Part shown: positions 1 through 64,000 of the stretch, piece by piece
How the letters are laid out: each line of letters starts with the position of its first letter
Numbering within the stretch: the first letter of the stretch is position 1
The notes under the pieces: model-generated
Database searches by the model: none
What the model was told of the DNA's origin: nothing
What the model saw: only the letters and a program-made list of their open reading frames with translations
Made by a program: the position numbers and the translations under genes
DNA from: Paraspadella gotoi
Taxonomy: Eukaryota > Animalia > Chaetognatha
Assembly (NCBI GenBank): GCA_051294375.1
Contig: CM119265.1
Location: 11,285,818-11,349,817, forward strand
Direction: 5' to 3'
Length of the DNA: 64,000 nucleotides

Positions 1-505
1 TAATATCCAGCTCAATCACACACTTACCTATCCACACACAAAATTTCATTTAAATCCATCCATCCAATCACGAGTAATTGGTGTTTTTTTGTAAGGTGGG
101 ACGGACGGACGGACGGACACGACGGACGGCACGGACATCATTTTTTTTGCATAATTTATCATAATTCGATGTTCTGACATGATATAAGTGTGTGCCGACA
201 ATATTGAGGGGGCGACCGACGGACCGAAAAAGTGAGTTATAAAAAGTGAGTTATAGAGTCGGGATCTGCTGATAAGCAGATCGAGACCGTTTCGCCACGT
301 TATTTTTCATTGTGTCATAAAGCAAAAATGTTGAAAAAAAGGGGTAGAATTTTGATGGGTTCCTTAGATTTCTCCACAATGTGAGGTCCGATTAAAGCGA
401 AACTTGAGATTTACAATATTCCCGTCATTCCACATCTATCGATATAAAAATATAAGAAAAAAGCCACTGGCTTCTTTTTCTATAGCGGCTTCTTATTTTA
501 TCTAG

Positions 506-1199
506 AAATCTTCGCCAGCGCGGACACGGCTTACGTATTGGCCTATTCCATCATCATGCTAACGACCGATCTCCACAGTTCCAACGTCAAAAACAAGATG
601 ACCAAGGATCAGTACATCAAGATGAATCGTGGCATCAACGATTCCAAGGATTTGCCCGAGGCTTACCTCAGCGCCATCTACGACCAGATCAAGGGAGAGG
701 AGATAAAGCTCAAACAAAAGAACAAGGTGCGTCAATCCCGAAATCCCATGAAGATCTCGAATATTTTAATTCTCCTCTTTTCCTCAGGGCAAAGAGACGG
801 CGGTGATCACGACAGAGAAACAGCGTCGAATCCTCTATCACTCGGAGATGGAGCATATGGCGGCGACGTCCAAGGCGCTAATGGAGAGTTGCTCACATGT
901 CGTCGCAAATTTCACATCGGCGATGCATCACGAGCACGTTCGGCCCATGTTTAAGGTCAGTTTTAATGTCTCCGACCGACGTTTTAGATGCCCTGATTTT
1001 TCCGCTAAAATTCAAAACAAACTTGTCAATGTGATTATTCTCTCAGCTGTGTTGGACTCCTTTTCTCGCGGCCTTCAGCGTCGGGTTACAGGACTGCGAC
1101 GATCCGGAAATCGCAAATCTTTGCCTGGACGGCATTCGTTGCGCCATAAGAATCGCCTGCATCTTTCACATGGAACTTGAGAGAGACGCTTTCGTTCAG
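506..1199 (+). CDS. ARFGEF1: BIG1/BIG2-type Arf-GEF, internal exon block 2 (exons 506-726, 788-955, 1047-1199): end of the Sec7 domain and start of HDS1
   Basis: Spliced translation (E)[51 protein letters not shown]...[16 protein letters not shown]...[26 protein letters not shown]...[20 protein letters not shown] matches the BIG1/2 family. GT-AG introns with consistent phases. The following exons were not found in the window. Confidence 0.95.
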
Positions 1200-4100
1200 G
1201 TTTACTAATGGGGATGGATAGGAGCCGACGTCGTTCTTAGAGATCGAGAAAGATTTTTTCAATGGAGATTTTTGTACAAATCTGACTACCAAACAATATA
1301 AACGCTCCTGGGAAAAATTCCGGTAAAAAATTGATGTAAAAACAGCGGAATTATAAGTTTGTAAGAGGAAGTCAGAATCGGCGAAAATCTTAAAAGGCGA
1401 GAATGTTGAAAAAAGGGAGAGGAATTTAGGTTGTTTTTGGTCTATTTCTTCTAAATCCACAGGCCAATTTAGACGTAACTTAAGATTTACATTATTCCAG
1501 TCATTCTCTAATCTCTATCCAAAAATATAAAAATATTATGAAAAAAGGTTTGGGATCGACTATAGGAATTTGGTTCTAGTTATTAAATATGTTTTGTTTA
1601 CGTTTTATCAAAACAAACAAATTTTCTCTCTTTTTTTTATATTATTTTTATATTTTTTTCTCTCTCTCTTTTCTCTTTTAATTACATATCTCTCTCCCTC
1701 TCTCTTTTCTCTTTTTCGAGTCTGCAGCTGGCTCTGCAGGGGCTTATTCTTTTTCTCTCTTTTCTCCTGCTGCTTCTGCTGCTGCCTTTTGAATTCTTTC
1801 TTTTTTTCTGGGTGCCTCTGCTGCTGCCACTGCTGATTCGTCCGAAAACGATGTGGCTTCTCTCTCTCTCTCTATCTCTCTCTCTCTGCGTTTTAATTAA
1901 AAAAAAAATTTATGGTTCCAAATGAAAATCTTATATAAGACACAATGAAAAATGGCGTAACGTTACTGTTCCGTGCATAAAAAAAATTCACTGTTCAATA
2001 TTATTATATTTCTTTTTATTTTTTGAAACATTATAGTTTCATATGTTGATATCCAAAATATCAATGCAAACTCTTTTTTTGTTTTTTAGATATGACTGAA
2101 TATAGGGTGAAAGATGATAAATTTTTTTAAAAAGTTACTTATTCATATTTATTCGTAGAATTATAATAAAAAAAAATAAAAAAAATAATAATACTAATAG
2201 TTAGTGTTATGTCTCAAATAGATGGAAAAAAAACCTCATTTAAAAATTCGATCGGGAAGTGGGGTAACTAAGGCTTACCAATGGCATCCTCCACGCCGAT
2301 TGTTCTCTCAAATAATTTTTTTATTTAATACATTTGAAAGGGAAAAAAGAAAATTTGGAATGCAGGTTGCAGAAAGGGTACAGATAATCTGGACTTTTTG
2401 ACATGATAACCATGACCTTTTATATCTTGTAAAATGGGGGCAGTAAAGAAATCTAAAAAATTTCATCATTAAGTCAGTCAATGAACCCTTTCCAATGGGC
2501 TATTACGAGAAATATTTTTTCTTAATTAAAATGGATGATAAATAATAAAATTAAATTCCTTGCTATATTTAAAAAAAAATTATCAATACAATTTAACACA
2601 ATGATGTTTTGCTTTGTCAAATATGTTACCAGCTATATAATTTTTTACAACTTTATTATGATAAACAAGCAGTTTGTCAAGCTTTTAGTTTGCAGCTAAA
2701 GATAATAAAAAATGACGATTTTTTTCACAGACAAGAAGGTAGATGTCCAGACTGTTTATATCAAGCTGAAAACATTTTGTATTTATCATTTTTAATATTT
2801 AAAAATACATTTTATCAAGCTACAATATAAATTTTTGCTTGTTTTTTACTTTAACTGAAAAATATAAGCAATTTTATGGAATAAAGAAAATTTAATAATA
2901 AACAAAATGTAATTCAGTCTTTCCTTTTTCAAATTACAAAAGAAAAAGAAAAAATTTCATATGCCTTCATTGAAATTATTAAAGCAAAAAACTGTTATAC
3001 TTTTAACTCTGATTTAAACAAAAGCTGTGTAAAGATTTATGGATTTAATTTAATAAAACTCTTTTAGAAAGGTGTCCCATGATTAGGGCTTTAATTTGAT
3101 ACCACATCCACCTTGCTACCTCTTTTCTTTCAAAAGTTATTTAAAAAAATAACTTTTTTTAAATTACGCAGTACAAATCTTTGTTAAATAAAAATTTCGG
3201 CAAAGCGGGAGTATCTCACTTATTTCTATTGGTACAATACTTAAATTTCAAAATAAAACTTGAAGAAATTTTTTTTGTCATTTAGAGACATATCACTTTC
3301 AGATGTACCCATCGTATAATAATTTATTTATTTATTTCCCCAAAAAAGCCTAATTAGAAAAGTTGAAATTTTTTCAAATTGTGGAAAAAAAATTTTGTCC
3401 GACCTATGCTCATTGAGAATAATGGTTTTGCATAGGAAATCAAAATATCAAAAAAATAAAAAAATCAGCCTCTAGAAAAATCGAAAGGCTAGAGGCTGAT
3501 TTTTTTAGAATTGCAAAAATTTTTTCCTGACTCATAATCCATTATTCTCAAGTTTCAAATTATTTTTTCCAAAATCATTCAATCAATTTTTTTTATTAAT
3601 TTAAAATGTTTTTATGATGTTGTTTTGTTTGAAAGAATTGAAAAAAAGTGAAAAATATAGTAATTATATAAGGTTTTTGAAAATACCTTTAAAATATTAA
3701 ATAATTAGACACAAGGGGAGTAAGCAGAGAAAACTTCCCATTCATAAAGAAAATTGAAAATGAATTTGTCATATTGTTATTTAGATTAATTAACTATTTA
3801 CAAACATATGATTCATATAAATTGAGGAAATGATGGGTAAAAAATATTCATCTTGGTCTCGGTTAACTATTAAGTTATCATTAAAGTTTTGTTTTAATAA
3901 TATTAATATTTTTTTTGCATTTATAAAAGCAATGATCTAAAATTTTGTAAGCGTTTCGAGCTATATTGCTTTATCTTTTTTACTATTTTTGATCTAGTTA
4001 GCTTTTTTGTTGATGGTCAAGGGTTATGGTCAGATACAGTAATGTCCAGTAGTGTATATCGCACATATTACCAAAAGTAATGATTAATTAATTTGGCTCA

Positions 4101-5292
4101 GAAACAATTTTAAAGGATAAAATCAGCACATTCAACATTTTTCTAATAGAGATTTCCGTTAAAATCTGAATACCCAAATTGCAAACGAGATTTACAGAAA
4201 TTCGGGTAAAAAACAGTTGTAAAAACACACGATTCCGATAGCATTATATCTTAAGAGCTACCCAAATTCGTCTTATGGCATTTGATAAAGGATTTAATAT
4301 CCAACAAGCCAGGGGAAATGCACTAGTCATCTCCGGAGAATTTTCAAACCTTGTTTTTACTATAGAAATGAACGGGAAATTTTGCTTTTTGAAAATTGTA
4401 AACGGGGCTAGGGTATGTTAACATTATAAATATTACTTTGAATTATAAGATTTAGAAAGCCTCTTGTCTCAAGAGCTTGCCAAATTTTTCTTTTCATTAT
4501 TGACCGAACTCATAGTAAACCAACGTGGTAAAGTCCATTGGTCTGGTTTGACAACATGAAATTTTTATTTAATAAGAAATTAAAAGGAAGGTTGAGAGAA
4601 AAAACTGATTAGTACCAAAATGAAGCCATAATCATAAGGCACATACAAGATACAATTTTAGAATTACTTTTGCTGAAACCTCCTTACAGGGTGAGTGTCA
4701 AACTAAGTCAAAATTATAATGAATTTTAAAACTATTGACACCCCATAAGAATAAATGAAAATTAAATTCTTTTTAATGATTCTGAGAGAAAAAAGGCTAA
4801 ATTGTACTCTAGTAAAACTTAAAAAGTTTTTTGGATAAAGAAAATAATTGCTTGTCTGATTTTACAAGCATGCTTACAAAATTTTACAAAATATTATTCA
4901 CCCCATCACAGTCTAAGTATTTATCTTTCTTTTCCACCAGCAAAAAGTAAACATTATCTTATTTTAGAGAACAGTGACGTTTACTGAAAGAAGCCAGAAG
5001 ATGTTCAACTTCTTCACTTTAATGTTAGTTTTCAATAATAAAATGGGCAAATTTTTTAATTACTCAACTTTCACAAGCTTCACAAGACTTTCACAATATC
5101 CCAATGTTAATGTAATGTATTATATTTTTTTACCTAGAAATTATAAAAGATTAGAAAGTTGTGGATTCCTTTCGCTCGTTAAAGGGAAAAAAATTAACGA
5201 GCGGAATTATAAGTTTGTAAGAGGCAGTCAGAATCGGCGCTCGTTCTATTTTTCTTTTTATTATTGACCAATTTTTTCATATTAAACCAACC

Positions 5293-6734
5293 TGGTATGG
5301 TGGACTAAAATCCACCAACCGTTCATCAGCGGCCATTGGTGCCGGAGGCAAGTCGGTTGCCTCCCAACCCAAAGGTCCGGGGTTCTAGCCCGGTGGCCGC
5401 CTAGCAGTTAAGAGGGACAGGGCGCTTAACCCGCCTGTAACACGGTGTTACAGCCTGATCCGAAGCTCAGGGACTGCTTATATTGACCGGTTCTGTCACT
5501 AACACCACAATAATTACTGTCTCTTTATTGGTGAGCCCGACTTCCGAACACAACAGCAACCAACAACACTCAGGCGACAAGCCTCAACCTGGCGATGCAC
5601 TTTCCGCCAACAACACATCAGGCGACATGCCTCAACTTGGTGACGCACTTTCCACCACTAACAATTCACTGAAGAGACGCAACAGACTTCTCCCTACGGG
5701 AGGGGGGGGATGTATGGTGGACTAAAATCCACCAACCGTTCATCAGCGGCCATTGGTGCCGGAGGCAAGTCAGTTGCCTCCCAACCCAAAGGTCCGGGGT
5801 TCTAGCCCGGTGGCACTATCATCAAAATAATTTTTTTTCTCGGAAAAAGTGTAGTCCATCATACAAAAATATATATGCTTTTAATTAATTAGGGACTGTC
5901 ATCGGAAACCTCTCAAGCAATATCAGTTGTCAAAAATCATTTCTTTAGGAGATATAAAGGCTTTTCTCTATTTCAGACTCACTTTGTCGAGCTATATTCC
6001 AGGAACTTTATGATGAATTTACTTTTTTTTTTAAATATTGATAATCAACTGGATACCAAGCATGGATTAAATACAATTTGTTCTAAAAAGGTTTTACTGT
6101 ATCTGAGTTTTTGAAAACTAGCTTAAAATATAAAGGGAATCATGGGGAATCACTACCATTCTAATTAAATATAATGATTGATATTATAACGCACTTGATG
6201 TGTTCGGGATTTCATCCGCAACGATCCGCAAAATGAGTAATGCCAAAATGATTTTCAAATTAATTTTTTTTCTAACACCCCGATAAGAACCATTTACTAA
6301 GTAAATTATTTTTTTAACTGCGATTTTAAAGTGGTTTAACTTATTGAATCATTTTTTTCTCTTTAAAATTTCATTTTACCGTATTTGAGAGGTAAAATAA
6401 TTAAATAAAGCCAAAAAACTCTGCTTAGCGTTTAATTCATCTTTAGGAAACGTAAAAAATAAAATGAAACATTTTTGTCCTTTTTGGAAATATAAAAATT
6501 TATGGGAATAACCTCTAAAGTTTTCAAGAATTACTCGTGTTAAGCTATCCGAATATGTCATTAGTATAATTTTTCCGATTTTAACGTTCACTTCGATCAT
6601 AGTGGGTAGCTGTTAAGAGGGACGGGGCGCTTAACCCGCCTGTAACACGGTGTTACAGCCTGATCCGAAGCTCAGGGACTGCTTATATTGAACGGTTCTG
6701 TCACTAACAAATAACAATAATTACTGTCTCTTCA
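5293..6734 (+). mobile_element. TRIM (miniature non-autonomous LTR element) with a tRNA-like sequence in its LTRs. 5' LTR 5293-5527, PBS at 5529, PPT ~5698-5710, 3' LTR 5711-5813 plus 6605-6734
   Basis: Direct repeats TG...CA. PBS tggtgagcccgac resembles the tRNA-Trp PBS. Polypurine tract gggagggggggga sits immediately before the 3' LTR. Confidence 0.8.
5814..6604. mobile_element. Non-autonomous DNA transposon with CACTA-type termini, inserted in the 3' LTR
   Basis: Imperfect TIR cactatcatcaaa / ttcgatcatagtg, flanked by GG or ggtgg/ggtag. CMC or Transib-like. Confidence 0.6.
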
Positions 6735-6829
6735 ATGGTAAAGTGAATTGGTCCAGTTTTCATCGCGAAATTTTTATTTAAAAAGAAATTAAAAGGAAGG
6801 TTGAGTAGACGAGAATCTTGCTTAAAAAA

Positions 6830-6938
6830 AATAGTTGTGGAAGATATCTCAAAACAAAATGTTCAATTTTACAATGAAAAAAACCCAATGGTTATTTTAA
6901 AACAAGAGGATGAGATCAAACAAGAGGTTGATTTTTGA
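6830..6938 (+). CDS. ZnF-C piece E: terminal codons IVVEDISKQNVQFYNEKNPMVILKQEDEIKQEVDF* followed by 3' UTR
   Basis: The same sequence directly follows piece D in copy 2 (39445-39526). The ending resembles ZnF-A EIKEEVDYGY*. Confidence 0.75.
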
Positions 6939-8845
6939 ATTAAAAAATGAAAAAATATAACAATGATTGAACTTGTTATTTCCTGTTTTATTGATATCAT
7001 TGCCATCTTTTTTTAAATGCAATATTTATTTCAATATGAAAATTTTGTTTATGACGCTTTCATTCGTTTTTCTGAATGAAAGACTTATTTTAATGATATA
7101 GTTTTGTGCCTTTATTATCATTATATTCTTTTCTGACCAACCAAAACATTTTTAGACCCGAAATGATATGTTTTATGGATTCGTCTGATAAAGAGCAGAT
7201 TGGTGCCCATTTCATTTTTTTAAAAATACAGTACGGGGTGGATCAAGAGCGTTAAAGTGCCACGATGGTCAAATATCAGTTTTTAAGGTTTTTATTCATT
7301 TTATAAAGAAAAAAATTATTTTAATATACTTTTTAATATTTTTACCCAAGAAAATATAAAAATAAACATGAACATTTATATTTTTATTAGTACTAATCTT
7401 ATCAAACTAAAACTAATACTAAAAAAGATCATTTCCGTTTTTCAGCCTCAAAATACTTTACTTTCCTGGTTTTGCAAACTCTAAAAACCGGAGCAGAAAG
7501 ATTATGCACAATTATTGCTTAATTTTCAAAAAATCTTTTTGCAATAGCTTTGGAATTCTCTTGGTCGCGGGTTATGCGACCATGATAATCCAAAGTTAAT
7601 TTTCCTGCTTTTTTGGCAGCATATTTATGCTCAAAAATCTGTTGAAAAAGCAGAACTTATCGCAATCGTCCTAGGGTCTTTACGGGAATTGAGAGAAAGG
7701 TTGGCTAAACTTAATATAACTTTTAATATTCAATATATATACTTTATAAACAAGTTTGAGCAAACAATGTCGGATCTGCCCACGATCATTATCGGTAATT
7801 TAATAATTAATTAATAATTAATTACAGTTAATTAATTAATTAGTCAATTAACTTGATCCGAAATGTTTTTGATTGATTAATTGACTGATAAATTAATAAT
7901 TGATTAATTAATTGATTAATTTATTAATTAACTGATTAATTATTGGATTAATTTATACATCTTGCATTTACATTTATTATGAAAAAAAAAGAAGCATAAT
8001 CAATTAGTGAAACAGGTTTTTTTTTTCCATTTAAACTCATTTCCACTCAAACGATTCCATCCAAACTTCATATCCAGCTCAATCACACACTTCCCTAACC
8101 ACATACAAAATTTCATTCCAATCCATCCATTTTTTGTTAAGGTGGGACGGACGGACGGACATCATTTTTTTTTAATAATTTATCATAATTCGATGTTCTG
8201 ACATGAAATAAGTTAATGCCCGACAAGATTGAGGGGGCGGACCGACGGACCGACAAAGTGAATTATAGAGTGAATTAAAAATTGCAAGGTTACTTGTTTT
8301 ACACTCCTGTGAAAAAAAGAGGTCACTCTTGAATTGCGCACGTTATATGCATAATTGCATATATTAGTTATGAAAGATAAATGTAGGTTTTTAAAAAGGG
8401 AATCCAAACATATAAATTTTTAAAAAATTGGTCCAGCTGTTCAATAGCACCTAAAAGACGAGTGGTTAAAAACAATAAGGGGAAAAAAACTATTTTTGTA
8501 GATCTGCAATAAAACCAACGCTTCTTTTCAACCTTTACTTACTGGCATTGTATTAACGTTTTAGAAAAAATTAAAATAGTAAATCTAGATCTATATTAAT
8601 TAAAAAAATTAGTTTTATTATTCAAATTCCAAGGTACCTTAGATATGCATGGTTGAAAATATATCAATTATCTTCTGTTTAAACGCTCCATTTAAGTAGT
8701 TAGTATATTCTGATAGTGATACATGCCAGGTAAAGTTTTTTTTTTTAAATAGAAAATATATAAGTATGTTTCCTTTCTTTTCGTTGTTTGAGAGAATTAG
8801 AGACAGTTTGAGTTTAATTTTGACAACGATTTTATTTTATTGTAA

Positions 8846-8887
8846 AACAGACATGTTTCTGCTTTATTTCAAGCCTTCATCAGCGTT
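8846..8887 (-). ncRNA. Minimal type I hammerhead ribozyme (PLE pseudo-LTR)
   Basis: Minus strand reads aacg-CTGATGA-ag-gctt-gaaata-aagc-a-GAAA-catGTC^tgtt, with a palindromic ACATGT stem III. Confidence 0.7.
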
Positions 8888-9875
8888 AATGTGAATTTGG
8901 AAAATATGCCAAGGGGGGCCAATTTTGAGCTCTATCTTAATTCTTCAATTTCACTTTATTACTTATTAACTCATCTCTCAAATCTATCCTTTCAAATTTC
9001 TGTTTCACTCTCACTCATTATTAAGTAGATTAATTAGAGATGCGCATCGTTCGAATCGAAGCTCCGATCAAGATTCCTTTATATTTCACTTCTATTCAAA
9101 ACTGTATAGTCATGGCCCAAACAAATTATGTCAATATGGGCAGATTTCGAAAGCTTGGCGTCTTGGGAAGCCAATGGAGGTAGAGCGCGATCGAAATTCC
9201 CATTTTATCATGCCCAAAAATGGTATTTAAATGGATTGGTCAGGCCGTTTTTTCCCTATTCCAAGAAAACCTCCTGGCTCTTAAATAAAAAAGACAAAAT
9301 CATACATATCAGTACAGTTTCCGAAACCTTATTGTCTTCTCTACAAAATGAAAAAAAGAAAAATTATAATTCTTGCAATCTTAATTGCTTGATAAAGCAA
9401 TCAAATGAACTGGTTTTTTAGGTGAAAACTGCATAGTCAAGCCTTGATTTTTTTCAATTTTGAACACAATTGACAGAAACTGTATTGATTTTACTATTCA
9501 AATCAGGTAGAGCGCGGGCTTAATTCAAAAGCGTTTTATCAATATAATGCAAATTTAAAAAAGTCCAATAAAAACTCATTAAAACAAAAATCGTCGCACA
9601 GTGTTGCTTGTGAGTCCCAAATGCTAGAAAAATATTTTTTTTAATTTTTATATTATTATATAATATATAAGAATATTTATATAAATATAATTATAGTATT
9701 AAGAATAAACTTATTCAATCCGAGAAAGGTAAAAAATATATATATAAAAAATAATATTTTACAATAAAATTAGCTAATTTTTCCAAACTGTGACAATTTC
9801 TTTTTTTATTATGGTATAATTAAATTAGAGAATTGACAAAGTTTTTGTTTGCAACAAATTTTATTTATAGTTTAA

Positions 9876-9914
9876 GACATGTTTCGACTTGTTTTACAAG
9901 TCTTCATCAGCGTT
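9876..9914 (-). ncRNA. Minimal hammerhead ribozyme core
   Basis: CTGATGA-a-gacttgt-aaa-acaagtc-GAAA-catGTC. Stem II is perfect; stem I is disrupted. Confidence 0.7.
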
Positions 9915-10299
9915 TTGACAGAATGGTTTAAAATTTGTGCATAAGAAGAGAGAGAAAGAATAGGGTAAAAGTTTTCCAACAAAGTGGTGAGACAGAATAG
10001 TGGTCAGATGAGAGGACAGGTCAAGGTGAGGACAGATTGAATAAGTTGTGAAAAGAAGTGAAACTTAGAGAGAGAGAGAGAGAGAGAGAGAGAACAGGGA
10101 TAAATAAATAATAAATGATACATTGTGCAATGTACAATAAAGATAAATGTTTTGAAACTAAAATTAGTAAAATTTAACAATTGTCTAGTGGATAAATAGT
10201 TCAGGGATAGAAAGTGAAAAATGAAATGAAATTTGTAAAAAATAAAATATGAGAATTTTAAGTGTTAAGTAAATGATTAAAATGAAATTTAAGGAGTAA

Positions 10300-10945
10300 G
10301 AAAGAGCTCAAAATGAGCTGGCCCCCCTTGGTTTATGCAAATGAAGGGCATGGACGATGGTAACGGGTCATTGGCGCGTCAGTGGCTGAGAGGAGAGTGT
10401 TACTGAACCGGTAAATTCTGTACCGGGGATTGTACCAGGCGGAAAAATTCCCAATGCCACTCTTATGTCTCTCTGACCTGATACGCCTGCCGGCTGCCCT
10501 CTTCTCGCCTGCTGGCGAGGCGGGCGATTGTCTATTTTTGCCGCTTTTGCGACAGGGATGATACTCCTCTCCTTCCTCCTGAAGCCGTCGTTTTGGGCGG
10601 CGCTCAGTCCACAGAGAGAGGGACTGAGTTGTTGCATTTGAAGGAGTGGCATAGTTTGCCCATTGCCTGCGTATGGGTCTCCGCCTGTCTCGTTGAGTGG
10701 AGACGGGGGGAATCATTGTGCGGTCGTGGTGGTGGCGGGGCCTCCACCACGCTTTTGATAAGCGAATCATAGCTTGGAGGGAGGTCGAATCGTCCTCCAT
10801 CACGGTTCAAAGAGGGCTCGAGGGCTTTGATGTAGACTGCCTCTCTAATACCTCTTAAGAACCAGTTTGGGTCATGGGACAGCACGAGACAGTCTGAATC
10901 TCTGAACAAATGGCCTGTTTCTGCTGAATGCTCAGCTATTGCGGT
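10300..10945 (-). mobile_element. Penelope-like retroelement 3' remnant (C-terminal part of the GIY-YIG endonuclease)
   Basis: TAIAEHSAETGH...VLSHDPNWFLRGIREAVYIKALEPSLNRDGG is typical of the PLE endonuclease end. Flanked by hammerhead-bearing repeats; an inverted copy of its 3' flank lies near 8910. Confidence 0.8.
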
Positions 10946-11377
10946 ATAATTAAAAAATATAAGATTAAAATAAAATTTTAATTTTAATAAAATATAATAA
11001 TCATTATAAATATAATAAATCAAAAAAATTTTGAAATTTTTTTTATTTTGATAATAATAATAAAATAATAATAATAAATAATATATAAATTTTTATTTTT
11101 TAATTTTATTTTTTTAATTATAATTATTAATTTTATTATTATTATTATTTTATGATTATTATATAATCTGATAATAATATATATTTCATTATAAAATAAT
11201 TTTATTTTATTTATTTAAAATTATACAAAATTACTTTTTAATTATTTTAATATTCAAATAAATTTTTTAAAAATTATTCTTATAATTAATAGCCATTGTA
11301 TTAATCCTTTCAGCTTCGTTGAGTTTAGAGATTTAAGCAAAGTTTAAAAATAATTTAATCAACGATTTTATTTGTGT

Positions 11378-11420
11378 ACGGACATGTTACGACTCTTTAT
11401 TTCGAGTCTTTATCAGCGTT
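11378..11420 (-). ncRNA. Degenerate hammerhead copy
   Basis: acg-CTGATAA-agactc...gagtc-GTAA-catGTC^cgt, with two core substitutions. Confidence 0.5.
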
Positions 11421-13836
11421 AATGAAACATCTACAAATTTGTGCAAAAGAATGGAGAGAGAGAAAAAAAAAAGAAAGAGGGGGTAAAAAAGTTTTCAACA
11501 CAAAGATAGTGGTTAAAAAATGAGTACAGTTTAAGTTGAGGACAGATCAGTTGTGAAAAGAAGTGAAATGGTCAATTGGTGAAAGAGAGAGAGATATAAT
11601 AATATATAATAAAAAAATATTTTTAACTGAACGGGATTTTTCTGAAAAATTCAGGCCCAGGATCTCACTGTGCGCATGTTCTAAAGCTTAGTACTACGCA
11701 TAGTACTAATCTTTGTTGGATCAAAAAGAGCTCGATTTTAAGCGAAAGTTGATCGGTTTGAAGAGCGATTTTTGCGATTGCTTTTTGGCGATTACTTTTG
11801 AACATATTGTCGGAATATGATGAAATTATGCATGTAGATAATGTTTGCAATTGTCTATCGAACGCTACCAAATTTGATATAAAACAATGAGTTGTTTAGA
11901 AACAATGCTCATCCCCAGATTAATTGTTAAATTTCACTAATATTCATCAGTTTAAAACTTTATTATTATTATGGCAGTGATTTCTATCGAGGAATTCAGC
12001 AAAAGAAACCACTTTTTTCAATATTGCTGGAATATTATCAACAAAATTGATTAAATTTGAACAAAGGCAAAGTGGGCTGGTCTACGGATTAATTGAAATC
12101 TGCTGCTGAATTTTCTAATCAAGAATCAATATCATTTTTGCTACTTTTAATAAAAAAAATTGTCCATTTTGACTTTTGTCTTGAGATTTGAACGCTAAGA
12201 TGGTTGGATAAAAACTTTTTACTCTTGCTTGTGGGTCCTTCTTATCTTCTTTACCTCTGAGTCGGTTCATTTGACGTTGGTCATCTATTGTTTGTCTATG
12301 AATTAATTTTTAAATTGAGTGGTCAAAAATTCACATTTTTTGTTTTTATTACAATTTGTTAAACAAAAATAGTTGAATTTACTGATAATTCTAAGCAAAT
12401 ATACCTTATCAACTGAGCTTCTGACACTTAAAAAAAAAAATTTTTAAGCCAACTTTTGTTTTGTGAGTTGCATTTTATTTGAACTAAAACACTGTTTTTA
12501 ACTCATTTTATACTTTTAACAGATGAGAAACAAATTAATGGTAACAAATTTTAAAAAACCGCATTCTTTTAATCAGGAATGCTGGAGGCGCTGAATTTTG
12601 CCCGCCTCCACTCCCCGCCTCCCCTCCCCGCCTCCCCAGACCCCCCTCGCCTCCGGTTTTGCGTTCGCCTCTCATTTTTTTAGCCCGGATCACCTCCGCG
12701 TTCGCCTCTTTAACGCCTCCGACTTTTTGTATAGTTTTGTATTTGATATTATTTTTTTAAAATTCAGATCAATGGGTCATGAAAAAACTTTCAATTTATG
12801 TTTAAAATTGATAAATCAATAAATAAATAAATAAATAAATTTGTTATTTTTAAATGTATATTAGTGTGATGTGAAAATGATAAAATTTTAGAAAATTAAA
12901 ATTTAGCATATAAAACATAAAAATAAAAACCAAGAAAAGTACTTTGGTAAATATATTTTTTAATTTTATACATTAGTGGCCACCAGTGAGCTATATTTAT
13001 ATATAGTAATAAGTATATTATAAGCTAAAATTTCAAAATGCAAATTTGTTAATAATTTTTTATAATTTTAACCTACTTTTTAAAAAATATTTATATTTTC
13101 TTTTATCAACTTTTAACGAGGAATCTGAATCTGTTCTCAGAATTTAAAAAAAACATTTTGAAATTTTGACATTATATAAGGGTAGTACTATATACAAAAT
13201 AAGCTGACTGGGCTACTATATTTATAAAAAAAAAACAAAAAAAACTACAGATTAGTATTCACTAATATGATAGTTTTCAAGATATATTTGTTAAATCTTG
13301 ATTCCAAACTTTCACTTCACCCTACTGAGTAAAGGGCAGTGGCCAGATGAGAGGACAGGTGAAGGTAAGGACAGAAGAAAAGTGAAAGAGAGAGAGAGAG
13401 AAAAATGATTACATTTGACAATGTACAACAAAGATAAAAATTTGGACAAACTTAGAAATTAGCTGAGATTTTGAATTATTAACAAAAGTTAAATAAGTTA
13501 GTAAGTAGTAATGAAAATTAAAATAGAGGAATAAGTGGTGAGGGATAGATAAGGTAAGAGTTTAGTGAAATATATAAGAGAAAAAATATATAAATATATT
13601 ATAATAAAAATAGAATGATAAGTAGCTTGGTTTAGAATAATTAAAAGGATTTGAGCTTTCAGACTTTGGTAACTAATCCTGTAATTAAGTTTTAACGTCT
13701 TTATTTTTAAAATCAAGTTGTTTTGAGTTTTAAGAATGTTTTTTTATAAAATTCAATAAAGTTTATGGTGTTATTTTCATAGTATACATTATAAATTTTA
13801 AAATTGCAGGTCGTTTTCTTTTTTACAGATTCCATT

Positions 13837-16800
13837 ATGAAATATGATATAAATATTACAAAAATGTCATCAAAAAACCTCAAAATATCTGAAAACAAAA
13901 TAGAATCCTTAATCAAAAAGCGAAAATATGAATGTGAAATTTGCTTCAAAAAGTTTTTCTTTAAATGTGAGTATAACAAGCATAGAAATATTGTTCATTC
14001 GGACAACCGTCCCTTTAAATGTGATGTTTGTAGTAAAGCCTTTAAATTAGTTGGCGACCTTAATAGACATATGCGAACTCATGAAACCCCGCGATGTTAT
14101 CAGTGCGTCTTGTGCGAGAGAAGTTTCTCATGCATACCCAATTTAACCCGTCATGAAAGATATGTTCATGATAATTTGCCGAAAAAGCGATACCCCTGTG
14201 AAATTTGTGGAAAGGTTTTTCATCGCAAAGACGCAGTTCGAAAACACCATAACAAATATCACAATTTTAATGAAGCAGAACATGAGAAAAATAACAAGAA
14301 AATCAAAAAAGTTATTAATGGTCCACTGACCTGCGAAGTTTGTGGAAAATCATTTTTAAGCAATACTCGACTTTCTAGTCACAGAAAAAAAAATCATTCT
14401 GACAATGATAAACAAACAAAACGAAATAAAACTCTTAAAAAGACTCCATTAATTATGGAAATATCAACTCTAAAAATTTCAGACCAGGCCATTAAATTTG
14501 AAACGGAATCCCCATACGCTTATGATTATCAGTATGAAAATGACCTACCTTCTTTCGAACCAACTGACCGAGTGGAACAAAAACCTGAAATCGTTAAGAT
14601 ATCACACTTTAAGCCATCGGACAGAAAAAGGTAATTAGACTATTCTTATGTGATTTTGCATAGAGTCGCTATTTGTATGCGTGCGCGTCCTGGTTTGGGT
14701 CCTACTATTCTTTGTCAGTAAAGTTACTGATTACGTTTTAAAACTAGAGAAACCCCTAATTTTAGTAATTCAAAATGTGTTTACTCCCGAATATTTAAAA
14801 TTATTTTCTTTTTCGTGTTTAGTCGATCAACTGGCGGTCAACAACGCATTTGCGAATTGTGCGGAAAGGGATTCGAATTGGTGGAACATCTTCGTAAGCA
14901 TATTTATAATCATAGTGTTGATGTAAATAACAAGCCATATAGGTGCCTTAAGTGCGAAGTCGCCTACGGCCACATAAACTATCTTCGTGCCCACGAAGTT
15001 CGATGGCATGGAGGGAGCCGGGAATTTTCGCTTCGGCCCAAAAAAACGAAAAAGACAAAAGAAGAAACCCTCGAGAGGATCAGATTATGGAAGCAAAAAA
15101 GAAAAGTACAGGGATTGTTGAATAAGCCGCAGAAACAGTCACGAACACGAAATGTACGAAAGAAGTCTGTGAAAACCATAGAAGATCCTTTGCTTGTTCC
15201 CCATGAAAATTCCGATTGTGGCTTTGTAGCGAATAATGCATTTCCAAATAATAGTTCGTCGAGCAACGCTGCGATCCAAACGTCGTTGAACGATGATGCA
15301 CGTGCATTCGTGGACGGTCCGACGACTTATCAAACTAATTGTGATATTTCTAATGGTATTGATAAGCCTTTAAGTTCATTTCTTCATTCGAGTAGTCACT
15401 ATCAATTTGAGAAAATTTGGTTTAATGGACTTAAAGAATTGTGCAAGCACCCTTACCATAATCCATTAGAAAAAGAACAAGGCCGACCGGTTGTGAACGA
15501 GACGGAAAGTGGTCTTAATGGCGACGCCGATCAATATTTAGCACCCAAAGCGAATTCGGAAACTGACGCTACAGACGAAGATAAAAACGGGCGGATTATT
15601 GTAACTCAAGAAAATATCATAGGGGATAAGCCTGATCCAACCGATCAACTTCCAGCGACCAAATATGAAACGGTAACAAAAAATTTGTGCCATCAATGCG
15701 GTCAAGGGTTTTCACGAGCTAGTGCTCTTCAGACCCACATGAGAGAACATACTGGTGAGAGACCATTCCAGTGTCACGAATGCGGAGTGGCGTTCATTAA
15801 CTTCGCTAAACTATGCACTCACAATCGGTACTGGCATCTGCCTCGCAAACCGCCAAAAAAAAAAGCAAACCTTGATCCGACTGCTTCCCACGAATTTGCG
15901 GTGAACGTCGCGTCGACCGATCCGATTCCTTCCAATAATTCTGCGGAATACTTAAATCAAGTTAATCTCGCCGATATATCCGTCGGTGAGAACTCCTCCA
16001 ATCTAGTCGGTCTCAAGAAGATTCATCATTTAAGCGCTCTCCTTAAGCGCCACGTCTGTGCGACCTGCGGCAAGGGATTTAAACTAAAGGGCGATCTCAA
16101 CCGGCACGCCGGCATTCACCTTAACTACCGCCCGTTCAAGTGCGGTCAGTGTCAGGCGGCTTTTAGTAGTTCTTGCAATCTTCTCCGACACAAACGAACC
16201 GTTCACGACGAGATTCCCCTCTACAAGTGCGATGCTTGCGGTAAACCTTTCTCGCGAACAAAACTCCTCAAGAAGCACCAGTTGATTCACTCGGGCGAAG
16301 TTGTCATCAAACCTGCCAAGCCCCGGAGGATCCGGAAGGCCCCCAAGCCCAACCCGCGAGACTGCGAGATCTGCGGAAGAACTTACTCCCGTTCCAACCT
16401 CCTCAAGAATCACATGAGGACCCACACGGGGGAAAAACCCTTTCGCTGCGACGAGTGCGACATCGACTTCTACGATTGCAATCAACTCAGACGCCATCAA
16501 CGTCGATGGCACGAGTGGAAGATCGAGAGGCTCAAGAACACGAAACCGCGGGAGATTTCCCGCCGAGAAAAAATGGGGAAAGTGAAGAGGAAAATTGGAC
16601 GACCAAGAAAACATTCGACCGAGAATCTAGAGTTGTACGAAGACGATAAACTCGTTTTGCGGCGGAAAAAAAGGGACGATGACTTAGCAGTAGACGCGGT
16701 TGATACAGACTGTGGGTCTAATAGTGTGGAAATAAACTATGGGACGGACGATGAAGGAAAAAACTATGGGACGGACGATGAAGGAAAAAACTATGGGGCG

Positions 16801-17016
16801 GACGATGAAGGAAAAAACTATGGGACGGACGGAAGAGGAAAAAACTATGACTTCAACGGCGACGAATTAAACTTTGGGACAGACGAAGAGGAATCATATC
16901 TTTTATCCTCAGACATAAAAACGAGTGGGTTCGTCGGCGAGGTCGAGGATGCGATGCGGTCCTTTGAATCGGAAATGATCGTGGAGATTAAGGAAGAAGT
17001 GGATTATGGATATTAG
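13837..17016 (+). CDS. C2H2 zinc-finger protein 'ZnF-A', intact two-exon gene (13837-14630, 14823-17016)
   Basis: Many CxxC...HxxxH fingers with HTGERPF/HTGEKPF linkers. A phase-2 intron (AG|gtaatt...tttag|T) joins the two ORFs. C-terminal KRKIGRPRK AT-hook-like motif. The start could instead be 13864. Confidence 0.9.
16735..16890 (+). repeat. In-frame 27-bp tandem repeat encoding (NYGTDDEGK)n, about 6 units, in the ZnF-A tail
   Basis: aactatgggacggacgatgaaggaaaa is repeated and degenerates toward 3'. Confidence 0.9.
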
Positions 17017-17266
17017 TAATTTCTAATATTAATATCAATCATGTTATTATTAGTCAGGATCTTGCTTTTTTTATTATTCAAGTTTAATGAGTTTTTCGTA
17101 TTTGGCGTGTTGACCAACTTGTCTTCCATGAACGTTTTACCATTTTTGAAGCAGTTGTGGTAATTTATTGAATATTATATTTTAATGTGCTGATTTTTTT
17201 AAAAAGGGAAACAAAAATTTCAAACTGCGTCATAATCTTTCGTTTGCTCTGAGAAGAACAAACGTC

Positions 17267-18563
17267 ATGTCTCGACTCTATCCCACTCTGGAAGACATGA
17301 ATGTAGATCAGATGGCGCGAGCTCAGTCGCCGCACGCGCCGTCCGTATCAGCGTCGTCGCCCGGCGCCCCGATAGCCATCGGGTGGAACATCGCCTCTAG
17401 CGACATCCGGGAGGATCACCACCTTCACTCCTCGCTCTATCCCACGCTGGGAAATTACATGGGGATGGATCTGACTGCATATCAGGTGGGTGAAGGTCAG
17501 TATTTCAAAGCGAAGGGGCCTCTAAAGACGCTCTTTCTGAAATGGCCTCGCAACTTTATAACAGGCACAACCTCCAGCGGCGGGCGACCCGTGGGGCGAA
17601 ATGCGTGAGGCGGGTCTCGTCACCTCGGCCGTGGGAACGGTGGGCATGAAAAAGGCAAAAGTAAAGCAGGGGTTGCGCGAGGTGACCCTCTGCAAGGACG
17701 AGAAGGGAATGATCGGCCTCAGGGTCGAGGACATCAACAACGGGATCTTCGTCTGCTTCGTCCAAGCTAAGTCGCCCGCCGCTATGGCCGGAATCAGGTG
17801 GGCGCTTAGTTTCGTTGATGATCGTTAATGACACAACTCAATTGTCTTTACTTATGACTTTTTAACATGGGCGAAAAATGTTATTAATTCCCAGTAAATA
17901 AGCTTAAACCTAATTTTCTACCAACAGGTTCGGCGACCAGATTTTGCAAATCGACGGGACCAACTTGGCCGGTTGGAGCCTTTCCAAGGTCCATGACCAC
18001 CTGCGCAAAAAGACGGACCCGAAAAACATCCGATTGGTCATTCGCGATCGGCCGTTCGATCGAACCATCACGATGCAGAAGGATTCGGCTGGAAAAATCG
18101 GCTTCATCATTAAGGTCACTTCACTTTTCCTTATTTCAATTTCACAACAGTCCACTACTCACCAACTTCGTTTCTATATTCATGGCTTTCGCATTTTTTC
18201 TTCGTATCCTCTTCTCTCCAGGACGGAGAGGTCAGCGACATCGTGAAGGACTCTTCTGCGGCGCGCAACGGAATGCTGACGGAGCACGCGGTGCTGGAAA
18301 TAGACGGTCGCAACTGCGTCGGTTTAAAGGACAAGGAAATGGCCAAGCTCATTGTCGATGCGCCCACCACGGTCACCATCACCATTATGCCAGGTGTGAG
18401 GAGAGATTTCTTCTTATTTTTGAAAGTGTGAGTTGTATGCACATCTATTCACTTTGTCATATTTCTATCTTCCTTTTTAGGGTTTATCTACAAACACATG
18501 ATGAAGCATATGAAAGGTCATCTTGTGCGCAACAAGATGGATCACTCCGATCCCGACGTTTAA
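17267..18563 (+). CDS. SDCBP: Syntenin (two-PDZ adaptor), exons 17267-17485, 17565-17797, 17928-18114, 18222-18393, 18481-18563
   Basis: N-terminal LYPTL motifs (LYPxL, ALIX-binding). PDZ1 REVTLCKDEKGMIGLRV...GIRFGDQILQIDG, PDZ2 RPFDRTITMQKDSAGKIGF...SSAARNGM, C-terminus MDHSDPDV*. Confidence 0.96.
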
Positions 18564-20005
18564 GTTTTCACCAACTTATTAGTTTTTATTATTGGTTTAC
18601 CGGTTATTGATTCTTCTGTCATGGCAAATAAATGACGACCTGTCGGACTCGATGTTTTTCCGACTATCGATTCGACCTCAAGAACGGGTTATTTTCGAAT
18701 GTTTCCTTCAAGTGTGGAACCTTGGAGCTCCTTTTGTCCCCATTCCCGAGCAGAGATATCTACCACAAGGTATTAATTAGTCTTTTGCAACTTTTGCGTT
18801 TTCTGAAATCTGCATTACGGTATATAGACTCATGTTTGTCCTTAAATTAATCCCTTTTCGCCAGTTTTTTTTTAATTCGTTGTTTGTTTGTTTTATCTAA
18901 TAATGAATATTGAATAATATTTATGTATTATAAAAGTATTTCTCGCTCGTAGTTTCTTCGGTACAGATGACATAAGATTGGGTGCATAGTAAGGCATAGT
19001 AAGGCGGGCCAAAATTGAACACTTTTTATATCTTCTAATTCTCTAAAAAAATATTTTTTCCTTTATATTACTAAATCGATTTTCAATGCAACTTTTTGAA
19101 TTAGTTCATTGTGTTGTTGTGATGAGCGTTTATGTGACGAGAGTTTATGTCCAACAGTTGCACTGAAGCTTTTAAATATTTATTAATATATAACAAATGA
19201 CAAATTTTTTAAAAAAAATATTATTTTTTAAGAATGGATTCTTATAGAGCTTGAAAATGAAAGTTAGTAATACAATTTTTATCGTCGCAAACGCAAACGC
19301 AAAACAATAAATTGGTTAAAAATAGGAAAAAACCATAAAAGATCATCATCATCATTATCATTGGCTGAATTTTATAGTTTCATTAATAAAACCAAAAAAA
19401 TTTAAAAACCTTTTTCTAACTTTTAAAGCTCTATCAGAATTTATCAATAAAATAAATTTCAAAATTATTTTCATTTTAATATTCTTTAACAGTCACTTAA
19501 CCATTATTTATTTGAGAGAACTTCTAGTTTTCAACCTGTTCCGGCCTAATGCTAGTAGGCACTGCATACACAGTCCGAGTCGTCTCTGCGTTGCACCTCG
19601 AAGAAGCGGATTGATATTTTCGTTGTAGTCAGTTAAATTATCTCGAGATCCGATTATCCTTAGGATACATCGGATCGTTACCTTGTTTTTAATCAGACCC
19701 TTTAGCTTTTATGCCTGTAAATAAAGCTACATTGACCGGGTTTGGTTTTTTTTTCTTGCATTCCTTCGAAACGAATTCCGTTATATATTCTAATTTGTTT
19801 CTATTTTTACTCCGCCTGTGCTTTCGTTATTTTTTTTTCCTGTGGTGCATTTCATCACTTCAAGTTCTGCCCCTGTGTAGAGATATAAACGTGATACTTT
19901 AGCCATGAACTAGTAAAGAATTATAAATTTATAATCGGTGCCATGGATGTTTTAGACGGTCGATAAAAGAATAATATCAAACGTTTAAAACTAAAAAAAC
20001 GCACG

Positions 20006-23000
20006 ATGCCCGGCGCCACCAACGCGGCGTCGAAGGCGTCGGATTCTTCTGGCGCTAAATCGGAGCGGCGCCCTCGAAAATCCACGTCCTCGGATCTGAG
20101 CATAACTCCCAATCACCCTGCTAAGATTGACATGTAATTAAATGAATTTAGCTTCACTTTTATATGCTAAGCCGCACCGAAATCACGAGTTATTGTTTTT
20201 TATCGTAGGTTTTTGACTCGTGCCTTAGAAAAGATCCTAATGGATCGGGAGATGAAACGCGCCTACCATCAGCAGCTAAAGCGCGCCTGCGAGGTCGCCC
20301 TCGAAGATCTGCGGCGGGAGGCCACCGAAGGGAAAAAGGCCAAAGACGACGACCCCGCCTCCGCCGCCCTGCCGCAGCCCAAAGGTAAGGGGGAAGGAAG
20401 ATGGGGTGAACTTTTTGGTGGTTGACTAAAAATATGAAAAAATGTTTATGAATTTTTATTTAATAACATTCCTCCACTTGTCAGACGACGCCAACCGTGT
20501 AGAGGCGGACAAGTATTTCCTCCCCTTCGAGCTTGCCTGTCAGTCCAAGTGCCCGCGCATTGTGAACACCGCGCTGGACTGCATCCAAAAGCTCATCGCC
20601 TACGGCCACCTGAGCGGCGATGCCCAAGACTCGACCGGGCCGCCGGGCAAAAGGCTCATCGATCGGATCGTCGAGACGGTGTGTGGCTGCTTTCACGGAT
20701 CTCAGACCGACGAAGGTACTTAGTCTTAAAACCTTTGCACGCCAACCGTTTTCTTCCTTTAACTGTTTTTATCGAATTATAGGCGTCCAGCTGCAGATAA
20801 TCAAAGCCCTTCTGACTGTGATTACGTCGAGCTCTTGTCAAGTGCATGAGGGAATGGTGTTGCAAACGGTGCGCACGTGTTACAACATTTACCTGGCTTC
20901 GAAAAATCTTATCAATCAAACAACGGCCAAAGCCACCCTCACCCAGATGCTTAACGTCATTTTCACCAGGTAAGGTCTCAAGCATTAATTCAACGATCAA
21001 AATCGGTGTTGATAAGTTGTTAATATTCTTTCCTCGCAGGATGGAAAATCAGGCCGTCGAGGCAGCGCAACTGGCGGCGCAACAGGCGCAGGAAGAAGAG
21101 CAAACGCGCCAACGAACTGAGAGCGTGACAAGCGGAATGGACAAGGACGCTCAGTCGCAACAATCTCCGTCGGAACTGTCCGCGGGGAATTCTTCAGCGC
21201 CGGGCGAGGAATCTTGCGACGACGCCGCCGCAGCCGTCGTGGAAGGATTACTTCGCCGCGTCGTCGCCTCACTGGACCGAGGCGGCGCTGGCGTTAATGG
21301 CACGAATCTTAGCGGCGTTCGACCGCCCTCCCTCTCTATAACCACCGCTGACGGCGTCGTCGCCGATGACGGAAGGGAATGGACGCCGTCTACTCCGAGC
21401 GCCGACGTCTTAAGGACAGAGTCGAGCGGCAGCAGGACGCCGACGGGGAGCATCGCCACGCACGATACCGGTAATTAAATAATAAATATGTGGGGTTCCA
21501 TTTTATTTCTATTAACGTGTGTTTCTTGTGGAGATTAGTATTTATTTTCGTGACCGTCAGCAGGCGTGACCTCGTCTACGGTGACCACCAATAGTTTGGC
21601 GGGCGGCGACGATTCGGCGGCCGAAGGCAGCGACTCTCAACTCGACGCCGCCACCGCCTCTAACCTCGCCTTCGCCCACGTCCTCCAGAAGGATGCCTTT
21701 CTCGTCTTCAGGTCCCTTTGCAAACTCTCTATGAAGCCCCTCAACGAAGTGTCTCCCGCCGACCCCAAATCGCACGAACTCAGATCCAAGATACTTTCCC
21801 TCCAACTTTTGCTAACCATCCTTCAAAACGCCGGACCCGTATTCAAAGTGAGTCTTTTTCCCTGTGATTCAATTCTTTTTTTAAAAATGCAATATTTTTT
21901 TTCTCTTAACTCTAGACGAACGACATGTTTATTAGCGCGATAAAGCAGTACCTCTGCGTCGCGCTCTCCAAAAACGGCGTCTCCACGGTTCCCGAGGTTT
22001 TCGAGTTGTCTCTCGCCCTTTTCCTCACCTTGCTGCAGAACTTCTGGAAACATCTCAAGATGCAGATCGAGGTATGATGTCGTTTCTTATAATTACGTAT
22101 TCATATTTATTCTTATTTCTTTTTCCTCTTCGCAGGTGTTTTTCAAGGAGATCTTTTTGAACATATTGGAGACGTCAACTTCGTCGTTCGACCACAAGTG
22201 GATGGTCATTCAAGCTCTCACTCGCATCTGTTCTGACGCTCAGGTGCGAGTTAAACTTATTTTGATAACTCTCCTTACAAGTACACCGATTATCGTTTCA
22301 TGATGAATATAATCACCATTTTCATTTCCAGTGCGTCGTTGATGTTTACGTAAACTACGACTGTGATCTAGCCGCCGCAAACATTTTCGAACGCTTGATT
22401 CATGACTTATCCAAAATCGCCCAGGTAAGGGTCATAAAGTTTTGTAAGAGTACTAATCGAAATCAGATTAAACAGACGTCTTGCCTCGTTTTTTCGCTAA
22501 AGGGTCGCCACGACATGGAACTCGGCACGACACCGAACCAAGAAAAGAGCATGCGTGTCAAAGGTTTGGAATGTCTCGTCGACATTCTCAAGTGCATGGT
22601 GGAGTGGACCAAGGATCTTTACATCAACTCCAACCAGCAGTCTAACTTAGGGCAGGAGAATCGATCCAAGACAGGTGAACTGACATGACATTAAAAACAG
22701 CTGCTTGCATGGAAAAAGAAAGTTTCGTTTTCACGTGTTGGCATTTTTCTCGCTCAGAAACAGAAGTGGACAACGATTCCGGGAAAGGAACGATGACTTC
22801 TTACGGATCCCTCAGTTCCTTGAGTTCGACTCACTCCGCCAACAGCGCCTCCGGAGGCGGGCCTCCAGGCGGAGCGAGCGGAACTCCAGCGCCGCCACCG
22901 GATTATCCGGAGAGCATCATCAACATCAAGCACATGAAGGAGGTCATGGAGCAAGGGATCAACATGTGAGTTGGCTCATTTAAAAGTACCGAAGAGAGGA

Positions 23001-23439
23001 GAATGTGAGGTAAAACTTATTAAACTCAAACTCATTTTCTAGGTTCAACAAAAAGCCCTCGAAGGGTCTCCAGTTTCTGCAGGACCAAGGGATCGTTGGT
23101 TCGACGCCGGAAGATATCGCCGAGTTCTTTCACCAAGAGGATCGTCGGCTCGACCCAACAACCGTCGGCGACTTTCTTGGCGAAAACGAGAAGTTGAACA
23201 AAGAAGTAAGAACTTCTTCTGAGAATGGTAGTCGCGTTGAGTGATGGAGATCACAACTTTTCGAGCAATGTTGCAGACGATGTACGCCTACGTTGACCAA
23301 ATCGATTTCGCCAACATGGATTTCGTCTCCGCGTTGCGTCGCTTCCTCGAGGGATTTAGAATTCCGGGCGAAGCGCAGAAGATCGATCGGATGATGGAGA
23401 AATTCGCCTCCAGATATTGCGAATGCAATCCAAATTTGG
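20006..23439 (+). CDS. ARFGEF1: BIG1/BIG2-type Arf-GEF, N-terminal block 1: DCB, HUS and first part of Sec7. Exons 20006-20133, 20209-20384, 20485-20715, 20783-20969, 21040-21470, 21561-21847, 21916-22071, 22136-22243, 22332-22424, 22503-22674, 22758-22965, 23043-23205, 23277-23439
   Basis: Motifs [59 protein letters not shown] and [21 protein letters not shown] (catalytic Sec7 Glu finger). All junctions are phase-consistent. Confidence 0.96.
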
Positions 23440-23865
23440 GTCAGTATTATTGAGATGATTCATTTCCACGTTATCTTAATCTTAACTTCCCTTTATCTAG
23501 GCGAAAATCTTGCTTAAAAAAAATTCAACATTTTTCTAATAGAGATTTCCGTTTGATTCTGACTGCCCAACTTTACAAACGAGCCTGCAAGAAATTCCGG
23601 TAGAAAACAGTTGTAAAAACACACAATTCCGACAGCTTTGCATCTAAAGAGCTCGTTCCTTTCTACTTGTGGCATTTGATAAAGATTTTACTATCAAACA
23701 AGCCAGGGGAAATGAACTACTCGTATCCGGAGGATTTTCATACCTCATTTTTACTATAGAAATGAAAGGGAAATTTAACTTTTTTAAAATTATTAACGGA
23801 ATTACGGTATGTTAGCATTATAAATGACTCTTCAAATTATGAGATTCCAAAAGCCTTGTGTCCCT

Positions 23866-25267
23866 AGAGAATCTTTGAAAAGTATACAATCAGAATTTTC
23901 AATGAATTGTTCTCATATTTTAAGCTCCATGTGTGAAAATTTCAGACCTGATGCAATTTCCAAGGAAGTTGAAGATTCTATTGAAAAAGAACAAATTATG
24001 ATTCACAAAACATCACTCGATGAATATGCTAGTTCTGCTGTATTAGATTCTAATGAGTCAGCAGTTAATGCATTGCTTCATGCAAATTACTCTCAACAAT
24101 ATGATCAGTATTTCTATGAAAATGAAAAAGATAACCGAAATGAAAAATATTTTTCTTCAAACCTAAATCATAATGCTATGATAGAAAGGGACAATAGCAC
24201 ACCTGATACAGCAAAATCAGATATTGGATATGTGAGTGATAACACTAATGATGAGTTTGAAAGTGATGATTTATCAAAATCTGCAAATATTATCAAGACT
24301 AACTTGTGTCAGTATTGTGGACAAAGTTTTAGGAAAGTTAATGAACTTCAAACTCATATAAAAGAGCATAAAAATGAACAACCGTTCCTCTGTCATAAAT
24401 GTGGTTTAGCATTTGAATCAAACCTACAACTTAAAAATCATTCCAACCGTCACCACAATCCTAAAATACTATCTAATAAACTTAAATCAAAGGATAAATT
24501 TAGTTTAACCGACAATATTGATCCAATTATGGCGTTTCATACCATTAGTGATAATGTTTCTTCTAATATGTTGCCATGTGATTTTCATAAGTGTACTTGT
24601 GGAAAAGAATTTCGACGGAAAAGTGATCTGAACCGACATACCGGAATTCATTTGGACAAGCTTCCTCATAAGTGTAATCAATGCAATGCTACTTTTGGGT
24701 GTGCTGGTAATCTTCTCAATCATAAACAAGCTGTTCACAATGAGATTCCACCTTATCAGTGCCACATCTGTGGAATGCCCTGTCAAGGACCTAAAATATT
24801 GAAGAATCATCTGCTTCAGCATAATAAGATAATAGTAACTAAACCTAAAAAGCCTCCAAAAAAACCACAACCTAAAGTTTGTAAAATATGTGGAAAAACC
24901 TTTTATAAGGCTTTATATGCTAAATATCACATGGCAACTCATACGAGAGAAAGAATATTTCGTTGTGAAGAGTGTGACATAGTCTTCTACAATCGTCTTT
25001 CATATCGTCGCCATGAACGACGGTGGCATGAATTAAATATCATAAGAAAAAGAAATACCAGGCCCAGAGCATTGGCAAGACGAGAACGATTGAACAAGGT
25101 CAAAAGAAAAACGGGGAGACCAAGAAAGTATCCAGCCCCTGCAGTCGTAGATGCTGAAAATCCTCCTTCTAAAAAAAGTACAAAATCAAATTTGAGCCAA
25201 TATCATATTAAAATTCAAAAAGAAACGACTATAAACAAGAAAAAGACATAATAAAAAAAGAAGCAAT
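23866..25267 (+). CDS. ZnF-C copy 1, piece D: most of exon 2, lying upstream of its own exon 1
   Basis: TNLCQYCG..., DLNRHTGIHL, RRHERRWHE and KVKRKTGRPRK align with exon 2 of ZnF-A/B. The first ~14 codons of ORF 23824 are repeat sequence. Confidence 0.85.
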
Positions 25268-25726
25268 TACAACTGACGTAATTTGGTCAACTGACGTAAT
25301 TTGGTCAACAGGCATAATTTGGTCATTTGAATAATAATAAACTGGCATAATTTGGCCAATCAATCAATCAGAGAGAGAGAGAGAGAAACTTTAAACTCTT
25401 TTCCACTCCTACGATTCCATCAAAAATTTATATCCAGCTTAATCACATACTTTCCTACCCACAAAATTTCATTTCAATTTATTTATACAATTTTTAATAA
25501 ATATAATTCTTATGAGTTAATATAAGTAAAAATACTTCAAGTAATTATGACTTATGTTTTTTTCATTTAAACTCATTTCCACTCTCATGATTCCATCGAA
25601 ACTTTATATCCAGCTCAATCACACACTTTCCTACCCACACAAATTCTCATTCTAATCCATCCATCCAATCACGAGTAATTGGAGTTTTTTGCTAAGGGGG
25701 GATGGACGGACATCTTTTTTGTTTTT

Positions 25727-26257
25727 TTAGTCGGATCTGCTGATAAGCAGATCCCGACTCTATAATTCACTTTGTCGGTCCGCCCTCTCAATATTGTCGG
25801 GCACTAACTTATATCATGTTAGAACATCGAATTATGATAAATTATGCAAAAAAAACGATGTCCGTCCGTCTGTCCGTCCCACCTTAGCAAAAAACTCAAA
25901 TAGCTCGTGATTGGATGAATAAATTGGAATAAAATTTTGTGTGTCGGATATGAAGTTTCGATGGAATTGTCCGAGTGGAAATGAGTTTAAATGGAAAAGA
26001 CAAAAAAACCTGTTTCACTAATTGATTATGCTTCTCTTTCCTTTTATATTAAATGTAAATGCAAAATGTATTAATTAATAAAATAATTAATCAGTTAATT
26101 AATCAATTAGTCAATTTATTAATCAATAATCAATTAATCAGTCAATCAATCAAAACAAATATTTTGGATTAAATTAATTGCCTAACTTGAATTAATTAAT
26201 TAATTAATTACCGATAATGATTGTGGGCAGATCCGACATTGTTTGCTCAAACTTGTT
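25727..26257 (+). mobile_element. Full-length Helentron-associated non-autonomous element (HINE/DINE-1-like, family 1), nested in a T-run of an inverted copy of itself
   Basis: 5' tttttag + palindrome gtcggatctgc-tgataa-gcagatcccgac, (GTCC)n microsatellite, 3' subTIR gcagatccgac + hairpin gtttgctcaaac + TT. No TSD. Other copies or fragments at 1-290, 7749-8271, 29732-34950, 43882-46320, 50888 and 62002-62400. Confidence 0.75.
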
Positions 26258-26788
26258 TTTTGCATAATTTATCATAATTTGATGTTCTGACATGATATAA
26301 GTGAATGCTCGAAGAGATTCGGGGGGTGGACCGACGGACCGACAGTGAATTATAGAGTCGGAATCTGCAATAAGCAGATCCAACTAAAAATTGTTTTGTC
26401 ATTTGTAATAACCATCCAATTGCAGCAAAAACTTTTTTAAAATAAGTTTGTAGTTAGGATAAAAGAAAAAAAAATTATGGAATTATTAATTTTAATTAAT
26501 TATAATATTTTTTCTTATAAAAATGTACCATATTTGTTTGTAAAATTGTATAATATATAAAAGTGTTAAGGGTTGATATTTTATCGAATTGTTTTTGCAA
26601 CATGAGGCTATTACAAATTTAGGTGATAATGTGTAATGTTTCTTGTAATTTTAATTTTGTTTTCCAGCATATTTTATTGGCGTTACTGAAATTCAACTAC
26701 TAATAACATTTCTAAAGGAATTGCTATGGTTGTTAAATATATTCAACTGAAAACTTTATACATTGTTTACTCAACGTAGCATAGAATA

Positions 26789-28445
26789 ATGAATACTGAA
26801 CTGTGTTTGGACAAAAATTTAAACAAACCTAAACGGATAAAAATAATTAAGAAAAAAATTAGAATAAATGCTAATTATAGTTGTGAAGTATGTGATGCAG
26901 ATTTCTTCTTTAAAACTGAATTAGTTAAGCATTTGAATGCTGTTCATTCTATCTTACCATATAAGTGTAAAATTTGTGGAAAGGCATTCAAGTTACGTGA
27001 CCATTTATATAAGCACAAATCTATTCATGATGTTAAGAAGACTTTTAGCTGTGTGGCATGTGAAAGAATTTTTGCAAGTTTACAGAGTTTAAGGAATCAT
27101 GAAAGATATGATCATGATAAACACCCCAAAAAAAGGTACCCTTGTGAATTATGCGGAAAAACTTATTGTAATAAAAACCTGATTCGTTTACATAAATTAC
27201 GTTTTCACAGTGCAACTGAGGAACTAAACCTCGTAAATAGAAAAAAATTCAGCCGACAGAAACGGGTCACATGTGATTTGTGTGGAAAAGAAGTAAGTCG
27301 TGGACATCTTCCTCGCCATAGATATATAACCCATTTTAAAAAGAGAATGGTCAAAAGACTCTATATAGAAAGAAATGCAGATAAGAAGCAAAAAAGTAGC
27401 AAATTGAAAAAAGTTGCCAAGGAATGCACTTATGCATCGGATGATGAATATGAAAATGATAATTCTGACTCATTAAATGCATTAAATATAAAAAATGAGG
27501 ATTTAAAAGAATCTAATGAATCAAAGAAATATCAATCTGTTGAAATGACTAACCCTTGCAAAGGTCAGGATAATGCTTTTTCTGTTGATGAAAATGTTAG
27601 CAAACTTTTAGAGAAACGCAAACTAAATGAAACATATAAATGTTCTTGTGGTAAGGGATTTAGACGCCAGTCTGATTTTAACAGACACACTGGAGTAAAC
27701 AAAGAATATCTTCCTCACTTTTGTCGCCACTGTTACGCAGCATTTGGTTGTCCTGGAAATCTTCTTACGCACAAACTGACTGTCCATGGAGAGCCCCCAC
27801 CTTGTCAATGTAAAATCTGCTTTAGACCTTTTTTAGGGCCTGGTTCTCTTCGAAGACATTTACCTGTTCACAATAGTGATTCTCATGTATGTGAGCTTTG
27901 TGGAAAAATGTTTTGTCATGCGTTAATACCTAATGAGCCACGAAGATGCATTGAATGTCAAAAGAATCAACCGTATGTGACTGAAAAACTATTGAAAGTT
28001 GATGAAACTACCCTGGATTCTGGTGGAAAAAGGTATTTAAAGTTATTATTATTAAACAAGTTTTTGAGTTGATTTTTGGTTTTGTGTATTTTTTTTTATT
28101 TATTTTTTTAATTTTTGGTCGGATCTGCTTAGTACAGCAGATTGTTCTCTATAGACAAGTATGTTAATGAATTGCGAATTATCAAACATGCTCCCCCAAA
28201 AAAAGGCCATCCTTAATAAACTATACTCTGCATATAAGAATTATCTTATTGACATAAAATATTGAAGTATATTTCTTTTTTTTTTTTAGTGTTTCTGGAA
28301 ACAATCCACGATTGTGTGAAATTTGTGGAAAAGAATTTTTGCTGGTAGAAGATCTTCGGAAGCATATCTTTAAGCATAAAAAAGAAGCTAAGCCAGTTAC
28401 TAAAAACAGATGTACTTATATAGAGAATACTATAAATATTGAGAG
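26789..28445 (+). CDS. ZnF-C copy 1, pieces A-B-C: exon 1 (26789-28032) and the start of exon 2 (28290-~28445), which then breaks off
   Basis: Paralogous to exon 1 of ZnF-A/B. Same phase-2 intron followed by CEICGKEFLLVEDLRKH. Homology to copy 2 ends at NTINIE. Confidence 0.85.
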
Positions 28446-28512
28446 CATTTCATTATTCGAAATGGCTATTCGCCAAGGAGTGGGCAGAAGAAAGAGGGTT
28501 CAAACCCTACAA

Positions 28513-29071
28513 ACTGACGTAATTTGGTCAACTGACGTAATTTGGTCAACTGACGTAATTTGGTCAACTTGACGTAATTTGGTCCACTGACGTAATTTGG
28601 TCAACTGACGTAATTTGGTCAACTGACGTAATTTGGTCAACTGACGTAATTTGGTCAACTGACGTAATTTGGTCAACTGACGTAAATTTGGTCAACTGAC
28701 GTAATTTGGTCAACTGACGTAATTTGGTCAACTGACGTAATTTGGTCAACTGACGTAATTTGGTCAACTGACGTAATTTGGTCAACTGACGTAATTTGGT
28801 CAACTGACGTAATTTGGTCAACTGACGTAATTTGGTCAACTGACGTAATTTGGTCAACTGACGTAATTTGGTCAACTGACGTAATTTGGTCAACTGACGT
28901 AATTTGGTCAACTGACGTATTTGGTCAACTGACGTAATTTGGTCAACTGACGTAATTTGGTCAACTGACGTAATTTGGTCAACTGACGTAATTTGGTCAA
29001 CTGACGACTACGATTTGGTTTTGGTCAACTGACGTAATTTGGTCAACTGACATAATTTGGTCAACTGACGT
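28513..29071 (+). repeat. 18-bp satellite A (caactgacgtaatttggt)n, about 28 near-perfect units
   Basis: Direct tandem array with no spacers. Further arrays at 25269-25360 and 35655-36219. Confidence 0.97.
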
Positions 29072-30724
29072 AAAATGATTTGACTCCAAAGTTCTGACAA
29101 ATGATCAAATGTTTTCCAGAACAAAAGTTTTATTTGTTCATTAATAAGAACAGACCTTAATAAAATAAAGCATATAGATATTCTGGCTGCTTTTGCCGGC
29201 AAGCAATCACAATATCTATATCACACAATATTACAAACAGTAATATTAATATAAATAAACATTAACAGATTCAATAAAGGTCAACAAATAAAGTACTAAA
29301 AATAAACAATGTGAAGAGAAATACTTGGTGAAATATTTAAGACTTAACAATGAAAATGTATATAACAATGAGAACCAATAATAACACTAGTTGTGACACC
29401 TATCGAACTATATGAGTTTTTAGTGTCTTTTGTTTTACTAATGTAATTGACATGTTACAATAGATAAATAGTGCAAGTGAATATCTATATCTTGTTAACC
29501 TGAGTTGCGTTTGCCACTAAGTAGGTTGATGTGGATCAAAGTACTCGAGATCGAATCTCGACGTTGAATCTTTTATTTACATTGATTAATAATTATTTTA
29601 AGCTTATGAAAATGTTAAACTGTAATAGACCAAATGTCGGGTTATCATGTCAGGTAAGTCCAGATTATCAGTACCCTTTCTGCAACCTGCATTCTGAATT
29701 TTCTTTTTTTCCCTTTCAAATGTATTAAATAAACAAGTTTGAGCAAACAATGTCGGATCTGCCTAATTAATTAATTTAATTAATAGATTAATTATAATTT
29801 ATATTCAGCTTGTCATCATCGATGTCCTTAAAATTGAGTCAGGACAGTTATTAATGTTTTGTTTACATTTTATCAAAACAAACAAATATCCTCTATTATC
29901 GAGCCAGGCGGGCAAAGCCGTCCTGTCTAGATTTTGATTCGGTTTAGCTTTCGGTCACGTTTTTTGCAATCATGGCTTCTGAAAATGTGATATCATAGGG
30001 AGTTGAATTTTCATATATGGCTTCTAATCATCAAGATCTTTAAAATTCTCATGTTTCATATCAATATTCGTATTTGTTTGTTTTATTTACAAAACAAAAA
30101 CGTTTTAATTATATGTCGCTCCTCTCTCTCTCTCTTTTTCTCCGTCACTGCTTCTTCTGATTTGTCTAAAACGAGTTCCGGCTCTGCAGCGTCTGTCAAG
30201 CTTTTTCTCTCTCTCTCTCTCTCTTTCTTCTCTCTCTCTTTTTTTTACAAAAAAATTTTTAGATATAATGTGGGTTCACTAATGTAAAAAACGATGCCGC
30301 GAACAGGGCGCGAACCCGGGTCTTTGGGTAGAGAATAGCTCACGCTACGTGCGGCGCCATAAGTACTGCCGATTCTTTAACGAGTAAGGGGCTGTAGAGC
30401 TTCTCTCTCTCTTTTAATTATTATAGTATATCGCTCTTTCTCTTTTCTCTCTGCAGCGGCTGTCTCTCTCTCTCTCTCTTTTTTCTCTCTCTCTCTCTCT
30501 CTCTGTTCTCTGTCTCTCGTGTGTGTGTCTGTCCCTATCTGTCCGATCTCTTGCGTGATCGTTTGTTTTTTTGAAAAATTCTGATTATTTTTTTCCTTCT
30601 AAAAACTTTTTATTATTGCCATTTATTCCGCGCTTTTTTTCAATACAAAATCCCATATTTTCATCCGAGATTTTCGTGGATTTATTCTCTTTCTTTCTCT
30701 CTCTCTCTCTTTCTCTCTCTCTCT

Positions 30725-30775
<51 letters not shown>

Positions 30776-32699
30776 CTCTCTCTTTTCTCTCTCTCTTTCA
30801 CTCATACACGCATTTGTTTGTTTATTGACTATCATCGCATCAATGAATGACAATCATGATCATGCAATGCAATCATCGCATCACTGAATGACTATCATCA
30901 CAGCAGTGAATGACTATCATCGCATCAATAATTGATTATCATCAAATCAATAATCAATTCCTATTAATCAATAAATTTACTATACATCAATCAATTAGTA
31001 TTACTCAATCAATTACTAGTACATCAACAATTCGTTATCGCATGATTCATTCGTTTTTTTCCCGGTTTTTTTCATTAATTTTCTTTGATAGTGGGCTCTG
31101 GCTCGATCTTGAGTCTTTTAAGATTTTTTTATTTTATGTCTCCTTCTTCTCTCTCTCTCTCACTCTCTCTCTTTCTTTCTCTCTCTCACTCTCTCTCTCT
31201 ACTCCTCTCTCTTTCTCTCACTCTCTCTCTCTTTTTATGCAATAGCGACGATCCTTATGCTTTTAAGATTTTTTTAACTTGCATCATTTTTTCAACTTGC
31301 ATAATTTTTTCAACTTGCATTCCGTCAAAACTTTATATCTAGCTTCTTCACTCACTTTCCTACCGGCTCACAAAATTTCATCTCAATCTATCATGGGTTA
31401 AAATAAATAAAAAGATTCAAGTAATGTGACTCATATTTTTTTCATTTAACTCATTTCGACTGGTACGTTTTCACTGAAACTTTATATCAAGCTTCGTCAT
31501 ACGTTTTCCTACCACACAACAAATTTCAACTCAATCTATCCATCCAATTATGATTAATTGGAGTATTTATTTGTTAAAATAAGTAAAAAGATTTTAGTAA
31601 ATTCGACTTATGTTTTTTCCATTTAAACTAATTTCCACTCACACGATTCCATCGAAATTTTATATCCAGCTTTATCACACACTTTCCTACCCACACACAA
31701 AATTTAATTCCAATCCAACCAGCCAATCACGAGTTATTGGAGCTTTTTGCTAAGATGGGACGGATGGACGGATTGATTGACTAATTAATTAATTATTGAT
31801 TAATTTATTTACTAATTGATTAATTAACTGATTAATTATTTGATTTATTAATACATCCTGCAGATACATTTAATATAAAAGGAAAAGAAGCATAATCAAT
31901 TAGTAAAACAGGTTTTTTGTTTTTTTTCCATTTAAATCATTTCCACTCAAACTATCCATCGAAACTTGATTTCCTGTTCAATCACACATTTCCTACCCAT
32001 ACAAATTCCAGGTCAATCAGCCCATCCACTCATGAGCAATTGGTGTTCAAATAGTGAATATTTTTTTTTGTTTTTTTCATTTAAACTCATTTCCACTCGG
32101 ACGATTCCATCGAAATTTTTTACCCATCATTTCCTCAATTTTATGAATCATATGTTTGTAATTAGACAAATTAATCTAAATAACAATATGAACTATCTCA
32201 TTTCAATTTTCATTTTTATGAATGGGAAGTTTTTACTGCTTACTCTCCCTGTGTTTTAATTATCTAATATTTTAAAGGTATTAAATCTCAAAACCTTATA
32301 TAATTACTATATTTTTCACTTTTATTTCAATTCTTTCAAACAAAAAACCAACTTATTCATAATAAACATTTAAATTATTATATTGGAAAAAAAATTGTTG
32401 AAACTTTAAAAATGGATTTTGAGTTGAGGATAAAAAATATTATCTGAAATCTTTGTGTTGATACGAAATGAAATGAGACTTGTTTATCGAGTCATAAAGA
32501 TTTACCATGACAAAAAAAAAATTAGTTTAGGCGCGCATTCTAAGATATAACAGAAACCAGCAAGGGAGACTTTATTAACCAACCATTTAAGGAACCTCAA
32601 TCTTTTATTTGCTGGATAGAGATTCGCGGTTAGTCTGGTGGTTCTAAAGGTAGGGCGCCCTGGAGTTTTATTATTTTTTAATCATTGGGTGCATCAATT

Positions 32700-33360
32700 G
32701 TTTAACAGTTGTAGTGCCAAGAACGGGAGTTTAGAATACTGTGTTTAACGTGAGGGCCGGTACGAGCAACGGAGGCAAAGATTCAGACGCTTCAAACGGG
32801 CCGATCATGCGAACTACCTTGATTTGGGGTGAGGGGATAATTGACTCGGGTCGCAAGGCACTAGTATATGGGGATATATCTCTAACAAGAATGCTGCCAT
32901 GGCAAAAAGAAACAATTATTTGACAAAAGGGTTCTTAGGGGCGATGTACCAGTTAGATGGTTTTAAGTTAAGACTCGTCTTTTAAGTATTTAGTTGTTCC
33001 GCTTTTATTATCGTTGAGGAGAAGTAGGAGAGGTAGTGTAAAAAAGATCAAAAAGATTCGACTCGCAGTTGCAATACTGCGAGTCGTGCGTTATGCTTAA
33101 AATATCTGTTAAAGTGATAGGGATCTCTCTCTTATTAGATATGAGGTACAATTCACGAATATTTCTCTTCAGATATTTATGTTTTAATAAGAAAGTTTTC
33201 AGATGTACTTTGTTAAAAAGATCAAGACCAGGGATGCCCGTTAAGCAGGAAGATATTGAACATATTTCTAATACATCACGCTTGGGACGTAGTATGCTCC
33301 GCATTATAGACATAGCGCCAAGATTCTTTTTTAGATATGAATAAAGGTCTGAGATATTTG
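32700..33360 (-). mobile_element. Possible degraded non-LTR retrotransposon 3' region
   Basis: Locally higher GC. Minus-strand peptide ...ISSCLTGIPGLDL... and downstream Cys/His remnants resemble post-RT LINE sequence, but no RT motif was seen. Confidence 0.3.
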
Positions 33361-35654
33361 TACATTATTAGTCGTAGTGTTTAATGTATTATAAAAAATG
33401 CTTTTTATTTTTATTCAATAACTATTCTGAAAGAAAAGGAGCTAGCAACTAGAAATGGGTGTCGCTCTGTATCAATTAAAGCCCTCAATCATGGGAACCG
33501 TTTCTCAAAAAAGGTTTTATAAATTAATCCATAAATCTTTACGACAGCTTTTGTTTCAAATCACGAACGGGCCAGTTACAGAAGTTATAACACGTCTTTA
33601 GTATTTGCTTTAAAAATTTTATGAAGGCATATGAAATTTTTTATTTTTCTTTTGTAATTTAAAAAAGGAAAGATTGAATTACATTTTGATTATTTAAATT
33701 TTCTTTATTCCATAAAACTGCTTATATTTTTAAGTTAAAGAAAAAACAAGCAAAAATTTATATTGTAGTTTGATAAAAATGTCTTTATTAAATATCAAAA
33801 AATAATATACAAAAATGTTTCAGCTTGATATAAACAGTCTGGACATCTTACCTTCTTGTCTGTGAAAAAAATATCGGCATTCTTTTATTATCTTTAACTG
33901 CAACTAAAGCTTGACAAACACTGCTTGTTTATCATAATAAAGTTTTAAAAAAATTATATAGCTGGCAACATATTTGACAAAGCAAGACACAATCTGTGTT
34001 AAATTGTATTGATAATTTTCTTTTAAATATAGCAGGAATTTAATTCTATTAGTTATCATTGCCATTTTATTAAGAAATAATTTCTTCGTAATAGCCCATT
34101 AGAAAGGGTTCATTGACTGCTTAATGATCATGAATTTTTTAGAATATCATTTTATCTGCTTAATACCCATTAGGGCTTATCTAAAGAATTTTACTTATAT
34201 AATGCAATTCTGTAACAGCGTTATCATATCAGTAAGTCCAGATTATCTGTACCTTTATACAACCTGCATTCTGATATTTCTTTTTTTTTCCTTTCAAATG
34301 TATTTAAATAAAAAAAATTATTTGAGAGAACAATCGGCGTGCGAGGATGCAATTGTGTAACAGCCTTAGTTACCCCACTTCCCGATCGAATTTTTAAATG
34401 AGGTTTTTTTTCCATCTATTTGAGACATAACACTAACTATTGGTACTATTATTATTTTTTTTTTTTTTATTATTAAAATTCTAGGAATAAAATATGAAAA
34501 TAAGTAACTTTTTAAAAAAAATTATCATCTTTCACCCTATATTCGGTCATATCTAAAAACAAAAAAAGATTTTGCATTGATATTTTGGATATGGACATAT
34601 GAAACTATAACGTTTCAAAAAATAAAAAGAAATATAATAATATTGAACAGTGAATTTTTTTTATGCACGGAACAGTAACGTTACGCCATTTTTCATTGTG
34701 TCATATCCAGCTCAATCACACACTTCCCTACCCACACACACAAATTATTCAAATCCATCCATCCAATCACAAGTAATTGGTGTTTTTTGCTAAGGTGGGA
34801 CGGACGGACATCATTTTTTTCATAATTTATCATAATTCGATGTTCTGACATGATATAAGTTAGTGCCTGACAATATTGAGGGGCGGACCGACGGACCGAC
34901 AAAGTGAATTATAGAGTCGGGATCTGCTGAATAGCAGATCCGACTAAAAATTATAGTTAACCAAATTATTTTGTTTGTACCATAGTAACTGTTCAGTTTA
35001 ATCCCTTGCAAGCGATTTACATGTATTGGCGCAGTCATTGGTTTGGTATGGTATGGTAGGATCTGTTATGATCGGTTAGTATGAAAAATTGAAAGAATTA
35101 TACGTGATTTATACATCTAATTAGCTAATTACCGCTTAATTATTATAGGCCAATCCGACAATGTTTGCTCAAACTTGTTTACCCAGAATCAGTTCTCAAA
35201 AACTATCAAATCAAGTTTATAAATTTTGCTCACAGAATCGAGAAGACGAGATACAAATAAAACTAATAAGGAATATTTTGGCATTAAAACCTTGGCGTTC
35301 CCCTGGAAAGCAAAAAAATATCAAATTTTTGTTGTTGTCATCATTTACATACATCGGAGTTTTTACTACATTTGACTCGAAGCTTTTGATGTAATTTCTA
35401 TATCAAATTTCTGCAATAAAATTTTGATTTGAAAACAAAAACAAAAAAGCAAACAATGTCGGATCTGCTACGATAATTATTAATTAAGCGGTATTAAGCT
35501 AATCCGATGATAAATATCATGATAATTTTTTCTGACTTTCAATTTGTGATCTTAATGGATCATAACAATTCATCACATAACAGACTTCTTAATAAATCTA
35601 TGAAAAATCTATAAATCAATTGATCTATCAATCTACCAGTAACTGCACCAATAA

Positions 35655-36219
35655 CAACTTGCATATTTTGGTCAACTTGCTTAATTTGGTCAACTGACAT
35701 AATTTGGTCACCTTTCTAATTTGAATCAAATGGCATAATTTGTAAACTGGCATAATTTAGTTAAAATTTGTCAAAATTTGGTCAACTGAACCGTAAGTTT
35801 GGTCAACTGACGTAATTTGGTAACTGACTAATTGGTTAACGTAATATTGGTCAACTGACGTAATTTGGTCAACTGACGTAATTTGTCAACTGACGAATTA
35901 TGGTCAACTGACGTAATTGGGTCAACTGACGTAATTTGGTCAACTGACGTAATTTGGTCAACTGACGTAATTTGTTCAACTGACGTCAATTTTGTCAACA
36001 TGACTAATTTGCGTCACTGAATAATTTGGTCAACTGACGTAATTTAGTCAACTGACGTAATTTGGTGCACTGACGTTTTGGTCATCTGAGTAATTTGTCA
36101 ACTGAAACGCTATTTGGTCACCTGACGTAATATTGGTCAACTGCGTAATTTGGTCACTGACTAGATTTGGCACTGACGTAATTCTGGATCAAACTGACGT
36201 AATTTGTCAACTGACGTAA
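35655..36219 (+). repeat. Degenerate or noisy array of 18-bp satellite A
   Basis: Same unit with many indels. Confidence 0.9.
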
Positions 36220-36316
36220 AGATCAAACAAGAGGTTGATTTTTGAATTAAAGAAATGGAAAAATATAACAATGATTGAACTTGGTTTTTTCCTGCTTCGA
36301 TAACATTGCCATCTTT

Positions 36317-37320
36317 TTATCGTCGCAATCGCTTAGCGTTTGCGACGATATTGTAACGCTTTTGCGCATAAGTGGCGTTGTTGTCGTCGTCGTCGGCGTT
36401 GTCTACGTTCCAAATTATAGATCGCCTTTTTTATGATTAAATTTGGGTGTATGAAGCTGAAAATTTATATACAGCTTCTCATCATCGATGTGCTTAAAAT
36501 TGGGTCAGGACAGATATTAAATATGTTTTGTTTACGTTTTATCAAAACAAACAAATTTCCTCTTTTATTTTTATGTTTCCTTCTTTCTCTCTTTTCTCTT
36601 TTAAATATATATAGCTCTCTCTGTCTCTTTTCCCCAGTGCTGATTCATCAGAAAAAAAACGAATCTGCAGCTGGCTCTGCAGGGGCTCTTTCTTTGTCTC
36701 TTTTTTCCTGTTGCTTCTGCCTTTTGAGTCTGCAGGGGCTCTCTCTTTTTTCTCCTGCTGCTTCTGCTGCTGCCTTTTGATTTCTTTTTTTTTTTCTCTC
36801 TCTCTCTCTCTCTCTCTCTGCGTTTTTATTTAAAAAAAATTGAATTAGGATTGAAATGGTAAAATTAGGCATCGCATTTGTGCATGTTATCATTTTGATA
36901 TCGCAACATCGGGTTTTTATTTCGTTTTTTTTTCAGGGACTGCATCTGCTAATCAGTTTATTTTTTGACAATGAAAAAGTTTGTTTGTTTGTTTTTTTGT
37001 TGTTTTTTTTCAGAAACTGTAACTTTAATTTTTTTTGGTACTTTATTATTTTTTTTAATTGATAATCGCAAAATAGAATTTTTCTTTGTTTATAAAATAA
37101 TTTTCTTTTCTCAAATTTTTTGTCTCTCTTTCTCTCTGTCACTCTTTTTCTCTGTGTCTCTCTCTGTCTCTGTGTGTGTCTGTCTCTCTCTGTATGATCT
37201 CTTGGGTGATCGTTCGTTTTTTGAAAAATTCTGATTATTTTTTTTTCCTTCTAAAAACTTTTATTATCGCCATTTAATCCGCGCTTTTTATCTCAATACA
37301 AAATCCCAAAATATGATAAC
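36317..37320 (+). mobile_element. HINE-like family 2 (subTIR atcgtcgcaa) with CT/CTG low-complexity body
   Basis: 5' palindrome atcgtcgcaa-tcgcttagcgt-ttgcgacgat after a T-run. Same start at ~58947; body also at 1560-1900; matching 3' ends gcgacgatccttatgcttttaag at ~31245 and ~46780. Confidence 0.6.
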
Positions 37321-40300
37321 TTACTTGACCTAGATTTCGTGGTCGTTGCGGGGCAACGAGTAAACAATTTGAGGAACATGACCTAATAACGCGTTACGTG
37401 TATAAAAAAATCAACATGACCCAATTTCGCGCCGCCGTTGCAAGGCAACGGATAACCGAGATAAACGTATCGTTGGCGGGAAAACTCTCTTTCTCTCTCT
37501 CTTTTACAAAAAAAAATTTTATTCACTTTTTTTAATCTCTCTTATCAGCAGATTCCGACTCTATAATTCACTTTCTCGGTCCGTCGGTCCCACCCCAAAA
37601 TATTAAATTTTCTCTACTCCATAAAAAACAAGCAAAATTTATGTTATTGCTTGATAAAATATTTTTTTAAATATAAAAAATGATAAATACAAAAATGTTT
37701 TCAGCTTGATATAAACAGTCTGGACGTCTACCTTCTTGGCGTTATTTTTCATTATCTTTAACTGCAAACAAAAAGCTTGACACACTGCTTGTTTATCATA
37801 ATAAAGTTTTAAAAAATTACATAGCTGGCAACATATTTGACAAAGCAAGACATCATTGTGTTAAATTGTATTGATAATTTTCTTTTAAATATAGCTAGGA
37901 ATTGAATTCTTTTATTTATCATCCATTTTAATTAAGAAAAAATATTTCTCGTAATAGCCCATGGGAAAGAGTTCATTGACTTAATGATCGACTTTTTTAG
38001 ACTTCTTTACTGCCCCCATTTCACAAGATATAAAAGGTCATTATTCGAGGAGAAATCTTGACAAAGTACTACACAATCAGAATTATCTATGAATTGTTCT
38101 CATATTTTAAGCTCCATGTGTAAAACTTTCAGATCTCCTGATAAAATCTCCAAGGATGCTGAAGGTTTTATTGAAAAAGAACAAATTATGATTCACAAAT
38201 GTCACTCGATAAATCTGCTTGTTCTGATGTATTAGATTCTAATGAGTCAGCAGTTAATACATTGCTTCATACAAATTACCCTCAACAATATGATCAGTAT
38301 TTTTATAAAAATGAAAAGATAACCGAAATGAAAATATTTTTCTTCAAACCTAATCATAATGCTACGATAGAAAGGGAGAATAGCACACCTGATTCTGCAA
38401 AATCAGATATTGGATATGTGAGTGATAACACCAATTTGAGTTTGAAAGTGATGATTTATCAAAATCTGCAAAATTATCAAGACTAACTTGTGTCAGTATT
38501 GTGGACAAGTTTTAGGAAAGTTAATGAACTTCAAACTCATATAAAAGAGCATAAAAATGAACAACCGTTCCTCTGTCATAAATGTGGTTTAGAATTTGAA
38601 TCAAACCTACAACTTAAAAATCATTCTAACTGTCACCACAATCCTAAAATGCCATCTATAACTTAAATCGAAGGATAAATTCAGTTTAATTGACAATATT
38701 GATCCAATTATGGCATTCAATACCACTAATGATAATGTTTCTTCTAATATGTTGCCATGTGATTTTCATAAGTGTACTTGTGGAAAAGAATTTCGACGAA
38801 AAAGTGATCTGAACCGACATCCGGAATTACATTTGGACAAGCTTCCTCATAAGTGTAATCAATGCAATGCTACTTTTGGGTGTGCTGGTAATCTTCTTAA
38901 TCATAAACAAGCTGTTCACATTGAGATTCCACCTTATCAGTGCCACATCTGTGGAATGCCCTGTCAAGGACCTAAAATATTGAAGAATCATCTGCTTCAG
39001 CATAGTAAGATAATAGTAGCTAAACCTAAAAGCCTCCAAAAAAACCTCAACCTAAATTTGTAAACTATGTGGAAAAACCTTTTATAAGGCTTTATATGCT
39101 AAATATCACATGGCAACTCATACGAAGAAAGAATATTCCGTTGTGAAGAGTGTGACATGGTTTTTTACAATCGTCTTTCATATCGTCGTCATGAACGACG
39201 GTGGCATGAATTAAATATCATAAGAAAAGAAATACCAGGCCCAGAGCAATAGCAAGACGAGAACGATTGAACAAGGTCAAAAGAAAAACGGGGAGACCAA
39301 GAAAGTATCCAGCCCCTGCAGTCGTAGATGCTGAAATCCTCCTTCTAAAAAAAGTACAAAATCAAATTTAAGCCAATATCATATTAAAATTCAAAAAGAA
39401 ACGACTATAAACAAAGAAAAAGACATAATAAAAAAAGAAGCAATATAGTTGTGGAAGATATCTCAAAACAAAATGTTCAATTTATATGAAAAAAACCCAA
39501 TGGTTATATTTACAAACAAGGAGGATACGCACTCCTCCATTTGATGATAAATCTGACTCGTTAAATATAAAAAATGAGGATTTAAAAGTATCAAATAAAT
39601 CAATAAATTATCAATCAGCTTCTGTTGAAATGGCCAGCCATTACGAAGGTCAGGATAATGATATTGTGGATGAAAACGTTAGCAAGCTTTTAGAGAAACG
39701 TAAAATAAATGAAACATATAAATGCTCTTGTGGTAAGGGATTTAGGCGTCTGTCTGAGTTTAACAGACACACTGGAGTAAACAAAGAATATCTTCCTCAC
39801 TTTTGTCGCCACTGTTACGCAGCATTTGGTTGTCCTGGAAATCTTCTTACGCACAAACTGACGGTCCATGGAGTGCCCCCACCTTGTCAATGTAAAATCT
39901 GCTTTAGACCTTTTTTAGGGCCTGGTTCTCTTCGAAGACATTTACCTGTTCACAATAGTGATTCTCATGTATGTGAGCTTTGTGGAAAAATGTTTTGTCA
40001 TGCGTTAATACCTAATGAGCCACGAAGATGCATTGAATGTCAAAAGAATCAACCGTATGTGACTGAAAAACTATTGGAAGTTGATGAAACTACCCTGGAT
40101 CCTGGTGGAAAAAGGTATTTAAAGTTATTTTTATTATTAAACAAGTTTTTGAGTTGTTTTTTGGCTTTGTGTATTTCTTTCAAGTATTACGCCGTCCAAA
40201 AAGGCGCAGTTTGAACTGCCTATAAGGGGACAGTTTGAACTGCGCCCTCTTTCTGTTCACGAAAACTGTCTTTTTTTCCTCTGTTGTGGGGAATCCCTGC

Positions 40301-42559
40301 CACTATTTTTGATGGGGATTAACGTTTGAAGCCCTCTGCCTTATCCACTACGGGGAATCCCCGCCACTATTTTTGATGGGGATTAACATTTGAAGCCCAA
40401 TCCCCGCCACAAATCACAAGATCTGTTCATCATGGGCAGTCCTTGTTATAAAAATATTTTAACTGAAAACATAAAAAACATTAATGATCCTAATTTCAAA
40501 ATAAATAATTTATTTGCATTTAGATTCAATCCTAAACCCTATATTTTATTTTATATCTCTCTCTCTGTCTACCTCCTCTCTCTTTTTATTTTTCTATTTT
40601 CATCTCTCTCTCTCTTTCCTCTCTTTCAATCTCTATCTCTCTTTCTTTCTCACTCTATTTCTTTTTTGTATATTTTTATCTCTCTCTCTCTTTCTATCTC
40701 TCTCTCTTTCTCACTCTATTTCTTTTTCTATTTTTATCTCTTTCTCACTTTCTCTCTCTCTCATTCTACCTCTCTCTTTTTTTTTCTTATCACTCTCTCT
40801 CTGTCTCTTTCTCTCTCTCTCCCTTTCACGCTCTCTCCCTTTCTCTCTCTTTGTATCTCTAATTCTCTATCTCTTTTTCACTTTATTTCTTTTTTTATAT
40901 TTTTGTCTCTTTCTCACTTTTTTTCTCTCTCTCTCTGTCTACCTCTCTCTCTTTCTTTTTGATTTTCATATCTCTCTCTCTCTCTCTTTCTCAAGGGTAT
41001 ACTTGAGATTCTCGGCTATAAAGCCATGGTGTCCGGCCAACGAGTCTTTTGTCCACCATGACCGGACCACGTCGGCCGGCTAATTTTTGCCGCCGGGACT
41101 CGAGGACGCGGATCGAGAAAAAAAATCTCAAATCGAGAGAAATCCGCTAATCAATAAGAGACTACGTCTTGGGATCGCAATCGTGGAAAAAAAAAATTTT
41201 ACTTATTTTCTATGAAATGATAAAAATTTGAAAAACATGTAAAAACAGGCGTCGGAAAAATTGACAGAGAGAGAGATGAACTTATTTACAATGTTTGAAT
41301 TGTTTTTAAGAAAAAGGGTCAATCAAATCAACTTGAAAATAGGCAAAAATGAAGTACAGATTCAAAAAGTTGAGCTCCTGGCGATTCCGGTCACCTTTAT
41401 TTTTATTTTTTATTTTTATGTTCTAAATCTTATGGAACATCTTATGCAAACCACAAATTATCAAATATGACCCCCCAAAAAAAGTCAGTTCTTTATAAAC
41501 TATACTATACTATGCATTTAAAAATTATCTTGACATAAAATATTGAAGTGTATTTTTTTTTTTTAGTGTTTCTGGAAACCATCCACGATTGTGTGAAATT
41601 TGTGGAAAAGAATTTTTGTTGGTAGAAGATCTTCGGAAGCATATTTTTAAGCATAAAAAAGAAGCTAAGCCAGTTACTAAAAAGAGATGTACTTATATAG
41701 AGAATACTATAAATTATAATTTTGTTTTCCAGCATATTTTATTGGTGTTGTTGAAATACAACTACCAGAAACATTTTTAAAGGAATTGCCGTGGTTGTTA
41801 AATTAAACTGAAAACTTTATACGTTGTTTACTATACGTAGCATAGAATAAGAATACCGAGCTGTGTTTGGACAAAAATTTAAACAAACCTAAATGGATGA
41901 AAAAAATTAAGAAAAAAATTAAATAAATGCTAATTATAAGTGTGAAGTATGCGATTCAGATTTCTTCTTTAAAACTGAATTAGTTAAGCATTTGAATGCT
42001 GTTCATAGCTATCCTACCATATAAGTGTAAAATTTGTGGAAAAGGCATTTTAAGTTACGTGACCATTTATACAAGCACAAATCTATTCATGATGTTAAGA
42101 AGACTTTTAGCTGTGTGGCATGTGAAAGAATTTTTTGCAACTTTAGAGAGTTTAAGGAATCATGAAAGATATGATCATGATAAACACCCTAAAAAAAGAT
42201 ACCCTTGTGAATTATGTGGGAAAACTTATTGTAAAAAATATCTGATTCATTTACATAAATTACGTTTTCACAGTGCAACTGAGGAACTAAACCTCGTAAA
42301 TAGAAAAAAATTCAGCCGACAGAAACGGGTCACATGTGATTTGTGTGGAAAAGAAATAAGTCCTGGAAATCTTCCTCGCCATAGATATATAGCCCATTTT
42401 AAAAAAAGAACGGTCAAAAGACCCTCTATTGAAAGAAATGCAGATAAGAAGCAAAAAAGTAGCAAATTGAAAAAAGAAGTTGCCAAGGAATGCACTTATG
42501 CATCGGATGATGAATATGAAACTGATCTGCCTCTGAAGCGCGCTGTCAAGTCATTGCCC

Positions 42560-42810
42560 AATTCTCCCAAAATCATGAACAAGAAGGAGCAGCATTTGCT
42601 TTACAGTATTTTTTGAAGCTAAATGTTAGCCGTCCATCTATTTATCACGTAATACAAAGAGTAAAGTCTGGAGATACTCTCAAGCACAAAAAAGGCGCAG
42701 GGCGTCCAAGAAAACTCACGGCAAGACAGTCGCGTACCATCGTGAAAGGAATGGAAAATAAATTGGGTTTTCTACGAGAAAGCTGGCGTCTCGATTGAAG
42801 GTCCCTACGC
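42560..42810 (+). mobile_element. Tc1/mariner transposase N-terminal (HTH) fragment
   Basis: LNVSRPSIYHVIQRVKSGDTLKHKKGAGRPRKLTARQSRTIVK: HTH followed by the GRPR linker. Confidence 0.7.
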
Positions 42811-43229
42811 CACATTTCACTAGAAAATCGTGATTTTTTTGGTTCAACTTGTTTGTCTGTATTTAGTTAACGTTATTAGTATTAAAAAATTATATTTTGT
42901 ATTTATATTTATAATAAAATGTTATAAACTTTAACACATTCAATCTTTTGTCTCAATAATTATGTGTCAGATGTTAGAACGGTATTCTGTGTTACCTAAT
43001 ATAAAGTTTTAGTGATAATTTACTCAGTAATAATAAGAGTTTACAACATTTGTTATATAATTAGGTGGAAAAATTATTATACTATTAATAATACAGTAAA
43101 AAAATCTATTTTTAGTAATAAAAAAGTTACAAAAGTTAGGAATGGAATTTAACGCCTAAATATGGTTAAAAAATTAATCATATGGTTATCATAGCATCAA
43201 TCCTTTGGTTATCATCGCATCAATATTTG

Positions 43230-43480
43230 GTTATCATCAATAATCAATTACTATTACATCAATCAATCAATTACTATTACGTCAATCAATCAATTACTAT
43301 TACATCAATCAATCAATTAGATTTATATTAATCAATCAATTACTATTACATCAATCAATTACTATTACATCAATCAATTACTATTACATCAATCAATCAA
43401 TTACTATTACATCTATCAATTACTATTACCCCAATCAATTACTATTACATTAAACAATCAATTACTATTACATCAATAAT
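43230..43480 (+). repeat. Minisatellite (atcaatcaattactattac)n
   Basis: 19-23 bp units differing by ATCA copies. Confidence 0.85.
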
Positions 43481-45031
43481 TCGTTATTGCATCAATCATT
43501 CGGTTTTTTCTTCGGAATTTTTCATTTTCTTTGGCGAGATCACAATACTTTAAAAAACTTTAGTTGCGCAGCGAGTATTCTCAGAGCAACTCTATAAGTC
43601 ACTTTTTGGTCGGTTGGTCTGTCCCATTTACGTTAAAAAAGCTAACTCGCTTATAATTGATTGCTCATTTGTTAAGACAGTAAACAAGTTGGAGCAAACA
43701 ATGTCGTAACTGCCTACGATAATTAAGCGGTAATCAGATGATAAATCACTATAATTCTTTGAATTTTTGCATCATTTTTTTAATTTTAAAGGCCTGTACT
43801 AAACCTGGAACGAAAGATTGAAAACATTTGTATCTCGCTTTGCTATTACAAATTTAGGTGATAATGTGTAATGTTTCTTGTGACTCTATAACTCACTTTT
43901 TCGGTCCGTGGGTCGCCCCCTCAATATTGTTCGGGCACACACCTTATATCATGTCAGAAAATCGAATTATGATAAATTATGCAAAAAAATGATGTCCGTC
44001 GTCGTCTGTCCGTCCGTCGTCCGTCCGTCCCACCTTAGCAAAAAACACCAATTACTCGTGATTGGATGGATGGATTTTAATGAAATTTGTTTGTGGGATA
44101 GGTAAGTGTGTGATTGAGCTGGATATGAAGTTTCGATGGAATCGTCCGAGGGGAAATGAGTTTAAATGGAAAAAACAAAAAAAATATATTCACTATTTGA
44201 ACACCAATTGCTTATGAGTGGATGGGCTGATTGACCTGGAATTTTGTATGTGGGTAGGAAAGTGTGTGATTGAACAGGAAATCAAAGTTTCGATGGAATA
44301 GTTTGAGTGGAAATGAGTTTAAATGGAAAAAAACAAAAAACCTGTTTTACTAATTGATTATGCTTCTTTTTCTTTTATATTAATGTATATGCAGGATGTA
44401 TTAATAAATCAAATTATTAATCAGTTAATTAATCAATTAGTAAATAAATTAATCATAATTAATTATTAGTCAATCAATCCGTCCATCCGTCTTATCTTAG
44501 CAAAAAGCTCCAATAACTCGTGATTGGCTGGTTGGATTGGAATTAAATTTTGAGTGGAATGAGTGGAAATTAGTTTAAATGGAAAAAACATAAGTCGAAT
44601 TTACTAAAATCTTTTTTACTTATTTAACCAATAAATACTCTAATTAATCATAATTGGATGGATAGATTGAGTTGAAATTTTGTGTGTGGGGTAGGAAAAT
44701 GTGTGACGAAGCTTGATATAAAGTTTCAGTGAAACGTACCAGTGGAAATGAGTTTAAATGAAAAAAATATGAGTCACATTTACTTGAATCTTTTTATTTA
44801 TTTTAACCCATGATAGATTGAGATGAAATTTTGTGAGCCAGTAGGAAAGTGAGTGAAGAAGCTAGATATAAAGTTTTGACGGGAATGCAAGTTGAAAAAT
44901 ATATTGCAGTTGAAAAAATGATGCAAGTTAAAAAAATCTTAAAAGCATAAGGATCGTCGCTATTGCCATAAAAGAGAGAGGAGAAGAGAGAGAGAAGAGA
45001 GGTGAGAGAGAGAGAGAGAGTGAGAGAGAGT

Positions 45032-45062
<31 letters not shown>

Positions 45063-45634
45063 GAAGGAGACATAAATAAAAAAATCTTAAAAGACTCAAG
45101 ATCGAGCCAGAGCCCACTATCAAAGAAATTAATGAAAAAACCCGGGAAAAAAACGAATGAATCATGCGATAACGAATTATTGATTAATAGTAATTGATTA
45201 GGTAATACTAATTTGTTGATGTAATAGTAATTTATTGATGTAATAGGAATGATTATTGATTCGATGATAATCAATTATTGATGCGATGATAGTCATTCAC
45301 TGCTGTTGATGATAGTCATTAACTGATGCGATGATTGTCATTCATTGATGCGATGATAATCAATAAAACAAAAAAATGCGTGTATGAGTGAAAGAGAGAG
45401 AAGAGAAGAAAAGTAGAGAAATAATCCACGAAAATCTCGGATGAAAATAAAATAATCAAATTTTTCAAAAAACAAACGATCACGCAAGAGATCGGACAGA
45501 GAGGGACAGGCACACACAGAGAGAAAAGAGAGAGAGACAGCCGCTGCAGAGAAAAAGAGAGAGAGAAAGAGCGATATTAATAATTTAAAAGAGAGAGAAA
45601 GAGAGAAGCTCTACAGCCCCTTTACTCGTTAAAG

Positions 45635-45724
45635 AATCAGCAGTACCCATGGCGCTGGACGTAGCGTGAGCTTTCTCTACCCAAAGGACCCGGGTTCGCA
45701 CCCTGTTCGCGGCATCGTTTTTTA
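45635..45724 (+). repeat. tRNA-derived (SINE-like) Pol III cassette embedded in the composite repeat; inverted copies at ~30287-30375 and ~62470-62540
   Basis: A-box-like tggcgctggacgtagcg, B-box ggttcgcacc, then a tttttt terminator. Confidence 0.55.
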
Positions 45725-46637
45725 CATTAGTGAGCCCACATTTATTCTAAAATTTTTTTTGTAAAAGAAAAAAAAAAAAGACAGAGAGAGAGAGAGAGAG
45801 AGAGAGAAAGAAGCTGAGAGAGAAATCAGAAGAAGCGTGACGGGGGAAAAAGAGAGAGAGAGAGACGACATATATTTAAAAGAAAAGAGAGAGAGAGCGA
45901 CATATAATTAAAACGTTTTTGTTTTTGTAAATAAAACATAAACAAATACGCATATTGATATGAAACATGAGAATTTTAAAGATCTTGATCTTAGAAGCCA
46001 TATATGAAATTTCAACTCCCTTTGATATCACACTTCAGAAGCCATGATTGCAAAAAAGCGTGACCGAAAGCTAAACCGAATCAAAATCGATAATAGAGGA
46101 TATTTGTTTGTTTTGATAAAATGTAAACAAAACATTTAATAACTGTCCTGACTCAATTTTAAGGACATCGATGAGGACAAGCTGAATATAAATTATAATT
46201 AATTATTAAAATTAATTAATTAATTAATCTATTAATTAATTAATTAATTAATTAATTAATTATCTATTAATTAATAATTATCGTAGGCAGAATCCGGACA
46301 TTGTTTTGCTCAAACTTGTTAATTGAAGCCTAGAATGTTTGTCTACCAAACTGTGAATTTTTTTATCGGCCCGCACGTTTTTCAGATGCCAGTTCAATTT
46401 TTCTCGGTACTTTATTATTTTTTTAATTGACAATCGCAAAATAATTTTTTTTTGCTTTTTTTTTTTTAGAAACTGTAACTTTAATTTTCCTAGGTACTTT
46501 ATTATTTTTTTTATTGACCATCGCAAAATAGAATTTTTCTTTCTGTTTATTAATTAATTTTCTTTTCTCTCTCTCTTTCTCTCTCTCTCTTTTTCTTTCT
46601 CTCTCTCTCTTTTTCTTTCTCTCTCTCTCTTTCATTT

Positions 46638-46670
<33 letters not shown>

Positions 46671-47374
46671 CTCTGTCTCTCTTTTTTAAATGATTTATAT
46701 ATAAAACATAGTTTTCCTTTATCAAATTTGATTTTTTGAGTGTCAAAGTTTGTCATGGGTCCATATTTTTTTTATACAATTGCGACGATCCTTATGCTTT
46801 TAAGATTTTTAAAAAAGATTTTCTAGTTCAGTTTTTGGACGATGCTCATGCCGAAAATAGTCACATTTTGTTCGCTCACTGAAAACTAATTTACTGGAAA
46901 TTTAATCGGAAATCTAGGTGCTATTTGGGAAAAAAATTTGTCATTATTTTTACGTTTTTTGTTTGTTTTTTTAATTCCAGATTTAACTTTCTTCTTGCTC
47001 GAAAAAAATTGCATATATTTGTTTCATGTTTATGGTTTTTAATTTCATTTTAATGACAATTTTTGCATATTTTTTTTATTTCCAGTTTTATTTTTGTTTT
47101 TAATTTTTATTATTTAAAACTCGGAATTTAAACTGTTGCCGTGAATTTAAGCTAAAACTAGTCATTTTGCTCGATAACACATAACACATATTTTCTGCGT
47201 ATTTACGTAAATACTATTTAGCTTTACCTGTACCCAGTCAAAAGTGTTACAAAGTATTTCCTCTGTTTTTACATGTGTCAATCAAAATTACATCGATTTT
47301 ATTGAATCGTGAGACTACTATTTTTAAGCGCGTGAAAGACGTTAGAAGTTTTTTCAGTTAAACAATTCGATAGC

Positions 47375-47869
47375 ATGGATACTGATACACAGAAAACGCA
47401 TAAAACCAGTCGGAGGATCATATAAAAAATTATGTTGAGCTTAATTGTGTAATATGCAATTCCGACTTTTCATCTAAAAAAGAGTTTGTGCGGCTCCACA
47501 ATTTCGTTCATGCTCTGTCTTTTCAAGTGTGAATTTTGTGGAAAAGCATTTAGAACCCATGATAGCTTGTATAAACACCAGTTTACCCATAATACCAGTA
47601 AACGGTTTAATTGCGTCGCCTGCGTACAAAGTTTTACCTATCCAACCAGGTTGTTATATCACGAACTATATGTTCATGACAAAAAGCCAAGAAAGAAGTA
47701 TCATTTAAATTATCGCAAGAAAATGTTTACTTGTGAAATCTGTGGAAATATTTTGGCACGCCGATTTTCTTTAGCAAAACATAGGCAGCGGCGACTGAGG
47801 AAAACGAAGAAAATCAAAGGAGACGCAACAAAAGAAAAAGCGGCGTCTGGGAAAAGCTATACAAGTTGA
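47375..47869 (+). pseudogene. ZnF-D: remnant of exon 1 of the same C2H2 family
   Basis: CVICNSDF...FKCEFCGKAFRTHDSLYKHQFTH...FNCVAC...HELYVHDKKPRKKY. Has an early stop, a frameshift and one missing finger relative to ZnF-C. Confidence 0.75.
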
Positions 47870-50800
47870 GGGGTCTGATAACTCTTGCGTCATGATTTAA
47901 AATGAGCTTAAAATGCCTGTAAAAGATGGAGCACAGTTAGGTTTGTTGCCCATAAGGTTTTGGAGTACTTTTTAAAAAAAATTTGGCAGAAGGCATCGTT
48001 TTTGAACGAAATTTTAATGTCTCATGCTTAAATTACAGCATGGATTGACTTTTTATACAATATACATATAAGACCCCTTATGGCTGCTCTATATGCTGAT
48101 AAAATATAAAAAAAATCCTTTGGATAATAAAGTTTAATTTGCATAAAGTAGTGAATTTTACAATTATATCCTAATTGTTTTTATTCATTGATATTTTAAA
48201 AAAAACATTATACTACTAGATAGTAAACTTCATGAACATTTAAAAAAAATCATGTTTAAGGTTTTAATATAACTTGATGGTAAAAAAAATAATTTTTAAA
48301 TTTTGATCTAAAAAAGTACTTTATTATAAATAATAAAATTAAATAATATTTTTATTGCATTATGTAGCCCCTGATTAGCTGATTCACGATATAATTTTTT
48401 CTAAAAGTTAAGCCGTTTTTAATTAATAGCACCTAGAATCTTGGAAAAATGGTTATTTTTAAACCTTTATAAAAACTGATATAGTAATAATTTAATGATA
48501 TAACTGGGCACGAACAAAGATATGCATCTATATTTTTTTCTAATACTAAATAAATGGTTTTTATCGTATTCTAGTTGCAGCAGTTAAGCAGTATCTGCAA
48601 CTCAGTCATTCATTTTATTTATCTTGGTGCGGAGACGCTTATATCGCTGCTTACCATGATGGACAAACAAATTGTCGCGGTTACTTTCCAGCTATTTTTC
48701 GGCATTTTTTTTTTTTTTTTCAAAAAGTAAAACTTGCATATCGAGAAACTTTGGTCTTTTGTGATTCATATGAGCTGTGTCTCATTTATGTACGACCGAA
48801 AAAATGCTTCCTTCCTTTTTATCTTTTTCATATCTACACTTTTTATTTATACTAATTTCCGGTTCTTTTTTATTACTTTTTGAGTTAAACCGTTACTATT
48901 AAAAATCCCTGCCTTTTCTCACTCTCATGTCAAATAGTTATTGCTTCATCTCTATTAGGATAGATTCAGGGATGAATTCAGGGAAGGGAGGGAGTAAGAT
49001 GTGAAATTTGTAAAAAAAAAAGAGAGGAAAAATCAATACATTTGATAATGTACAACAAAGATAAATTAAGATAAAAACTAAATATAACAAAGATTGAAAT
49101 ATTTTTCACTTCATTGATAGGGAAGCCAGGTACTCTGGGAGTGAATAAACGAGACTGTGAGAGTCTTGATTGAAAGCTTGCAGGGACCTGCTATGTCATT
49201 ATCTTGTAAGAGTGATGGAGGCCTTAAATCATCAAAGCCTGTCCATTGTCCAAAGTCAGGGGCAAGATAGCTTATTTATTAAATGAATGGATAATTTTTA
49301 TATTGGTTGTACCAATTTCATAACAAAGATTAATAAATTAAATTAGTAAATTGATTGTTTGTGATTTTGAAGAGAAAGTCTAAATACAATGTCAGAGATA
49401 GAGCCAAACTTCGTCAATGGGGTGGGTCAGAAGTTTGATTTGGGAACCTTTCCAAATGAAATTTCATACATTTCTGAGAAAATTTTCAATGGAGCAAAAT
49501 TTTCTAAAATGGCAAGAAGCATTAGTAATTAATTTTTTAATATTTATTTATAGATAGGAAATGTCAAAAATTTTTTTTGAATTTTTTATTTTTAAAAGCA
49601 GATTCAAATAGCTTATAAAAAGTTATCTACACAAAGTATAATTCTTTTTTCAATATTTTGATGATAAGTGGGTTAAAATTGAGAAAAAACTTAAAAAATC
49701 ATCATCATCATCCGATAATTTTAGCAGTTTTTACTAATTTTTAGTAATAAAACATCAAAATTTTAAAAAGTTGTAATTATATTTTTTGCTTAACTTTTTA
49801 AGCTCTATCAGAATCAATTAAAAAAACTTAAAATATCCCAAAATATCTCTATTAGCGAATTATTCATGGTTCAGAAATTTTTGCAAAAAAATATTTTAAC
49901 ACAATAATTAATACCAATAATGGATTAGTTTAATGCTGTTCCCATTGAAATTTGAATTTGGTCGGCTACCGCTATCAGAGATATAATATTAACAATAATA
50001 TGAGTAGTCCTCTTGATCAAAAAGAGGTGAAAACAGTTGGAGACAACCTCTTTTGGAAGTATTTGAATTCATTAAATAATTTTATGCTGTTGAGAAATAA
50101 TCTTTTTATTCAGTCCTAGGGAGGTCATATTACATATTAAAAGCTATTTACCGGCCAAAAAATATATTTGACAATGAAATTAACTGACTTTTCCAAACTG
50201 CGAAAACAATTTTTTTCCATCATGGTATTCAATTCTTTCTATCATTTATTCAGTTTGATAATTACAAAAGAAACTTGCTAGTGACAGTTCAGTAGTCAGT
50301 TTCTTACTTCTCTCACGACGATAGTGAGAGAGTGGAAGAGAGAGACAGAGGCACAGAGAGAGAAACATTGAGAGGGAGACCGAGAGACACAGAGAGAGAC
50401 AGAGAGAGGTGAGGACAGATGAGAATGAGAGAGAGTGAAACGAAATGAAAACATAATCAATTCAGTACATGTAGAAAATGTTTATTATTTTCTATGCCAC
50501 GAGGGTCGCGCATTCGATTCGTCGGCCATAAGTTAAACTGGCTTTAAGTTTAACTTGGAGAAAGGTTTTCTAAATCTCTAATGACGTAAATGTCGAATAA
50601 ATGATGAATAAATCGTGAATAAGTTTATTTATTGTAGAGATAAATAAATGGCGAAATTAATGATGTACTATAAATTCAAGTAGAAAATCCTTGGATTCCG
50701 TAAAAACTACGGTTCCATACAGCCGATCTTTTTCAGAGAAACGATTATGATCGAATAACAAGTGACGAGGTTTTCGGCTAAAAGAAAGCTACGAGAAAGC

Positions 50801-52637
50801 GACTAACATCTGATACATAATTATTGAGACGGCTTCCGGGGCCTGTAGACGGTGTCCAGGACGACGTAGAAAGCTCTTTTTTTTTTAGTCGGATCTGCTT
50901 ATCAGCAGATCCGCTCTCTCTCTCTCTCTCTCGTGGATTTTTTTTCTAAATATTTTAAATATCAATCGATTATTTTTTTTTTCAATATATATTTACTTTA
51001 TTATTTTATTTTACTTTACTTCATTTTACTTCACTTTAGTCTTTACTTCACTTCGTCACGTCAGTCTGATTCAAGTTTCACTTTGTCTTTTGTCTGGGAA
51101 TGCTGACAGTGTTTAGAGAGGTCGCATTTGATCAAACTGCTCGCTTATCGGGCTAAAAGTAAAACAAAAGTACCTTCCAGAGTTTGACATTGCTAAAAAT
51201 TAAACTCGAAAATAAGTTATTTTACTGTTTTATATTTATTCTTTTTTTTTCTCAGGGTCTGCGTCTGCTGATCAGTTTATTTGACAATGAAATTTTTTTC
51301 TTTTCTTTTTCAGAAACTGTAACTTTAATTTTCCTAAAAGTATGCAAGTTGAAAAAATGATAAACGCTAAAAAATTGATACAAGCTGAATAATAATACAA
51401 GTTGAAAAAATGAAAAGTTTAATAAAATGATGCAAATTTAAAAAAAATATTATTATTGCCGCAGTAACAGTTCAGTTTAAGCATTTGAAAGTGATTTACA
51501 TGTATTGGCGCAGCCACTGGTTAGTCGTGTATTTATTATTGGCAAAACTTTTTCGTTAAGGTCCCGGATCACTCAATTCAAATTATAATTAGGCTAAAAC
51601 CGAGCTCGGATTTCGAAAGGAGAGCTCCTGACAATTCCGAAAATGTATTCATTTTACTATTTTTTCAAAAGCGTTATCGTTTTTTCGATTTTTTTTAGGT
51701 CACGAACTCCAATTCTATGAAAAGATACTTTCAAAATTTGCCTTCCTTCATAGAAAATTTGATTATTTTAGTCAATTTTTGGGATAAATTCCTTGATATC
51801 TTTGAAACGAAAAACATTTTTCCAAAATCGCGCTCATAGAATCTCCCCCACCTTTCCTTTCTTGCCCAAGATATTTTTTTCTTCAAGAAGAGTCCTGTGG
51901 TTTGAGCTGCAACTCTTCGTTTTTAACTTCACTTCTTCAAGAAAGTTAAATTCTGTACTCGTTACTTTTGCAAGATTCACCACAACATACACAAGCACGG
52001 GATGTGATGATGGAGTTTGTTCAACGCCGATGTCTTAAAAAAATGGCTTACTGTTTTTAATTTTTTTAAATTCAGATTTGATTTTTTTTTCAGAGATTTC
52101 CTAGAAAATAGGGCAACTATTTTATGATATTAATATTTACATAAAGTAAAAAGTCAAATTGAAATAAATTTGATAAGTTTTTTAACTCATAAAACTCATA
52201 AAAGCTGTGTAGAGTAGTTTGCTTTAGACTTATTAGTGATACAACTCCAAGTATGGACTTGTACCAAAGGAAGAATTAAATATAAGAAGTAGAAATTGAG
52301 CTTACTGTAAAGAATCAGTTTTAAGTTAAAAATTTGGTTGTAGAAATTTAGCTTACATTTAAAAAAATATTTTTCTCTTGAAAATCTAGTTTTACCGAAG
52401 AAAAAAATTTGTTTAAATTTTTATGAACATTTTAGGTAGATTTTTAAAAGTTTTCGATTATTTTTTAATAGAAAACCTCTTACAAGATGTGAGAAAATGA
52501 TTAAGATACAGTAAATTAAGATTTCTACAATATTAGGTTGAGTGATCCCTGGCCTTAAGTCTAAAGAAAAAAATATCGACAATAAAATATAGAAATTTTT
52601 CAATTATCATAGCTTTTCCCGATAATTTATTTATAAG

Positions 52638-53004
52638 GACGGCGAGATTTGCCAACTGCAGACGGACATCATGAACTTGGAGTTAACGCGCGAGAGCATG
52701 GCCAACGAGTTGGTCCAATTGTCCAACACGAATTCCACGCTGGAGGAAAGTGTCAAAGATTATCCTAGACTCAAGAACGCCTACCTCGTCATGGAGGAAA
52801 GGTCAGGCACAAATGTGGCCCGTTGTAACTCTTTAGATTGCGGAACATAATTATTTTTTTCGCCAGTTTAGATACAACGCCATGCTGCAAATGTACGGGG
52901 AGAAAGTGGAAGAGTTCGACGAACTCCGGATGGACTTGGAACACGTTAAGTCGATGTACAAGACACAGATCGAGGAATTGCTGCAGAAGACTTCTTTCCG
53001 TTGA
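52638..53004 (+). CDS. TMF1: TATA element modulatory factor (golgin TMF1), last two exons only (52638-52801, 52872-53004)
   Basis: DGEICQLQTDIMNLELTRESMANELVQLSNTN...ERYNAMLQMYGEKVEEFDELRMDLEHVKSMYKTQIEELL matches the TMF1 C-terminal domain. This frame is missed by the ORF track. Confidence 0.9.
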
Positions 53005-53379
53005 TTGCTCTCTCGTTTCCGTTAAATCCTATGGAAAGTTTGTGGCCGAGCGAGATCGATGAAATGTTGCTGAAGATCATCATGTTATGTCGACACAGAG
53101 ATTAGTAGTAATATAGAGTAGTTGTGGTATTTTGTTGCAAAATATTCCACTTCCCCGTGATCCGCTTAACAATGATCTAGTCAAAGATTGAAATAAATTT
53201 TACGCTTCAATCCTCAGTGTCCCTTAATATAAATGGAATTAGAACTATTTTTCTGATATTTGCTACATTGATATATGAACTATTTCGACGCACATTAATT
53301 TAGGCGGAGCGTGTTTCGTGTTATAATCTAATCCAAAGCTGCCAACCGGTCGAGCGAAGGTCTTTTGTTTAGAACTATC

Positions 53380-55595
53380 ATGCACGGAATGTCTCGTTGG
53401 CGAATAGACGAGTTGGATGACCGAGTCTGTGAGTCGCAGTCCCAAAGATTTCAAGATCGCACTGACTCACCATGGCGAAGTCGGCGCGCCCCCGAAGCCG
53501 ACCGCGTCTTCGATTATGGGCACGGAATTCTCAGAATGGACGAGAAACGTCTCGATAGGGTCAAAAGGATCGTCCGCATCGAAGAAGCGCCGCTGCAAGA
53601 TATGAACTCGATCGTCGATTATCGAAATATCGCGACGGATTCACGGATCGTTACTCTCCAAGAAAGAATCGAGGCCGAGTCGCGAGTGGTCAGTTTTGTC
53701 AATAGATTTAAGGCGGCTTCGGCTCTGGATTCCTCACGGGCGAGATTCGACGTGGAATCCAGGGTGGTCCAGATGCAGACACGTCAAGACGAGTCCTGTG
53801 ATGTTTATTTCGAGGAAAAAGATCCTGCAAGGGCGATTGCGGATGAAAGGGTCGGCTCGAGGTTCGAGACGCAGCGAAGCGTGGAAGTCGGGTCCAAAAA
53901 GAAAAATCTAGGATTTAGAAACGCGGCTGGATTAAAAAATGACAGAAGAGACAGGCCCTCTCAATTTGTTGCTGATCGGTGCAGATTTGACAGCGAATCC
54001 AGACCAGAAAGTTTCGGCACTAAGCTTAATGATTTGGACGATCGCCTGGAGTCATTCAGAAAATCTCAGCTCTTTCGTGACTTCGTTTCGAGCGAAGATT
54101 CTTCTGGGGAAACGGTGCGGGTCGTTCCTCCCCTACAATCCCTGGACGCTCTCACGAGTCCCGCCGTCAAGGTGTCATTTTTCGTTCTTTCTCGTTTTTT
54201 TTTCTTTTGCAATCATCAATCACTGTCGTTAGACATTACCTCTCATATCTTTTCATCACGTTTTCTTGACGATCCAAGGGCCTCCCGCCATCAACGACTC
54301 CGCCGAGAACCCTTCAGATCATTAGCGAAATGATGCTCTCGATCAAAATATCCAATAATGATTTTAACCGGCCAAGAGATGTTTTTGCCAAGGCCGCCAG
54401 CCAATTAGGTGTCAATTGGGACGGATTTTTTAAGGGTACAAACCGAAATCTAAAACTTGAAATGTGCTTTTTAATAAATTCACTTCTGTCCTTGTCTTTT
54501 TTCTCGTTTCCCTATTTTTTCTTTTCCTCATTTCTCGCTATGATAGTCGGTAAGTATCACTTGACGATCGAAGACGTCTCGGTCGCCGTCTCGAAAGGCG
54601 CGACGGTCGCGGAGGCGGAGAAGGAAGCTTTCGCGTCCTTCGTGGATGCGGCGATTCGGAGCGACTTCGCCTCGATCGTCGACGCCGGCGACGAACGTCG
54701 CCTTCTTCTTTTCGCGGATTTCGAATTCGCGTCTATTGGAGCCTTCCGCTACGATCTTCTCTGCGTCGAACGCCGATTGGCGCCCGATCAACTTCCGGTC
54801 TGTGAGTATTGTCGCGAACGGGGGCACGTTGTGCAGTTTTGCGAGACTAGGAAGGCGATCAAGCGGTTGGTCGAGGAGCAGCAGAATTGTTCAAAGATTC
54901 AGGGTGAGAAATCTCAAGTTGTTGGTTACGACAAGAAAAATGGTTGTTCACCTAATAAAGAGCTAAATGATTCAAGTTTCAGTGGAGAATATTCAAAGGA
55001 GTTTTCTGACAAGGTCCGATCCACTGCCGACAGTGGGCAAAATAACTCCAGGGATTTCTTGACCTCGAAGACTCCTGACTTGGGTTCCCCGACTCATGAT
55101 CCACTTTTGTTTGGAAAAGAAATTTTCAGTACGTTGCCGTCTCCTTTCCCTGTTAACTCGTTCTCCCCGTTGCATAAAATGGCGGATAATTATCGTCAAC
55201 TCTCAAATGAAATCATCTTGGGTTACGGCGGAGATGCCGGCGGGAACAAGTCTGTAGTTTTGTCATATGGAACCAAATCCAAAGATGCTCAGAGCTCTGC
55301 CACTCATATTTCTCAAGTCTATGATGCAAAATTTTCGAGCGTTATTGGTGGAAGCTTCGAATATGGCACCCAAGTTAACGCTCTTGGAAATTATCCACAG
55401 TTCGGGGAAGGTATCAAAGGAGTCAACGCTGTAGTCTCCTTCAACGGAGTCCCCGCCCCAGAAGACTTAAATCATGGAAGACAATTGGCTCCGAGGCAAA
55501 AGGTGAACGAACTGGAACGAAAGGATCAGAAAAGACGACAAAAAATTGCGCCTTACACTTCGAGGATCCGAAAAAATCTCATTTCTCTCGTTTAG
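53380..55595 (+). CDS. Uncharacterised protein with a degenerate dsRBD-like segment and a CCHC zinc knuckle (probable exons ~53380-54171, 54279-54435, 54547-55595)
   Basis: Phase-consistent GT-AG introns join ORFs 53365 and 54330. CEYCRERGHVVQFC fits CX2CX4HX4C. PRDVFAKAASQLG...YHLTIEDVSVAVSKGATVAEAEKEAF resembles a dsRBM fold. Confidence 0.65.
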
Positions 55596-55868
55596 TTTTA
55601 TGTAGCCTGTCTTATGTCCATTGTCCATTTTCCAATGTCCATTGTCCTGAGTCAGGAGCAAGTTAGCTTTTTTATTGAACGATTGGATAACTTTTTTATT
55701 GGTTATACCAATTTTATGTAGAATTAACGCTTGTCTCCTATTTTTATACTGCAAATCCAAACTAATAAAATTCATCCGAAAATTCCGAAAAATTTATAGT
55801 ATTTAATGATTACAAAATTGGTTTTTAGTAATATGAAATATTTTTTTATTAGCCGTTAGGCTTTTTTA

Positions 55869-58812
55869 ATGGTATTTTTGGCCATGGAAGTCAATGCGGA
55901 AAATACTGAGGCGGAACCCGCGGAGCCTCGGAACAAAAAACTCGAGTTTCAGTGCGACGTTTGTCAGCGAAAATTCTCCATCAAGAGCGAATATCTCCGC
56001 CACAGCACGATCGTCCACTCGGACCACCGACCCTTCAAGTGCGCCATCTGCGGCAAGGGTTTCAAACTCAAGGGAGACCAAAACCGCCACCTCCGTACCC
56101 ACGACACCTCGCGGCCCTACAAGTGTGTCCTTTGCGGCAAGGGCTTCTGTGATTCCGGCAACCTCCTCCGCCACGAACGCTGCGTCCACGACAAAGTGGC
56201 CGCCAAAAAATACAGCTGCGACGTTTGCGACAAACAGTTCTACCGCGCGGATCGGCTGAGGCGCCACGAGATGGCGCATTCGGACGAGCGGCGGTGCGAG
56301 CGCTGCGGTCGAGCCTTTTTCGATCCGATCAAACTCATTCGTCACAAGTACAACGTTCACTGTGACAGAATGGGGATCGCCGGGAGGAGGAAGAGAGGGA
56401 GGCCGCCGAAAACAGTCAAGCCGACGGAGGAATCGATCAAGAGGGAGGTAGAGGACGGCTCCTTACCCGAACTTACCTTCGATGACAATCAACCGCCGCC
56501 GTTCGACGAGGCGTGCCGCGTCGAACCAAAGTTCGAGGATACAAAGTTCTTTACCGATGCCTCGACCGATGAAGTGGGTGACGTCGATAATGGAATCGAC
56601 ATTGGCGTCACCTCCATCTGTTTAGATCTCTTGTCTAAGAATCTCTTTACTGACGATGAGTCGGCGGCTACGACTCGAGAGGAAGATGTCATGTCGAGAG
56701 AAAGCGGAGAGAGGTAGGGGAGGAAAATTAAGCTAGAACTAGTAGTCTAGTATCATTTGAATTCGTAGTAGTATTTATTTAGTATTTATTTATTAAAGGT
56801 TATTCCTTTACAATTTATAAACTATAAAATGATTTTAATTTCTCCCTTATCCCCCCTCCAGCCAAGCCTCCGGAGCCCAGACTAGAGTCTGCGAATTGTG
56901 CGGAAAGACTTTCGAACGCTTGGAGCTTCTTCGTAAGCACTTCGCCATCCACGACGACATGACCGAAAAGCCTTACAAGTGCTTGAAGTGCGAAGTATCC
57001 TTCCCTCGCTCCAACAATCTCCGTCATCACGAGCTGCGCTGGCACGAGGGACGCCGAGAATTTTCCGTGCGGCAGCAGCGGGGGATCCGCGGCGCCATTC
57101 GGCTGCGACCGCCGCTGCTCTCGCCTGAGGAGAGGGAAGATAAACGACGATCGAAAAAGGAGAGAAAGATGCCGGGACGAGAGAGGAAGAAACTTAATTC
57201 CGGGAAGAAAAAAATCGTCGGCGAAACTGTGTCCGGCGCCGACTTTTCCTCCGTCAACACTTCCGTCGATGGCACCTTTAACGCTTGTATAGACGGCGCT
57301 TTTAACGCGACCGTCGCCGTCTCCTCCGGTCGTCTCCTCGATTCGGCTTCTATTTTTCCAGCGTCGAACAACGATTCAGCCGAAAATGGCGCCGGTTTTG
57401 ACGTCTACGAGGAACCAGATTCGTCCGTCGGCGCCATTATTCAATCTTGCAATCTTAGACATTACGAACAATACTGGAGCGAGGGTTTGAGAGCGTGGTA
57501 TGGACGACCTGCCGATGAGGAATTGCCGAAGGAACAAATCCATCCTGTCGCCGAGGAGAATCGAACGAACGGCGCCGACTACAAGTCGGGATCTCTCGAT
57601 CGTTCGCCCAATGATCTTCGAATCGATTGTTCCGAAGCGGGAGGAAATTCTGTTCGAAACACAGACATTCTTTCCCCTCCATGGAGCGAAACGGGAAGAG
57701 CGAACCCAGTCAGCGAAATTGAACCGGCGAACAACGAACTTTGCGGTTTGGAGGACAGCGAAACGAAAAACCTCTGTCATCTTTGCGGCAAAGGATTCGC
57801 CCGCGCAAGTCTTCTCCGGATTCACGTCCGGCGCCACACTGGGGAAAGACCTTTTCAGTGCCACGAATGCGGCGTGGCTTTTATAGACAACTCCAAGTTG
57901 CGCATTCACAATCGGTACTGGCACAAACCCCGAAAAGTATCAACGATGATAAATGTCGTCGGCGAGCAAGTCGGGACGACAGAAGTTGATTCTGTGGTTG
58001 CCGATGATCCTAGCACAATTTTAGACTCCAGTCTTCCTACTGAAGCGCCTCATTGTGAAATCCCTCAAGCATCCGGTTTTAAAAAATATAAGGCGAATGG
58101 AGTTCAACCCCGATTCGCCTGCAACAATTGCGGCAAAGGCTTCAAGTTGAAGGGAGATTTGAATCGACACTTGAGGATCCATCTCAACTATCGTCCTTTT
58201 AAGTGCGGCCAATGCCAAGCGGCCTTCAGCGACTCGGGCAACCTCCTTCGCCACAAACGCTCCGTCCACGACGAAATTCCCCGTTGTAAGTGCGATTACT
58301 GCGGCAGGACCTTCTCCCGATCCGATTTGCTCAACAACCACTTGATTATTCACGAGGGCGAAGAAATGCGCAGAACCGTCAAGCGACCCAAACCGAAAAA
58401 GTGCCCACTCTGCGGCAAGGTCTACTCCCGCTCCAATTTGCTCACCAACCACATGAGGACCCACACCGGCGAAAAGCCTTTCCGCTGCGACGAGTGCGAC
58501 ATTGACTTTTACGACTGCAATCAACTCCGGCGTCACGAGCGGAGGTGGCACGAGCAGCAGATCGCCAGGCAGCGAAAGACCAAACCCAGGGACATCGCCA
58601 GGAGGGAAAAGATGGGACGGGTCAAGCGGAAGATCGGACGCCCGCGTAAGTTGGGACTGAGGGATGGAGACGCAGCCGACGCCAATCCGGGAAAGGAGAA
58701 TCGCGGAGATCCTTATCACGTGACGAATAGGGCGATGGTGAAAGTCGAAGGGACAATGGAGGAGTTTAAGAGGGAAATCGACGCCATAGACGAGGAGCTA
58801 GAATTGGCGTGA
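55869..58812 (+). CDS. C2H2 zinc-finger protein 'ZnF-B', intact two-exon gene (55869-56713, 56862-58812)
   Basis: Clear paralog of ZnF-A, sharing HMRTHTGEKPFRCDECDIDFYDCNQLRRH and RREKMG.VKRKIGRPRK and the same phase-2 intron. Confidence 0.92.
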
Positions 58813-59386
58813 ATGGGGAAAACTGAAGAGTGTACGTGAGAGTGCACGTTTCTTTCTAGTCAAATCAGTAGAACCAGGGAATTAATATATAGGAAACCTT
58901 TTGGTTTTTAATTTAGATTAGTTTTCACCAGTATTTGTTCGTTTTTATCGTCGCAATCGCTAAGCGTTTGCGACGATATTGTAACGCTTTTGCGCATAAG
59001 CGTTCCAAATTATAGATCGCCTTTTTTATGATTAAATTTGGGTGTATGAAGCTGAAAATTTATATACAGCTTCTCATAATTGATGTGCTTAAAATTGAGT
59101 CTGGACAGTTATTAAATATGTTTTGTTTACGTTTTATCAAAACAATCAAATTTTCTCTCTTTTATTTTCATATTTCTCTCTCTCTCTTTTTTCTTTCAAT
59201 TACATGTCTCTCTCCCTCTCTCTTTTCTGGCTCTGCAGGGGCTTATACTTTTTCTCTCTTTTCTCTCTTTTCTTCTGCTGCTTCTGCTGCTGCCTTTTGT
59301 TTTCTTTCTCTGCAGCTGGTTCTGCAGGGGCTCTTTCTTTTTCTCTTTTTTCTCCTGCTGCTTCCGCTGCTGTCTTTTGATTTTTT

Positions 59387-59418
<32 letters not shown>

Positions 59419-59420
<2 letters not shown>

Positions 59421-60405
59421 GCAAGTTGAAAAATTATTGCAAGTTTAAAAAATATGCAAGTTGGAAAAATTATGCAGTGAAAAATTATGCAAGTGAAAAA
59501 ATTATGCAAGTTGAAAAATTATGCAAGTTGAAAAAATTAATGCAGTTATTGCAAAAAAATTATGCAAGTTGAAAAAATTATGCAGTTGAAAAATTATGCA
59601 AGTTGAAAAAATTATGCAAGTTTGAAAAATTATGCAAGTTGAAAAAATTATGCAAGTTGAAAAAATATGCAAGTTGAAAAAATTATGCAAGTGAAAAAAT
59701 TATGCAATTAAAAAATTATGCAAGTTGAAAAATTATGCAAGTTGAAATTATGCAAGTTGAAAATTATGCAAGTTGAAAAATTATGCAAGTTGAAAAAATT
59801 ATGCAAGTTGAAAAAATTATGCAAGTTGAAAAAATTATGGCAAGTTGAAAAATGCAAGTGAAAAATATGCAAGTTGAAAAAATTATTGCAAGTTGAAAAA
59901 ATTATGCAAAGTTGAAAAATTATGCAAGTTGAAAAAATTATGCAGTTGAAAAAATTTATGCAAGTTGAAAAAATTATGCAAGTTGAAAAATTGCAAAGTT
60001 GAAAAAGATATGCAAGTTGAAAAAAGTATGCAAGTTGAAAAAGTATGCAAGTTGTGAAAAAAGTATGCAAGTTGAAAAAGTATGCAAGTTGAAAAGTATG
60101 CAAGTTGAAAAAGTATGCAAGTTGAAAAAAGTATGCAATTGAAAAAGTATGCAAGTTAAAAAGTATGCAGTTGAAAAGTATGCAAGTTGAAAAAAGTATG
60201 CAAGTTTGAAAAAAGTATGCAAGTTGAAAAAAGTATCGCAAGTTGAAAAAGTATGCAAGTTGAAAAAAGTATGCAAGTTGAAAAGTAATGCAAGTTGAAA
60301 AAAGTATGCAAGTTGAAAAATGTATGCAAGTTGAAAAAAGTATGCAGTTGAAAAAAAGTATGCAAGTTTGAACAAGTATGCAAGTGAAAAAAGTATGCAA
60401 GTGAG
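59419..60405 (+). repeat. 18-bp satellite B: (atgcaagttgaaaaaatt)n switching to (atgcaagttgaaaaaagt)n
   Basis: About 1 kb tandem array. Short runs also at ~31275, ~44885, ~51340 and ~62716. Confidence 0.97.
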
Positions 60406-60476
60406 AACATGACCTAATAACGCGTTCGATGGCAACGGAAACATTACGTGTATACAAAAAATCAACATGAGCCAAT

Positions 60477-61909
60477 TAAGGGGTGAATTTAGGCAAAATT
60501 TTTTTCTTAAATAGGTAATAGACAATTTTTTGGTTTACCTAGTAGTTAACTGAATAAAAGTAGGCAATTTTTAATTGAGGAAAGGAGCTTTAAAACTAAG
60601 ATATAACTGACAAACTTATGATCTAATTTGCTAAGATTTAAAAGGGAAATATTATCTTTAATAATTTAAAACCAAATAATATTAAATTAAATTTAAAATT
60701 AACAAAATAACAAAATAGGATATTTTTTGGTATTAATTTTTAAACAAAATCTTTATCAACTATAAAACTTTAATTTGCTCAACATTGAAATTCAATTAGT
60801 TTTAGACCAAATATTTTTAGAATATTTTTAATGAAAGACAAAATAATTTTGTAAAAAAAAATTAATAGCTAAAAATATTTATTCAGATTTAACCAAGTTT
60901 GGTGACAGGGGTTGGAGTCCATTATATAGTTGGTTTTAATTAAGATAATCATTTTTCAGAATGTTCAAAAATGTCATTTTTTATTTTAAGTTAAAATCTT
61001 TGTTAATGATGAAAAAATAGAAGGAAAACTTTTTTGGATTTTCTTATTTAAAAATCTATTAATAGAGAAAAAAAATTAACAACAATGTTTTTTATTATGA
61101 TTAAACATACATGTTTCGACTTAATTTGCAAATCTTTTTATCAGTGCTTATTTAGTTTTGATAGTACATAATTTTTTGTTTTACAAGTAAACAGTGAGAG
61201 GGATGGAGGGAAAGAGAGAGAGAGAGAAAAAAATAAATGTTTCTAACAAAAAATTTAAAAAATAACAGTGGTCAGTTTTTAGATTTCTTTATTAGAAACA
61301 TTTCTCTCTCTCTCTCTTTCCCTCCGTATCATATTCTGCAAAGAATTCTAGTAAGCTTTGCCATTCTTAATAAGATACAAAATATTTTTGGGCGACTTGA
61401 GTCTTGGGTACATTGTTACATCATCTTTGATCGAGGTTTTAATCTTGTCAATCATATCAGGATACAACTGAATTACGTATATTGCAAATCTCTTTAAATG
61501 TATGCATCCTCATTGTTATTACTAATTTCTTTATTATCTGTTAATTATTGATTTAATTAAATAATATCAATGAATTAATCCTCCTTAATATTTTATTGGT
61601 TCTGGTAGTAGCCAAGTAGATTACAGACTTAATGCTATGCTACTTTTGATAATCATATTTCATACCATCTGGGAAAAGTATTTTTGGGCTTAAAATATAG
61701 TAATAACAAATTGAAAATATAGTTGATAACGAAATTAAAACAATAAAAAAAATATATTGTTTTATTTATCTTTAAAAATAAATATAAGCAAAATATTTTG
61801 ATTCAGAAATTGCCTATCTTAATTAAGAAAAATCATTTCTTTACCTAGGCAATTTCAGAAACACTTTGCTAAGTTAATCAGGCAAAATATTACCTAAGTT
61901 CACCCCTTA
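60477..61909. mobile_element. Non-autonomous hAT-like DNA transposon
   Basis: TIR taaggggtgaatttaggcaa / ttacctaagttcacccctta. 8-bp TSD gagccaat/gacccaat. The empty site is visible in the repeat copy at ~37410-37440. Confidence 0.8.
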
Positions 61910-62754
61910 GACCCAATTTCACGCCGCCGTTGCGAGGCAACGGATAACCGAGATAAACGAGAGTGACCTAATAATGCGTCTCTCTCTCTCTCTCTCTCTC
62001 TTTTTAGTCGGATCTGCTTATCAGCAGATTCCGACTCTATAATTCTGCCAAAAAAATGATGTCCGTCCGTCAGTCCGACTGTCCGTCCCCCCTTAGCAAA
62101 AAACTTCAATTACTCGTGATTGGATGGATGGATTGGTATGAAATTTTGTGTGTGGGTAGGATACTGTGTGATTGAGATGGATATGAAGTTTCAATGGAAT
62201 CGTGCGAGTGGAAATTGGTTTTAATGGAAAAAACAAAAAAAAATCTATTTCACTATTTGAACGCCAATTTCTCATGAGTGGATAGGGCAATTGACTTAAA
62301 ATTTTGTATAATGGTAGGAAAGTGTGTAAATAAAGTTTATAAAGTTTCTATGGAATCGTGCGAGTGGAAATGAGTTAAAATGGAAAAAAGAAAAGTCATA
62401 TCTACTGGAAGTATTTTTACTTAAATTTACTCAGTTTTTTTTTTTTTTTTTTGCTTTTCTTTTGTGAATCAGCAGGGCGCGAACCCGAGTCCTTTGGATT
62501 TTGAGGAGCTCGCGCTACCTCCGGCGCTACCGGACGAGTAAAGGGGCTGTTCAGCTTCTCTCTCTCTCTTTGAATTATATGTCGCTTTCTCTTTCTCTTT
62601 TTCTCCGTCGCTACTGCTTCTGATTCTGATTTGTGACGTAGTCGTTGTCGTCGTTGTTGTCGTCGCATCATAATCCAGGTTAAACCACTCTTCTATTCTT
62701 GCTTGCAACTTCTCTATGCAAGTTGAAAAAATTATGCAAGTTGAAAAAATTATA

Positions 62755-64000
62755 ATCTGACTACCCAAATTGCAAACGCGTTTGCCAGAAATTCGGTTAA
62801 AAAACACTTGTAAAAACGCCACGATTCCAAGAGCGTTGCATCTGAAGAGCTTGTCCTATTCGTTTTATGGCATTTGATAAAGGATTTAATATCAAACAAG
62901 CCAGGGGAAATGCACTACTCATCTCCGGAGAATTTTCAAACCTCATTTTTACTATAGAAATGAAAGGGAAAGTTTACAAACTTAAAATTGCAAACGGGAT
63001 TGCTATATGTTCCTGTTACATGAGCAACTTCGAATTTCGCAATTCTGATAGCTTTGTGTCTGAAGAGCTTGTCCTATTTTTCTTTTTTCATTTTTTATTA
63101 ATGATTTTGACATAAAATGATCAGGTTTAAATGAAATAGTCCGGTTTGAATCGCGAAATTTTTATTTAAAAAGAAATTAAAAGGAAGGTTGAGAAAAAAA
63201 CTGATTTTTCCTAATATCTTTTGAAGGAATAAAGATAAAGGGATGGCAATAGTACCAAAATGAAGCCATAATCATAGGGCACATACAAGATACAATTTTA
63301 GAATTACTTATGCTGAAACCTCCTTTTAGGTGAGTGTCAAACTCAGTCAAAATTATAATGAATTTTAAAACTAATGACAACCCCATAAGAATAAATGAAA
63401 ATTTAATTCTTTTAATGATTCTGAAAGAAAAAAGGCTAAATTGTACTCTAGTCAAACTTTAAAGTTTTTTGGATAAAGAAAATGTGAATTTTTTGTCACT
63501 TTGCTTGTCTGATTTTACAAGCATGCTTACAAAATTCTACAAAATATTATTCACCCATCACAGCCTAAGTATTTATCTTTCTTTTTCCACCAGCAAAAAA
63601 GTAAACATTATTTTATGCTAGAGAACAGGGATATTTACTGAAATGAGCCGGAAGACATTCAACTTCTTCACTTTACTGTCATTTTTCAATAATAAAATAG
63701 GCGAATTTTTTATTATTTAACTCTCACAGGCTTCACAAAACATTATACTTTTATAATATCCCAATTTTAATGTAATTTATTATATTTTTTACCCAGTATC
63801 ATAAAATAACAGAAAGTTGTGGATTCCTTCGCTCGTTTAAGAAAAATATAACTAACGGAATTATAAGTTTGTAAGAGGAAGTCAGAATCGGGCAAATCTT
63901 AAAAGGCGAGAATGTTGAAAAAAAGGGTTGGAATTTTGATTGGTTTCCTAAGATTTCTCCACAATGTGAGGTCCGATTAAAGGGAAACTTGAGATTTACA
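62755..64000 (+). repeat. Interspersed repeat family R (possibly Helentron-derived), with copies or fragments at 328-496, 1240-1530, 4130-5240 and 23501-23865
   Basis: Long shared blocks such as ggcatttgataaaggatttaatatc...ccaggggaaatgcacta and cggaattataagtttgtaagagg. The 328-496 copy ends in a hairpin and a DINE-1-like terminus ctatagcggcttcttatt. Confidence 0.75.

What the first reader, a model, noticed from the sequence alone, without database searches (positions are those of the whole stretch)
497..23500. BIG1 Sec7 domain split at a 9-bp direct repeat (tttatctag), second half 23 kb upstream
Block 1 ends ...CNPNL G|gtcag followed by a normal 61-nt intron ending tttatctag (23492-23500), then repeat DNA instead of an exon. 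The expected exon starts at 506, preceded by the identical tttatctag (497-505). The phase is exact: G+AA gives E in [14 protein letters not shown]. Recombination between the two 9-mers would excise a ~23-kb circle carrying the joined exons, so the repeat looks like a pointer or target-site duplication. Both blocks are free of stops and frameshifts, which argues against long decay.
Basis: partly seen in the sequence, partly recalled or inferred. Interest (0 to 1): 0.9.

Follow-up and report, generated by a model that had tools for sequence, protein, structure and literature searches.

The report
Transposon-split BIG1 intron, blocks likely misassembled
The two halves of an animal BIG1 gene do appear in the wrong order in this assembly and share a 9-letter repeat, but the repeat is likely the footprint of a common transposon sitting in an intron and the reversed order is likely an assembly error, not a ciliate-style scrambled gene.

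Summary
BIG1 residues ~11-790 (20006-23439) lie 23 kb downstream of residues ~792-976 (506-1199), same strand, in phase, with tttatctag at both cut ends. The 9-mer is beyond chance (P ~3e-5). The pointer/circle reading is not supported. Each 9-mer abuts one end of the same high-copy ~1.4-kb repeat (left end after 23500, right end before 497), which is target-site-duplication geometry. DNA contigs from two studies run through 23500 into the repeat unbranched. The proposed circle would lack ~850 C-terminal residues. A spliced RNA contig covers the 5' half and runs on for 768 nt outside the laid stretch, so a longer mRNA exists. The block order is doubtful: 370 bp past the 5' half, read contigs do not follow the window's repeat-to-zinc-finger join; a nearby duplicate carries single-base deletions that read contigs lack; and TMF1 and a zinc-finger duplicate are cut the same way. 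Best reading: real intronic transposon, misordered assembly (0.62). A real rearrangement rescued by trans-splicing remains open (0.17). Read support for the middle block and the long-range order is untested.

The parts
20006..23439 (+). BIG1/ARFGEF 5' half, 13 exons, ends inside Sec7 (phase 1)
   Evidence: tblastn aa 11-790 of P0004; 12 introns removed in RNA contig, depth 145.7; 0 stops
23440..23500 (+). 61-nt intron ending in the left 9-mer (23492-23500)
   Evidence: covered by DNA contigs X1 and X5 with 0 differences
23501..23869 (+). Left end (~370 bp) of a high-copy ~1.4-kb non-coding repeat
   Evidence: 78-80% to 4130-4475 and 62756-63060; summed depth 18,687-52,702 against 105 for BIG1 in X1
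23869..23870 (.). Repeat-to-zinc-finger join that the read contigs do not follow; candidate misjoin
   Evidence: X1 record 3 and X9 record 26 align from 23870 and keep 483 and 144 unaligned letters, inferred to lie on the upstream side
319..496 (+). Right end of the same repeat family
   Evidence: 319-415 is 90.8% to 63903-64000; 319-463 is 70% to 1394-1547
497..505 (+). Right 9-mer, serving as splice acceptor of the next Sec7 exon
506..1199 (+). BIG1 middle block, 3 exons (506-726, 788-955, 1047-1199)
   Evidence: aa 792-976 of P0004; 96% to relatives P0001/P0002 in exon 1; 0 stops
1250..1560 (+). Second, internally deleted copy of the repeat inside the next BIG1 intron; no BIG1 exon follows
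   Evidence: 1250-1344 to the left end 75%, 1346-1437 to 63856-63946 90%; no later BIG1 hit
62750..64000 (+). Longest copy of the repeat, linking left-end and right-end sequence in one element
   Evidence: element map
38070..39444 (+). Zinc-finger duplicate carrying 15 single-base deletions, at least 8 contradicted by read contigs: local assembly noise
52638..53001 (+). Orphan last two exons of TMF1 (same kind of cut)
   Evidence: only aa 1274-1372 of 1372 hit; Pfam TMF_TATA_bd just under cutoff, 27.1 vs 29.1 bits

Best explanation
A high-copy repeat sits at the 3' end of a BIG1 intron with the same nine bases on both sides, likely a target-site duplication left by its insertion, and the reversed order of the gene halves is likely an assembly misjoin in the repeat-rich introns. 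The true locus would read 5' half, 9-mer, repeat (perhaps with nested insertions), 9-mer, middle exons, second repeat copy, 3' exons. It would be cis-spliced from the donor at 23440 to the second acceptor, skipping the first. Shown: both halves, the 9-mers, the repeat ends, the DNA join at 23500, a spliced transcript that runs on beyond the 5' half. Inferred: that the two repeat ends are one insertion, that the transcript continues into the middle exons, and that the order is an assembly error.
For: (1) Left repeat end follows 23500 and right end precedes 497; both ends lie in one element at 62750-64000. (2) The join at 23500 is in DNA contigs of 2 studies, unbranched. (3) RNA contig of 3633 nt: 2865 nt are the spliced 5' half, 768 nt lie outside 19500-25500, room for the 542-nt middle block plus 226 nt. 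(4) Read contigs with this zinc-finger copy's letters do not continue into the repeat at 23869 (X1 record 3, X9 record 26). (5) The duplicate at 38070-39444 matches 24 of 26 listed read variants but has 15 single-base deletions, at least 8 inside gap-free read contigs with its alleles. (6) TMF1 and a zinc-finger duplicate are also cut, with pieces out of order. (7) A 93-96% identical relative has an ordinary short intron at this site (P0002); 61 of 63 loci holding both exons are strictly colinear, the other 2 contiguous with a 3-base alignment overlap (80 loci examined).
Against: The window has no N gap, so the misjoin would lie inside a contig. No read was seen that gives the true order, and reads on the middle block were not obtained. 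The runs are not shown to be the assembled individual. Logan contigs drop minor branches, and the side of the unaligned letters at 23870 is inferred from contig ends; 3272 pieces and 202 loose ends were not shown. About 840 bp of the element's middle is missing between the two ends. The left end is 78% and the right end 91% identical to the same reference copy, so they may be different insertions. Both zinc-finger paralogs exist in the reads, so real duplication has occurred here. How the assembly was made is unknown.
Confidence: 0.62

Rival explanations
1. The order is real: repeat-mediated rearrangement reversed the order of gene blocks while keeping their strand, and BIG1 mRNA is made by trans-splicing of separate pre-mRNAs (or this individual carries a broken allele).
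For: No N gap. Both halves intact. A longer spliced transcript exists. All blocks are on +, in the reverse of the order one would expect (BIG1 middle; ZF-syntenin-BIG1 5'; TMF1 3'-ZF). A zinc-finger duplicate looks circularly permuted (39535-42531 against 26647-28437). Precedent: transposon-caused eri-6/7 split (10.1101/2024.01.15.575659, passages).
Against: No long complementary repeats pair the two pre-mRNA ends (no inverted match between repeat ends). At least two trans-splicing steps would be needed for BIG1, plus more for TMF1. The window's join at 23869/23870 is not followed by read contigs, and the permuted duplicate lies next to or in the noisy stretch. The RNA is from another study and may have a colinear gene.
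Confidence: 0.17
2. The block at 506-1199 is a recent duplicate (or belongs to an upstream copy), and the working middle exons lie colinearly downstream of the window after a very long intron.
For: The block is bounded by repeat copies on both sides, as captured or duplicated fragments are. Real segmental duplicates exist in the window. The window ends inside a repeat copy close to its right end.
Against: The 5' half has single-locus depth in X1 (105, against 105-124 for paralog-specific zinc-finger contigs) and no variants, which argues against a second 5' half. No second middle block in the 40 kb downstream. The end copy is only 91% identical to 319-415. Copy number of the middle block was not measured.
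Confidence: 0.15
3. Programmed DNA rearrangement: the 9-mers are pointers and recombination builds the joined gene (or a 23-kb circle) in somatic cells.
For: Exact 9-bp direct repeat at the two ends to be joined, correct phase.
Against: DNA contigs pass 23500 into the repeat without a branch in 2 studies. The circle lacks ~850 residues. The repeat lies in an intron and is explained by the flanking element. Contigs drop rare forms, so a minor somatic form is not excluded.
Confidence: 0.03

Closest known systems
Intronic non-autonomous DNA transposon with target-site duplication (9 bp is typical of Mutator/MULE; recalled)
   Same: High copy, non-coding, direct repeat of host bases at both outer ends.
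   Different: No terminal inverted repeats found. Other copies also start with TAG, so the duplication may be 6 bp plus the element's own TAG. Superfamily unassigned.
C. elegans eri-6/7 (10.1101/2024.01.15.575659; passages read)
   Same: A gene broken by transposon insertion and rearrangement, with repeat remnants at the breaks.
   Different: eri-6/7 is an inversion with ~930-bp direct repeats that pair the pre-mRNAs; here the strand is kept, the order reversed and only 9 bp are shared. Trans-splicing not shown here.
Circular-intermediate segmental duplications, A-B to B-A (PMC7450558; abstract and outline read)
   Same: Second half before first half, microhomology at breakpoints.
   Different: Those are extra copies beside an intact donor; here the 5' half looks single-copy and expressed.
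Long-read misassembly from chimeric or noisy reads (10.64898/2026.06.11.730069; passages read)
   Same: Discontinuous regions joined without gaps, false structural variants.
   Different: Amplification chimeras are mostly inverted (up to 91% in the studies it cites); the joins here are direct. The library type of this assembly is unknown.
Oxytricha scrambled genes with pointers (PMC9797194; search listing only; details recalled)
   Same: Out-of-order gene pieces with a short direct repeat.
   Different: No joined DNA form seen; the host is an animal using the standard code; the repeat is an intron end flanking a transposon.

Membership tests
BIG1/ARFGEF (Sec7 GEF) | Sec7 domain plus N-terminal regions colinear with known BIG proteins | tested here: met
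BIG1/ARFGEF (Sec7 GEF) | C-terminal region (aa ~977-1820) present | tested here: not met
   absent from this window; rest of genome not held
Transposon insertion with TSD | Identical short host repeat outside both element ends | tested here: met
   9-mers abut left and right ends; that both ends are one insertion is inferred
Transposon insertion with TSD | Interspersed high copy number | tested here: met
   summed depth 18,687-52,702 against 105 in X1; 5 or more pieces in the window
Transposon insertion with TSD | Empty-site orthologue | tested here: inconclusive
   P0002 reads through a short intron at this site; its DNA was not seen
Mutator/MULE | Long terminal inverted repeats | tested here: not met
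   no inverted match between the ends; the 62750 copy lacks both tips
Ciliate-type scrambled gene | Joined DNA form retaining one pointer in somatic DNA | tested here: not met
   unbranched contigs through 23500 in X1 and X5; rare forms would be missed
Trans-spliced split gene (eri-6/7 type) | mRNA joins the halves | tested here: inconclusive
   RNA contig runs on 768 nt beyond the 5' half; those letters were not seen
Trans-spliced split gene (eri-6/7 type) | Non-colinear genomic order confirmed by independent long DNA reads | not testable with these tools
   only short-range contigs served
Trans-spliced split gene (eri-6/7 type) | Complementary sequences that pair the two pre-mRNAs | tested here: not met
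   none between 23495-23880 and 300-505
Assembly misjoin | Assembly junction absent from reads | tested here: inconclusive
   23869/23870 not followed by X1 and X9 contigs; tables truncated, source individual unknown

The most novel reading that the evidence does not exclude
In this animal, transposon-driven rearrangement has laid several housekeeping genes (BIG1, TMF1) out as same-strand blocks in reverse order, and full-length mRNAs are rebuilt by obligate trans-splicing at transposon-marked introns without long pairing repeats.
Probability: 0.15. Interest if true: 0.85.

Novelty: not a real feature. Interest (0 to 1): 0.25.

Why it matters
If the best reading holds, this is an ordinary intronic transposon plus a warning that this assembly misorders gene blocks inside gap-free sequence, so synteny or gene-loss claims from it need read checks. 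If the order is real, it would be a same-strand, reverse-ordered housekeeping gene in an animal that must be rebuilt at the RNA level, going beyond the eri-6/7 inversion, and cheap to test with long reads and RT-PCR.

Tried and rejected
No whole genome is held, so the remaining BIG1 and TMF1 exons could not be located. The metagenome scan found no locus of this species (best 86% identity, 80 loci kept of 140) and the repeat had no hit in those loci. No full-length protein of this species among the best 120 of 3121 hits. No holder is on record as RNA; X9 proved spliced when laid. Rfam: 0 matches in the window. Earlier findings: none. Low zinc-finger depth in X5 and X8 was first read as polymorphism, then set aside because AT-rich dropout explains it as well. 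Helitron, Helentron and Crypton labels (features recalled) were considered for the repeat and none was supported. A diverged right end before the TMF1 exon was suspected by eye but blastn found no match. A similar duplication around the repeat copy after 1199 is only approximate and is not counted. The acceptor statistic included 3 mis-placed and 2 other non-BIG1 acceptors and was redone on 14 BIG1 acceptors. Paper searches listed no report of a reverse-ordered animal BIG1; one search listed human intragenic ARFGEF1 trans-splicing (PMC10450196, listing only), a different thing. The library lacks most subscription papers.

Full report
Observation. The window is animal DNA with compact introns and no N. 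The 5' half of a BIG1/ARFGEF gene runs 20006-23439 and stops inside Sec7; the next three exons lie at 506-1199 on the same strand. Pfam Sec7 positions 66-117 and 118-183 fall on either side of the cut, and a full-length mussel BIG1 maps aa 11-790 and 792-976 to the two blocks, with nothing significant beyond aa 976. Both blocks are free of stops and the phases fit. The 9-mer occurs only at 497 and 23492. From 14 BIG1 acceptors its chance probability is about 3e-5, and no two of them share more than 6 terminal bases over 91 pairs.

What the 9-mer is. Directly after 23500 begins the left end of a repeat that recurs at 4130-5237, 62750-64000 and 1250-1344. Directly before 497 lies the right end of the same family (319-415 is 90.8% identical to 63903-64000), and the copy at 62750-64000 carries both parts in one element of roughly 1.4 kb. 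In run X1 the repeat has summed depth 18,687-52,702 against 105 for BIG1. Host 9-mer, left end, right end, host 9-mer is the geometry of a target-site duplication. The element has no detectable terminal inverted repeats, and other copies also begin with TAG (loose ends; window 6806), so the duplication may be 6 bp plus the element's own first bases; the family is unassigned. The two ends differ in identity to the reference copy (78% and 91%), so a single insertion is inferred, not shown. A second, internally deleted copy sits in the intron after 1199, where BIG1 is cut again.

Reads. Eleven runs were listed, 9 holding the 5' region, from 3 studies; 4 were laid on 19500-25500. DNA contigs in X1 (19641-23527) and X5 (20975-23542) match with 0 differences and pass 23500 into the repeat without a break; no listed X8 piece bridges 23500. 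So the insertion junction is real, and a joined DNA form is not common in those samples. X9 is spliced RNA: one contig of 3633 nt at depth 145.7 skips all 12 introns of the 5' half. Those exons sum to 2865 nt, leaving 768 nt outside the laid stretch, enough for the 542-nt middle block plus 226 nt. The letters were not seen, so the join is inferred, and X9 is a different sample. Read support for the middle block was not obtained, which leaves its copy number and flanks open.

Is the order real? Three things cast doubt. First, 370 bp past the 9-mer the window jumps from the repeat into a zinc-finger gene at 23869/23870. X1 record 3 (859 nt) and X9 record 26 (718 nt) align from 23870 with this copy's letters and keep 483 and 144 unaligned letters. 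Their other ends fall at known variant sites, so the unaligned part is inferred to be upstream, not in the repeat; the tables were truncated, so a bridging contig may be hidden. Second, the zinc-finger duplicate at 38070-39444 matches 24 of 26 read variants listed (38 further rows were not shown) but carries 15 single-base deletions (11 of its 18 indels are in homopolymers). At least 8 of the deletions lie within gap-free read contigs bearing its alleles, the pattern of a poorly corrected long-read consensus. Third, other genes are cut alike: only the last ~100 of 1372 residues of TMF1 are present, and a zinc-finger duplicate has its second half (39535-40180) before its first (41712-42531) with a 4-base overlap. 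Breaks fall in repeat DNA. Against this: there is no gap, the runs may not be the assembled individual, both zinc-finger paralogs exist in the reads, and amplification chimeras are mostly inverted while these joins are direct (10.64898/2026.06.11.730069, passages).

Relatives. P0002, 93-96% identical over the two exons, reads straight through a short intron at this site. Of 80 metagenome loci, 63 hold both exons; 61 are strictly colinear and 2 contiguous with a 3-base overlap. None is from this species.

Mechanism and rivals. Most likely (0.62) the gene is colinear, with repeat-expanded introns, cis-spliced to the second copy of the acceptor, and the blocks were misjoined in assembly. A real rearrangement with trans-splicing (0.17) has a precedent in eri-6/7 (10.1101/2024.01.15.575659, passages), but that case uses ~930-bp repeats and an inversion, and no pairing sequence exists here. 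A duplicate middle block with a working copy beyond the window (0.15) is untested for the middle block, though the 5' half looks single-copy. Pointer-guided excision (0.03) fails on the unbranched DNA contigs and because the circle would lack ~850 residues.

Verdict. The sequence features are as described; the 9-mer is best read as a transposon footprint, and the scrambled order is probably not biological. Searches listed no paper on a reverse-ordered animal BIG1; no supplements were read. Interest 0.25; the trans-splicing case keeps probability 0.15 and would deserve 0.85.

Noticed in passing
window 13795-17016 and 55860-58812: Two intact paralogous C2H2 zinc-finger loci (37-44% protein identity), each two long ORFs in a row; decayed or partial relatives at 23824-28572, 38070-42531, 47453-47869.
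   Followed up: partly
window 17268-18563: Syntenin-like two-PDZ gene (name from reading the translation, not searched), 250 bp after a zinc-finger stop; every host gene seen in the window is on the + strand and closely spaced, which may hint at operon-like organisation.
   Followed up: no
window 39535-42531 against 26647-28437: Apparent circular permutation of a zinc-finger segment (89-93% identity), opened at a 4-base overlap, with other repeat DNA inserted at 40180-41456; may be real (circular intermediate) or an artefact.
   Followed up: partly
window 53332-55595: Unidentified gene after TMF1 with no Pfam hit in two ORFs; a CCHC-like motif near 54800.
   Followed up: no
window 10604-10950 (-) and 42526-42798 (+): Fragments resembling a Penelope GIY-YIG endonuclease end (recalled; no Pfam hit) and a Tc1-like transposase start (weak HTH_29).
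   Followed up: no
window 28512-29074 and 35655-36219: Same 18-bp minisatellite: 23 perfect units of ~31 in the first array, 5 of ~31 in the second, which lies near the noisy stretch.
   Followed up: partly
window 1-282, 25590-26390, 34701-34979, 43882-44330, 62006-62423: Abundant short repeat family with an internal GGAC microsatellite and palindromic end.
   Followed up: no
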